A stretch of DNA of 32,000 bases, from positions 3,570,001 through 3,602,000 of the forward strand of contig NC_002939.5 in NCBI RefSeq assembly GCF_000007985.2. Reading direction: 5' to 3'. Below are positions 1 to 32,000 of this stretch, in pieces (the stretch's first letter is position 1; every line of letters begins with the position of its first letter). The DNA is from Geobacter sulfurreducens PCA. GTDB lineage: Bacteria; Desulfobacterota; Desulfuromonadia; Geobacterales; Geobacteraceae. The notes under the pieces are model-generated. The model searched no databases. It was not told the origin of the DNA and saw nothing but the letters and a program-made list of their open reading frames with translations. The position numbers were made by a program, and so were the translations under genes.

Positions 1-839
1 GGGATTATCTGGAGCGGGCCAGGGAGGCGGCGGTCACCTCGAGCCCCGCCGTGGCTGAACGTCTCGCCGTGGGGGACGACCGCGGCGAGGTGACGGACGA
101 CAACGCGTGCCTGGTCTGCACCTCCCTCTACGCCGCCGAAGGGAGCGATTGGTTCTGGTGGTACGGCGACGATCACTTCTCCGCCCACAGCGACCGATTC
201 GACCGCCTCTTCCGCAGGCACCTCATGAACGTCTATCGGCTGCTGGGCCTCGACGTCCCCCGTGAGCTTTTCGAGCCCATCAAGAAGACCACCCCCGCCG
301 GGCTGGTGCGCGAGCCCGCGGCCCTCATCACGCCCCAGGTGAACGGCCGGGTGGATGATTACTTCGAATGGCTCGCCGCCGGGCTGTTCGACCTCTCAAA
401 ACAGTCATCCGCCATGCACGCAGCCGAAAGCCTGTTCCAGTCCTTTTTCTACGGATTCGATCGGAAGAACCTCTACTTCCGGCTCGACAGCCCTGCCCGA
501 CTGACGGAACTGCTGCAGCCGGACGACGAACTCCATCTGAACGTGGTCACGGGCGGTGAGTTCCGCCTTGACATCACCCCGGCCGCGACTGACGGACCGC
601 TCCTGCGCCGCGGTGACGGCACCTGGTACGCGACCGGCTCCCGGGGGGCCTGGGCCATCGACCGTATCTGCGAAGTGGCGATCCCGCTGGCCCCCTTGGG
701 ATTGGAGCCCCGTGGAAAGCTCTTTGCCTCCGTCACCCTTACCCGCGGAGGCGAGGAGTTCGGCCGCTGGCCTGCCGACGCCCCGCTGCTTCTTGCCTAT
801 GCAGGGCCCGAACTGGAAATCGACAACTGGATGATTTAG
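1..839 (+). CDS. Glycoside hydrolase family 57 protein, C-terminal part (5' end lies upstream of the window)
   Basis: Frame 3 is open from base 3 with no stop before the listed 51..839 ORF, so the gene enters from upstream. The motif EGSDWFWWYGDDHF is typical of GH57 enzymes. It lies directly upstream of glycogen genes. Confidence 0.8.
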   Translation, partial: DYLERAREAAVTSSPAVAERLAVGDDRGEVTDDNACLVCTSLYAAEGSDWFWWYGDDHFSAHSDRFDRLFRRHLMNVYRLLGLDVPRELFEPIKKTTPAGLVREPAALITPQVNGRVDDYFEWLAAGLFDLSKQSSAMHAAESLFQSFFYGFDRKNLYFRLDSPARLTELLQPDDELHLNVVTGGEFRLDITPAATDGPLLRRGDGTWYATGSRGAWAIDRICEVAIPLAPLGLEPRGKLFASVTLTRGGEEFGRWPADAPLLLAYAGPELEIDNWMI

Positions 840-849
840 CGGAGGACCA

Positions 850-1875
850 ATGTCCGAACTGAGATGGGACCCCCTGAAGCAGCACTGGGTAATCATAGCC
901 ACCGAACGGGGGCGCAGACCCCGGGACTTCATGGTGGAGCACGAAACCACGGATGCGGCCTGCTGCCCTTTCTGCTACGGGCTGGAAGGAAAGACTCCGC
1001 CGGAAATTTACGCCGTACGCGACACGGGCGTCGCTAATTCCCCCGGGTGGAAAGTACGGGTGATCCCCAACAAATACCCGGCCCTGCGTATCGAGGGCAA
1101 CCTCAACAGCCGGGGGTTCGGCCCCTATGACGTCCTGAACGGCATCGGCGCCCATGAAGTGATCATCGAAACCCCCGATCACGACCGGGATATGGCCGAG
1201 CTCTCACCGGCAGAGATCACCGAGGTCCTCAGGGCTTGGCGAGCCCGGTTTCTGGATCTGCGCCGCGACACCCGCTTCCGCTACATGGTCCTCTTCAAAA
1301 ACCACGGCACCAAGGCCGGCGCCACCCTGTCCCACTCTCACAGCCAGCTCATCGCCGTCCCCCTCATCCCCCCGGTGGCGGCAACCGAACTGCGGGTATG
1401 CAAAGAGTACTTCTCCGCCAAGGAGCGTTGCCTCATCTGCGACCTGATCGACTTCGAACTGAAGAGCGGCGAGCGCATCGTCCGGGAGTTCGCCAACTAC
1501 GTCATCATGACCCCCTATGCGGCCTGCTTCCCCTTCGAGGTGCGGCTCTATCCCAAGCGACACGCCTTTGATTTCGCTCTGCTGCCCGATGCGGAACTGG
1601 CGGAGCTGGCTGTGGCGCTCAAGGACATGCTCACCCGCTTGCGAAGCGTCCTGCGCGATCCACCCTACAATTTCATCCTCCATACCGCCCCGCCGCGCCA
1701 TCCGCGCCTCGGCAAGCCCGGCTACTGGAGTTCCATCGAATATGATTACCACTGGCACATCGAATTGGTGCCGAGGCTGACCCAGATCGCCGGGTTCGAG
1801 TGGGGAACCGGCTTCCACATCAATCCGACGTCGCCGGAAGACGCCGCGGCATTCCTCAGGGAAGCGGGGGCATGA
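850..1875 (+). CDS. galT: GalT-like HIT-family hexose-1-phosphate nucleotidyltransferase (galactose-1-phosphate uridylyltransferase family)
   Basis: GGAGGA RBS at 841-846. N-terminal Cys cluster CCPFC. His-x-His-x-Gln active-site-type motif SHSHSQL. Size (341 aa) and overall pattern fit the GalT family. Confidence 0.8.
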   Translation: MSELRWDPLKQHWVIIATERGRRPRDFMVEHETTDAACCPFCYGLEGKTPPEIYAVRDTGVANSPGWKVRVIPNKYPALRIEGNLNSRGFGPYDVLNGIGAHEVIIETPDHDRDMAELSPAEITEVLRAWRARFLDLRRDTRFRYMVLFKNHGTKAGATLSHSHSQLIAVPLIPPVAATELRVCKEYFSAKERCLICDLIDFELKSGERIVREFANYVIMTPYAACFPFEVRLYPKRHAFDFALLPDAELAELAVALKDMLTRLRSVLRDPPYNFILHTAPPRHPRLGKPGYWSSIEYDYHWHIELVPRLTQIAGFEWGTGFHINPTSPEDAAAFLREAGA

Positions 1876-1879
1876 CACG

Positions 1880-3334
1880 ATGAAAGTCCTCATGGTTGCA
1901 TCCGAAGTGGCCCCCTTCGCCCGGACCGGCGGACTGGCCGAGGTGACTGCGGCCCTGCCCGCGGCCTTGCGCCGGATGGGACACGACGTGCGGGTCATCA
2001 TGCCCTTTTATCGGTGCGCTGCCCAGACTGAACTGGGGGTCCGCAAGGCGCGCAAAAGCGCCGAAGTCTCCCTCAATGGCGAGACGCACAAGGGATTTCT
2101 CCGCCAAGCCGCCCTGGGAGATGTGCCGGTCTACTTGGTGGAGAACCGGGAGTTCTTTTCCCGCGACTATCTCTACGGCACACCCGAAGGCGACTATCCG
2201 GACAACCCGCGCCGTTTCGCCTTTTTCTGCCGCAGTGTTTTGCAGTTTCTCAAGCGGATGGACTTTCGCCCCGACGTGATCCACTGCCACGACTGGCAGA
2301 CCGCCCTGATCCCCATCATTCTGCGCCTCGAAGCGGCCGACGACCCGTTTTTCGCCCGTACGGCCACGGTCTTCACCATTCACAACCTGGCCTACCAGGG
2401 GCTGTTTCCCGCCCCGGCCATCGCCGAAACGGGGCTGCCATCAGCTCTGTTCACCACCGAGTGGCTCGAGTACTACGGCCAGCTCAATCTCATGAAGGGG
2501 GCAATCCTCACGGCGGATCTCATCACCACCGTATCCGAAACCTATCGCCGGGAGATCATGACCCCCACGCAGGGATGCGGCCTGGAGGGGGTGCTGGCCC
2601 GGCGCGGCGACGACCTGTTCGGCATCGTGAACGGCATCGATACCGACGAGTGGAATCCGGCCGCCGATAAGCGCATTTTCCGCAACTACTCGGCCCGGGC
2701 TCTGGCAGGCAAGGCCGCTGACAAGCTTGAACTCCAGCGGGAATTGGGCATGCCGGCAGCGCCATCGGTGCCGCTCATCGGCATGGTCAGCCGGCTCGCG
2801 GAGCAAAAGGGGATCGACCTGGTGCTGGAGCTTCTGCCCCGCCTGGCCGAGAGCGAACTTCAATTCGTACTGCTCGGCACCGGCAATGCCTGCTACCTGG
2901 AGCGCCTGAACTCCTTCCGCAGCAAAGGTGCTGCCAACATCTCCATCAACCTGGGCTTCAATGACCCGCTGGCACCGAAGATCTATGCCGGCAGCGACCT
3001 GTTCCTCATGCCGTCGCGTTTCGAGCCGTGTGGCCTGAGCCAGCTCATTGCAATGCGCTACGGGACGGTCCCGGTAGTCCGACACACGGGGGGACTCCGG
3101 GATACGGTCGTCGACGTCACGCGCCATCCCCGCGAGGGGACCGGCTTCACCTTCGAAGACTTTACCGCCGACGCCTGCTGGGAAGCCATCGAACGGGCGC
3201 TGGCCGGCTACCGGGACCGGGAGTCGTGGCGCAGGATCATGCGCAGGGGCATGCACAGAGATGTTTCGTGGCACAATGCGGCAGGCCGCTATGAGACGCT
3301 GTACCGAATGGCGGCGGACACTAGACGGGGGTAG
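1880..3334 (+). CDS. glgA: Glycogen synthase (ADP-glucose type, GT5)
   Basis: N-terminus MKVLMVASEVAPFARTGGLAEV carries the K-x-GGL signature. 484 aa. It starts 5 nt after the galT-like stop. Confidence 0.95.
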   Translation: MKVLMVASEVAPFARTGGLAEVTAALPAALRRMGHDVRVIMPFYRCAAQTELGVRKARKSAEVSLNGETHKGFLRQAALGDVPVYLVENREFFSRDYLYGTPEGDYPDNPRRFAFFCRSVLQFLKRMDFRPDVIHCHDWQTALIPIILRLEAADDPFFARTATVFTIHNLAYQGLFPAPAIAETGLPSALFTTEWLEYYGQLNLMKGAILTADLITTVSETYRREIMTPTQGCGLEGVLARRGDDLFGIVNGIDTDEWNPAADKRIFRNYSARALAGKAADKLELQRELGMPAAPSVPLIGMVSRLAEQKGIDLVLELLPRLAESELQFVLLGTGNACYLERLNSFRSKGAANISINLGFNDPLAPKIYAGSDLFLMPSRFEPCGLSQLIAMRYGTVPVVRHTGGLRDTVVDVTRHPREGTGFTFEDFTADACWEAIERALAGYRDRESWRRIMRRGMHRDVSWHNAAGRYETLYRMAADTRRG

Positions 3335-3337
3335 CGG

Positions 3338-3505
3338 ATGGGAGACGGGAAAGACGATCTTGAATCATTGAGCCGGGAGATTCGGAAGATCATCGACACC
3401 AACCGGCAATTTCTCGACCGGATCATGGACGACGACTTCGAGGCTGACGGCGACGAGGCGGGGGAACCGCACGGGGAAGCGGAAGAGGAATTCGAGGAAT
3501 TGTAG
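3338..3505 (+). CDS. Small acidic hypothetical protein (55 aa), below the ORF-track cutoff
   Basis: The ATG lies 3 nt after the glgA stop. My hand translation is MGDGKDDLESLSREIRKIIDTNRQFLDRIMDDDFEADGDEAGEPHGEAEEEFEEL. GC3 is about 70%, like neighbouring genes. A strong terminator hairpin follows. Confidence 0.55.
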   Translation: MGDGKDDLESLSREIRKIIDTNRQFLDRIMDDDFEADGDEAGEPHGEAEEEFEEL

Positions 3506-3531
3506 CCTCATATCCGCCGACGCAACGAAAA

Positions 3532-3559
3532 AGCCCCCCGGAGAGCTCTCCGGGGGGCT
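3532..3559. terminator. Bidirectional intrinsic terminator hairpin between the glgA operon and imcH
   Basis: Perfect 14-bp palindrome AGCCCCCCGGAGAG/CTCTCCGGGGGGCT between convergent genes, flanked by an A-run upstream (AAAAA) and by CTTGCTG downstream. Confidence 0.7.
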
Positions 3560-3576
3560 TGCTGCTGCAGGCCGTG

Positions 3577-5100
3577 TCAGTGCTTGCCGGGGCCCTCGCC
3601 GCCGGCAGAGTCCTCGGCGGCCGCCATGTGGCAGTCGCTGCAGTTAACGTTATAGAGCGCATCGCCGATGTCGGCCGGGTGGACGAACTCCTTGACCACC
3701 TTTCCTTCCGGGATGTTCTCGCCCTTCTGGCCGATCATCTCGTGGCACATGTTGCAGTCCTTGGAAATGATCTTGCCGGTGGACGTCTTATGCTTGCCGT
3801 CGTGGCAACGGAAGCAGCCCGGCGTATAGAAGTGGCCGATATGGTTCGGATACGTGCTCCAGGTGACCTTCATCCGGGGGAAGAAGTTCCGGGAGTAAAT
3901 ATCCTTCACATGTGCCACGGCCTGGTTGATGGCCGCGGCTTTGACTTTGGCCACCTCGGGGAAGTTCTTGGCATAGTACTCGGGAAGCTTCGCCTCAATG
4001 GCCGCATGGGCCTCTTCCTTGGACTTGTAGGGCTGCTCGAGGATTTCCACGGCCACCTTTTTGATGTAGGGAAGCCCTGCGTCGATCTGGCCTGACACGA
4101 TATGCTCATCCATCTCGCGGGCCGGTGAACGATAGATGTGAGTCGGCCGGTTGTGGCAGTCGATGCAGTCCATGCGCCGCTTCTCGGCCTTGGCAATCTC
4201 CTCGCGAGTAAGCGGCTTTTCGGTATCCATGTACTCGACGATGCTGCCATCCTTCTGCTTGACTGCCACATAGGGGATATCGAGCCGCTTTCTGTCGCGG
4301 GCGATGTAGGTGACCTCGGTGCCGATATGCCAGTGGATACCCATGGCATGGGGAGACTTGGGCGTCCCGCCGATCTTGATCAGCATGTTGATTTCGCGGG
4401 GGGTGTTTTCCTTGTTGGGCGCATAGTGATAAAACACTCGCTGCCGGCCGGAGTAGAACTTCTCCGGCCAGTGACACTGCTCGCAGGTGTCCCTCGCCGG
4501 CCGCAAATTCTCTATGGGGGTGGCGATGGGGAAGTGGTAGCTGTGGGTCAGCACCGCCCAGACCTGACGCAGGCCCGAAAGCTTGGCCTTCACGTACCAC
4601 TCGGCGCCCGGTCCCACGTGGCACTCCACGCACTTGACCCGGGCGTGGGGAGATCCTTGCCACGCCTTGTGCTCGGGCTCCATGACCACGTGACAGAGCT
4701 CGCCGCAAAAGGTGGTCGACTCGGTGAACTCGAAGCCAAGGATAGACGCCACCGAAACGATAAGGACGAAGATGACGCTGGCCAGCACGAAGAAAATGAA
4801 CAGCCGGCGCTTGTGGGGATCATTGAAATCCACCCGCGGGTAGGGCGGCACCTCTTCGGGCACTTCGGTCCGCCGCTGGTTACGGACGCGCCAGGCACCG
4901 ATCGGCACGAGAATAAGGCCGAGGATGAGCATGCCCGGGAAGGCGAAATAGACCAGGAGCCCGATGTAGGGGTGGTCGATGCCGGTGATCATCTCCATCG
5001 CGATGAACGCGATGATGAGTCCCGTTGCCACCACGGCCAAGAGAAACCCGATCAGACTGATGGGGTTCCAGAGGTAACCTGCGGTTTTGCGCAATGTCAT
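3577..5100 (-). CDS. imcH: Inner-membrane multihaem c-type cytochrome ImcH (NapC/NirT-related, 7 haem motifs, 3 N-terminal TM helices)
   Basis: Three hydrophobic helices in the first ~120 aa. Haem motifs are CGELCH (CX3CH), CVECH, CEQCH, CIDCH, CFRCH, CNMCH and CSDCH. GGAGGAG RBS. The architecture matches what is published for Geobacter ImcH (GSU3259). Confidence 0.88.
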   Translation of the reverse strand: MTLRKTAGYLWNPISLIGFLLAVVATGLIIAFIAMEMITGIDHPYIGLLVYFAFPGMLILGLILVPIGAWRVRNQRRTEVPEEVPPYPRVDFNDPHKRRLFIFFVLASVIFVLIVSVASILGFEFTESTTFCGELCHVVMEPEHKAWQGSPHARVKCVECHVGPGAEWYVKAKLSGLRQVWAVLTHSYHFPIATPIENLRPARDTCEQCHWPEKFYSGRQRVFYHYAPNKENTPREINMLIKIGGTPKSPHAMGIHWHIGTEVTYIARDRKRLDIPYVAVKQKDGSIVEYMDTEKPLTREEIAKAEKRRMDCIDCHNRPTHIYRSPAREMDEHIVSGQIDAGLPYIKKVAVEILEQPYKSKEEAHAAIEAKLPEYYAKNFPEVAKVKAAAINQAVAHVKDIYSRNFFPRMKVTWSTYPNHIGHFYTPGCFRCHDGKHKTSTGKIISKDCNMCHEMIGQKGENIPEGKVVKEFVHPADIGDALYNVNCSDCHMAAAEDSAGGEGPGKH

Positions 5101-5180
5101 ACATCTCCTCCACTTTGAAACGCTTTTTTACCAATTCACTATTGGTTCCACAGAAGCCTTACAAGCATGAAAGGGTAGAC

Positions 5181-5208
5181 AATATAATCAGCTGATTCGT
5201 TTTGTCAA
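5181..5208 (-). promoter_or_regulatory. Candidate sigma70 promoter for imcH
   Basis: On the minus strand: TTGACA (5208-5203), 16 nt spacer, TATATT (5186-5181). It sits in a ~350-bp AT-rich divergent intergenic region and predicts a ~75-nt leader. Confidence 0.4.
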
Positions 5209-5330
5209 ATGTTAAAAACAGTACCACAAAAAAGTGGTTGTGAAAGGGAACGGTTAAGAATAATCCCTCTGCAGTGGACCACATGAATCGTTTTTTAAAA
5301 TATGGTTTTCTATCGGCACATGCCGTCCGC

Positions 5331-5359
5331 TTGACACTACCTGCTGATTTTGCTAGCTT
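5331..5359 (+). promoter_or_regulatory. Candidate sigma70 promoter for the aminotransferase gene
   Basis: TTGACA (5331-5336), 17 nt spacer, TAGCTT (5354-5359). The -10 element is weak. Confidence 0.3.
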
Positions 5360-5451
5360 CGAAGCCCACAACAGACTAAAAACCAACAGGTTCCCGAGCG
5401 AACCGACCCCCCAGACGGCCGGGGAGCGGCGACGGGAGCAGGAGAGAGTCC

Positions 5452-6525
5452 ATGGCAAAAAAACTATTCATTCCCGGACCGGTCGACGTCCACCCCGAGA
5501 TCCTCCAGGCCATGGCCTCTCCCATGATCGGCCACCGCATGCCCGAATACGCAGCGCTCCACGGGCGGGTAACCGCCGGCCTCAAGCGGGTACTGGCCAC
5601 GGACGGACGGGTATTTCTCGCCACATCGAGCGCCTTCGGCGTCATGGAGGGGGCGGTACGGAACCTGGTGGCGAAGCGGTGCGTCAACTTCTGCAACGGC
5701 GCTTTTTCCGACAAATGGCACGACGTGACCAAGCGCTGTGGCAAAGAGGCCGATGCGGTCAAGGTCGAGTGGGGCAAGCCGATCACCCCCGAAATCGTGG
5801 ATCAGGCACTGGCCACGGGCAAGTACGACGCTATCACCCTCATCCACAACGAGACCTCCACCGGGGTCATGTCCCCCCTGCCGGAGATTGCCCGGGTCCT
5901 GCGGAACTATCCCGACGTGGTCTCCATTATCGACACCGTCTCGTCCATGAGCGCGCTCCCCGTTCCCGTGGACGAACTGGGCATCGACTGCTGCATCTTC
6001 GGGGTTCAGAAGGCCTTTGCCCTGCCGCCGGGATTGGCCGTTTTCACCGCCAGTGACAAGGCCCTGGCCCGTGCCAGGACAGTAGAGGGGCGCGGCTACT
6101 ATTTCGACTTCCTTGAATTCGAAGCCAACGACGAAAAAAATAACACCCCCTCGACCCCTTGCATCTCCCACATTTATGCCATGGACCGACAACTGGAGCG
6201 ATTCTTCGCCGAAGGCCTCGAGCAGCGATGGGCACGGCACCGGCAACTGGCGGGAATGGTGCGCGAGTGGGTCACCGACCGGGGATTCGGGTTCTTTGCC
6301 GATGAGCCCTACCGCTCCGTAACCCTCACCTGCGCCCTCAACACCCGGGACACGGACCTGGCCCGGTTGAAGAAGATGCTCGGCGAACGCGGCTACGCCT
6401 TTGACGACGGCTACGGCAAGATCAAGGGTAAGACCTTCCGCGTTGCCCACATGGGAGACATGCAACGGACCGACCTGGAAGAGTTCCTGGCAACGGCCGA
6501 TGAGTGCCTGGCAGAGCTTGGCTAG
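5452..6525 (+). CDS. Class V pyridoxal-phosphate aminotransferase (serine-glyoxylate / phosphoserine aminotransferase-like)
   Basis: GGAGAG RBS. N-terminus LFIPGPVDVHPEILQAM, NETSTGV, and FGVQKAF (PLP lysine context) are typical of AGXT/SerC-like class V enzymes. Confidence 0.88.
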   Translation: MAKKLFIPGPVDVHPEILQAMASPMIGHRMPEYAALHGRVTAGLKRVLATDGRVFLATSSAFGVMEGAVRNLVAKRCVNFCNGAFSDKWHDVTKRCGKEADAVKVEWGKPITPEIVDQALATGKYDAITLIHNETSTGVMSPLPEIARVLRNYPDVVSIIDTVSSMSALPVPVDELGIDCCIFGVQKAFALPPGLAVFTASDKALARARTVEGRGYYFDFLEFEANDEKNNTPSTPCISHIYAMDRQLERFFAEGLEQRWARHRQLAGMVREWVTDRGFGFFADEPYRSVTLTCALNTRDTDLARLKKMLGERGYAFDDGYGKIKGKTFRVAHMGDMQRTDLEEFLATADECLAELG

Positions 6526-6639
6526 CCTATTGCTCGCGCCGATCGCGCCGGCCGCTTCCATTTGCCGTTCCTCATGGTACAAATTTGTGTTATGGTAGAG
6601 TTCATTGTGCCGCTCACCCCTATGTGCAGGAGGGCTTGA

Positions 6640-7092
6640 ATGAACAGCAAAATGATCCTGCTGGTGGAAGACAATCCCGACGACGAGGTTCTGACCCTCC
6701 GCGCCCTCGGCAAACATGCCATTACGCCCGATGTGACGGTAGTGCGCGACGGGGTGGAGGCCCTGGACTTCCTCTTCGGGACAGGCTCCTACAGCGACCG
6801 GGATCTGAGCATCATGCCGAAGCTAGTGCTGCTCGACCTGAAACTGCCCAAGGTGGACGGCCTCGAGGTTTTGCGCCGGCTGAGGGCCGACCAGCGGACG
6901 CGGCTCCTGCCGGTGGTGGTCTTCACCTCCTCCAACGAGGAGCAGGACATCCTCGAATGTCACAACCTCGGCGCCAACAGCTACATCCGCAAGCCGGTGG
7001 ACTTCAATCAACTCAGTGAAGCCCTGCGGCTCATCGGCACCTACTGGCTGAACCTCAACCTCACTCCCAAGTCCGCCGGCGCGGCACGATAG
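6640..7092 (+). CDS. Single-domain response regulator (CheY-like receiver)
   Basis: ILLVEDNPDDEVL, LVLLDLKLPKVDG (phospho-acceptor Asp context), VVVFTSS and YIRKP are canonical REC motifs. AGGAGG RBS. Confidence 0.9.
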   Translation: MNSKMILLVEDNPDDEVLTLRALGKHAITPDVTVVRDGVEALDFLFGTGSYSDRDLSIMPKLVLLDLKLPKVDGLEVLRRLRADQRTRLLPVVVFTSSNEEQDILECHNLGANSYIRKPVDFNQLSEALRLIGTYWLNLNLTPKSAGAAR

Positions 7093-7101
7093 ACGTCCCC
7101 G

Positions 7102-7138
7102 CGGCACGGGCTCACCCGTGCCGTTCCATTTTCTTCCC
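7102..7138 (+). terminator. Intrinsic terminator after the receiver gene
   Basis: Stem CGGCACGGG, loop CTCA, stem CCCGTGCCG (9 bp), followed by the T-rich tract TTCCATTTTCTT. Confidence 0.6.
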
Positions 7139-7155
7139 AAGGTGTCCCCATTTCC

Positions 7156-9150
7156 ATGGAACGCTTCAGACTGGCTAGCGATTACGAGCCCCGCGGCGAC
7201 CAGCCCCGGGCCATTGCCGAACTCTCGGAAGGGATTGTCAGGGGCGACCGGGATCAGGTGCTCCTGGGGGTCACCGGCAGCGGCAAAACGTTTACCATGG
7301 CCAACGTCATCGCCGCCGTGAACCGCCCCGCCTTGGTCCTGGCCCCCAACAAGACCCTGGCGGCCCAGCTCTATGGCGAATTCCGGGAACTATTTCCGGA
7401 CAATGCCGTGGAATATTTCGTCTCATACTACGACTACTACCAGCCGGAAGCCTACATCCCCACCACCGACACCTTCATCGAGAAGGATTCCTCCATCAAC
7501 GACGAGATCGACAAGTTGCGCCATGCGGCCACGCGGAGCCTGCTGACCCGGCGCGACGTGATCATCGTTGCCTCGGTGTCATGCATATACGGCATCGGCT
7601 CCCCGGCCGAGTACCAGGCCATGCACATCTTCTTTCACCAGGGGGACGAGTACGGCCGGGACGAACTGCTGCGGAAGCTGGTCGACATCCAGTATGAACG
7701 GAATGATCTGGACTTCCACCGGGGGACCTTCCGGGTGCGGGGGGACATCGTGGAGATATTCCCGGCCCACGAGGGGGAGCGGGCCTACCGGATCGAGTTC
7801 TTCGGCGACACGGTGGACGCGATCAGCGAAATCGATCCCTTGCGAGGCGTGGTGGTCCAGCGCCTGACCAAGTGCGCCGTCTATCCGGCTTCCCATTACG
7901 TGGCGACGCGCGAGACCCTGGACCGGGCCATGGAGGAGATCCGCACCGACCTGCGGGAGCGACTCCAGTGGTTCCGGGAGCGGAACATGCTCGTGGAGGC
8001 CCAGCGGCTGGAACAGCGAACAATGTTCGACCTGGAGATGATGGAGGAGATGGGATTCTGCCAGGGGATCGAGAACTATTCCCGCTACTTCGACGGCCGG
8101 ACGCCGGGGGAGCCCCCCTACACCCTGCTCGACTACTTCCCCCGTGACTTCATCCTCTTCGTGGACGAATCCCACATTACCGTCTCCCAGGTAGGGGGGA
8201 TGTACCGGGGGGACCGGAGCAGGAAAGAAACTTTGGTGAACTACGGCTTCCGCCTACCGGCGGCCCTGGACAACCGGCCCCTCACCTTCGGGGAGTTCAC
8301 CGAACGGCTCAACCAGAGCGTCTACGTCTCGGCCACCCCGGCCGACTACGAGCTGCAGCAGAGCGGCGGCGTGGTGGTGGAACAGGTGATCAGGCCCACG
8401 GGCCTCCTGGACCCGGTCATCGAGGTCCGTCCTGCCACGGAGCAGGTGGACGATCTCCTGCACGAGGTCCGGGAGACCACGGCCCGGGGCGAACGGGTGC
8501 TCGTAACCACCCTCACCAAGCGGATGGCCGAGGACCTGACCGATTACTACCGGGACCTGGGGGTGCGGGTCAGATACCTCCATTCCGACATAGACACTAT
8601 CCAGCGGATGCAGATCATCCGTGATCTGCGCATGGGGGAGTTCGATGTCCTGGTCGGCATCAACCTCCTGCGGGAAGGGCTCGACATTCCCGAAGTGTCG
8701 CTGGTGGCGATTCTCGACGCCGACAAGGAGGGGTTCCTCCGCTCCGCCCGTTCCCTCATCCAGACCTGTGGCCGGGCCGCTCGCAACGTGAACGGCAGGG
8801 TCATCATGTACGCCGATACCGTAACCGGCTCCATGCAGAGCTGCCTCGACGAAACCGCCCGGCGTCGTGCTCTTCAGGAGGCCTTCAACACCGAACACGG
8901 CATCACGCCCCAGACCGTGAAAAAGGGGCTGCGGACCATCCTGGAGTCCATCGAGGAGCGTGATTACTACACCGTCGCCGCCGTTGCCGAGACTCGGGAA
9001 GAGTACATCTCTGCCGACGAGATACCGAAAAGGGTGAAGAAGCTCCGCAAGGAGATGCTCGACGCGGCAAAGAAGCTGGAGTTCGAACGGGCGGCCGATC
9101 TCAGGGATCAGATCAAAAAACTGGAAGAAATGGAGCTGCGGCTGCGCTGA
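7156..9150 (+). CDS. uvrB: Excinuclease ABC subunit B
   Basis: GVTGSGKTF Walker [11 protein letters not shown], helicase motifs, and the C-terminal UVR motif [13 protein letters not shown]. 664 aa. Confidence 0.97.
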
Positions 9151-9171
9151 CCGCTCCACGGGGGACATCCG

Positions 9172-9867
9172 ATGAAGGAACCACGCGTACTGCTCGTTGA
9201 TGACGAGCGATTCTTCCTGAATCTCCAGCAGGAGTTTCTGGCGGATTCCCCCGTGCGGGTCATCACCGCCCAGAACGGCCGGGAGGCGCTTGACATGATC
9301 CAGCGGGACCGGCCGGGCATCGTCTACCTGGATCTACGGATGCCTGAACTTGATGGTGCCGCCTGTTGCTCCGCCATCAAGAACAACCCCGATCTCAGGA
9401 ACACGCCGGTGGTCATGGTGGTGAGCGAGGGTAAGCCCCGCGATCGGGAGGTCTGCCTGGATGCCGGGTGCAACGGCATCATCAGCAAGCCGCTGGACCG
9501 GATTCAGTTCCTGTCGGTGGGTCGGCGGCTCTTCCCGGCCATTGAACGCCGCCAGCCCCGCTATCCCTTCTCGGCCCTCGCCTTCTTCCGGATCCGGGAT
9601 ACCAGCTTCCACGGCACCATCGCCGACATCAGCCTCGGCGGCGCCTATATCGCGTGTCGCTGCGACCTCGCCGCAAAGGAGGATATCCGTCTCGGCTTTA
9701 TCCTCGACAACACGGCGGTCGTCGAATGCCGGGCGCGGGTCGCCTGGACGAACCAGGGGGGAATGCGCCCCCGCAAGAGCCTTCCGGACGGATTCGGCGT
9801 CCAGTTCCAGGCCATGGAGCCTCCTCACCAGGAGGTTGTCCGGCAGCTCGTGGCGAGGCTCGGATGA
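9172..9867 (+). CDS. Response regulator with C-terminal PilZ (c-di-GMP binding) domain
   Basis: REC motifs: LLVDDE, VYLDLRMPELDG and ISKPL. PilZ motifs: RRQPR (9547-9561) and DISLGG (9625-9642). Confidence 0.88.
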   Translation: MKEPRVLLVDDERFFLNLQQEFLADSPVRVITAQNGREALDMIQRDRPGIVYLDLRMPELDGAACCSAIKNNPDLRNTPVVMVVSEGKPRDREVCLDAGCNGIISKPLDRIQFLSVGRRLFPAIERRQPRYPFSALAFFRIRDTSFHGTIADISLGGAYIACRCDLAAKEDIRLGFILDNTAVVECRARVAWTNQGGMRPRKSLPDGFGVQFQAMEPPHQEVVRQLVARLG

Positions 9868-11090
9868 TCCGCCCCGCCTGGCTCACCCGCCCCAGTCTCT
9901 CCTGGGCACTCTACGACTTCGCCAACACAATCTTCTCCATGAGCGTGGTGACGCTCTATTTCCCCTTGTTCCTCGTCCAGACCCTGGGCTACCGCGAGTA
10001 CTGGCTCTCCCTGGGGCTATCGCTCTCCATGGGACTTGCCGCCGTGGCCAGCCCCTTCGTGGGGAGCGCCTCCGATCGGCGCATCGGCAAAAACGTGATA
10101 CTGGCGGTCGCCACATCCCTCTGCTGCATCGCAACCCTTCTCATTCCCGCGTCGGGGCATCTGGCAGGCGTCCTTGCCGCCTTCGTGGCCGCCAACTTCC
10201 TCTACCAGGTATCCCTCGTGGCCTACGATTCACTCCTCCCTTCGGCCACCGACGAAGGGCACTATGGACCGGTATCCGGATTCGGCGTTGCCCTGGGCTA
10301 CATCGGAACGTTCCTGGCGTTGATCATCGGCAAACTCTTGGTGACCACCCCGGCGGACAATGGCCGGGTATTCCTGCCCACGGCGATCTGCTTTCTCCTT
10401 TTCGCCCTGCCCTGCTTCTTCGTCAAAGACCTGAAACGCAGCCAAACCTCCCCGATCCGGGTTGCCGACACGGCCCGGGAAATCATCCGCGACCGGGACC
10501 TGCGCTGGTACTTCGCCGGCCACCTGCTCTACCTGGACGCGGTGAACACCGTGATTGCCTTCATGGCCGTCTTTCTGGTGAAAGTGGGAGGGTTCTCCCA
10601 GGAAGCGGGGGAAGTGAACTATTTCCTCATGTTCTCGACCATCTTCGCGGTCATCGGCGGTCTCTTCTGGGGGTGGCTCGTGCGACGCCGGGGGGCGCGG
10701 GTGGGGCTCCTGGCGACCCTTGCCCTCTGGATCGTCGCCCTCGGCATGGTCTGCCTGCCACTGGCCAAGGAACACTACTGGATACTGGGTCCCCTTTCCG
10801 GCATCGCCCTGGGAGGGGTCTGGGCGTGCGACCGGCCGCTGCTCCTGGACATGGTCCCCCGGGAACGGGCCGGGAGCTTCTTCGGCTTCTACTACCTCAC
10901 CGGCAAGTTCTCGTCGGTGGTGGGACCATTGCTGTTCGGCGCCATCCTCGCGCTCCCCCTCGGCACCGAGGCGATCCGCTACCGGCTCGCCTTCTTCTCG
11001 CTGCTTATCATGGTAATCGTCGCCACGGCCTGTATCGCCCGCATCCGCCCGAAGCAGGCCGCGCCGCAGCTTCAGGCCGGCGACCCGTGA
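9864..11090 (+). CDS. MFS transporter (UMF1/Atg22-like family)
   Basis: The in-frame ATG at 9864 forms an ATGA overlap with the PilZ gene stop. The N-terminus MIRPAWLTRPSLSWALYDFANTIFSMSVV is typical of the UMF1 subfamily. About 12 hydrophobic helices. The 9654 start in the track would overlap 210 nt of the upstream gene. Confidence 0.82.
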   Translation: MIRPAWLTRPSLSWALYDFANTIFSMSVVTLYFPLFLVQTLGYREYWLSLGLSLSMGLAAVASPFVGSASDRRIGKNVILAVATSLCCIATLLIPASGHLAGVLAAFVAANFLYQVSLVAYDSLLPSATDEGHYGPVSGFGVALGYIGTFLALIIGKLLVTTPADNGRVFLPTAICFLLFALPCFFVKDLKRSQTSPIRVADTAREIIRDRDLRWYFAGHLLYLDAVNTVIAFMAVFLVKVGGFSQEAGEVNYFLMFSTIFAVIGGLFWGWLVRRRGARVGLLATLALWIVALGMVCLPLAKEHYWILGPLSGIALGGVWACDRPLLLDMVPRERAGSFFGFYYLTGKFSSVVGPLLFGAILALPLGTEAIRYRLAFFSLLIMVIVATACIARIRPKQAAPQLQAGDP

Positions 11091-11121
11091 TACCCCATGC
11101 ATGTTCGGAAAAGGAGTAATC

Positions 11122-11799
11122 ATGAAAAAAGACATCCTTGAAAAGGGGGCCATCCTCCAGCGTGACCGGGAGACCTACGCCATCGCCCCCCACATCCCCG
11201 GCGGGATCACCGATACGGCAACCCTGCGCAAGCTCTGCGATGTGGCCGACAAGTACGGCGTGAAGGAGTTGAAGCTCACCTCTGCCCAACGCATCGCCCT
11301 CTTCGGCGTAAAGGAGGAGGATCTGGACGCCATCTGGTCCGATCTCGACCAGCAGCCGGGCGCAGCCATCGGCCTCTGCGTCCGGAGCGTCAAGATCTGT
11401 CCCGGCACCACCTGGTGCAAGCGGGGTGTGCAGGATTCGGTCTCCCTGGGATTGAAGATCGATGCCATCTACCACGCCATGGAACTGCCCAACAAAATGA
11501 AGATGGGGATTTCAGGATGCATGCTCAACTGCGCCGAGACCATGCTGAAGGATGTGGGAGTGGTCGGTACTCCCAAGGGGTGGCGGATCTACGTGGGGGG
11601 CAATGCGGGGGCACGGCCCCGCATCGGCGACCTCCTGGTGGAACTGGGTCCGGATGAAGACAAGGTTCTCGCCGTGATTGCGGACCTTGTGGAGTGGTAC
11701 CGCTCTTCGGGCAGCGAGCAGCGGCTGGGCCGCGTGGTGGAGCAGATGGGGTTCGACGCCTTCAAAACCGCCGTGCTGGGAGCGAAAGCAACCCCCTGA
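11122..11799 (+). CDS. Small sirohaem/[4Fe-4S] sulfite- or nitrite-reductase-like protein (~225 aa, low-molecular-weight assimilatory SiR type)
   Basis: AAGGAG RBS 5 nt before the ATG at 11122. Cys motifs CPGTTWC (CX5C) and CMLNC (CX3C) form the sirohaem-FeS ligand pattern. Confidence 0.8.
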   Translation: MKKDILEKGAILQRDRETYAIAPHIPGGITDTATLRKLCDVADKYGVKELKLTSAQRIALFGVKEEDLDAIWSDLDQQPGAAIGLCVRSVKICPGTTWCKRGVQDSVSLGLKIDAIYHAMELPNKMKMGISGCMLNCAETMLKDVGVVGTPKGWRIYVGGNAGARPRIGDLLVELGPDEDKVLAVIADLVEWYRSSGSEQRLGRVVEQMGFDAFKTAVLGAKATP

Positions 11800-11832
11800 G
11801 CCCCGCGGCTGACAGCGATTCCGCCGGTATGA

Positions 11833-14800
11833 TCAAAAAAGGTCCAGCTGCTCCCCCTTCGGCTTCCGCCGGCCGCCACGGCCCGGCTCCGGCTGCCGGA
11901 TCAACCGTCCAGGGATTTCTCCCGCGAAGCGGGAAAGCGGCCGCTCAGCAGGACTGACCCAGGGGCGTTCAGAGGAGGCGCTGAGCACGAGCGTCTCCTT
12001 CGCCCGGGTCATACCCACATAGAAAAGCCGCCGTTCCTCCTCCACATCCACGTCCCGCCAGAGAGTGCACGGGATAAGCCCCTCCTCGCACCCCGCCAGG
12101 AAGACCACGGGGAATTCCAGACCCTTGGAGGCATGGAGCGTCATGAGCGCCACCGCCTCGGCCCGCTCGTCATAAACCGTTTCGGCGGCATACTCCCGCA
12201 GATGCCGGTCAAAGGCGACGATGTCCCGGCCGAAGCTTCCGGCAAGGGCCAGGAGCCGCCTACAGTCGGCATGCCCCTGATCCGTGCCGAACAGGGTCAG
12301 GGCTTCACCCAGGGCCGGAGCAATTCCCTCACGACCGGCCACGGACCGGAAGCGTTCAAGGAGAGCAGTCAGCTCGGCCATCCGATGCGCAACAGGGGGC
12401 GGCAGCTCGACACCGGCCACGAGCGCCGGGAAATCGCCGGTCAGGGGAAGGGCCTCTTCCAGCCGGCGGATGGTACCCTCGCCGACCCCCGGCAGATCCT
12501 GTGCCAGAGCCAGCCAGTCGGCCAGCTCCGTACTCCCCGCCGCTGCTCGGACAAACCGGGTGGCCGCGCCCGCGACCGGGCCGAGGAAGTAGGGAACGGC
12601 GCCCACCAACTGGAACGGAATCCCCCGCCGGTCCAGGGCGTTGGCCAACTCGTCGGCCTGCCGCGCCAACCGGTAGAGTATGGCGATGTCGCCGAAGCTC
12701 CGGCGGCTGTCCTGGTCGCCGCCCCGCCCCGAGGCGATGGAGAAACTGCTGATCCCCCCCATGAGCTCCTCGATGCGCCGAACGATAAACTCGGCCTCCG
12801 CCGCCGGCGTCGGAGCCCTGTACAACTCGATCGCTCCCTCCCGCGCCGTGGTAGGCGTTAGACTGATGCCGCTCCTGAGCCGGTTGTGGGCGATGACGGC
12901 CGATGCGGCCTCGACGAGGGGCGCCGCCGACCGGTAGTTGCGGCTGAGGTCCAGCCGCCGGGTGGCGGGAAGGTCGGCGAAACGGAAGAAAAAAGAGGGA
13001 TCACTACCCCGGAAGCCATAGATGGCCTGGTCTGGGTCGCCGATGGCGAAGATCGTGGCCTCTTCCCCCAGTATCTCCACCAAGGCGTACTGGGGAGCGT
13101 TCAGGTCCTGGAATTCGTCCACGAAGAGATGGGCGACGCCGGCGCACACCCGCCGCCGGAAGGTCTCGTCGCCTCTCAGGCGGCGGACCAGGGCCGGGAC
13201 CACGTCGTCCAAGTCCATGGCGCCGCGCCGGGCCAGTTCGTCAAGATAGAAACGCACCGGCTCCGGTGCGTCCCCGCCATTGTCGCGATGCAGAAAATCG
13301 GCGATCTCCGCGGCCAAGCCGCTTCGCTCCCGGACACCGATTTCGGGAAAGAGGCGCCGCAACAGCCGCTCCCGGCTTTCGTCCCCCACCACGACCCGGT
13401 CGGGCTCCTCGCGCCTGAGCCAGTCGAGGCAGAAGCGGTGAAAAGTGCCGACAAACACCTGTCCGGCAGCCTCGCCCGCCACCGCGGCCAATCGCTCCCG
13501 CACCTCGGCGGCTGCCCGGTTCGTGAAGGTGATGGCGCAGACCCGGGCCGGGTCCGTGCCCGGCGCAGCAAGCAGTGCCGCAAGCCGCGCCACCAGGGTG
13601 TAGGTTTTGCCGGTACCCGGTCCAGCGGCCACCAGCACCCGGGATGCATCGCAGGCGAGCGCCTCGGCCTGGCCGGGATCGGGTCCCGCGGCAGGCGCCG
13701 GATCGGGCGGGGTCACCGATCTCCGCCCGCTGGCTGCCGGAGGCCGGCTGATCGCTTTGGAACGCCCCCGCCGGGATGGAGCGCCGTCGCTGAAAAGCCC
13801 CCCCTGTCCTGACAGCCGAGCCACCTCACCCTCCTCGAAGACCTTGATGGTTCCGTACTCGCCGTCAAAGCCCCCCTGGCGGATCACCCGGCCCTCCCTC
13901 ATCCGGACGATCGCCTCGGCCAGAACCGGCGACACGACGGCAATCTCGCCAGGATCGACCCGGAGGAGGATATCCAACTCCGAACCGAACCGCTCGATCA
14001 GCCGGACGTAGTGGCTCATGACCTGCTTGGAGGCCGGGCCCACTCCGAGGATTTCTCCCACCACTTCCGTCAGCGGCGCCAGGCTGAAAAACGTAGGGGC
14101 ATCGTCGGGAAAGAGCGGCGTATCCCGGTCGGCCAGTTCCAGCACCCGGTGGAGCACCCCCACAGTGAGGGGACGGCCGCACACGGGGCAGCGTCCCCCA
14201 TGCCGGCGCGTCTCGTCGGGCTCGAAGCGGATGCCGCAGTCCCGGTGGCCGTCCATGTGGTACTTCCCTTCCTCGGGAAAGAATTCCACGGTACCGCGGA
14301 AGGTTTCGCGGTGGTTGCCCTTCAGGGCGTCGCGCAGTGAAAAGAAATCGAAGCCGGTGCTGAAGAGATTGGCCTCGCGCCCCAGTCGGGACGGGGAATG
14401 GCAGTCAGAATTGGAGATGAGGGCAAACCGGTCGAGGGCGGAAATCAGCCGGTTCATGTCCGGATCGGACGAAAGGCCGGTTTCCAGGGCAAAGACGTGA
14501 GGGGCAAGGTCGCCGAAGCACTCTTCCACCGTATCGAAGCCGGACTTGGAGCCGAACAGGGAAAACCAGGGGGTCCAGATGTGGGCCGGCACCAGGAATC
14601 CGTCCGGCGTGGCCTCCAGCAGGATTTCCAGCAGATTCCGGGAGTCGAGGCCTAGGATGGGGCGGCCGTCGGACTCGATATTGCCGATGCCGGCCAACCG
14701 GGCGTTGACCCGTTCGGCAGCGGCAAAGTCGGGGACGTAGAGGAGGTTGTGGACCTTGCGCACCGCCCCGTGCCGCTTGTAGATGCAGCTGATCTCCGCG

Positions 14801-15069
14801 GTGAGCATGAAACGGACCGGTGCGGTTGAAGGAGCGAGTCCGGCCAAGGGGGCGGGGGCATTCTCGTCCCGCAGCCTGAAGAAGCCCGGTTCGGCCGGCT
14901 CCAACACCTCCCGCAGCCGGGCAAACCACCCCGGATGGGTAAAGTCGCCCGTGCCCACCACCTGAATCCCCTTCACCCTCGCCCACCCGGCAAGCCCGGC
15001 AGGGTCGCACTCCTTGCTCGTTGCCCGGGAAAAGGGCGAATGGATATGGAGATCGGCGCAATAGTCCAT
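11833..15069 (-). CDS. Fusion protein: N-terminal EndoQ-like PHP-domain nuclease plus C-terminal UvrD/PcrA-type SF1 helicase
   Basis: N-terminal ~415 aa (aa 1 to ~415): DLHIHSPFSRATS, PAHIWTPWFSLFGSKSGFD, ETGLSSDP, SNSDCHS, FFPEEGKYHMDGHRDC...CPVCG, GGFDGEYG. Next is a Pro/Ala/Arg linker. Helicase part: AGPGTGKT (13603-13626), VDEFQDLN, GDPDQAIYGFRG, LSRNYRS, HASKGLEF, YVGMTRA. Confidence 0.88.
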   Translation of the reverse strand: MDYCADLHIHSPFSRATSKECDPAGLAGWARVKGIQVVGTGDFTHPGWFARLREVLEPAEPGFFRLRDENAPAPLAGLAPSTAPVRFMLTAEISCIYKRHGAVRKVHNLLYVPDFAAAERVNARLAGIGNIESDGRPILGLDSRNLLEILLEATPDGFLVPAHIWTPWFSLFGSKSGFDTVEECFGDLAPHVFALETGLSSDPDMNRLISALDRFALISNSDCHSPSRLGREANLFSTGFDFFSLRDALKGNHRETFRGTVEFFPEEGKYHMDGHRDCGIRFEPDETRRHGGRCPVCGRPLTVGVLHRVLELADRDTPLFPDDAPTFFSLAPLTEVVGEILGVGPASKQVMSHYVRLIERFGSELDILLRVDPGEIAVVSPVLAEAIVRMREGRVIRQGGFDGEYGTIKVFEEGEVARLSGQGGLFSDGAPSRRGRSKAISRPPAASGRRSVTPPDPAPAAGPDPGQAEALACDASRVLVAAGPGTGKTYTLVARLAALLAAPGTDPARVCAITFTNRAAAEVRERLAAVAGEAAGQVFVGTFHRFCLDWLRREEPDRVVVGDESRERLLRRLFPEIGVRERSGLAAEIADFLHRDNGGDAPEPVRFYLDELARRGAMDLDDVVPALVRRLRGDETFRRRVCAGVAHLFVDEFQDLNAPQYALVEILGEEATIFAIGDPDQAIYGFRGSDPSFFFRFADLPATRRLDLSRNYRSAAPLVEAASAVIAHNRLRSGISLTPTTAREGAIELYRAPTPAAEAEFIVRRIEELMGGISSFSIASGRGGDQDSRRSFGDIAILYRLARQADELANALDRRGIPFQLVGAVPYFLGPVAGAATRFVRAAAGSTELADWLALAQDLPGVGEGTIRRLEEALPLTGDFPALVAGVELPPPVAHRMAELTALLERFRSVAGREGIAPALGEALTLFGTDQGHADCRRLLALAGSFGRDIVAFDRHLREYAAETVYDERAEAVALMTLHASKGLEFPVVFLAGCEEGLIPCTLWRDVDVEEERRLFYVGMTRAKETLVLSASSERPWVSPAERPLSRFAGEIPGRLIRQPEPGRGGRRKPKGEQLDLF

Positions 15070-15152
15070 GGCAGCGGTACCCCCTGGTGGTGATCGCTAA
15101 AGCGCGTCAACCGTACATGGTCAGACTATCACCTGTCCACCCCTTTTTCCCC

Positions 15153-15281
15153 TCACTTCTTATCGCAGCATCCCCCCTCGCACCCCTGGCAATGCCCCTT
15201 CTTCTTCCAGACGGAGCGGTAGAGGAGCCAAGCCGCCACCCCGAGGATGGCGGCCGAGATGATCATGTCGGTGGTTCCCAT
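15153..15281 (-). CDS. FeoB-associated Cys-rich membrane mini-protein (42 aa), not in the ORF track
   Basis: The ATG lies 3 nt after the feoB stop. My hand translation is MGTTDMIISAAILGVAAWLLYRSVWKKKGHCQGCEGGCCDKK. It has one TM helix followed by a basic, Cys-rich tail, as in the FeoB-associated Cys-rich family. Confidence 0.7.
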   Translation of the reverse strand: MGTTDMIISAAILGVAAWLLYRSVWKKKGHCQGCEGGCCDKK

Positions 15282-15284
15282 GGT

Positions 15285-17528
15285 TTACCCTCCCAGGCCA
15301 AGGAGTGTTCCCCCCTGGTAGACGATAAATGCCACCCCCCAGGCCAGGGCCGTCTGGTAGAGGAAGGCAACCCCGAACCACTTCCAGGAACCGAACTCCT
15401 GGCGCATGGCGATGGCCACCACCACGCACGGCATGTAGAGGAGCACGAAGCACATGAAGGCGTAGGCCGAAAGCGGCGTGAACGCCTGACCCACCGCAGC
15501 CTTGAGGGATGTCTGATCCTCCTCTTCCTCGGCCGCTCCGCCGATGCCGAGGGTTGTGGTGACTGCGGTCTTGGCCGCAACACCGAAGGAGACGGCGATC
15601 TCCTTCAGATCCTCGCCCAGGGTCGGGGCCGGGGCCTCACTCTTCTCCTTTTCCTTCTTCTCGGGAGCGTAGATCTCGCCCATGGTCCCCACGACGATTT
15701 CCTTGGCAATGACGCCGGTAATGAGGGAGGAGGCCGCCTCCCAGGTGCCGAAGCCCAGGGGTGCAAGAGCCGGTGCCACCACCTGGCCCGCCTGGCCCAG
15801 GCACGAATCCTTCTTGTTCTCCACTCCCCAGGGGAGGTTAAGGAGGAACCAGACAAAAATCGAAACCGCCAGGATATAGGTTCCCGCCTTGATCAGAAAG
15901 TGCTTCCCCTTCTCCCAGGTGTGGAGGCAGAGGCTCCTGAACGAAGGCATCCGGTAGGGGGGAAGTTCCATGATGAACATTGGCGCCTCGCCCCGGAAGA
16001 GCGTCTTCTTGAAGATGAGCCCCATGGCCATGGCAAGGACGATCCCCATGACATAGAGGGACCAGATCACCGTGCCGGAGTTGGCGGCGAAGAAGGTGCC
16101 GGCAAAGAGGACGTAGACCGGCAGCCGCGCCCCGCACGACATGAGGGGCAGCAGAAGCGCGGTCAGCGCCTTGTCCCGGGGATTCTCAAGGGTGCGCGTC
16201 GCGTAGATGCCCGGGACGTTGCAGCCGAAGCCCAGGAGCATGGGGATGAACGATTTGCCGTGGAGGCCGATGGCGTGCATGGCCCGGTCCATGACAAAGG
16301 CCGCCCGCGCCATGTAGCCGCTCCCCTCCAGGAAGGTGATGAAGAACATCATGGCAAAGATAACCGGGACAAAGACCAGGACAAATCCGACCCCAGCGAT
16401 GACGCCGTCGTTCACCAGCGAGACGGTCCAGTCGGGAGCGCCGATCCCCCCGAGGATTGCTTCGGACCACCGCTTGAAGGGACCGCCCGCCATGCCGTCG
16501 ATCCAGTCGGCAAAGGGAGAGGATAGGTCGAAGGTGAGCTTGAACACCAACCACATGGCGGCCAGGAAGATGGGTATCCCCAGGAACCGGTTCAGAACGA
16601 TTCGGTCGATCTTTTCGGTGAGCTCCATCCGCCGCAGTTCAGGCTTTTTCAATACCTCGCGGGTGAGGCCGGATGCCAGGCCGTAACGGGCATCGGCCAT
16701 GAGGGCTTCGATATCTTCGCCGTGAGCCCGGCGCAGGTGATGGAGCGCCTCGTCAAGCATGGCGTCGTGGCCGAAGTTCGCCTCTTTCGCAACGTGGCCG
16801 TCTCCTTCCATGAGCTTCAGCACCAGCCAGCGCGGCGGATACTTTTCGACGAGTTGCGGATGATTCTTCCCGAGGGCGCTCTCCACGAACTCGGCCGCGG
16901 TCTCGATATCCTCGCCATAGTTGAGGCGGGCCGGAGTGTGAACCGCGGGATCGTCCGCCGTCCTGTCAACCCCGGCCAGCAGCTCGTCAAGGCCGCTCCT
17001 CCTGGTGGCTGAGGTGGGGACGACCGTGATGCCGAGCATCTGCTCGATTCCTTTCACGTCGATAGCGTACCCCTTGGCCTCGGCCTCGTCATAGATGTTG
17101 AGGGCCATCACCAACGGGATCCCCAACTCCAGGAGCTGCACCGTGAGGTAGAGGTTTCGTTCCAGGTTGGTGGCATCCACCACGTTGATGATCAGGTCGG
17201 GGCGTTCGTGGACTAGGTAATCGCGCGCGATGATCTCTTCCTGGGTATAGGGGGAGAGGGAGTAGGTGCCGGGGAGGTCCACCAGCCGGATCTTCCGCCC
17301 CTGGAACTCGAAGGATGCCTCTTTTTTCTCTACGGTGACGCCGGCCCAGTTCCCTACCTGGAGACGGGTACCGGCAATGGCGTTGATCAGGGTCGACTTG
17401 CCCGAGTTGGGGTTGCCGGCCACTGCCACGGTTATCGCCCGCTTCGTCACGGGACGCAGGAAGGCCTTCTGCCCATCACCCTGTTCATCCTCCGTCAGGC
17501 CATTCCTCTTTTTCGCCTGCACGCTCAT
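15285..17528 (-). CDS. feoB: Ferrous iron transporter FeoB
   Basis: N-terminal G-domain GNPNSGKSTL, DLPGTYSL and NIYD, then a polytopic membrane domain. 747 aa. ATGA overlap with the upstream feoA. Confidence 0.97.
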   Translation of the reverse strand: MSVQAKKRNGLTEDEQGDGQKAFLRPVTKRAITVAVAGNPNSGKSTLINAIAGTRLQVGNWAGVTVEKKEASFEFQGRKIRLVDLPGTYSLSPYTQEEIIARDYLVHERPDLIINVVDATNLERNLYLTVQLLELGIPLVMALNIYDEAEAKGYAIDVKGIEQMLGITVVPTSATRRSGLDELLAGVDRTADDPAVHTPARLNYGEDIETAAEFVESALGKNHPQLVEKYPPRWLVLKLMEGDGHVAKEANFGHDAMLDEALHHLRRAHGEDIEALMADARYGLASGLTREVLKKPELRRMELTEKIDRIVLNRFLGIPIFLAAMWLVFKLTFDLSSPFADWIDGMAGGPFKRWSEAILGGIGAPDWTVSLVNDGVIAGVGFVLVFVPVIFAMMFFITFLEGSGYMARAAFVMDRAMHAIGLHGKSFIPMLLGFGCNVPGIYATRTLENPRDKALTALLLPLMSCGARLPVYVLFAGTFFAANSGTVIWSLYVMGIVLAMAMGLIFKKTLFRGEAPMFIMELPPYRMPSFRSLCLHTWEKGKHFLIKAGTYILAVSIFVWFLLNLPWGVENKKDSCLGQAGQVVAPALAPLGFGTWEAASSLITGVIAKEIVVGTMGEIYAPEKKEKEKSEAPAPTLGEDLKEIAVSFGVAAKTAVTTTLGIGGAAEEEEDQTSLKAAVGQAFTPLSAYAFMCFVLLYMPCVVVAIAMRQEFGSWKWFGVAFLYQTALAWGVAFIVYQGGTLLGLGG

Positions 17529-17752
17529 GCCATCACCTCCACCGCGATCCCTTCCGCCTCATTCTTGCGGAGCGACAGATTGTAGTTCTTGATCGACACC
17601 TCGATGGGATCGCCGAGGGGGGCGATCTTGATTACCCGCACCTCTTCCCCCACCAGAACACCCATATCCATGAGTCGCCGCTTCAGGGGGCCGATCGCTC
17701 CGATGGCGGTAATCCGCCCCTTTTCCCCCGGCCTGAGCTTTGCCAGATTCAT
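17525..17752 (-). CDS. feoA: FeoA-family protein
   Basis: 75 aa. LRPGEKGRITAI...RRLMDMGVLVGEEV is the FeoA/SH3-like pattern. GAGGAGG RBS. Confidence 0.9.
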   Translation of the reverse strand: MNLAKLRPGEKGRITAIGAIGPLKRRLMDMGVLVGEEVRVIKIAPLGDPIEVSIKNYNLSLRKNEAEGIAVEVMA

Positions 17753-17755
17753 CGT

Positions 17756-18010
17756 TTACCTCCTCACCATTATTTTCATTGCCATGCCGCGGTCGACGGC
17801 GATTCGCGATTCATCCACCTTTACAAGCACCGGCCCGCTGCTGTTGTTGAGCATCTCAACCCGCTTGCCGACGCGTAGCCCCATGTCCTCTACCCGGACA
17901 TCGCCCTTCTCCCGTTCGTCCCGGCAGAGGCCGCTACAGTGGGGCTTGATGGTTCTGACTTCGACAATCTCCCCGTCCTCGCCGGGGTTCAGCAGTCCCA
18001 GGGGTATCAT
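17756..18010 (-). CDS. feoA: FeoA-family protein (second copy)
   Basis: I prefer the internal ATG at 18010, which has an AAGGAG RBS 6 nt upstream. The 18031 start abuts a strong hairpin and has no RBS. LNPGEDGEIVEV...MGLRVGKRVEM is the FeoA pattern. Confidence 0.82.
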   Translation of the reverse strand: MIPLGLLNPGEDGEIVEVRTIKPHCSGLCRDEREKGDVRVEDMGLRVGKRVEMLNNSSGPVLVKVDESRIAVDRGMAMKIMVRR

Positions 18011-18032
18011 GGGAACTCCTTTCGTGAACATT

Positions 18033-18063
18033 CCGGCAGGGGGTGCTTCATTCCCCCTGCCGG
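18033..18063 (-). other. Intercistronic stem-loop between the porin gene and feoA
   Basis: Perfect 11-bp stem CCGGCAGGGGG/CCCCCTGCCGG with a 9-nt loop and no U-tract on the transcribed (minus) strand. Confidence 0.5.
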
Positions 18064-18081
18064 GGTTGTCGGAATATGCCG

Positions 18082-19491
18082 TTAAAAACTGATCAGTGAG
18101 CGCAGCCCCAGTGCCACCACGTCATCCCTGCTGCTGTCCCCCAGAGGATTGATCAGGTACTGAACCACAGGCGCGATGCTGATCTGCTCGTTCACCTGGA
18201 CCTTGTAGTAGAGCTCCGCCAGTTTTTCCTGTGAGTCAGCACCCACGGCCTTCACCTGTCCGTAGGCAAAGCCGAGGACATCATCCTTGCGCTCGGGAAG
18301 CAGCCCGGCGTACTGTCCGCCGGCGCTCCAGGCCATCTTCGTGGCATAGACGTCCTCGTCACGCTGGCCATAGCGCACGAACAGGGTCAGCTTGTCGGTC
18401 ACCTGCTGGTCAGCGCTGATCCCGAACCCGAAGGCGTTTTTTTCCTGCAGCTTCACCTCGCCATCGGCACGCGCTCCGTCCAGGCTGCCATAGACGCGGT
18501 AGTTCCCTTCCAGTTCACCTACCTTGAGGGTGTAGTCCAGCTCGGCTATTCCGTAGCCGTGCGAGAACACATCCTCCGTGTCGGTGTCGCCGCTGCCGTA
18601 GCCGAGGCCGAAGGTGAGCGGCTCGCCCAGCTTTGCCTGGAGCCTGGCTCCCGGCCCGTTGCCGGGGGCACCCAGAACCGCCGAGTTCACGAAGGCTCCG
18701 GCCAGAAACTGGCTGTTCTCGTCGTTTGCCACGCCGTTGGCGTCGAAGTAGTTGGTCAGGTCGATCTTGCCGGCGGTTAGGATCAGGCGTTCATCGAACG
18801 CCGCATGCTCTACCCATGCTTCGCGGAAGCGGACCGTATCACCGGTGCTGCCGGCCACGGCGTTCAGCAGCGAGAAGCTGGGCACCCTGGTGTCGATGCC
18901 GTTGCCGCCGGTCGCCTCCACGTCGATCACCGCGATGGTGTTCTCACCCACCTTGAAACTGAAGACCAGGTCTCCCCTGCCGACCACGTCCACGTGGTCG
19001 GAGGGCTCATTGCCGATGGAGCCCTGGAGGACCCCCACCAGTCCCCCGCTGAGGGAGATGTTCTTGGTGATGGCGGTGAGCCTGGTGCCGAGACCCTCCC
19101 GGCGCTGCTGGAAGGTACGGGTGCGTGCCAGGAGCATTTCCCCGCGCAGTTCGTCCTGGAGCTCCGCCAGGAGCACCAGGTCTTCCTTGGCCACGGCGGC
19201 CGAGCCTTCCTTCACCACTTTCTCCGCCAGTTTCTCGGTCAGCAGCTCCAGCACCACCGCCAGGTCCGTGCGGGTGTAGCACACCTGGCCCGCCTCGAAT
19301 TCCTTTGAGAACAACCCCTCCACCTGATACGTGGCCGCAAGCCGTAAGATCTCCTGGCAGGCCTTGTGCTTTACCTCGACCTTCTCGGGAAGAGCAAATT
19401 CCGGATTGCGCGCCTGGGCTCCCGTGGAGCCGACGACCAGACTCCCGAGCAGCGCGAGACCCACCACCAACACCTTCTTCATGTTCCGCAT
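18082..19491 (-). CDS. Outer-membrane beta-barrel porin, OprB (carbohydrate-selective porin)-like, with an N-terminal helical segment
   Basis: Start at ATG 19491, with AGGAGG 4 nt upstream. Signal peptide MRNMKKVLVVGLALLGSLVVGSTGAQA. A helical or coiled region is followed by alternating beta-strand pattern. The C-terminal ...LRSLISF ends in Phe, as OMPs do. Confidence 0.78.
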   Translation of the reverse strand: MRNMKKVLVVGLALLGSLVVGSTGAQARNPEFALPEKVEVKHKACQEILRLAATYQVEGLFSKEFEAGQVCYTRTDLAVVLELLTEKLAEKVVKEGSAAVAKEDLVLLAELQDELRGEMLLARTRTFQQRREGLGTRLTAITKNISLSGGLVGVLQGSIGNEPSDHVDVVGRGDLVFSFKVGENTIAVIDVEATGGNGIDTRVPSFSLLNAVAGSTGDTVRFREAWVEHAAFDERLILTAGKIDLTNYFDANGVANDENSQFLAGAFVNSAVLGAPGNGPGARLQAKLGEPLTFGLGYGSGDTDTEDVFSHGYGIAELDYTLKVGELEGNYRVYGSLDGARADGEVKLQEKNAFGFGISADQQVTDKLTLFVRYGQRDEDVYATKMAWSAGGQYAGLLPERKDDVLGFAYGQVKAVGADSQEKLAELYYKVQVNEQISIAPVVQYLINPLGDSSRDDVVALGLRSLISF

Positions 19492-19554
19492 GTTCCCTCC
19501 TTGTCGTGTCGCTCCAGCCGGCAGATACCGCCATCGGCTCCGTCGACCACCATA

Positions 19555-19572
19555 AAAATGAATTCCATTTTC
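19555..19572. promoter_or_regulatory. AT-rich inverted repeat, candidate Fur-type operator upstream of the porin-feo genes
   Basis: AAAATG-AATTC-CATTTT(C). It matches 12 of 19 positions of the classical Fur box GATAATGATAATCATTATC and lies ~65 nt upstream of the porin start. Confidence 0.3.
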
Positions 19573-19667
19573 AATTGCTGAGCGTAAACTGTCCACGCAT
19601 TCATGCCGATGCCCGAGGTCCAGTGCTGCTCCGGCCTTTGCGTGCGTCGTTCCATAAGTAATGTTTG

Positions 19668-20717
19668 TCAGGAATGGTTTTTCCGCCGACCCAGGTCCGG
19701 CCGATCCGATTCCCCGACATGGGCGACCGTGGCGGTAAGGCAACTCAGGCAATCCCTAAGCGTGCAGACACCACACGAATGGTGCATGAAGACTGGGATA
19801 CCATTCTGCTTCGCCACGGCCATGGCCTCGTTCTTCACCCGGTGGGACACCTTGTTGGTGAAGATGACCAAGGCATCGAAGCGCTTCAATTTGACGGCGA
19901 TATTGTTTTCCGACTGGGAGAACATTCGCAGCTCCACCCCTGAACGGACCGCCTCTTCCCGATAGTGTTTCTCCAGGCGGTCCATGCCGCCGATCACCGC
20001 AATGCACATGGCCTTACCCCCATAACTATGACTTTCAATTTCATCAAAACCGACAACTGGGCGTGGTGACCCGTCCGCCAGACAATCGAGCGCCGACGTG
20101 CATCTGTTCAAGCGTTCCGCCATCCGAGCCCGGCAACAGCGAAAGACTTCGGCAAGGCGCAGACTCTCCCTGGGATCGCCGAATATCTTCCACGGCCCCT
20201 GGCAGGCGAACGGAATCCTCACCAACCCCATGAATGCCGCCACATCTTTAAGGGGATAGCCTAGAAACACCCCGATCTCATGAGGGAATCGGTCACCGTC
20301 AATGCGAGTCGACAGTTCCGTCAGCACTTCATCAAGCCCGGTTGCAGCACCGTATCCCGCCCGCGCCAGCACTGCTGAAGCACTGGGGCGGCGCAGCAGC
20401 GCCTCAAGGGCTTCCGGGCGATAAAGAAGCAGCAACAATGAATCCCCACGGTCGGACAACTCCCGGACGGCAAGGCCGCTCTCGCCCAGCACCATCGCCC
20501 CCCACTGCTTCCAGAGGACGTAAAGGTTGCGGCCGCATGCACGGGTACGGTTGGCGATACCGATCAGGTTGGCGGGCTTTTCGCCCGCAAGCACCTCAGC
20601 CGCTTCCAGCGCGAGAAACGACGCAAGACACTCCCGGGGCTCATCGAACCGTTCCGCCAGATCGTGCCAGACCGGCCGCCGGACACCGTGCCGCATTTCC
20701 GAAATCATCTGCCCCAT
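19668..20717 (-). CDS. Uncharacterised cytoplasmic protein, DUF3793-like N-domain fused to DUF2325-like C-domain with a terminal Cys cluster
   Basis: EVLAGEKPANL and FPHEIGVFLGYPLKDV...CQGPWKIF resemble DUF3793. CIAVIGG...DALVIFTNKVSHRVKNEAMAVAKQNGIPV resembles DUF2325. The C-terminus carries CGVC-x4-CLSC. It starts 18 nt after the pccH stop. Confidence 0.75.
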   Translation of the reverse strand: MGQMISEMRHGVRRPVWHDLAERFDEPRECLASFLALEAAEVLAGEKPANLIGIANRTRACGRNLYVLWKQWGAMVLGESGLAVRELSDRGDSLLLLLYRPEALEALLRRPSASAVLARAGYGAATGLDEVLTELSTRIDGDRFPHEIGVFLGYPLKDVAAFMGLVRIPFACQGPWKIFGDPRESLRLAEVFRCCRARMAERLNRCTSALDCLADGSPRPVVGFDEIESHSYGGKAMCIAVIGGMDRLEKHYREEAVRSGVELRMFSQSENNIAVKLKRFDALVIFTNKVSHRVKNEAMAVAKQNGIPVFMHHSCGVCTLRDCLSCLTATVAHVGESDRPDLGRRKNHS

Positions 20718-20735
20718 GGCAACCCCTTTCCCTCG

Positions 20736-21188
20736 TCAGTACGTGACCGTGATGGCGTTAAGCTCTTCCTTGGTAATGTCGGGCCATTTTTTGAGATTCC
20801 AGACCCCGACCCACGCCTTGAAAACCGCGAGGTTTCTTTGTCGTTCTTCCTCGGTGGCACCGAGATGCCGGTACATATTCCCCGGCTTGGCATCCTTGCT
20901 GTTTTTGCCGTCGTCAAGCCTGCGCATGAGGGCGCCGGTGTCAGGCCACGCCGTATAAAAAATCAGGTGGCTGTATGTGTCCATCCGCATCCCCTGCCCC
21001 TTGGCAAGCCATTTTTCCTTCTCGGCCTTGAAGGCGTGGTATTCGGGGGCAGCATCCGCGCCATGGCAGCCTGCACACCTGACATCGAAGATCGGCTTGA
21101 TGTCCTTGCGATAGGTCACCTCGCCACCCCATGCGGTAGCCGCAACCAAAAGGCCCATAACAAGCGAAAGAATAGTTGTTTTTTGCAC
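20736..21188 (-). CDS. pccH: Periplasmic monohaem c-type cytochrome PccH
   Basis: Single CAGCH motif in the context IKPIFDVRCAGCHG. Signal peptide ...LLVAATAWG|GE leaves a 129-aa mature part. I prefer the GTG start at 21188 (AAGGGG RBS 6 nt upstream). The TTG at 21233 in the track would put a predicted promoter and operator inside the ORF. The sequence matches my recollection of GSU3274. Confidence 0.82.
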   Translation of the reverse strand: MQKTTILSLVMGLLVAATAWGGEVTYRKDIKPIFDVRCAGCHGADAAPEYHAFKAEKEKWLAKGQGMRMDTYSHLIFYTAWPDTGALMRRLDDGKNSKDAKPGNMYRHLGATEEERQRNLAVFKAWVGVWNLKKWPDITKEELNAITVTY

Positions 21189-21208
21189 CGTGGACCCCTT
21201 GTTGAATT

Positions 21209-21223
21209 TGAAAATGTTTTTCA
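21209..21223. promoter_or_regulatory. Fur-type 7-1-7 inverted repeat overlapping the predicted pccH transcription start
   Basis: TGAAAAT-g-TTTTTCA matches 12 of 14 positions of the TGATAAT-n-ATTATCA Fur core. It lies immediately downstream of the candidate -10 element. Confidence 0.4.
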
Positions 21224-21253
21224 CTTTTAACAAGGCCGGGGATATGTTGTCAA
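21224..21253 (-). promoter_or_regulatory. Candidate sigma70 promoter for pccH
   Basis: On the minus strand: TTGACA (21253-21248), 18 nt spacer, TG-n-TAAAAG (extended -10, 21229-21224). Confidence 0.4.
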
Positions 21254-21335
21254 TGTTTTTTTGCAGTCGGAGCCCCGGAACGTATTTAACTGTGCCTATA
21301 GGGAGGCGACCGCATTTCCATGATGTATTAAAGTG

Positions 21336-21364
21336 TTGATTCTCCGACGCCGGTTTCTTAGAAT
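21336..21364 (+). promoter_or_regulatory. Candidate sigma70 promoter for the 21395 operon
   Basis: TTGATT (21336-21341), 17 nt spacer, TAGAAT (21359-21364). It lies ~30 nt upstream of the GTG start. Confidence 0.45.
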
Positions 21365-21394
21365 ACGGCCAGCTTCAGGGAAAGCGGGGGACAC

Positions 21395-22624
21395 GTGGTC
21401 ACAATCCTACTCATTGCCGATCAAGCTCGGCTTGAAGGACTCTTCAGCTTCACGAAGGAGTCTTCTCAGATTCACTTCAGGATGTGTCGGACCCTGAACC
21501 AGGGCACCGAGGAGATGGCCGAATCCTCCCCCGACTTCCTCTTCATCCAGAACCATCTGTCGGGACTTTCGGGCGAAATTCTCGCACGGCACCTGATCTC
21601 GGGCCAAACGGACGGGCGACCGACGATCGTTCTGTTCGGCGATGCGACCGAGTGCACACCGGTGCCAGGCGTAATCGACTCATGCCTGGACCTCACTCAG
21701 GCGGATGTGGTCCTCTCCGCCGCCATTATCGGTCTCATTACCGGCGCCATGCACCGGCAGGACGTGCCGGCGGTGACGGAGGCAGGGGCCGAAACGGAGG
21801 AGGCCGCCACCCCATCCCAGGCGACGCAGGTGGCCGACGATGTCCCCCCGACTCCGGAACCAACGGAGCCGTCCCCCTTTGACCAGAAATTACAGAGTGT
21901 CTTGGAAGAGACCCTTCCCCCGGTGCCTCTAGCCGAGATCGAGGAGCACGTGGCCCTTGGCCGGCAGGCTGAACCTGCGCATGAAGACGCGCCCCAGGAA
22001 CAGCCTGCCCGCAGTCGGCCCGGCGCCTTGCGGTCCACGGTCAGGCCGTTCGCTATCGGGATAGCTGTGTTGATTGTCGCGGCAGCGGTCATCTATCTCG
22101 CCGTCTCGCTTGGCACCAACTCCACAACGCACCCCACGCAGACCCCAGTTGCCGAGGTTAAACCTACGCCTTCCGGCACAGCGCAGCAGAAGCCAGCGTC
22201 GCAGCCGCCGGCACCTGCACCGGAGACATTGCCTCCGGCGATCGCTCCCGCCCAGACCCCACCGGCCGGCATGACCGAACTGCCCCCCTTCATCCCTCGC
22301 CAGAAACCTGACCGCGCGTATGGCGAAAAAAATCCCGGATGGGAGCGATACCTGGGCGCCCGCACCGAGTTCAAGGTCTACCGCGAGGCAGGTATCATCA
22401 AGGCGATCCAGTCCATCGACCGTAGCGGTGTCGGGATCCCCGAATCGTTCATGCGCGGAGCCCTTGAGCAAATGACCCGGGTACGACAGTTCTCAATCAA
22501 CGGCAAGGAAACCAAGGGCTCTTTCCACGTGGAAAAGGGTACGACCACGGCCGGGGCCAGGATACTGATCTACCGGACAGCGCCCAAAGGCTCCATCAGG
22601 GCGTTTGTAGTCTATTTCCCCTGA
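21395..22624 (+). CDS. Bitopic membrane protein: degenerate receiver-like cytoplasmic domain, TM helix, Pro-rich spacer, and an unknown ~120-aa periplasmic domain
   Basis: GTG start with a GGGGGA RBS. Receiver-like strand pattern ILLIAD / PDFLFIQNHLSGLSG / TIVLFG, but without the acceptor Asp. TM helix FAIGIAVLIVAAAVIYLAV. Spacer KPASQPPAPAPETLPPAIAPAQTPP. Confidence 0.65.
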   Translation: MVTILLIADQARLEGLFSFTKESSQIHFRMCRTLNQGTEEMAESSPDFLFIQNHLSGLSGEILARHLISGQTDGRPTIVLFGDATECTPVPGVIDSCLDLTQADVVLSAAIIGLITGAMHRQDVPAVTEAGAETEEAATPSQATQVADDVPPTPEPTEPSPFDQKLQSVLEETLPPVPLAEIEEHVALGRQAEPAHEDAPQEQPARSRPGALRSTVRPFAIGIAVLIVAAAVIYLAVSLGTNSTTHPTQTPVAEVKPTPSGTAQQKPASQPPAPAPETLPPAIAPAQTPPAGMTELPPFIPRQKPDRAYGEKNPGWERYLGARTEFKVYREAGIIKAIQSIDRSGVGIPESFMRGALEQMTRVRQFSINGKETKGSFHVEKGTTTAGARILIYRTAPKGSIRAFVVYFP

Positions 22625-22656
22625 TGGCCCTGCCATCCCGCTCTCCGAGGAACCAC

Positions 22657-24309
22657 ATGAACACATGCCATTTCTACCGGGTCCAGTTGCTTCGTGCCTC
22701 TCTTCTGCTCATGGCCATTAGCGCCACGGCGTCAGCCTCCGCCACCTCTTTCGAACTCGACGTGAAGGACCTGCAGACCGTTGCCCCGGCCAAGCGCGCT
22801 CCCAAGCGCAAAGCCCCCGCTCCGGCCGCTTCTGCCGAAACCAAGCGCGATACCGTCCCTGCCGAAACGAAGAGGGGTGTTTCCCGTTATACCGTTAAGC
22901 CGGGTGACTTCATCTTCAAGATACTGATGCGGGAATACGGCCTTTCAAATGCGGCGGCTGAAGCGCTCATCCCTGAAATCCAGAGGATCAACAACCTGCG
23001 GAGCATCACTCGTCTTTCGGTTGGACAGACCATCCTCATTCCCCTTGAGGGGCCACGGGCTGCTGTACGCGTTCAGGAGTTCGGTGAACGCCGGGAGACG
23101 GCCGAACCCGCCGCAACCGTAGCAGTTGCCCCCCCTACGGAGCCATCGCCCCAGGTTGTTGAATCAGGCCCGGCTCCACCGTCTGAGCAGACAGCCCCCC
23201 CTGTTACTGAAGCCGCCGCTCCCGTGCCCCCCCGGCCCGAGCCGGCACCGGCAACGCGCCCCGCTGAAGCAGCACCACCGATCTCCCCGGCACCGGTCGT
23301 CGTTTCGGCGCCCTCCTCTTTCAGCCGGCGGCTCATCACCCTGTGGCAGAGCCTCGTCCCCGGCCAGGAAAGGGTGGAACCCATCACACTCAACGGCAGG
23401 GTGCTCCCGCCCGAGGAATTCCCCCTTCTTCTCGCCGCTGACGGTGGGAAGATACTGGTCGACATGAAAGGGACTCTGCTTCCCCGCGACAAAAGCACCT
23501 TGGCTGAAAGACATCCCGATATCCGGCTGGTCTCGCGCGGAGCCAGCAGTGAACGGGATTTTTTCACCGTCCTGCTGCGCACCGCGGAATTTGCCCACGT
23601 GGAAGAAGACGCCGTCGCCACAATAGGCTCCGATCCCCAGCTCACGGTCAAGGCCGACTACCGAATTACCAGGCTGCCGGCAGTTGCCACGCGTGGACCG
23701 GAAAATGTATTTCTCTTTCTTGAGCGTAACGGGTCCTGCCTCCCAGCAGCACTCATCTCGGCCCTTGCCGATAACGGGATCAACAGTGTGGAATTCTGCG
23801 ATGTCGCTCCGCAGCCGCCGTCGGTACCGGGCTACGAGTTGAGGAGCGTAACCGGCACGACCCCGTGCGAATTGGCTGTCCAATTGCTTGGTGTCCTGGC
23901 CGTGAAGCTTGACCGCAACCGGATTGTATCGGGCTCCATGGGGGAGAATGCGGAGAGCCGGTTCAGCATCCGCGTGGATGGATATTTTGAAAACGACGGG
24001 AAGAAGTTCATCCTGAGCTGTAACGACAATGACTCCTACAACTACACGCTCTTTCGCCTGCTGCAGCTGGAAGGATACGGCATCATCCAACTGGGAGACA
24101 AAGACGACTTCGCCACCGTCGCGGACAAGATCCTCACGGTTCTGCGCTATCCCCACTCCTTCGGCCGCCATGATTTCACCCATGACCGTTATACCGTATC
24201 GGCGCTGGGGTTCAGGGTGACGCGGCTGGGGCCGGTTAGCGGCCGCATGCTGATCATCGATCGCCCCGTGGACCCGGCATTCGCAGAATTATTACAATGG
24301 GAACGCTAG
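22657..24309 (+). CDS. Secreted LysM-domain protein with a Pro-rich spacer and a large unknown C-terminal domain
   Basis: I prefer the ATG at 22657 (AGGA RBS), which gives the signal peptide MNTCHFYRVQLLRASLLLMAISATASASA. The alternative ATG at 22624 overlaps the upstream stop. The LysM domain YTVKPGDFIFKI...LSVGQTILIPL spans ~22888-23046. Confidence 0.75.
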   Translation: MNTCHFYRVQLLRASLLLMAISATASASATSFELDVKDLQTVAPAKRAPKRKAPAPAASAETKRDTVPAETKRGVSRYTVKPGDFIFKILMREYGLSNAAAEALIPEIQRINNLRSITRLSVGQTILIPLEGPRAAVRVQEFGERRETAEPAATVAVAPPTEPSPQVVESGPAPPSEQTAPPVTEAAAPVPPRPEPAPATRPAEAAPPISPAPVVVSAPSSFSRRLITLWQSLVPGQERVEPITLNGRVLPPEEFPLLLAADGGKILVDMKGTLLPRDKSTLAERHPDIRLVSRGASSERDFFTVLLRTAEFAHVEEDAVATIGSDPQLTVKADYRITRLPAVATRGPENVFLFLERNGSCLPAALISALADNGINSVEFCDVAPQPPSVPGYELRSVTGTTPCELAVQLLGVLAVKLDRNRIVSGSMGENAESRFSIRVDGYFENDGKKFILSCNDNDSYNYTLFRLLQLEGYGIIQLGDKDDFATVADKILTVLRYPHSFGRHDFTHDRYTVSALGFRVTRLGPVSGRMLIIDRPVDPAFAELLQWER

Positions 24310-24325
24310 CAGCATAGGGCAGAAA

Positions 24326-24369
24326 ATGCAAAGAGGGGGGCGTCCGTCGGGACACCCCCCTCTTTGCAT
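24326..24369. terminator. Bidirectional terminator hairpin between the convergent operons
   Basis: Perfect 15-bp stem ATGCAAAGAGGGGGG/CCCCCCTCTTTGCAT, with an inner GTCC/GGAC extension. Confidence 0.7.
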
Positions 24370-24405
24370 ATGAACCGCCTGCCGTTCGGCTGAGTGGTTA
24401 GAGCG

Positions 24406-25113
24406 TTACTGACCGGCCATCTTGAGGAAGGCATCCGCACGATAGAGCGTTGCATCGGGGACCAGTGGAGAGGACGGATAACGGGCCAGGAAGCGCTCGA
24501 ACAGCTCAACGGACTGCGAATAGGCTCCTGACTTGTATGCGCTCACTCCTTTCTCGTAGAGAGAGTGCTCGTTATCATCCGCCTTTCCCGTTTGAGGTCG
24601 GTGCGCTTCCGCCGCAGGCCGCGAAGGCACGGGGGGGGTGGCGGCCGCTGGTTCCGGCGTCCGCACGGATGTGGTCACAGTGGACTCCCGCTTTGCCTCC
24701 CGGTGGGCCGCGACCGGCGCAACCTTCTCCCGGGCGGGGCGAACGGCTGACTCTCTTTTTGCCGCGGCGGCCGGAACAGCGGAGGGCTGTTGGCTGAACA
24801 CCGCTTTCGGACCGGCCGGGGCCACCGGCACCATGAGTTTATTGCCGGCGTAGATAAGGTCGGGGTTCTTGATTTCGTTGAAGAGAAGTATCTGGGGGTA
24901 GTACCCGCCCTTACCGTTGTACTTGCGGGAGAGGGAATACAGGGTATCCCCCTTCTGGACGGTAATGCTCTTGACGAGCACTCCCTCGTCCGGGCCCGAA
25001 GGACGGCTCCCTTCCGAAGCCCCGGGCGTATAGAGAAGGTATTCCCCGCCGGCCGCCAGGGAGGCCATGGAGAGGACGAGGGAGGCGGAAACAACCCTGA
25101 GTGCGCTCTTCAT
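24406..25113 (-). CDS. Secreted LysM-domain protein with a C-terminal YbgF/CpoB-like TPR segment
   Basis: Signal peptide MKSALRVVSASLVLSMASLAAG. LysM domain ITVQKGDTLYSLSRKY...YAGNKLMVPV (~24826-24969). Pro/Ala linker. C-terminal YEKGVSAYKSGAYSQSVELFERFLARYPSSPLVPDA. Confidence 0.78.
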   Translation of the reverse strand: MKSALRVVSASLVLSMASLAAGGEYLLYTPGASEGSRPSGPDEGVLVKSITVQKGDTLYSLSRKYNGKGGYYPQILLFNEIKNPDLIYAGNKLMVPVAPAGPKAVFSQQPSAVPAAAAKRESAVRPAREKVAPVAAHREAKRESTVTTSVRTPEPAAATPPVPSRPAAEAHRPQTGKADDNEHSLYEKGVSAYKSGAYSQSVELFERFLARYPSSPLVPDATLYRADAFLKMAGQ

Positions 25114-25114
25114 A

Positions 25115-27979
25115 TCAGTACCTGTTCCCCAACTGGTCTTGATACTTCAGGACATTCTTGACCTGGATGCTCGTTCCCACGGCTGTGCCCGAACGGACGC
25201 GGAACGTTACCTTGATGGTGCGTTTCTCGCTGGCGCCCAGTTCGTCGAAGGTCCAGAGATAGTCGCCGTTGGCATTCCGGACGAACGACGGATCGGACGC
25301 CACCAGCTCCAGGTCCTTGGGCATGGTGCTTTGGAGTTCGACACTCTTGGCCATGTTTGAACCGCGGTTCGTGAAGTTCAGCTCGAAGGAGGAAACCTCG
25401 CCCGGCTTCAGGCGTCCTCCCTTGCCGCTCATAACCAGGTCCACCACCGGCCGTGAGTAGAGGAGGCGCAACGAGGCAAGAGCACCCCGGGCCTGGTCGG
25501 TTTCCGGCTCGAAGGCCAGGGACACTGTGGCGGCAGTCCCGTCGCTCTCCGAGAAGGGAGTGGACAGATCGAGGATCACGTACGATTCTTCCTTGGGCGC
25601 GAGGGGCCCTACGTGGTTGATGATCGGCTCGTTGTTCTGCCGGATGCCGTCGCGGTTCAGGTCCTGGTAGACGGTATAGGCCACGTTCGGCGGAAGATTG
25701 GGCTTGATGATGACATCCTCGCGCTGGTTGCCGGTGTTGGTAACCACCAGAGGAATCGAAACCTGCTGGCCGGGAATCACCACAAGTTTCTCGCTGGCGG
25801 TCCTGACGGCCACCCCGCTTACCGGTTTGACCACAGCCGCCGCAGAGATGAACGAATCGCGAGTCTGCAGCTCGCTGTTGACCAAGTCGGCGCGCAGGAA
25901 GAGTTCCTGACGTGCAATGGCCTCATCCTTGAGCTGGAACGTCACCTCGAACTCCCGGCTCTCGCCGGAGACCAGCCGCATGCCGTCCAGAACGAGAGCC
26001 GCCTTCATTTCCTGCTTGAACCCAGCCTCGCCAAAGCCCACCGGCTCATACTGGGGCGGGTAGTTCAGGCGAAGTGCCACGCCCTGGGCAGCGGCAGTGC
26101 CGATATTGAGGAGCACAACCCGATAGGAGACCTTCTCCCCGGGAAGCACCTGATTCTTGTCCGTCTTGACCACTGCCCGCAGGAGCGGAGCCGATGCGGT
26201 CAGAAAGATGTCCCGCGCCTGGGATGCCTCACGGTCGAGCCGCGAAGCGACCTTGATCGGATAGACGAGCTTCTGTCCGTCAATAGCTTCGCGCGGCACC
26301 GCAATGGAGAGTATCCCCCGGAATCGTTCCCCCGGCGCCAGGGAAGGTGTCAGATTGATCGGCATCTCCTTCCGGCCGGCATCGGCGAACTGGGCTCCGA
26401 ATTCGGAGGGGAAACCCGATTCAAGATAGAAGCTGTCGGTTCCGTTGCCCCGGTTGACCACTTCAAAGGGGATCTCGTGGCGTTTTCCGGCCTCAAGGCC
26501 CTGGGCCGGGGCTTGAATCATCAGATCGGCATCGGCGAACTGCCCCACTTCCAGCGTGAGAATCTGGGCATTCTTTTCGGGGAGTGCCGGAGGGGCAGCG
26601 GCAACGGCCGGACTTGGCGCGACATGGGTGATTCCCATCTCCGCGAGCTTGGCGGCAGCAGCAGCGGCGGCCCGGGTCCCCGGGAAGCGGTCGATGAGCG
26701 ATTTATACTCGGCAACGGCCTTCTCGCGCAGAGCGGCCCGCTTCTGTTCCTCGGCGCGGCGAACGGCGGACTGTTCAGTCTCTTCCTTCTGGCGGGCAGC
26801 CTTCTCGGCAGCCAGGCGTTCGGCAGCCTCCCTGTCGCGCCGGGCCTGGTCGGCGGCCACGCGCTCGGCTTCGACCTTGGCTGCCGCCGCCTGCTCCGCT
26901 GCTCTCAATTCTGCGGCAGTCTTCTCTGCGGCAAGACGCTCAGCTTCGGCTTTCTCGCGGGCGGCCTGCTCTGCGGCAAGACGCCCGGCAGCCGCCTTCT
27001 CTTCTGCGGCCTTCTGGGCGGCAACCCGCTCAGCCTCGGCCTTCTCACGGGCAGCCTGCTCTGCGGCACGGCGCTCGGCAGCCACCTTCTCTTCTGCAGC
27101 CTTCTGGGCAGCAACCCGCTCAGCTTCGGCTTTCTCGCGGGCAGCCTGCTCTGCGGCACGGCGCTCGGCAGCCACCTTCTCTTCTGCAGCCTTCTGGGCA
27201 GCAACCCGCTCAGCTTCGGCTTTCTCGCGGGCAGTCTGCTCTGCAACACGGCGCTCGGCAGTCGCCTTTTCCTGAGCGGCTTTCTGGGCGGCAAGCCTCT
27301 CTGCCTCCACCCGTTCCCGGGCAGCCTGCTCCGCGGCAAGGCGCTCGGCGGCCGCTTTCTCCTCAGCCGCTTTCTCCTCAGCCGCTTTCCGAGCGACAGC
27401 TTGACTCGCAGCGGTAGCGGCAGCAGTGGCGGCACCTACCGCCTCAGCAGTAGTGGTGGCAGCGCCAGCAGTAATGCTCGCCGCTTTCTGGGCAGCCTGC
27501 TCAGCAGCCTGGCGGGCAGAGGCGGTCTTTTCAGCCAGGACCTGGCGGGCAACCGAAGTCTCCGATACCGGCGCCTCGGCTCCACGCCGAGCCATTGCCG
27601 GGAGTTGCTCCCCCTTGTCGTAACGTGTTACGAGGCCAAGGAGATCGTCCTCCACGGTTCCCTTGAGAGGACTGTCGGGGTATTCCTTGAAAAACTGCGA
27701 CATATAGCGGGCGGCATCCCGCTCGTACCCAGCTTTGAAGCTTGCCCGGGCAAGCCAGAAAATGGCCATGTCGCGCAACGGCGTATCGGGATACTTATCG
27801 AGGACCGTCTTCATCCGGTCGATGGCTGCTTGGTAGTCCTTCTTCTGATAGGCGTTGAAGCCGGCAATGAATATCTGTGAGTCTTCAGAGGTGACGGCAA
27901 AGGCGGGGGAGGTAAGAAGCGACGCGATTATGAGATATCCGGCAAGGCACCTGACAAAGGTAGTGCGGAAGGATTTCAT
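25115..27979 (-). CDS. Large secreted envelope protein: YbgF-like TPR, TolA-like Ala/Glu/Lys/Arg helical repeat region, then several DUF11/CARDB-like beta-sandwich domains
   Basis: The ATG at 27979 gives signal peptide MKSFRTTFVRCLAGYLIIASLLTSPAFA. The track start at 28015 is a TTG. TPR motifs are LDKYPDTPLRDMA and FKEYPDSPLKG. A ~300-aa AEKAA-type region follows. The C-terminal half has repeated 'PGE-VS-x-V-x-N-GT/N' strands. The stop lies 1 nt before the next gene's start. Confidence 0.78.
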   Translation of the reverse strand: MKSFRTTFVRCLAGYLIIASLLTSPAFAVTSEDSQIFIAGFNAYQKKDYQAAIDRMKTVLDKYPDTPLRDMAIFWLARASFKAGYERDAARYMSQFFKEYPDSPLKGTVEDDLLGLVTRYDKGEQLPAMARRGAEAPVSETSVARQVLAEKTASARQAAEQAAQKAASITAGAATTTAEAVGAATAAATAASQAVARKAAEEKAAEEKAAAERLAAEQAARERVEAERLAAQKAAQEKATAERRVAEQTAREKAEAERVAAQKAAEEKVAAERRAAEQAAREKAEAERVAAQKAAEEKVAAERRAAEQAAREKAEAERVAAQKAAEEKAAAGRLAAEQAAREKAEAERLAAEKTAAELRAAEQAAAAKVEAERVAADQARRDREAAERLAAEKAARQKEETEQSAVRRAEEQKRAALREKAVAEYKSLIDRFPGTRAAAAAAAKLAEMGITHVAPSPAVAAAPPALPEKNAQILTLEVGQFADADLMIQAPAQGLEAGKRHEIPFEVVNRGNGTDSFYLESGFPSEFGAQFADAGRKEMPINLTPSLAPGERFRGILSIAVPREAIDGQKLVYPIKVASRLDREASQARDIFLTASAPLLRAVVKTDKNQVLPGEKVSYRVVLLNIGTAAAQGVALRLNYPPQYEPVGFGEAGFKQEMKAALVLDGMRLVSGESREFEVTFQLKDEAIARQELFLRADLVNSELQTRDSFISAAAVVKPVSGVAVRTASEKLVVIPGQQVSIPLVVTNTGNQREDVIIKPNLPPNVAYTVYQDLNRDGIRQNNEPIINHVGPLAPKEESYVILDLSTPFSESDGTAATVSLAFEPETDQARGALASLRLLYSRPVVDLVMSGKGGRLKPGEVSSFELNFTNRGSNMAKSVELQSTMPKDLELVASDPSFVRNANGDYLWTFDELGASEKRTIKVTFRVRSGTAVGTSIQVKNVLKYQDQLGNRY
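26911..27360 (-). repeat. In-frame 90-bp (30-aa) tandem repeat array, five or more units, inside the large envelope gene
   Basis: The units at 27001-27090, 27091-27180 and 27181-27270 differ at only 5-6 of 90 positions. The flanking units are more diverged. Each unit encodes AERRAAEQAAREKAEAERVAAQKAAEEKVA and has a 15-aa sub-period. Confidence 0.9.
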
Positions 27980-28038
27980 AAAATTCACGGGCTTAACCTT
28001 TCCAGTGGCTTGCAAGGGGTGTAAGTAATCAGTTCAGT

Positions 28039-28067
28039 TACATAGCATCATAACTGTGGCTTGTCAA
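28039..28067 (-). promoter_or_regulatory. Candidate sigma70 promoter for the large envelope gene operon
   Basis: On the minus strand: TTGACA (28067-28062), 17 nt spacer, TATGTA (28044-28039). Confidence 0.45.
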
Positions 28068-28147
28068 CGGGGAATACCGGCGCGAACCCCTGTAATTACG
28101 CGATAAACGGCCCAACGAATCGACGGCTGCCCGTGGATGGCTTCGCC

Positions 28148-28176
28148 TTCCCAAAACTGCTGCCTGCCGCTATACT
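28148..28176 (+). promoter_or_regulatory. Candidate promoter giving a leaderless or near-leaderless uvrC transcript
   Basis: TTCCCA (28148-28153), 17 nt spacer, TATACT (28171-28176). The ATG lies 7 nt downstream at 28184, with no Shine-Dalgarno sequence in between. Confidence 0.3.
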
Positions 28177-28183
28177 AGCATTC

Positions 28184-30025
28184 ATGTTCGACACCAAGCG
28201 ACTGACAACCCTCCCCGATGCACCGGGTGTCTACCTCATGAAGGGGAACGGCGGGGACATTCTTTACGTGGGAAAGGCCAAGAGCCTCCGTAAACGGGTC
28301 CGCTCCTATTTCAGCAAGGGGGGAGAGTCACGCTACCATATCCGGTTCCTGGTGGGCCGGGTCGCCGACATCGACGTAATCGTCACCGACACAGAGAAGG
28401 AAGCCCTCCTCCTCGAGAACACCCTTATCAAGGAACATCGCCCCCGGTACAATCTGGACCTGCGGGACGACAAAACCTACTTTTCCCTCCGACTCGACAT
28501 GAACGAGGAGTTTCCCCGCCTGACCATCGTGAGACGGCCGGGCAGGGACGGAGCCCGCTACTTCGGCCCCTATTCCTCTGCTTCTGCCGCGCGGGAGGTC
28601 CTCAAGCAGCTGTACAAGCTCTTCCCGCTCCGCCACTACCCGCTGGAGAGCTGCCGCCGTCGCAGACGCCCCTGCCTCTTTTACCAGCTCAGGCAGTGCG
28701 CCGCCCCCTGTCACGGGCTCATCTCGGGCGAAGATTACCAATCACTGGCAGAAGGCGCGGCCTTGTTCCTTGCAGGAAAAAACAGCGACCTAACCCGCCT
28801 CTACAGGCAGCGCATGGCCGCAGCAGCAGCGGATGAACGGTATGAGGACGCCGCCCGCTACAGGGACTTGATCCGCGCCATTGAGGTCACCGTAGAGAAG
28901 CAGAAGATGGTAGCCGGCGACGGCGACACGGACGTAGTCGGATTCTTTCGCGACGCCACAGACCTTTCCGTCTCGATCCTCTTCTACCGCGGCGGCCGCC
29001 TCATGGGGAGCCGCAACTACCTCCTGGACTGGGAAATGGATGACGCCGAAGGGCTCTCGTCGTTCCTGTCCGGCTACTACAACAGGGATGTCGTCATCCC
29101 CGATGAAATCCTCATCCCCTTCACCGTGGACGACACGGACCCCCTCGGCGAACTGCTAACGGAACGGCGAGGGAAAAAGACCGTTCTCCGCCACCCCGTG
29201 CGAGGGACCAAGGCAGAACTGGTCAGGCTGGCGGCGAGAAACGCCGAGGCGTACCTGCATGAAAAGCGGGAAAAGGACTCCGGCATGGAGCAGGTCCTCG
29301 GAGAGCTCAAGGAGAAGCTCCACCTGACCAATCTCCCCCGACGAATCGAATGCTACGACATCTCCACCATCCAGGGACGCTATTCCGTGGGAAGCAGGGT
29401 CCGGTTTCAAAATGGCGCTCCGGACAAGGCGGGGTACCGCCGCTACCGGATACGGACCGTTCCCGGCACCGACGACTTCGCCATGATGCACGAAGTTCTG
29501 TCCCGGCGCTTCAGGGACGGACACGGCGGGGACGGTCGGCCGGACCTCATTGTGATTGACGGGGGAATGGGGCAGTTGAATGTGCTGACCGCAATCCTGG
29601 AGGAGCTGGGGCTTCACGGCATTGACGCCGTCTCCTTGGCAAAAAGCAGGGTAGAGCGAAATATGTCCGATAATGAGGTGGTCCGGAGCGACGAACGGGT
29701 CTTTCTCCCCGGCCGCCGCAACCCGGTGGTGCTCCGGCAGAACGGTGCACCGCTTCTGCTCCTGGCACGAATCCGGGACGAAGCTCATCGCTTTGCCATA
29801 ACCTATCACCAGAAGCTGCGCGGTAAAGGATCGATCCGATCGAGCCTGGAAGGCATTCCCGGCATCGGTGAAAAGCGCAAGCGTGAACTGCTGAAACGTT
29901 TCGGCAGCATCAGGGCACTGCGCCAGGCGGACCGAGAACAGCTTGCCGCCGTCCCCTCCGTCTCCCCCGCCTTGGCGGATGCCATCTGGAAGGCCCTTCA
30001 CGGCGAAGAGCCCGAGGCGCCATGA
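28184..30025 (+). CDS. uvrC: Excinuclease ABC subunit C
   Basis: GIY-YIG N-terminus [32 protein letters not shown] begins ~10 aa after the ATG at 28184. UVR motif [14 protein letters not shown]-terminal HhH motif [13 protein letters not shown]. The track's TTG at 28061 overlaps the opposite-strand promoter. Confidence 0.93.
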
Positions 30026-30043
30026 CGCAGGCACTGAAAACAG

Positions 30044-30073
30044 AAGGCGGCCCCCCGTGTGGGAGGCCGCCTT
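30044..30073. terminator. Bidirectional terminator hairpin between uvrC and the TlpA-like gene
   Basis: Stem AAGGCGGCC/GGCCGCCTT (9 bp), extended by CCC/GGG pairs. It lies between convergent stops. Confidence 0.6.
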
Positions 30074-30101
30074 GTATGCGGACAGCGTGAATAGAAGCGC
30101 C

Positions 30102-30617
30102 TTACTTCTCAGCCAGCAGCTTCTTCACCAGGTCTTCCATTTTTCTCAGGGTCTCATCGGAGCCGCCCATGAACTTTTCCGCCACGTTACCTTTCTTGTC
30201 GATGACGTACACCGTCGGCAACGACCGAAGCCCGTAATCGGTTTGAATGTCACCGGATGCCAGAGCCACGGGATAGTTGATCCGCTTGCTGAGGATAAAA
30301 TCCTTGACTCCCTTCTCGTCTCCCTCGTCTAGAGAGAGGCCGAGAACCTGAAGCCCCTGTTTGCCGTACTTGCGATTGAGTGTTACCAAGTGGGGGATGG
30401 CATCTCGGCAAGGGGGGCACCACGTGGCAAAAAAGTCGACCACCAGCACATAACCCTTATAATTGGCCAGACTGATGGGCTGGCCGGAAGTGCTTACCAC
30501 CTTGAGAGGAGGAGCCGGCTCACCCTTTTTGGGCAGGGCGAAGGACGGCGATGTGAATCCGCTCACGATAACGAAGGCCGCTGCTGAGACGACCCCAAGG
30601 ACTCCGGTAACCTTCAT
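30102..30617 (-). CDS. Periplasmic TlpA/ResA-like thiol:disulfide oxidoreductase (thioredoxin fold)
   Basis: N-terminal signal/anchor sequence. VVDFFATWCPPCRDAIPHL carries the WCPPC active site. 171 aa. AGGGAG RBS. Confidence 0.85.
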   Translation of the reverse strand: MKVTGVLGVVSAAAFVIVSGFTSPSFALPKKGEPAPPLKVVSTSGQPISLANYKGYVLVVDFFATWCPPCRDAIPHLVTLNRKYGKQGLQVLGLSLDEGDEKGVKDFILSKRINYPVALASGDIQTDYGLRSLPTVYVIDKKGNVAEKFMGGSDETLRKMEDLVKKLLAEK

Positions 30618-30637
30618 AAGACTCCCTCTTGTGCCGA

Positions 30638-30967
30638 TTACAGCGCTTTTTTGATAAGCGCCTCAAGTTGGGCTTTGGGCACGGCCCCGACGACCTGATC
30701 CACGACCTTGCCCTCCTTGAAGAGGATAACGGTAGGGATGCCGCGCACGCCGTACTTGCCCGGAGTTCCGGGGTTATCATCAACATTAACCTTGCCGACC
30801 TTCACTTTTCCGTCAAATTCGTCGGCAATGGCATCGATGACAGGAGCGATGGCCTTGCAGGGGGCGCACCAGGTGGCCCAAAAATCAACGAGAACCGGAA
30901 CGGGCGACTTGAGCACCTCGCTATCGAAGGTATCGTCACTGAATGTGAGGACTTTGTCACTGGCCAT
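30638..30967 (-). CDS. trxA: Thioredoxin
   Basis: The ATG at 30967 has an [24 protein letters not shown] active site and [12 protein letters not shown]. 109 aa. The longer track ORF (31069) would run through the predicted promoter. Confidence 0.93.
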
Positions 30968-31003
30968 GAAAGCCTCCTTTGCCGAAAAGAATAGTATTTT
31001 TAG

Positions 31004-31032
31004 AATATAGCCGAGCAACTTCAAAACATCAA
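31004..31032 (-). promoter_or_regulatory. Candidate sigma70 promoter for trxA
   Basis: On the minus strand: TTGATG (31032-31027), 17 nt spacer, TATATT (31009-31004). Confidence 0.45.
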
Positions 31033-31172
31033 GGAGGAAATCGGTCGCAATCACCGCGATTCCCTCCACCGGGTGCCGTTTCCGGCAAGCGCGTCACCCT
31101 TGGCAAAAACGGTGAAATCTGCTACACCAGGACCACTGCGGTGCATTTTGTTGGCACCAGGGAAACAAACTC

Positions 31173-31847
31173 ATGACACTCCTCCCCATCAGCATCAACG
31201 TATCCGGGCGCCTCGTTACCATTGTGGGCGGCGGAGGGGTCGCCAGGCGCAAGTGTCTCTCGCTGCTGGAGGCCGGTGCCCGGGTGACGGTCGTTGCCCC
31301 CCGGCTTGATGAGCGGTTGATGAAGCTGGCCGATGAAGGCGCGATCTGCTTGGCGCAGCGGCCCTATGCCGACGGCGATCTGGCTGGGTCGGTCCTGGCC
31401 TATGCCGCTACCGACGATCCGGCTGTTAACCGGGCAGTGGCCGAGGAGGCCCATAACAGGGGGATTCCCGTTGACGTCACCGACGATCCCGAACGGGGGA
31501 GCTTTACCAGCCCGGCCGTCCTCAGACGAGGCGATCTGGTTATTGCAGTCTCCACCGGCGGGGGCGCTCCCGGCTTCGCAGCACGAGTCCGGGATGATAT
31601 TGCCGAAATCATCGGCCAGGAATATGCTGAAACCCTACTCATACTTGGCGCGATTCGTGAAAAGCTGTTGACTGCGTCAAAAAACGCCGCATACAATAAG
31701 CACATTTTGCACGACCTGTCCGCCGCACCGCTGCCTGAAATGGTCAGATCGCGGAACTTCGAGGAACTGGACCGAACCCTCGCACGCATCGCCGGTCCCG
31801 ACTTCACCCTGGAAAACCTGGGATTCGGGAGAAAGGACTCCCCATGA
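31173..31847 (+). CDS. Sirohaem synthase N-terminal-domain protein (precorrin-2 dehydrogenase / sirohydrochlorin ferrochelatase, SirC/Met8-like)
   Basis: Rossmann motif VTIVGGGGVARRKCLSLLEAGARVTVVAP. The downstream pattern IAVSTGGGAPGFARRVR-type (here IAVSTGGGAPGFAARVR) is typical of CysG-N/SirC. Confidence 0.85.
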   Translation: MTLLPISINVSGRLVTIVGGGGVARRKCLSLLEAGARVTVVAPRLDERLMKLADEGAICLAQRPYADGDLAGSVLAYAATDDPAVNRAVAEEAHNRGIPVDVTDDPERGSFTSPAVLRRGDLVIAVSTGGGAPGFAARVRDDIAEIIGQEYAETLLILGAIREKLLTASKNAAYNKHILHDLSAAPLPEMVRSRNFEELDRTLARIAGPDFTLENLGFGRKDSP

Positions 31848-32000
31848 ACGCCGTTCTTTTCGTCGCAACACTACTGCTCTACCTTGCTGCGACCGTCGCC
31901 TATCTCGCGTTTCTCGTCAAACCGCGAGAGGTACTCGGCAAGATCTCCCGATGGGTACTGACCGGCGGATTCGTGGTCCATGCCGTCTATACCGTGGACC
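31844..32000 (+). CDS. CcsA/HemX-like cytochrome c assembly membrane protein, 5' part (runs off the window)
   Basis: ATGA overlap with the upstream stop. My hand translation MNAVLFVATLLLYLAATVAYLAFLVKPREVLGKISRWVLTGGFVVHAVYTVD is open to the window end. It is hydrophobic, like HemX/CcsA N-termini that commonly follow sirC-like genes. Confidence 0.55.
   Translation, partial: MNAVLFVATLLLYLAATVAYLAFLVKPREVLGKISRWVLTGGFVVHAVYTVD

Follow-up and report, generated by a model that had tools for sequence, protein, structure and literature searches.

The locus studied here raises the question of why a nuclease of the endonuclease Q (EndoQ) type should share a polypeptide with a DNA helicase, and what the combined protein would do. 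Archaeal EndoQ nicks DNA 5' of dU, dI, and abasic sites. The gene lies in a window of 32,000 nucleotides from Geobacter sulfurreducens PCA (GCF_000007985.2 NC_002939.5:3570001-3602000), in which an earlier note had described one polypeptide fusing an EndoQ-like PHP nuclease to a UvrD/PcrA-type helicase; sequence matches and the predicted fold both agree with that description. By sequence comparison, the predicted product is confirmed as an EndoQ-type PHP nuclease, a linker, a UvrD-type SF1A helicase, and a putative C-terminal clamp-docking peptide (Table 1).

The gene is an unbroken open reading frame with an ATG start, and 120 homologues (55 to 95% identity) align over 93 to 100% of its length, most of them over 100%. 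Because of this coverage, and because the N terminus, MDYCADLHIHS, agrees with the homologue N termini, MDYIADLHIHS, the fusion is not a frameshift or an assembly merger. The possibility that two neighboring genes were joined erroneously during sequencing or assembly, or that a frameshift recently merged them in the G. sulfurreducens genome, can be dismissed with near certainty and was rejected: although the two halves lie in different frames at one related locus (L029), all 120 close homologues share the same unbroken architecture of about 1,000 to 1,200 amino acids, as do most of the 150 cluster representatives and, among 80 species genomes from independent assemblies, about 60.

All of the motifs quoted previously were found in the translation: DLHIHSPFS (residues 6 to 14), PAHIWTPWFSLFGSKSGFD (161 to 179), SNSDCHS (219 to 225), FFPEEGKYHMDGHRDC (263 to 278), CPVCG (294 to 298), GGFDGEYG (399 to 406), and DEFQD (651 to 655). 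The Walker A motif, AGPGTGKT, occupies residues 482 to 489 (nucleotides 13603 to 13626), exactly where it had been placed. The linker had been assigned to 13660-13812 (residues 420 to 470), which is roughly its position; its true end is near residue 462 (nucleotide 13684), since the invariant glutamine of the helicase Q motif is Q467. AlphaFold gave pLDDT values below 50 over residues 396 to 458 and a pTM of 0.54 for the whole model, in which the linker is disordered and the arrangement of the domains relative to one another is unreliable.

Table 1. Features of the fusion gene, in window coordinates
Feature	Position	Strand	Residues and basis
Complete fusion gene	11833..15069	-	1078 aa plus stop codon (11833-11835); single ORF
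EndoQ-type PHP catalytic domain	14278..15069	-	~1-264; alignment to PfuEndoQ 5zb8
Zinc-binding domain	14077..14277	-	~265-331; ligands H275, C278, C294, C297
EndoQ C-terminal helical domain	13816..14076	-	~332-418; PfuEndoQ alignment runs through residue 418
Linker, Pro/Ala/Arg/Ser-rich, disordered	13684..13815	-	~419-462; low pLDDT, no alignment consensus
SF1A UvrD/PcrA/Rep-like helicase core	11890..13683	-	463-1060; Pfam, PDB, and Foldseek matches
Basic disordered tail	11836..11889	-	1061-1078; pLDDT <50
QLDLF-COOH, putative beta-sliding-clamp-binding motif	11836-11850	-	1074-1078

Residues 5 to 418 match the PfuEndoQ chains 5zb8 and 7k30 with E values of about 1e-54 to 8.5e-56 (HMMER), and the predicted model superposes on the same structures with TM scores of 0.76 to 0.77 (Foldseek), at an identity to archaeal EndoQ of only about 34%. 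An HMMER alignment to 5zb8 and an independent MAFFT alignment were used to map residues to the Pyrococcus furiosus (Pfu) enzyme. The PHP metal ligands H8, H10, E92, H107, H163, and D222 (plus H224) align with Pfu H8, H10, E76, H84, H139, and D193, whose roles have been described (PMC5961232). The predicted lesion pocket, T166, E196, T197, G198, L199, S200, and N220, aligns with Pfu T142, E167, L168, G169, L170, S171, and N191, and the wedge residue W168 aligns with Pfu W144; the Pfu catalytic, pocket, and wedge residues have been defined functionally (PMC5961232, PMC8307549). Metal ligands, pocket, and wedge tryptophan are identical to those of archaeal EndoQ (PfuEndoQ PF1551 and TkoEndoQ TK0887; structures 5zb8 and 7k30 to 7k33). 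One pocket position differs from Pfu, T197 in place of L168, and it is a main-chain contact position.

The earlier note had named loss of the catalytic or zinc-finger residues in orthologues as grounds for abandoning the EndoQ assignment, and these residues proved essentially invariant among 187 complete fusions drawn from many phyla. The metal ligands are conserved in 187 of 187, the pocket and wedge residues in 96 to 100% (N220, at 89%, excepted), the zinc-finger cysteines C278, C294, and C297 in all 187, and H275 in 185. The zinc ligands align with Pfu C249, C252, C268, and C271, so that the first ligand is His in the fusion where the archaeal enzymes have Cys; the CPVCG element of the finger was correctly recognized, but the finger as a whole is of an H-C-C-C type, a variation on the C4 finger of archaea. 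The helical domain closes with the GGFDGEYG beta-hairpin motif and corresponds to the region of Pfam PF27218 (MJ0043_C), a domain that precomputed annotation places on homologues of the fusion. Membership in the TIGR00375 family, also proposed previously, is borne out by the match to solved EndoQ at an E value of about 1e-54 and not by the strict model score, 181.5 bits against an NCBIfam cut-off of 326.6. TIGR00375 is a hypothetical equivalog model built for stand-alone proteins. Despite the missed cut-off, homology of the N-terminal half to EndoQ is, as judged by alignment, unambiguous.

The PHP fold hosts several phosphoesterase activities, and the module could in principle have a chemistry other than that of EndoQ, acting as a 3'-phosphoesterase or as a 3'-5' exonuclease like the PHP domains of PolX and Pol III, in an end-processing helicase-nuclease resembling RecB, AddA, or AdnB. 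Along with the missed TIGR00375 cut-off, this reading can draw on the AddA, RecB, and AdnB structures that Foldseek also returns, although through the helicase half. RecB, AddA, and AdnB do likewise combine a UvrD-like SF1A motor and a nuclease in one polypeptide, but in them the nuclease is a PD-(D/E)XK domain at the C terminus, directed at double-strand ends, and they operate within heteromeric complexes, whereas the nuclease of the fusion is an N-terminal PHP domain of a predicted lesion-specific type, with no partner gene. A Pfam scan of the fusion found no PD-(D/E)XK domain, its RecB and AddA matches were confined to the helicase motifs, and no AddB, RecC, or AdnA partner is encoded nearby. 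Since the similarity to EndoQ spans all three EndoQ domains (residues 5 to 418) and the G198/L199/S200 pocket, the W168 wedge, and the zinc domain are EndoQ-specific and invariant, a different chemistry seems very improbable.

The C-terminal half had been called a complete SF1A helicase, and motifs Q, I, Ia, and II to VI are indeed all there. Its core matches the Pfam models UvrD-helicase (3.8e-48), UvrD_C (4e-39), and AAA_19 (9e-23), the UvrD models far above their cut-offs, and its PDB matches are PcrA (1pjr, E value 4.5e-61), UvrD, UvrD1, and Rep. Besides Q467 and the Walker A motif, it contains motif Ia (TFT, 514 to 516), motif II (DEFQD, nucleotides 13105 to 13119), motif III (GDPDQAIYGFRG, 677 to 688, including Q681 and R687), motif IV (YR, 712 to 713, with R713), motif V (979 to 986), and motif VI (VGMTRA, 1018 to 1023, with R1022), and the catalytic residues (Q467, K488, D651/E652, Q681/R687, R713, and R1022) are about 100% conserved in the 187 fusions. 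Foldseek aligned the model with UvrD-DNA complexes at TM scores of 0.72 to 0.74 over about 650 columns, with the 1A/1B/2A/2B architecture in place and the closed, DNA-bound form of UvrD as the best superposition (0.74).

All helicase motifs and the fold are thus common to the fusion and to UvrD, PcrA, and Rep, and from its likeness to UvrD and PcrA the helicase would translocate and unwind with 3'-5' polarity. It differs from those enzymes in its divergent 2B subdomain, which is present and is the least conserved part in sequence, and in lacking what follows about residue 660 in PcrA, where the fusion has the putative clamp peptide instead. NCBIfam scores fall well short of the curated cut-offs for PcrA (274.5 against 911), UvrD (245 to 250 against 965 to 1,144), and Rep (231 against 951), and by these scores the helicase belongs to an SF1A subfamily of its own and is orthologous to none of the three. 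Because the protein scores below the cut-offs of TIGR00375, PcrA, UvrD, and Rep alike, it is not orthologous to any characterized enzyme. UvrD acts after a nick by UvrC or MutL/MutH, and PcrA acts after a nick by RepD; in the fusion, by contrast, the two are covalently joined, and the nicking enzyme does not have to be recruited.

The C-terminal sequence, QLDLF-COOH, fits the bacterial beta-clamp-binding consensus QL[D/S]LF published in a 2016 supplement on EndoQ homologs. The motif had not figured in the earlier note. Among 32 homologues Q1074, L1077, and F1078 do not vary. Of 111 diverse complete representatives, 95 have a clamp motif within their final 15 residues, with the consensus Q-L-S-L-F, compared with 2.9 in shuffled sequences. 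Docking of the QLDLF tail to the beta clamp is a putative property, predicted from this five-residue motif. Archaeal EndoQ carries a C-terminal PIP box that binds PCNA with a KD of 55 nM, and the ring form of PCNA stimulates it; beta-clamp motifs have likewise been noted at the C termini of bacterial EndoQ homologues. The archaeal enzymes and the fusion would then both bear a clamp-binding peptide at the extreme C terminus, of the PIP-box type in the former and of the bacterial QLxLF type in the latter, where a helicase of about 600 residues separates it from the nuclease. EndoMS/NucS and MutL are repair nucleases that likewise use a C-terminal QLxLF or PIP-like peptide to attach to the sliding clamp, which activates them, but they have other nuclease folds, act on other lesions, and carry no fused helicase.

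Stand-alone EndoQ proteins of the same nuclease family occur in Bacillus pumilus and Bacillus subtilis, annotated as "endonuclease Q family protein," and the B. pumilus enzyme is reported in a review to nick at U, Hx, and AP sites (PMC8307549). These Firmicute proteins differ from the fusion in being about 400 amino acids long, without a helicase, and only about 28% identical to it (Brevibacillus match). The EndoQ-like domain is found in at least 600 species genomes from about ten phyla, in most cases joined to the helicase. A comparison of fused and split genes, suggested previously, found the fusion predominant and stand-alone forms scattered inside the fusion clade. The stand-alone relatives closest to the fusion (69 to 74% identity) are nested in this way, mostly without an obvious clamp motif; since they look functional and have no helicase nearby, the nuclease can evidently act without covalent coupling. 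The N-domain tree follows taxonomy. Searches of 50,697 phages and of 2.9 million viral contigs found no family member, and 72,556 plasmids yielded a single one. Inheritance of the fusion is broad, largely vertical, and chromosomal.

In the window, the gene is flanked on one side by NIR_SIR, MFS, and PilZ regulator genes and uvrB, and on the other by the gene for a FeoB-associated peptide, feoB, and feoA. Both uvrB (7156-9150) and uvrC (28061-30025) are on the plus strand, opposite to the fusion, in keeping with the previous statement that it is co-transcribed with neither. The gene adjoins the uvrB operon, with uvrC near, in the closest Geobacter relatives, and in the Desulfovibrionales a DHH phosphoesterase gene and polA follow downstream of it on the same strand; these neighborhoods are lineage-specific, not general. 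Among 74 loci no neighbor was conserved across phyla, which suggests that the protein is self-contained.

Action on foreign DNA had been offered as an alternative role. The protein might attack uracil-containing or deaminated invading DNA, such as dU-phage genomes, nicking at dU and then unwinding or degrading the strand, or it might rescue a chromosome that interbacterial DNA-deaminase toxins have attacked. Cas3, an HD nuclease joined to an SF2 helicase, nicks and then unwinds 3'-5' from the nick, and the same logic is proposed for the fusion, with an N-terminal metal-dependent nuclease and a fused 3'-5' helicase; the folds are nevertheless unrelated (HD/SF2 versus PHP/SF1A), and Cas3 is recruited to foreign DNA by Cascade, while no CRISPR or defense context was found around the fusion. 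A review relays the suggestion that Bacillus EndoQ, which phage Ugi does not inhibit, may act in antiviral defense (PMC8307549). The helicase core also matches the PADLOC models for GajB and DRT helicases, but these matches are limited to the generic UvrD core, with none on the N-domain, and the fusion has no GajA (the OLD-family ATPase/TOPRIM nuclease of the Gabija system) or other defense partner beside it, its neighbors being housekeeping genes. Nor does it have a conserved gene neighborhood. A clamp-binding tail, moreover, is a feature typical of replication and repair factors. Given also the absence from phages and viral contigs, the near absence from plasmids, and a tree that tracks taxonomy, unlike patchy defense islands, action on foreign DNA is disfavored and we consider a defensive role unlikely.

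The reading that best accommodates these observations, and that we regard as probable, is a clamp-tethered "nick-and-unwind" enzyme for alternative excision repair of deaminated bases. We infer its substrate range, clamp binding, order of events, the strand tracked by the helicase, and the downstream enzymes, and for its lesion specificity we extrapolate from archaeal EndoQ, only about 34% identical to it. DNA-loaded clamps, for example behind the replication fork, would recruit and stimulate the protein, as PCNA does archaeal EndoQ. The EndoQ module would flip a dU, dI, dX, or AP site into the conserved pocket, then cleave the phosphodiester bond directly 5' of the lesion, leaving a 3'-OH and a lesion-bearing 5'-phosphate. 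PfuEndoQ remains attached to the DNA that it has nicked (PMC5961232), and the module would tend to do the same. Published models of the EndoQ pathway already invoke an unidentified helicase after the nick; here the fused helicase would load at the nick on the intact strand, move 3'-to-5', peel away the strand with the lesion at its 5' end, and also drive release of the nuclease. A clamp-bound polymerase could then extend the 3'-OH, the Pol I 5'-nuclease or another 5' exonuclease could remove the flap, and ligase could seal the nick.

The helicase could instead be an accessory or turnover motor rather than an excision motor. The protein would then be mainly a clamp-tethered, replisome-associated translocase that scans DNA or strips proteins from it, with the EndoQ module watching for dU and dI as replication proceeds and with ATP hydrolysis serving to move the protein or to free the product-bound nuclease. 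In favor of this are the clamp motif, which points to DNA associated with replication, and the retention of nicked product by PfuEndoQ; the helicase is also equally far from PcrA, UvrD, and Rep, and EndoQ exists in forms that have no helicase. The poor conservation of the 2B subdomain points the same way; in UvrD-like enzymes this subdomain regulates unwinding versus translocation. Against it may be set the missing extra C-terminal region of PcrA and UvrD beyond about residue 660, the tail being the clamp peptide. Sequence does not discriminate between accessory turnover and strand excision, which overlap and could both hold, and we regard the former as the less likely account, albeit one with a real chance of being right.

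The 2016 supplement had already tabulated "EndoQ homologs" of this long kind, together with their clamp motifs, and made no mention of the helicase. The claim that the fusion is biochemically uncharacterized agrees with the searchable literature, in which no paper describing it, or characterizing any member of the fusion family biochemically or genetically, was found. The fusion is an uncharacterized combination of two known families that is conserved across many bacterial phyla. In these bacteria a single enzyme probably makes a nick in DNA that carries deaminated bases and then peels it away.

The coupling of an endonuclease Q (EndoQ)-type nuclease to a UvrD-type helicase in one Geobacter sulfurreducens PCA polypeptide is real. 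The N terminus of the predicted protein, MDYCADLHIHS, coincides with those of its homologues, and alignments to the 120 top database matches (55 to 95% identity) span 93 to 100% of its length, mostly 100%, which rules out an assembly or frameshift artefact. The earlier note had called an EndoQ-type PHP nuclease followed by a UvrD/PcrA-type helicase; the motifs it quoted all occur where it placed them, its coordinates for the Walker A motif (13603-13626, residues 482-489) are exact, and both identities are supported by PDB sequence, fold, NCBIfam, and Pfam matches. Among all PDB sequences, Pyrococcus furiosus EndoQ (PfuEndoQ; 5zb8 and 7k30-33) matched residues 5-418 with an E value of 8.5e-56, end to end across the three EndoQ domains. 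NCBIfam found TIGR00375 (E value, 3e-53) with 181.5 bits, short of the strict equivalog cutoff of 326.6 bits. The Pfam-A release searched has no model for the EndoQ region and returned for the protein only helicase families and two subthreshold zinc-motif hits; the N-terminal half is therefore identified from its PDB sequence, PDB fold, and NCBIfam matches. A newer Pfam release annotates homologues with PF27218, “MJ0043_C.” Residues 463-1060 matched the PDB sequences of PcrA (4.5e-61), UvrD, Mycobacterium tuberculosis UvrD1, and Rep, and Pfam assigned UvrD-helicase (3.8e-48) and UvrD_C (4e-39) to the C-terminal half, but its scores fall well short of the equivalog cutoffs for PcrA, UvrD, and Rep and indicate a distinct SF1A subfamily. 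Databases name these proteins only “UvrD-helicase domain-containing protein,” “TIGR00375 family,” or “DNA helicase II/PcrA.” The nearest named relative, from Geobacter pickeringii, is 73% identical, and another contig encodes a protein that is 95% identical.

Features of the window in and around the fusion gene
Feature	Coordinates	Strand	Description
Atypical ORF	5464-6717	-	appears to be a spurious shadow of 5452-6525 (+)
uvrB	7156-9150	+	
PilZ-domain response regulator	9172-9867	+	
Atypical ORF	9461-11119	+	appears to be a spurious shadow of the PilZ regulator and MFS genes
MFS transporter	ends 11090	+	
Small NirA-like sulfite/nitrite reductase	11101-11799	+	232 aa
Fusion gene	11833..15069	-	single uninterrupted ORF, 1078 aa, ATG start
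Cys-rich ORF	15153-15281	-	42 aa (MGTTDMIISAAILGVAAWLLYRSVWKKKGHCQGCEGGCCDKK); directly after feoB, 83 bp upstream of the fusion gene
DUF3793-DUF2325 fusion	19668-20717	-	Pfam 5e-43 and 3e-24; adjoins an OprB-family porin and the feoAB operon
uvrC	28061-30025	+	

An AlphaFold2 model built from 32 homologues (mean pLDDT, 77; pTM, 0.54) contains two confident bodies, whereas the linker (396-458) and the C-terminal tail (1061-1078) are disordered; given this pTM and linker, the interdomain geometry of the model is unreliable. In Foldseek comparisons against the PDB, the N-terminal half superimposed on PfuEndoQ with TM scores of 0.76 to 0.77 and the C-terminal half on DNA-bound UvrD, PcrA, and Rep with scores of 0.72 to 0.74, and no solved chain in the PDB contained both halves.

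Crystallography and mutants of PfuEndoQ identified its metal ligands (H8, H10, E76, H84, H139, and D193), its lesion pocket (H139, T142, E167, L168, G169, L170, N191, and D193), the wedge W144, and a zinc site of four cysteines, C249, C252, C268, and C271 (PMC5961232); S171 is the gate residue (PMC8307549). Two independent alignments mapped these residues onto the fusion protein. The metal ligands correspond to H8, H10, E92, H107, H163, and D222, the other pocket residues, including the gate, to T166, E196, T197, G198, L199, S200, and N220, and the wedge to W168. The zinc site corresponds to H275, C278, C294, and C297, so that, whereas PfuEndoQ uses four cysteines, the fusion has a histidine first and then three cysteines. 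Across 187 aligned complete fusions, drawn from many phyla, the metal ligands, pocket residues T166, E196, G198, L199, and S200, and the three zinc cysteines were present in every protein. T197 was kept in 186, H275 in 185 (with Cys in the remaining 2), W168 in 179, and N220 in 166, and the helicase residues K488, D651/E652, Q681, R687, R713, and R1022 were each found in 183 to 187 of the proteins; only the 2B subdomain varied. The earlier note had regarded its reading as vulnerable to an N-terminal domain unlike EndoQ or to poorly conserved catalytic or zinc residues. The domain matches PfuEndoQ, and the near invariance of the mapped residues across the 187 fusions leaves neither objection standing.

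A third functional element, which the earlier note overlooked, lies at the C terminus, where the protein ends in ...RRKPKGEQLDLF-COOH. Q1074, L1077, and F1078 do not vary across 32 homologues. When 50%-identity clusters were each represented by a C-terminally complete protein, 95 of the 111 had the pattern Q-x-x-[LMIF]-[FLWY] within their last 15 residues, 63 of those at the very C terminus, compared with a mean of 2.9 and a maximum of 7 matches in shuffled tails; the column consensus is (K/R)n-Q-L-S-L-F. This tail conforms to the consensus QL[D/S]LF for binding the bacterial beta sliding clamp (Shiraishi et al. 2016, Supplementary Fig. S1), making it a putative clamp peptide. The archaeal precedent is experimentally established: the C-terminal PIP boxes of TkoEndoQ and PfuEndoQ bind PCNA with a KD of 55 nM, and ring-form PCNA stimulates EndoQ incision (PMC4858679). 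In place of a PIP box, the fusion has the QL[D/S]LF-type tail.

The fusion gene is convergent with the reductase gene and preceded, on its own strand, by genes for a 42-aa FeoB-associated peptide, feoB, and two feoA genes. The 42-aa ORF is missed by the automatic ORF list, which has a minimum of 60 aa; its counterpart in L082, a locus from a close relative, carries Pfam FeoB_associated (PF12669). The block running from uvrB through the PilZ regulator and MFS genes to the reductase gene is syntenic in G. pickeringii and on the 95%-identical contig (loci L081, 11257-15976, and L082, 9720-12881), and uvrC lies near the fusion gene in both, 7.4 kb away in G. pickeringii. The upstream flank varies among genomes, with feoAB in the window and TonB/ExbBD or other genes elsewhere. 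Synteny is limited to these nearest relatives: in the 80 best loci of a one-genome-per-species scan with the EndoQ-like domain (L001-L080), the window's own neighbours were absent from beside the gene except for one feoB match (L073). All-against-all clustering of ORFs within 5 kb at 74 loci revealed no conserved partner gene, and the largest neighbour cluster, a generic sensor protein, occurred at 9 of the 74. A lineage-specific arrangement was found in Desulfovibrionales (L041, L045, L046, and L072; also L036 and L073), where the EndoQ(-helicase) gene is followed on one strand by an unknown ORF of ~300 aa, a DHH-family phosphoesterase gene, and polA, and it may reflect a functional link to flap removal and resynthesis in that lineage. 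L072, a stand-alone EndoQ locus, has the DHH and polA part of the arrangement, and the Pol I of L046 holds an internal QFSLF clamp-like motif.

As an alternative to repair, the earlier note had considered a nuclease-helicase acting on foreign DNA. Searches with the EndoQ-like domain gave no match in 50,697 phage genomes or 2.9 million viral contigs, and 1 of 72,556 plasmids, a 733-kb Brevibacillus megaplasmid, carried it, as a stand-alone EndoQ. PADLOC did match the protein, but these generic GajB and DRT-helicase hits covered only the UvrD core and were rejected as evidence of defence. Together with the lack of a conserved neighbour, these results disfavour a role against foreign DNA and, taken together, indicate a self-sufficient chromosomal housekeeping gene and not a mobile or defence module. 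G+C content across the fusion gene (12001-14000) is 68 to 69%, versus a window average of ~62%; with a GC3 of 0.81, like that of neighbouring genes, this excess stems from a protein composition rich in Ala, Arg, Gly, and Pro (GC1, 0.71; GC2, 0.50) and does not obviously point to a foreign origin. Two other long ORFs, listed as apparent shadows in the table, have a GC3 of 0.51 to 0.63 and a GC1 of 0.75 to 0.78. A promoter and terminator scan around the fusion gene found nothing above shuffle expectation.

Searching 1.84 billion proteins with the EndoQ-like domain returned 3676 cluster representatives at E values of ≤1e-3, 1081 of them at ≤1e-30, and the best 150 of the 3676 were overwhelmingly of 950 to 1216 aa, the size of fusions. 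In the one-genome-per-species scan, the domain occurred in at least 600 genomes, representing at least 600 bacterial species of about ten phyla, and in most cases a UvrD-type helicase and a beta-clamp peptide were attached to it. The best 80 loci came from Desulfobacterota, Actinomycetota, Myxococcota, Planctomycetota, Verrucomicrobiota, Acidobacteriota, Bacteroidota, Chloroflexota, Binatia, Melainabacteria, Endomicrobia, and Alphaproteobacteria; ~60 of them encode complete fusions with the clamp tail, 11 encode true stand-alone EndoQ-like proteins of 417 to 453 aa (L001, L006, L007, L008, L012, L016, L018, L022, L034, L072, and L080), and 1 is split. The stand-alone proteins, up to 74% identical to the window's domain, keep all catalytic, pocket, and zinc residues and mostly lack a recognizable C-terminal clamp motif. 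No helicase gene lies within 8 kb of any of the 11, so they are not split genes; only L029, on an Oceanidesulfovibrio MAG contig, has a downstream helicase in another frame. There (384-2957), the EndoQ part ends after 352 aa and the helicase resumes in a different frame, so the locus is a frameshifted pseudogene or else contains a sequencing error. When a neighbour-joining tree was rooted on PfuEndoQ, the stand-alone proteins occupied at least 8 separate positions within the fusion clade, and sequences otherwise grouped by taxonomy. The most economical reading of these sequences is that the ancestor already had the fusion, which descended mostly vertically and lost its helicase repeatedly, a scenario that is provisional because the tree carries no support values and sampling was biased towards the query. 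The EndoQ-like protein of the L007 contig (JBAYZR010000225.1), which was binned as “Pedobacter sp.,” falls in a tight cluster with Geobacteraceae sequences (71% identity to the window); the contig is probably mis-binned.

UvrD/PcrA-type motors travel 3' to 5' along single-stranded DNA and act where a partner protein has nicked the duplex, UvrC or MutH/MutL in the case of UvrD and RepD in that of PcrA. EndoQ cuts immediately 5' of dU, dI, dX, or AP sites, leaving 3'-OH and 5'-P ends, and remains on the nicked product (PMC5961232), while QLxLF peptides provide docking onto the beta clamp (Shiraishi et al. 2016). Published EndoQ pathway schemes postulate a post-nick helicase and leave its identity unassigned. 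Combined, these properties suggest a mechanism in which the clamp would recruit the fusion protein and stimulate its nuclease, which would incise 5' of the lesion. The tethered helicase would then load at the nick, on the intact strand, peeling away the strand with the lesion at its 5' end and dislodging the nuclease; a clamp-bound polymerase would extend the 3'-OH, and flap removal and ligation would follow. “Nick and unwind” repair, as the earlier note had proposed, would be the best explanation of the architecture, and the clamp motif, the invariant active sites, and the housekeeping distribution strengthen it. The polA/DHH synteny of Desulfovibrionales and the proximity of uvrB and uvrC in Geobacter are compatible with this mechanism but are only lineage-local hints. 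Its main rival, which draws on the same protein parts, is that ATP hydrolysis serves scanning or product release and not excision; the sequence data are compatible with both.

A 2021 review still confined EndoQ to Euryarchaea and “a few bacteria.” Bacterial EndoQ homologues were reported to carry beta-clamp motifs (PMC4858679), and the 2016 supplement (Shiraishi et al.) places these motifs at positions ~1050-1156 in Desulfobacter, Desulfobacterium, Proteiniphilum, Bilophila, Treponema, and others. These were evidently fusion proteins, and the word “helicase” appears in neither the 2016 PCNA paper nor its supplement. Full-text searches of the accessible literature, including endonuclease Q papers since 2019, yielded no description of the fusion, although primary papers may mention it in passing. 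The parts belong to known families, their combination appears to be new and uncharacterized, and the window's gene is a typical representative of a large family whose sequences are already in databases.

We tentatively propose, with slightly less confidence than an even chance would warrant, that the fusion is the ancestral and predominant form of bacterial EndoQ, a widespread single-polypeptide, clamp-guided excision pathway from which stand-alone proteins arose by repeated loss of the helicase. If so, one clamp-guided polypeptide would unite lesion recognition, incision, and ATP-driven strand removal in an unrecognized bacterial route, an alternative excision repair that needs no glycosylase, AP endonuclease, or separately recruited helicase, and the “missing helicase” step of the archaeal EndoQ pathway would be identified. 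A lesion-specific nickase joined to a strand-displacing motor may also be a tool for molecular-biology methods in which nicking and strand displacement are directed by uracil or inosine; EndoQ is already in use in APOBEC deamination assays. If the mechanism holds, evolution has encoded the order of a pathway, from clamp to nick to unwinding, in a single polypeptide, which would offer a model, open to direct testing, of how uracil and hypoxanthine undergo alternative excision repair and would help to account for the way deamination damage or dUTP misincorporation is dealt with in many anaerobes, actinomycetes, myxobacteria, and planctomycetes.

Follow-up and report, generated by a model that had tools for sequence, protein, structure and literature searches.

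PccH, the cathode cytochrome of Geobacter sulfurreducens, is encoded beside a Fur-boxed Feo locus and may serve in iron acquisition

PccH (GSU3274) is known as the 'electrode electron-uptake' cytochrome of Geobacter: its deletion abolishes current consumption but spares current production, and its transcript is more abundant in current-consuming biofilms. In G. sulfurreducens PCA the gene nevertheless heads a compact run of minus-strand genes ending in a set for Fe(II) uptake; what, then, is a cathode cytochrome doing there? We consider this question within a 32,000-nucleotide stretch of contig NC_002939.5 (positions 3,570,001 to 3,602,000; 'the window'), in which all coordinates below are given. 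The initial annotation had listed seven genes, and both open reading frames and family matches concur with it; the spacings it reported (gaps of 18, 176, 71 and 3 nt, a 4-nt ATGA overlap and a last gap of 3 nt) are all reproduced from the sequence. In order of transcription, the genes are:

20736–21188, minus strand: pccH (GSU3274), read from GTG (the mechanical ORF, 20736–21233, starts at TTG); PF22297, 200 bits
19668–20717, minus strand: genY, cytoplasmic DUF3793+DUF2325 fusion protein; Pfam, 147 and 86 bits
18082–19491, minus strand: OprB-family outer-membrane porin (GSU3271); PF04966, 107 bits
17756–18010, minus strand: feoA, first copy (GSU3270); PF04023, 55 bits; ribosome-binding site AAGGAG
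17525–17752, minus strand: feoA, second copy (GSU3269 / GSU3268.1); PF04023, 81 bits
15285–17528, minus strand: feoB-2 (GSU3268), GTP-dependent Fe(II) permease; TIGR00437, 647 bits (cut-off 316)
15153–15281, minus strand: FeoB-associated Cys-rich membrane peptide, 42 aa; PF12669, 38 bits (cut-off 27)

Working from the 'iron' end of the array, profile search finds the domains of FeoB-2 complete (FeoB_N, FeoB_Cyto, Gate twice, FeoB_C), the name feoB-2 for GSU3268 being that used in PMC2700814; no FeoC was found in the locus, by ORF list or family search. The small peptide is kept 3' of feoB in six other loci (L001, L007, L032, L034, L035, L086). The porin (ribosome-binding site GGAGGG) has a signal peptide, then a helical N-terminal region of ~150 aa and then the barrel, and scores below threshold against the NCBIfam 'iron uptake porin' model (22 bits; cut-off 100). 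An eighth same-strand gene, encoding a UvrD-type helicase (11833–15069), follows 83 nt past the array, with no terminator-like structure found in that gap. We lean, with moderate confidence, towards reading the array as an extended Feo module that Fur represses and that consists of two neighbouring units, with PccH as a putative periplasmic redox accessory.

PccH itself is a periplasmic monohaem c-type cytochrome (haem motif CAGCH), whose 129-aa mature part (ORF residues 37–165) is 100% identical to PDB 4RLR. Its true start is probably the GTG at 21188, which gives a protein of 150 aa with a ribosome-binding site (AAGGGG) and a 21-aa signal peptide, matching the 149–151 aa of its homologues. 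In its neighbour genY, DUF3793 spans residues ~35–208 and DUF2325 residues ~238–326, the latter carrying an invariant H..CGxCx4CxxC motif; in close relatives the two are separate, neighbouring genes. AF2 models give the N-domain with pLDDT >90 but with no fold match in the PDB, and the C-domain as a Rossmann-like 2x2 alpha/beta fold. Such a pairing might be read as a sensor, PccH reporting on the redox state, or the Fe(II)/Fe(III) state, of the periplasm and the DUF2325/DUF3793 protein tuning FeoB activity or expression, neither being a catalytic reductase; a tuning role of this kind is proposed for FeoC. The invariant cysteine motif would suit it, as would the absence of FeoC here, the linkage of DUF2325 and DUF3793, each independently of pccH, to feo or Fur boxes, and the C. 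jejuni DUF2325 protein Cj1384c, whose gene is under the strongest PerR control among those induced by oxidative stress. We nonetheless regard this as improbable: it is hard to see how a soluble cytochrome in the periplasm could communicate with a protein in the cytoplasm, and Pfam and fold comparison of the AF2 models reveal no domain for DNA binding or signalling in either part of genY.

We scanned the whole 32-kb window with the delta-proteobacterial FUR consensus WTGAAAATNATTTTCAW, allowing <=3 mismatches, and obtained only three matches, all at the pccH and porin promoters, where 0.08 would be expected by chance; none of 100 shuffled windows contained three. The features are:

21248–21253, minus strand: -35-like hexamer TTGACA of the pccH promoter, read from the sequence
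21208–21224, no strand assigned: Fur box 1, GTGAAAAACATTTTCAA on the minus strand, 2 mismatches to the consensus
19567–19595, minus strand: internal sigma-70-like promoter TGGACA-17-GAAAAT in the 176-nt gap, 9/12 matches in the promoter scan
19552–19574, no strand assigned: Fur box 2, two overlapping sites offset by 6 nt, from the consensus scan
18033–18063, minus strand: stem-loop in the porin–feoA gap, 11-bp G+C stem and 9-nt loop, from RNA folding

Both Fur-like repeats of the initial annotation, at the pccH promoter and in the 176-nt gap, are thus recovered by the consensus scan, as is its stem-loop by folding (positions 18005–18090: -31.2 kcal/mol, z = -3.45 against shuffles); no U-tract follows the stem-loop, and the terminator scan made no call there. 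Position 21253 is the first base of the TTGACA hexamer, and no codon lies there; the -10 is weak (TTAAAA/TAAAAG, 17–18 nt past TTGACA), which is why a simple promoter scan left this promoter uncalled. Fur box 1 sits directly 3' of this -10, 20–36 nt 5' of the likely start, and the same layout (TTGACG-N17 plus a Fur box) precedes pccH in a Desulfuromonadales locus (L001). Fur box 2 contains TTGAAAATGGAATTCAT and overlaps the -10 of the internal promoter; since the 176-nt gap thereby holds its own Fur-overlapped promoter-like site, two Fur-controlled units are likelier than one. The initial annotation took the unit to be undescribed, and here it was mistaken: Rodionov et al. 2004 (PMC545781) gave both FUR boxes and the cytochrome/genY pair adjoining the porin–feoAAB operon, predicting two units, genX(cytochrome)-genY and porin-feoA-feoA-feoB2; Fur box 1 is identical to the site they list for the former and TTGAAAATGGAATTCAT is that listed for the latter.

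Is the arrangement a peculiarity of Geobacter? We took 53 PccH loci from GTDB species representatives and scored iron-type neighbours (Fur, FeoA/B, FeoB_associated, DUF2325, DUF3793, MetA-type outer-membrane barrel, DtxR-FeoA) within about 5 kb, finding them at 19/53, as against 0/27 spurious control loci (Fisher p = 1e-4). In an NJ tree, the clade with the Geobacter protein comprises 17 loci, 15 of which have such neighbours; in the remaining two the flanks are incomplete, yet a site resembling a Fur box lies at -38 or -32. A separate Nitrospiraceae clade likewise has iron-type genes beside pccH (fur, DUF2325/DUF3793, barrel and/or feoA-feoA-feoB), and a recurrent Nitrospirota cassette runs fur, pccH, DUF2325, outer-membrane barrel, feoA, feoA, feoB, FeoB_associated (L007, L013, L014, L032), as confirmed by two metagenome loci (L081, L085) whose genes were called and Pfam-labelled independently; in Nitrospira (L034, L035), pccH lies at the tail end of the cassette. 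L001 presents pccH-DUF3793-DUF2325-feoA-feoA-feoB-peptide downstream of a single Fur-box promoter, and in other loci a non-homologous Phenol_MetA_deg barrel takes the place of the Geobacter porin. Fur-box-like sites are enriched both at -120 to +20 of pccH (9 matches in 7 loci; about 0.6 expected) and between pccH and DUF2325 (7 loci; about 0.5 expected). The survey of pccH–feo linkage called for by the initial annotation is therefore positive for the orthologous clade, across Desulfuromonadales and Nitrospirota.

Saying this, the linkage is clade-specific. No iron genes were found near pccH in distant clades (Geobacteraceae MAGs, beta-/gamma-proteobacteria, Planctomycetota), the MAG copies having HtpX/Tim44-like/TerC surroundings, nor at L083, a close homologue; and no residues were found that set the iron-context clade apart from other PccH. 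Identities of 70–80% across phyla suggest horizontal transfer of the whole cassette, which would inflate the count of independent observations. G. pickeringii has DUF3793-DUF2325-feoAAB without pccH, and G. metallireducens lacks feoB-2 (PMC2700814), indicating that PccH is dispensable for Feo.

Expression data concur with shared control. Fur directly regulates feoAB and gsu3274 according to the preprint bioRxiv 10.1101/319194, citing Embree 2014. In public RNA-seq of delta-csrA versus wild type, GSU3268-71 and GSU3274 are co-induced (log2FC 3.92 for GSU3268, 3.72 for GSU3269, 4.44 for GSU3270, 3.80 for GSU3271 and 4.71 for GSU3274), and by RT-qPCR gsu3268 and gsu3274 shift in parallel in delta-csrA and delta-fliW. 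Together with the two Fur boxes, these data uphold the earlier proposal of an iron-regulated route leading from outer membrane to cytoplasm. The main rival to the redox-accessory reading is that PccH does not act on iron and adjoins feo only through clustering of Fur-regulon genes: a monohaem carrier, derepressed by loss of Fur repression, would substitute for haem-rich triheme/multihaem cytochromes under iron scarcity, much as flavodoxin does for ferredoxin. In keeping with this, a Fur box and promoter separate from those of the porin–feo unit serve pccH; several Nitrospirota have pccH directly after fur, with a Fur box parting it from the DUF2325–feo genes; the delta-csrA data set raises GSU3274 (+4.7) whilst lowering ppcB (log2FC -5.2) and macA; and the Desulfovibrio Fur regulon includes flavodoxin (PMC545781). 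Should biofilms on cathodes suffer iron stress, it would also account for the block in cathodic electron flow when PccH is lost; PMC9300713 cites Heidary 2020 for the breakdown of cytochromes and for FeOx particles on cathodes. We consider it a real but minority prospect, as pccH directly adjoins the feo cassette in differing orders (head or tail) and phyla, an adjacency that shared regulation alone does not need, and as no defect in ordinary respiration is reported for the GSU3274 deletion. Nitrospira, moreover, is not known to use a periplasmic pool of the PpcA type.

The cathode phenotype invites a further view, that PccH works solely in an inward path from cathode or mineral to the inner membrane, feo adjacency and Fur boxes being incidental. 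Besides the selective loss of current consumption and the raised transcript, GSU2515 is reported to pass electrons to PccH in vitro, so that the earlier statement that its partners are unresolved is partly outdated. However, oxidation of AHQDS, an extracellular donor, is normal in the deletion mutant, meaning that PccH is not generally required for extracellular electron uptake; a strain that evolved on anodes over 17 years carries a truncated pccH, which is uninformative in this respect. With Fur boxes, the direct Fur control reported in that preprint, co-induction with feo, and a fur/feo/DUF2325 neighbourhood kept in Nitrospirota, including Nitrospira, which are not known cathode feeders, we think this view unlikely to hold.

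Returning to the extended Feo module, the position of PccH inside a Fur-controlled Feo locus, with close relatives iron-linked in other phyla, means that its main job may be iron acquisition. Fur would repress the locus under iron sufficiency through two units, pccH-genY and porin-feoA-feoA-feoB-FeoB_associated peptide, with read-through from the first into the second possible. The OprB-type porin would admit iron to the periplasm; PccH, reduced by the periplasmic cytochrome pool, would most likely turn Fe(III), whether chelated or newly formed by oxidation, into Fe(II), or hold Fe(II) reduced, as substrate for FeoB; FeoB, the two FeoA and the small Cys-rich peptide would then move Fe(II) into the cytoplasm, where the Cys4-motif DUF3793/DUF2325 protein is a putative Feo accessory. 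Making or keeping Fe(II) for FeoB is probably the contribution of PccH, the Fe(III)-citrate and Fe(III)-NTA potentials (about +370 to +385 mV) lying well above its midpoint of about -35 mV. The cathode phenotype could then be secondary, arising from the iron physiology of cells on cathodes or from polar effects on genY and the genes downstream. Against an iron-redox role stand the deletion phenotype on record, which is loss of cathodic current; the GSU2515-to-PccH transfer, which suits an electron-uptake chain; and the lifestyle of an anaerobe in Fe(II)-rich habitats, to which a periplasmic Fe(III) reductase would be of no obvious use. Reframing PccH as an iron-acquisition protein is directly testable.

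How does this compare with what is known? Relative to the FUR regulon of Rodionov 2004, the locus, its pair of FUR boxes and its reading as two operons are unchanged; genX, then nameless and without known orthologues, is now PccH, with a solved structure, a cathode phenotype, about 2,000 homologue clusters and a cross-phylum clade of feo/fur-linked orthologues. The locus itself was already known, and the new evidence is comparative (clade synteny and Fur-box enrichment). Canonical Feo (FeoA/FeoB/FeoC of E. coli and its relatives; the Fe(II)-specific FeoB of P. gingivalis and C. jejuni) is alike in its FeoB domains (G-domain, helical, two Gate, FeoB_C), in having FeoA directly 5' of feoB (overlap or 3-nt junctions) and in Fur control, and Geobacteraceae FeoB-2 is reported to cluster with characterised Fe(II)-specific FeoBs (PMC2700814). 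The Geobacter locus differs in having two FeoA, the 42-aa FeoB_associated peptide and no FeoC, and in three further genes absent from the textbook system: pccH, for a monohaem cytochrome of the periplasm; genY, for the Cys4 protein with DUF3793 and DUF2325; and the gene for the outer-membrane channel. The porin-cytochrome (Pcc) conduits for extracellular electrons in the same organism (OmaB/OmbB/OmcB, Ext clusters) also combine barrel and periplasmic cytochrome genes in one neighbourhood; PccH, however, has a single haem, a cytochrome of the outer surface is missing from its locus, the barrel there is a diffusion porin of the OprB type, and a cytoplasmic protein gene and a promoter part the pccH and porin genes. 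EfeUOB (haem peroxidase EfeB) and FtrABCD (cupredoxin FtrB) oxidise Fe(II) for an Ftr1-type permease; they share with the Geobacter module an iron-regulated periplasmic redox protein encoded with an iron permease, and no sequence kinship. As the Geobacter permease is FeoB, which takes Fe(II), the expected direction is instead reduction. Closest in logic is reductive uptake to FeoB, as in cyanobacteria (outer-membrane porins, periplasmic Fe(III) reduction and FeoB) and with VciB of Vibrio cholerae: porin entry, periplasmic reduction (putative in Geobacter) and Fe(II) import by FeoB, the Geobacter porin being OprB-type like the cyanobacterial iron porins, albeit with the weak NCBIfam match given above. 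Here, though, the proposed reductant would be a locus-encoded soluble c-type cytochrome rather than a terminal oxidase or membrane protein.

Positions 15153 to 21233 hold seven head-to-tail open reading frames, all of them on the minus strand: pccH, genY (a DUF3793 + DUF2325 gene), a porin gene, two feoA genes, feoB and the gene for a 42-aa peptide. ORF and profile searches return for each of the seven the family named in the initial annotation, and the spacing reported there is borne out at every junction (18, 176, 71 and 3 nt, a 4-nt overlap, then 3 nt). The array itself is present as described; the end coordinate previously given to it, 21253, is where a TTGACA hexamer resembling a -35 element begins, and the likely start of pccH is a GTG at 21188, yielding a protein of 150 aa—a length like that of its homologues. 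The principal profile matches are as follows.

Profile matches of proteins encoded by the array (all minus strand)
PccH (GSU3274): PF22297, 200 bits (cut-off 24.4) over the whole profile, positions 1-133 of 133
Porin (GSU3271): OprB carbohydrate-selective family PF04966, 107 bits against 22.9, residues 181-469
Two FeoA proteins (GSU3270, GSU3269): 55 and 81 bits (cut-off 23); one at a 3-nt gap, the other at a 4-nt overlap
FeoB (feoB-2, GSU3268): TIGR00437, 647.5 bits against a cut-off of 315.65

Over its 129-residue mature part the cytochrome matches PDB 4RLR (PccH) with 100% identity, and the window is DNA of Geobacter sulfurreducens; the full-length match, single CXXCH haem site and signal peptide place the protein within PF22297, and across 52 members of the PccH family we see that the CAGCH motif, together with C17, C20, H21 and M84, is invariant. 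FeoB scores as an equivalog and carries the expected run of domains in a profile search (FeoB_N, FeoB_Cyto, two copies of Gate, FeoB_C). The sole ORF of the array after feoB encodes the 42-aa Cys-rich membrane peptide (PF12669, FeoB_associated); FeoC, the small winged-helix protein encoded downstream of feoB in gamma-proteobacteria, found no match among the seven proteins. Judged by its sequence, the FeoA-FeoA-FeoB-peptide set is a complete predicted Fe(II) importer. The porin reaches 22 bits against the iron uptake porin model NF033921 (NCBIfam, cyanobacterial SomB type), below the 100-bit cut-off, the match being confined to a C-terminal stretch of 36 residues.

Searching the 32-kb window with the delta-proteobacterial FUR consensus (WTGAAAATNATTTTCAW, up to three mismatches) gives three matches against 0.08 expected, a number that no shuffle produced. 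All three fall at the pccH promoter and in the 176-nt gap, where Fur-like repeats had been noted from the sequence; the stem-loop noted between porin and feoA is also present on RNA folding against shuffles.

Regulatory features within the minus-strand array
21208-21224: Fur box 1, 2 mismatches, between the pccH -10 region and start codon
19552-19574: Fur box 2, two overlapping sites shifted by 6 nt, 3 mismatches each, in the 176-nt gap
18033-18063: hairpin with an 11-bp G+C stem, z = -3.45, in the 71-nt porin-feoA gap

The two sites of Fur box 2 reach into the -10 element of a promoter-like sequence, TGGACA-17-GAAAAT, and the terminator scan finds no terminator-like site after genY. An internal promoter-like site combined with a second Fur box suggests that the array is organised as two adjacent Fur-controlled units with possible read-through between them, rather than as a proven seven-gene operon. 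The hairpin is followed by no U-run (its tail is AAUGUUCACG) and the terminator scan made no call there, so it is not a canonical terminator; nor is it a known RNA element, since an Rfam scan of the whole window matched no family. It might instead stabilise or partly attenuate the transcript. After the 42-aa gene there is no terminator-like or unusually stable structure (z = +0.76). Beyond its two ends the array is flanked by the following.

Flanking features
11833-15069, minus: protein of 1078 aa whose UvrD-type helicase domains lie at residues ~466-1033; no Pfam match at E <= 0.001 in the N-terminal ~450 residues
21336-21364, plus: promoter-like site in the 161-bp intergenic region that also holds the pccH promoter
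21395-22624, plus: 409-aa ORF divergent from pccH, with a Pro/Ala-rich middle and no Pfam match
22624-24309, plus: 561-aa LysM-domain protein, its start overlapped by one base by the 409-aa ORF

A stretch of 83 nt separates the end of the Feo array from the start of the UvrD-type gene, which follows it on the same strand, and this gap holds nothing resembling a terminator.

Expression data for the array come from a public RNA-seq table comparing ΔcsrA with wild-type biofilm, in which genY is not among the rows listed.

Expression of array genes, ΔcsrA versus wild-type biofilm (log2FC)
GSU3268 (feoB-2): +3.92
GSU3269 (feoA): +3.72
GSU3270 (feoA): +4.44
GSU3271 (porin): +3.80
GSU3274 (pccH): +4.71

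In the same data set feoB-1 is likewise up; by RT-qPCR gsu3268 and gsu3274 shift together, in opposite directions in ΔcsrA and ΔfliW. From these joint shifts, the array behaves as one regulon.

The initial annotation took this unit to be undescribed, a claim that proves wrong. Rodionov et al. 2004 (PMC545781) had already predicted exactly these two FUR sites, giving the site tTGAAAATGgaaTTCAT to 'X-feoA-feoA-feoB2, porin, Fe2+ transporter', with the feoAB operon directly preceded by the cytochrome/genY pair and with both genY domains linked to Fur boxes in Desulfovibrio and also in Desulfuromonas, where a predicted ferric reductase is their neighbour. The preprint bioRxiv 10.1101/319194, citing Embree 2014, places feoAB and gsu3274 under direct Fur regulation. 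In the literature searched, PccH is linked with Feo or Fur only by Rodionov 2004 (as genX), by the 'Pd preprint' and by the CsrA/FliW papers, and nowhere is the name PccH, or its cathode phenotype, connected with either. The regulatory and organisational facts of the locus are, then, already published and it is the comparative support that is new; the interpretation of the locus as a route for iron is partly supported and gains from an arrangement that recurs across phyla.

That comparison draws on a family of ~2,000 PccH homologue clusters, many of them 70-80% identical across phyla. With a single genome taken for each GTDB species, the scan yielded 53 true PccH loci and a further 27 that are spurious (haem motif match alone). 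Neighbouring families (Fur, FeoA/B, FeoB_associated, DUF2325, DUF3793, the Phenol_MetA_deg outer-membrane barrel and the DtxR-FeoA repressor) were scored by tblastn, because a crude ORF caller took antisense ORFs over pccH in 9 loci, and the scoring was checked against metagenome loci with proper gene calls. Such iron-type neighbours occur at 19 of the 53 true loci and at 0 of the 27 controls (Fisher p = 1e-4). On a neighbour-joining tree the signal is clade-specific: 15 of 17 loci in the clade of the Geobacter protein have iron-type neighbours, the remaining two having almost no downstream sequence and each a Fur-box-like site ~35 nt upstream of pccH, and a second, Nitrospiraceae clade (L032, L034 and L035; L-numbers denote loci in other genomes or metagenomes) is iron-linked throughout. 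The synteny survey suggested in the initial annotation comes out positive for the clade of the Geobacter protein, across Desulfuromonadales and Nitrospirota. Fur-box-like sites are also strongly enriched, with 9 in 7 loci just upstream of pccH (~0.6 expected) and sites between pccH and DUF2325 in 7 loci (~0.5 expected).

More distant PccH clades (Geobacteraceae MAGs, beta-/gamma-proteobacteria, Planctomycetota) have unrelated neighbourhoods, and looking for residues peculiar to the iron-context clade turned up none. Six Geobacteraceae MAG loci with PccH 57-66% identical (L026-L029, L031, L037) share a conserved neighbourhood of HtpX, a Tim44-like protein, PccH, a TFIIB-type Zn-ribbon protein and TerC; no iron genes lie nearby, and the setting looks cell-envelope or metal-stress related. 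The N-terminal haem stretch of PccH, KDIKPIFDxRCxGCHG, on its own matches many Verrucomicrobiota, Planctomycetota and other loci (L054-L080) and, weakly, the NCBIfam hydrazine synthase alpha haem region; larger cytochrome-domain proteins seem to share the motif.

The arrangement is kept, with variations, in at least two phyla. A recurrent Nitrospirota order runs fur, pccH, DUF2325, outer-membrane barrel, feoA, feoA, feoB, FeoB_associated, and is confirmed by independent gene calls and Pfam labels in the metagenome contigs L081 and L085; in Nitrospira L034 and L035 it is pccH that closes the cassette. The Desulfuromonadales MAG L001 has pccH-DUF3793-DUF2325-feoA-feoA-feoB-peptide behind one TTGACG/Fur-box promoter, with the porin absent, and G. 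pickeringii has DUF3793-DUF2325-feoAAB-peptide without pccH. These variants point to a core of Feo plus the DUF proteins, to which pccH and an outer-membrane channel are frequent additions. A Phenol_MetA_deg (PF13557) barrel of ~250-270 aa is encoded in nine of the compared loci (L007, L013, L014, L024, L032, L034, L035, L081, L085) between DUF2325 or fur and feoA, the slot held in the window by the unrelated OprB porin; a swap of non-homologous proteins in one slot suggests that both serve as outer-membrane entry for the Feo cassette. The neighbourhoods seen in Nitrospirota also speak against PccH being purely cathodic and beside feo by coincidence, the weakest of the explanations that we have weighed.

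In many Nitrospirota fur itself is the immediate neighbour of pccH, lying ~550-700 bp upstream on the same strand in six loci (L007, L009, L010, L013, L016, L032) and divergently in L081, L085 and L003; a Fur-box-like site often falls between pccH and DUF2325, dividing the cassette as fur-pccH | DUF2325-barrel-feo. Fur-pccH tandems of this kind in Nitrospirota favour the main rival account, in which PccH is an iron-sparing monohaem carrier under common Fur control, as do the Fur box and promoter that pccH has to itself and the fall of ppcB and macA while GSU3274 rises in the ΔcsrA RNA-seq; common regulation does, however, leave unexplained the persistence of feo linkage in varied gene orders.

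The genY protein is itself a composite. Its closest homologues carry one domain each, as DUF3793 proteins of ~224 aa (94% identical) and DUF2325 proteins of ~100-125 aa (90% identical), encoded by adjacent genes in close relatives (the homologues P0121 and P0241, G. pickeringii and L001); in L001 (10414-11427) the two ORFs share one frame and are split by one stop codon, so that G. sulfurreducens genY (19668-20717) is a fusion by stop loss. The domain junction lies near 20000-20060, where the AF2 model has a disordered linker (pLDDT <50 at residues 222-245). The DUF3793 part (residues ~20-210) is modelled at pLDDT >90, but Foldseek matched it to nothing in the PDB at E <= 1e-3; going by the model, its fold may be one that no solved structure represents. 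In the model of DUF2325 a helix with an invariant H..CGxCx4CxxC comes after a small alpha/beta domain of Rossmann-like type, and the Foldseek matches of DUF2325 are to generic Rossmann-like 2x2 / PTS-IIB folds alone. Searching the PDB by sequence gave nothing beyond a spurious RecA stretch, so that sequence and structure searches assigned a function to neither domain; the combined two-domain alignment (A2) was left out owing to misaligned DUF3793 sequences. A stand-alone DUF3793 gene also lies beside Fur-feoB1-DtxR/FeoA and a multihaem cytochrome in L088 (7001-9447), and in Desulfuromonas Rodionov 2004 describes a DUF3793 gene that shares a FUR box with a divergently oriented gene for a predicted ferric reductase. 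Links between DUF3793 and iron redox genes thus recur even where pccH is absent. For genY the evidence goes no further than a putative cytoplasmic metal or Fe-S binding accessory.

Sequence, literature or comparison supports, overall, a Fur-repressed, co-expressed locus made up of an outer-membrane channel, a periplasmic cytochrome, a cytoplasmic Cys4 protein and an importer; that it is a Feo locus with a dedicated periplasmic cytochrome among other accessories, and that PccH has a role in iron, is partly supported. In the mechanism we propose, PccH would take electrons from the periplasmic pool and supply FeoB by reducing Fe(III) or by holding Fe(II) in its reduced state. The Fe(III)-citrate and Fe(III)-NTA couples lie far above -35 mV. 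A 2026 review places the midpoint of PccH near -35 mV, reports electron transfer to it from GSU2515 in vitro, and calls the electron-uptake pathway largely unresolved. Deletion of GSU3274 leaves oxidation of the extracellular electron donor AHQDS normal, which argues against a general inward electron-transfer role; and Heidary 2020, as cited in PMC9300713, has cathode biofilms breaking down cytochromes and depositing FeOx, so that iron physiology could underlie the induction of pccH on cathodes. The original pccH deletion may also be polar on genY or downstream genes, and PccH may alternatively have a sensing or regulatory role. Our own reading, offered tentatively as possible rather than probable, is that the PccH family represents an unrecognised 'cytochrome-assisted Feo' module, the cytochrome acting as putative periplasmic reductant or redox guard for FeoB and its cathode role being secondary, through iron physiology or deletion polarity. 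With equal reserve, we would count as parts of such a module Fur, the monohaem cytochrome, the DUF2325/DUF3793 Cys4 protein, an outer-membrane channel, FeoA, FeoA, FeoB and FeoB_associated, and take it to be common to Desulfuromonadales and Nitrospirota.

Throughout the electromicrobiology literature PccH figures as the only protein with a demonstrated essential role in cathode electron uptake, and its physiological reaction is still described as unresolved. Should it primarily be an accessory to Fe(II) uptake induced by iron starvation, the cathode phenotype needs re-examination, and building electrosynthesis strains around PccH may be the wrong course; Feo, which is more widespread than any other bacterial Fe(II) importer and whose accessory factors are poorly understood, would gain a conserved set of candidate partners (DUF2325, DUF3793, outer-membrane channels and a cytochrome of the periplasm) that are testable in Geobacter and relevant to the environmentally important Nitrospira.

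Among known systems, a porin-cytochrome extracellular electron conduit is ruled out: such a conduit has, in one cluster, multihaem cytochromes both in the periplasm and on the outer surface together with an outer-membrane porin, whereas the array has monohaem PccH alone, with one haem motif in its seven genes, no second cytochrome and a porin of OprB type. The 'PccH' of papers on G. metallireducens is a different thing, namely a porin-cytochrome complex. For genY, the comparison is with the DUF2325 protein Cj1384c of Campylobacter, which is Cys-rich and under the control of PerR.

Follow-up and report, generated by a model that had tools for sequence, protein, structure and literature searches.

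The window, a stretch of 32,000 nucleotides from Geobacter sulfurreducens PCA, contains two convergent gene pairs, A-B on the plus strand and D-C on the minus strand. The four open reading frames named in a preliminary description were found at their coordinates, and their products are envelope proteins with long spacers and no enzyme or transporter domain, as it had proposed. From contiguous numbering, with pccH as GSU3274, we take genes A to D to be GSU3275-3278. The features are as follows.

21336..21364, plus strand: sigma-70-like promoter match 5' of A (TTGATT-17 nt-TAGAAT)
21395..22624, plus strand: gene A, 409 aa, bitopic inner-membrane protein, presumably GSU3275
21395..21760, plus strand: A residues 1-122, cytoplasmic pseudo-receiver domain (AF2 model and Foldseek)
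22046..22108, plus strand: A residues 218-238, transmembrane helix (AF2 model and sequence)
22268..22621, plus strand: A residues 292-409, conserved periplasmic domain (LPxFIP...PGWERY...), pLDDT above 90
22624..24309, plus strand: gene B, 561 aa, secreted LysM protein, presumably GSU3276
22879..23043, plus strand: B residues 86-140, LysM domain (Pfam score 26.4 bits, cut-off 20.9)
23311..24294, plus strand: B residues 230-557, alpha/beta region specific to the family, with roughly three subdomains
24325..24370, no strand assigned: hairpin between the convergent operons (20-bp stem, dG -49.9 kcal/mol, z -7.7)
24406..25113, minus strand: gene C, 235 aa, secreted, with LysM, linker and TPR, presumably GSU3277
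24421..24564, minus strand: C residues 184-231, BamD/YbgF-like TPR unit (ARYPSSPL; sub-cut-off profile matches)
24826..24966, minus strand: C residues 50-96, LysM domain (Pfam, 42.7 bits)
25115..28015, minus strand: gene D, 966-aa ORF, secreted multidomain protein, presumably GSU3278
25118..26527, minus strand: D residues about 497-966, Ig-like beta-sandwich array (profile matches)
25157-25411, minus strand: last Ig-like domain of D, CLIPPER/DUF11 (PF01345)
26696..27568, minus strand: D residues about 150-440, Ala/Glu/Lys/Arg-rich helical spacer (sequence)
27641..27883, minus strand: D residues 45-125, BamD/CpoB-like TPRs (DKYPDTPL, KEYPDSPL; sub-threshold profiles)
28039..28067, minus strand: candidate D-C promoter, TTGACA (28067-28062), 17 nt, TATGTA (28044-28039), read from the sequence

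The junctions within both pairs are those described before. The stop codon of A and the start codon of B share one base (cTGATGg at 22622-22626), and a gap of 1 nt separates the D stop from the C start (TGAtATG). The NCBI annotation starts B at the ATG at 22657, 11 codons downstream, which gives a protein of 550 aa; D probably starts at the GTG at 27988 or the ATG at 27979. A good sigma-70-like promoter had been claimed for each pair. For A there is a match to the consensus at 9/12 positions; the D-C candidate combines a perfect -35 hexamer with a -10 element so weak that the promoter scan missed it. The shared hairpin is present, but a U-tract follows it on the minus strand only. Judged from its sequence, it is a full intrinsic terminator for the D-C transcript and provides the A-B transcript with a hairpin only.

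The N-terminal domain of A (AF2 model, pLDDT above 90) has the receiver-like fold previously suspected. Foldseek matches it to the FrzS, DivK and PhoP receivers in the PDB (E about 5e-5, TM 0.7-0.78), the FrzS pseudo-receiver being the best match. In alignments an invariant Gln52 sits where receivers have the phospho-acceptor Asp, which is absent from this fold in all lineages aligned, and we therefore refine the assignment to a pseudo-receiver. The pseudo-receiver protein FrzS belongs to the pilus-dependent motility of Myxococcus, and like A it has a receiver fold without a phosphorylatable Asp. However, many ordinary receivers match A almost as well, and A, unlike FrzS, is anchored in the membrane with a periplasmic domain and lacks the coiled coil. 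A Pfam search of protein A gave no match, the Response_reg model included, and no Pfam or NCBIfam family was found for its 48 matches, all from Geobacteraceae and relatives.

The basic stretch that precedes the transmembrane helix of A places the N-terminus inside, and the helix is followed by a Pro-rich spacer and a confidently modelled C-terminal domain of 115 aa. This bitopic protein could thus span from the cytoplasm into the periplasm. Its periplasmic domain is kept in all locus types in the alignment, and fold searches with it gave no informative match. An SPFDxxL motif is conserved in the cytoplasmic linker but could not be recognised in the ATPase-linked paralogues considered below.

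As had been described, each pair encodes one LysM protein. In B this domain is modelled at pLDDT above 90, matches a LysM effector in Foldseek (probability 1.0) and is followed by a Pro-rich spacer. The 330-aa C-terminal alpha/beta region, modelled at pLDDT about 90, is rare, with 152 representatives among 1.84 billion proteins, and gave weak Foldseek matches to the periplasmic arrays of PrgH, PrgK and YscD (E about 7e-3, probability 0.2-0.3). The sequences of B, C and D carry signal peptides without a lipobox. For C, PDB matches include Ecp6 and TsaP (3jc8), the match being limited to the LysM part (E 8.9e-6), and its TPR matches BamD (3qky, E 6e-6).

The YPxxPL-type TPR units of C and D resemble those of CpoB (YbgF) and BamD (YfiO), with E values of 4e-7 to 8e-5, but all scores are well under the family cut-offs. 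This applies to the C matches to YfiO (E 7.8e-5) and tol_pal_ybgF (E 3.9e-7) and to the TPR_6 and CpoB matches of D in its window copy; homologues of D have an unmarked match to PF13525 (YfiO). The YPxxPL motifs reported earlier are present, but the YbgF/CpoB profiles stay below curated cut-offs. Lacking a lipobox, D is not BamD-like in its anchoring. The helical region of D, previously called TolA-like, includes 5.1 copies of a 90-nt repeat (26916-27375) that encodes 30-aa AEK-rich tandem units. It is similar in composition, and in nothing beyond composition, to the long Ala/Glu/Lys-rich helical domain II of TolA, and its sole profile matches are compositional (HC2/histone-H1-like models). 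D carries a signal peptide where TolA has its membrane anchor, and it lacks the C-terminal domain of TolA.

Several DUF11/CARDB-like domains had been proposed for the remainder of D. The CLIPPER/DUF11 domain scores 58.9 bits against PF01345, above the cut-off, but it is the only Ig-like domain to pass a curated threshold; NPCBM_assoc reaches 34 bits, and matches to Chlam_OMP6 and CARDB are weaker. The C-terminal domain resembles those of CLIPPER (DUF11)/CARDB surface arrays and of Chlamydia OmcB, to which D adds TPRs, a helical spacer and pairing with a LysM protein. We found no description of this combination. The Ig-like half shows at least 50% identity across more than 120 homologues.

The preliminary description had treated the four genes as a single module. 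Comparison of about 90 related loci shows instead two independently conserved pairs, A-B and D-C, and not one system. Among the roughly 75 B-family loci whose upstream sequence is long enough, essentially all have gene A directly 5' of B, and in many type-1 loci the two genes share 1 or 4 nt. The A-B cassette is confined to Geobacterales/Desulfuromonadales. The D-C gap is identical in the window and in loci L086, L090 and L091. The view that A to D jointly form one peptidoglycan-tethered scaffold, spanning the periplasm from the inner membrane through murein to the outer layers, draws on the one LysM protein per pair, the long spacers in all four proteins, the hairpin common to both operons and the order A-B><C-D-uvrC, which is kept in 21 Geobacteraceae loci although the flank 5' of A changes (pccH, HPPK or a DEAD helicase). 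We consider it unlikely. The four genes are contiguous in those 21 loci only, D-C is conserved with no A-B nearby in Desulfuromonadaceae (L090 and L091), about 60 loci with A-B or its paralogues lack C-D, and the convergent orientation rules out co-transcription. Moreover, the functionally unrelated uvrC is an equally conserved neighbour in the 21 loci, so synteny by itself carries little weight and is no evidence of shared function. Some functional link between the pairs is possible, and their convergent arrangement is retained across quite divergent Geobacteraceae. The role in the electron-transfer envelope once suggested by proximity to pccH is not supported: pccH adjoins A only in G. sulfurreducens loci.

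A paralogous pair, A'-B', is followed directly by a gene for a PilB/GspE-family ATPase in 45 loci. This full-length PilB-like ATPase starts 18-157 nt 3' of B' and is 64-94% identical between loci, in at least two kinds of 3' context (rimP-nusA-infB or pheA-tyrA-aroA) and with a 5' context that also varies. It matches T2SSE (400 bits), MshEN (62.6 bits) and an MshE-related c-di-GMP motif (69 bits, cut-off 38), and with no PilC, pilin or secretin gene nearby it is otherwise an orphan. The preliminary description had missed this operon-like arrangement with a c-di-GMP-binding ATPase. A PilT-like ATPase lies 4-5 kb from A-B in 10 Geomonas/Citrifermentans loci, and in at least 5 of these an SLT lytic transglycosylase gene adjoins A-B. 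No ATPase gene lies within 10 kb of the window copy of A-B, which is only 26-33% identical to the ATPase-linked paralogues, so its link to a motor is carried over from them. Gene neighbourhood is the basis of the A'-B'/ATPase link, and neither A nor B has sequence or confident fold similarity to known T2SS/T4P components.

Since the commonest A-B paralogue is operon-like with an orphan c-di-GMP-binding PilB/GspE ATPase, we infer a role for the A-B family with a filament-type machine. From the gene structures, domains, topology signals, family distributions and gene neighbourhoods established here, we tentatively favour, at slightly less than even chances, two independent operons, with A-B as a membrane-to-murein bridge that works for an ATPase or machine of the type-IV-filament kind and D-C as a scaffold of its own, tethered to murein. 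In this scenario, A would hold in the cytoplasm a receiver-fold domain that cannot be phosphorylated, and on its periplasmic end a Pro-rich spacer with a small conserved domain, whereas B would bind murein via LysM and contribute three family-specific alpha/beta subdomains. The two may bind one another and so bridge the inner membrane and the peptidoglycan. At the cell wall, the A-B family would then anchor, position or regulate an ATPase or machine of this type-IV-filament kind, for a pilus or for type II secretion, resembling GspA/GspB, FimV or TsaP in role. The window pair, as an ATPase-unlinked paralogue, may work with that motor or with a different one.

GspA/GspB (ExeA/ExeB) is an accessory complex of type II secretion, and MshM/MshN lie upstream of MshE. 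These pairs and A'-B' are alike as two-protein inner-membrane/periplasmic modules beside a GspE/MshE-type ATPase, the GspAB side of the comparison being general knowledge, and they share with A-B a cytoplasmic nucleotide-binding-fold domain, a transmembrane helix and a peptidoglycan-binding element. However, A has a pseudo-receiver instead of an AAA+ domain, murein binding falls to a LysM domain on a separate secreted protein rather than to PG_binding_1, sequence similarity is absent, and the window copy has no adjacent ATPase. The type IVa pilus proteins FimV/HubP and TsaP likewise combine LysM murein attachment with TPRs or extra periplasmic domains, but FlgT-like domains were not found in B or C, FimV is a single transmembrane protein whose TPRs are cytoplasmic, in contrast to the fully secreted B, C and D, and the window shows no adjacent pil genes.

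It is also conceivable, if improbable, that the role of the LysM proteins and their partners is to control peptidoglycan synthesis or hydrolysis, for instance in division or envelope constriction, with no link to pili or secretion, on the model of LysM-bearing hydrolase activators or the CpoB-TolA coordination system. The TPR types of C and D and the AEK-rich region of D fit such a role, as do genes for an SLT lytic transglycosylase or DapF beside A-B in some lineages, the DivIVA-domain gene after D-C in L090 and L091, and weak LysM-level matches to ActS and YneA. Yet the CpoB, YbgF, ActS and YneA matches are far under curated cut-offs and involve generic TPR or LysM parts only, tol-pal, dcw and amidase genes are not adjacent, and the PilB-like ATPase association in 45 loci would be left unexplained.

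For the D-C half of the two-operon reading, we suspect that C is tethered to murein via its LysM domain and partners D through their related BamD/YbgF-type TPRs, with D supplying a long, variable helical spacer and the highly conserved Ig-like/CLIPPER array. Insertions in GSU3278, presumably D, reduced growth on electrodes, with a log2 ratio of -2.0 by Tn-seq, a threshold class shared with pilQPOM and pilC (PMC5585712), and the murein-attached D-C scaffold may be needed for normal electrode growth. Such growth requires attachment and biofilm formation, and CLIPPER/DUF11 domains are typical of cell-surface fibrillar adhesins (bioRxiv 10.1101/2025.04.25.650565). Thus D could instead be an exported surface adhesin or biofilm-matrix protein with an Ig-like/CLIPPER stalk, with C aiding its anchoring or export and A-B unrelated. 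This seems very unlikely to us, given that D has a Sec signal peptide only and no outer-membrane anchor, autotransporter, T1SS or sortase-type signal, that its partner C is predicted to bind murein, that its N-terminal TPRs are of the periplasmic type, and that its Ig-like half is unusually conserved, unlike typical variable adhesins.

In other genomes, A'-B' lies beside a pilus-motor-type ATPase, a hint that the A-B family may anchor a pilus- or secretion-like machine to the cell wall.

The window carries, in order, feoAAB, an OprB porin gene, a DUF3793/DUF2325 gene, pccH, the four genes A, B, C and D, uvrC, and genes for a redoxin and a thioredoxin. The preliminary description had proposed four uncharacterised open reading frames next to pccH, and all four are present at the positions listed here together with other features of the window.

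51-839, plus strand: long open reading frame of 262 aa without a Pfam match
850-3334, plus strand: GalT-like and glycogen-metabolism genes
5464-6717, minus strand: long open reading frame of 417 aa without a Pfam match
9172-9867, plus strand: canonical receiver-PilZ (c-di-GMP receptor) fusion of 231 aa, which follows closely on uvrB and is some 12 kb away from A
19668-20717, minus strand: DUF3793/DUF2325 fusion protein between the OprB-type porin/feoAAB cluster and pccH, a neighbourhood seen only in G. sulfurreducens loci
21395-22624, plus strand: A, 409 aa
22624-24309, plus strand: B, 561 aa
24406-25113, minus strand: C, 235 aa
25115-28015, minus strand: D, 966 aa
26916-27375, minus strand: tandem repeat within D

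In the literature pccH is GSU3274, and because four genes separate it from uvrC, A to D would correspond to GSU3275 to GSU3278. The close spacing described for each pair is borne out, with a one-base overlap (TGATG) at the A/B junction (22622-22626) and a single base between D and C. Two starts are ambiguous. B may begin at ATG 22624, overlapping the stop of A, or 11 codons later at ATG 22657, which NCBI uses, and D has candidates at 28015, 27988 and 27979 (TTG, GTG and ATG) inside 36 nt. Assembly GCA_024205665.1 encodes a protein with 99% identity to B and has the same gene order across 20 kb. The regulatory signals proposed for the two operons hold in part. There is a hairpin between them (20-bp stem, dG -49.9 kcal/mol, z -7.7), but the U-tract expected of a bidirectional terminator is present on the minus strand only. 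The putative promoter of A is consensus-like; that of D combines a perfect -35 element with a weak -10 element.

With a profile of B, 80 loci were collected from contigs of one genome per species, and others were added by exact-match look-up. All loci are from Geobacterales/Desulfuromonadales, and they were scored by tblastn and by clustering of all open reading frames. Where B is full-length and the sequence before it is long enough (about 75 loci), the gene immediately upstream is A in essentially all cases. C-D accompanies A-B in only 21 loci, which belong to Geobacter proper or to certain other Geobacteraceae, and the arrangement there is invariably A-B, convergent with C-D, then uvrC. No C-D was found within 10 kb of the A-B pairs of Geomonas and Citrifermentans. 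Conversely, two Desulfuromonadaceae genomes have D-C beside uvrC with the same 1-nt gap and no A-B at the locus; their A-B-type pair is separated from it by more than 1 Mb or is carried on a different contig (L090 versus L025, and L091 versus L052). The couplings of A to B and of D to C are strict, and the cluster is two independently conserved pairs that happen to lie side by side within one family.

These distributions argue against the single peptidoglycan-tethered, periplasm-spanning module of the preliminary description, and we consider one scaffold made of all four proteins unlikely. The conserved arrangement of A-B against C-D is weak evidence for a shared function, because uvrC is an equally persistent neighbour. 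A functional link between the pairs may still exist, since they stay side by side even where the genes upstream of A differ. The suggested association with pccH was rejected, given that pccH, the DUF3793/DUF2325 gene and the OprB gene are neighbours in G. sulfurreducens only. A GalT-like gene and glycogen-metabolism genes occur close to D-C and uvrC in the window and again in the distant Desulfuromonadaceae loci (L090/L091, 15153-18550), and may be a remnant of older synteny.

Protein A matched no Pfam or NCBIfam family. An AlphaFold2 model built on 26 homologues has pLDDT above 90 at residues 1-122 and 292-409, with a transmembrane helix at 218-238, and it recovers the receiver-like cytoplasmic domain that had been proposed from sequence. 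The N-terminal domain has a CheY-like (beta-alpha)5 fold and matches receivers in Foldseek with TM scores of 0.7-0.78 and probability 1.0, the best match being the FrzS pseudo-receiver, yet it has no match to Pfam Response_reg at E up to 0.1. We regard it as a pseudo-receiver because the phospho-acceptor Asp at the end of beta3 is replaced by a Gln (Gln52) that is invariant in every lineage of the family. When aligned to CheY by eye, the positions of the conserved Thr/Ser (beta4) and Lys (beta5) are Gly and Asp/Leu. A is bitopic with its N-terminus inside, which places the receiver fold in the cytoplasm and the conserved C-terminal domain in the periplasm. For the latter domain, the Foldseek list from the PDB was taken up by receivers, the viral structure library gave no informative match, and hhalign found no similarity to the subdomains of B.

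Protein B has a signal peptide followed by a conserved SFELDxKDLE motif, a LysM domain (PF01476, 26.4 bits against a cut-off of 20.9), a Pro-rich spacer and a C-terminal region of 330 aa, which is predicted at pLDDT of about 90. Each pair was expected to include one LysM protein, and indeed B and C both score above the Pfam gathering threshold and are predicted to bind murein. When 1.84 billion representatives were searched exhaustively with phmmer, only 152 relatives of this region were returned; they are similar in length, and none is fused to an informative domain. Neither A nor this region of B has a sequence-level relative outside Geobacterales/Desulfuromonadales, and hhalign detected no internal repeat in the latter. 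Weak multidomain Foldseek matches of the region to PrgH/PrgK/YscD (E about 7e-3) and to gelsolin, with probability up to 0.33, were not accepted as homology; those to PrgH/PrgK/YscD, which build periplasmic ring arrays in type III secretion systems, hint that B may contain tandem small alpha/beta modules. Local matches to a restriction-endonuclease-like topology (probability above 0.9 but low TM score) were likewise not accepted. When the PDB was searched by sequence with A, B, C and the C-terminal half of D, and with the A and B family profiles, the matches were confined to generic LysM, TPR or receiver domains, apart from one to the transmembrane and Pro-rich region of VirB10, which is compositional. 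Shorter B-like proteins of 297-358 aa (L067 9944-11008, L074 10001-10894, L078 611-1516, L081 9941-10873 and L083 3810-4886) retain the motif after the signal peptide and the LysM domain, and end in a domain that contains a YTxxRLL-like motif. They lie in other gene contexts, where no A-like gene was detected upstream.

A paralogous pair, A'-B', occurs elsewhere in these orders and has 26-33% identity to the window-type pair. Five genomes have both (L004/L012, L005/L010, L006/L019, L007/L009 and L008/L051). In 45 loci A'-B' is followed on the same strand, after 18-157 nt, by a gene for a 640-aa ATPase that is 64-94% identical between loci. This ATPase scores 400 bits for T2SSE, 62.6 bits for MshEN and 69 bits (cut-off 38) for NF053729, an MshE-related c-di-GMP-binding motif. 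With Walker A and tetracysteine motifs visible in its sequence it belongs to the PilB/GspE family, but it scores below the equivalog cut-offs of TIGR02538 (554 against 675.65) and TIGR02533 (493 against 630.25). No PilC/GspF, pilin or secretin genes were found within 10 kb of the triad. The genes that follow the triad are of at least two unrelated sets, rimP-nusA-infB or pheA-tyrA-aroA-cmk-ispH-rpsA, and those that precede it differ as well. In L051 (Geobacter hydrogenophilus, 11576-13488) the ATPase gene aligns as two overlapping pieces, which suggests a frameshift or an assembly error.

Based on gene order, G. sulfurreducens would carry the A'-B'-ATPase triad as GSU2611-2609, with GSU2609 as the counterpart of the ATPase. 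GSU2609 has been reported as an orphan PilB homologue expressed in anode biofilms, one of several unexplained PilB homologues in this organism (PMC8557921). The A-B pair itself has a PilT-like ATPase 4-5 kb away in 10 Geomonas/Citrifermentans loci, at least five of which also have an SLT lytic transglycosylase gene adjoining A-B. The A/B family is repeatedly encoded beside PilB/PilT-family ATPases. In three or four other loci, including L034, L045 and L082, dapF (diaminopimelate epimerase) directly follows B, which may be another link to murein precursors or a coincidence; an endonuclease-IV-like gene accompanies dapF in these three.

Protein C has a signal peptide, a LysM domain that scores 42.7 bits (cut-off 20.9) and one TPR unit of the BamD/YbgF type, as had been proposed; the score of this unit falls under the curated cut-offs. 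D has a signal peptide without a lipobox and two to three TPRs that resemble that of C in type. Both score far below the CpoB/YbgF (Tol-Pal) equivalog cut-offs (C, 30.7 bits against 90.1; D, 27.5 bits against 383), and no tol-pal genes were found among the window open reading frames scanned against Pfam. The helical region of D is rich in Ala, Glu, Lys and Arg and is encoded in part by a 90-nt tandem repeat (5.1 copies, 85% identity), giving AEK-rich units of 30 aa. This composition agrees with the proposed TolA-like region, but the cleavable signal peptide and the lack of a TolA_C match do not. The spacer is variable in length, given that the open reading frame of D is 966 aa in the window and 961 aa in CP072789.1, and homologues are about 750 to 870 aa. 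The beta-sandwich domains claimed for D were recovered as an Ig-like array, the last member of which is a CLIPPER/DUF11 domain (PF01345, residues 869-953, 58.9 bits against a cut-off of 24.6). Many DUF11 domains are without the Lys-Asn isopeptide and catalytic Asp residues (bioRxiv 10.1101/2025.04.25.650565). A search returned 258 homologues of D, the best 120 of which are at least 50% identical across the Ig-like half, and the D family is the more widespread one.

In the literature, GSU3275-3277 gave no matches and GSU3278 appears in one Tn-seq table only, where its log2 ratio is -2.0 on electrodes poised at -0.1 V, in the same threshold class as pilQPOM, pilC and surface polysaccharide genes (PMC5585712). 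This electrode phenotype and the usual context of CLIPPER domains would fit a surface adhesin or matrix protein. We find that role for D very unlikely, given that its partner is predicted to bind murein, its TPRs are of the periplasmic type and D is highly conserved. Regulation of murein remodelling or cell division by the two pairs would account for the CpoB/TolA-like features and for the SLT, DapF and DivIVA neighbours, but it leaves the association with ATPases unexplained, and we think it rather improbable.

Our tentative preference, held at a little less than even confidence, is for two pairs of which the A-B cassette serves a type-IV-filament-type motor and D-C forms a murein-tethered scaffold. 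The division into two independent pairs is much firmer than the link to a motor. In this scenario, A would bind B and so form a bridge from the inner membrane to murein, and in the triad the c-di-GMP-responsive ATPase would dock on A', at its pseudo-receiver or its cytoplasmic linker. Cassettes of the A-B type could then anchor, position or regulate the motor at the cell wall, and the window copy may work with that motor or with some other partner. D would be held to murein by C, perhaps via the related TPRs of both, and would supply a helical spacer, which varies in length, and an Ig-like array that is strongly conserved.

The A-B cassette would be functionally comparable to GspA/GspB, FimV or TsaP, but it does not belong to these families, since none of the defining features tested was found. 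The AAA+ ATPase and PG_binding_1 domains of GspA/ExeA-GspB/ExeB are absent from A and B in Pfam and NCBIfam, B has no match to TsaP, the PDB match of C to TsaP is limited to LysM, the FlgT-like domains that follow LysM in TsaP were detected in neither B nor C, and there is no pilQ near the four genes. The four proteins are lineage-restricted, uncharacterised envelope proteins that combine known modules (pseudo-receiver, LysM, TPR and CLIPPER) with new domains, and we class the two pairs with modules, anchored in murein, that act as accessories or scaffolds of envelope machines. A bolder possibility, which we consider quite unlikely, is that the A/B family and the MshEN-PilB-like ATPase make up an unrecognised minimal machine, a c-di-GMP-controlled hexameric motor without pilin, platform or secretin. 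A' would be the pseudo-receiver membrane adaptor to murein-bound B', acting on or through the cell wall, and the window copy would be a derived, motor-less paralogue now working with the D-C scaffold to aid envelope organisation for electrode growth.

Geobacter is the model organism for extracellular electron transfer, and the assembly and regulation of its pili or pseudopili and secretion machines are still disputed. If the genes described here encode ordinary structural envelope proteins, their interest is local only. D-C is a murein-linked pair conserved across the order, one gene of which has a Tn-seq electrode-growth phenotype and no assigned function. According to a recent review, Geobacter has no known cofactors of PilB (PMC11656802). 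A lineage-specific pseudo-receiver/LysM cassette tied genetically to a PilB-like ATPase provides concrete candidates for accessory or anchoring components that are still missing, and the triad gives an orphan motor a testable role at a time when pilus and secretion motors in Geobacter are actively debated.
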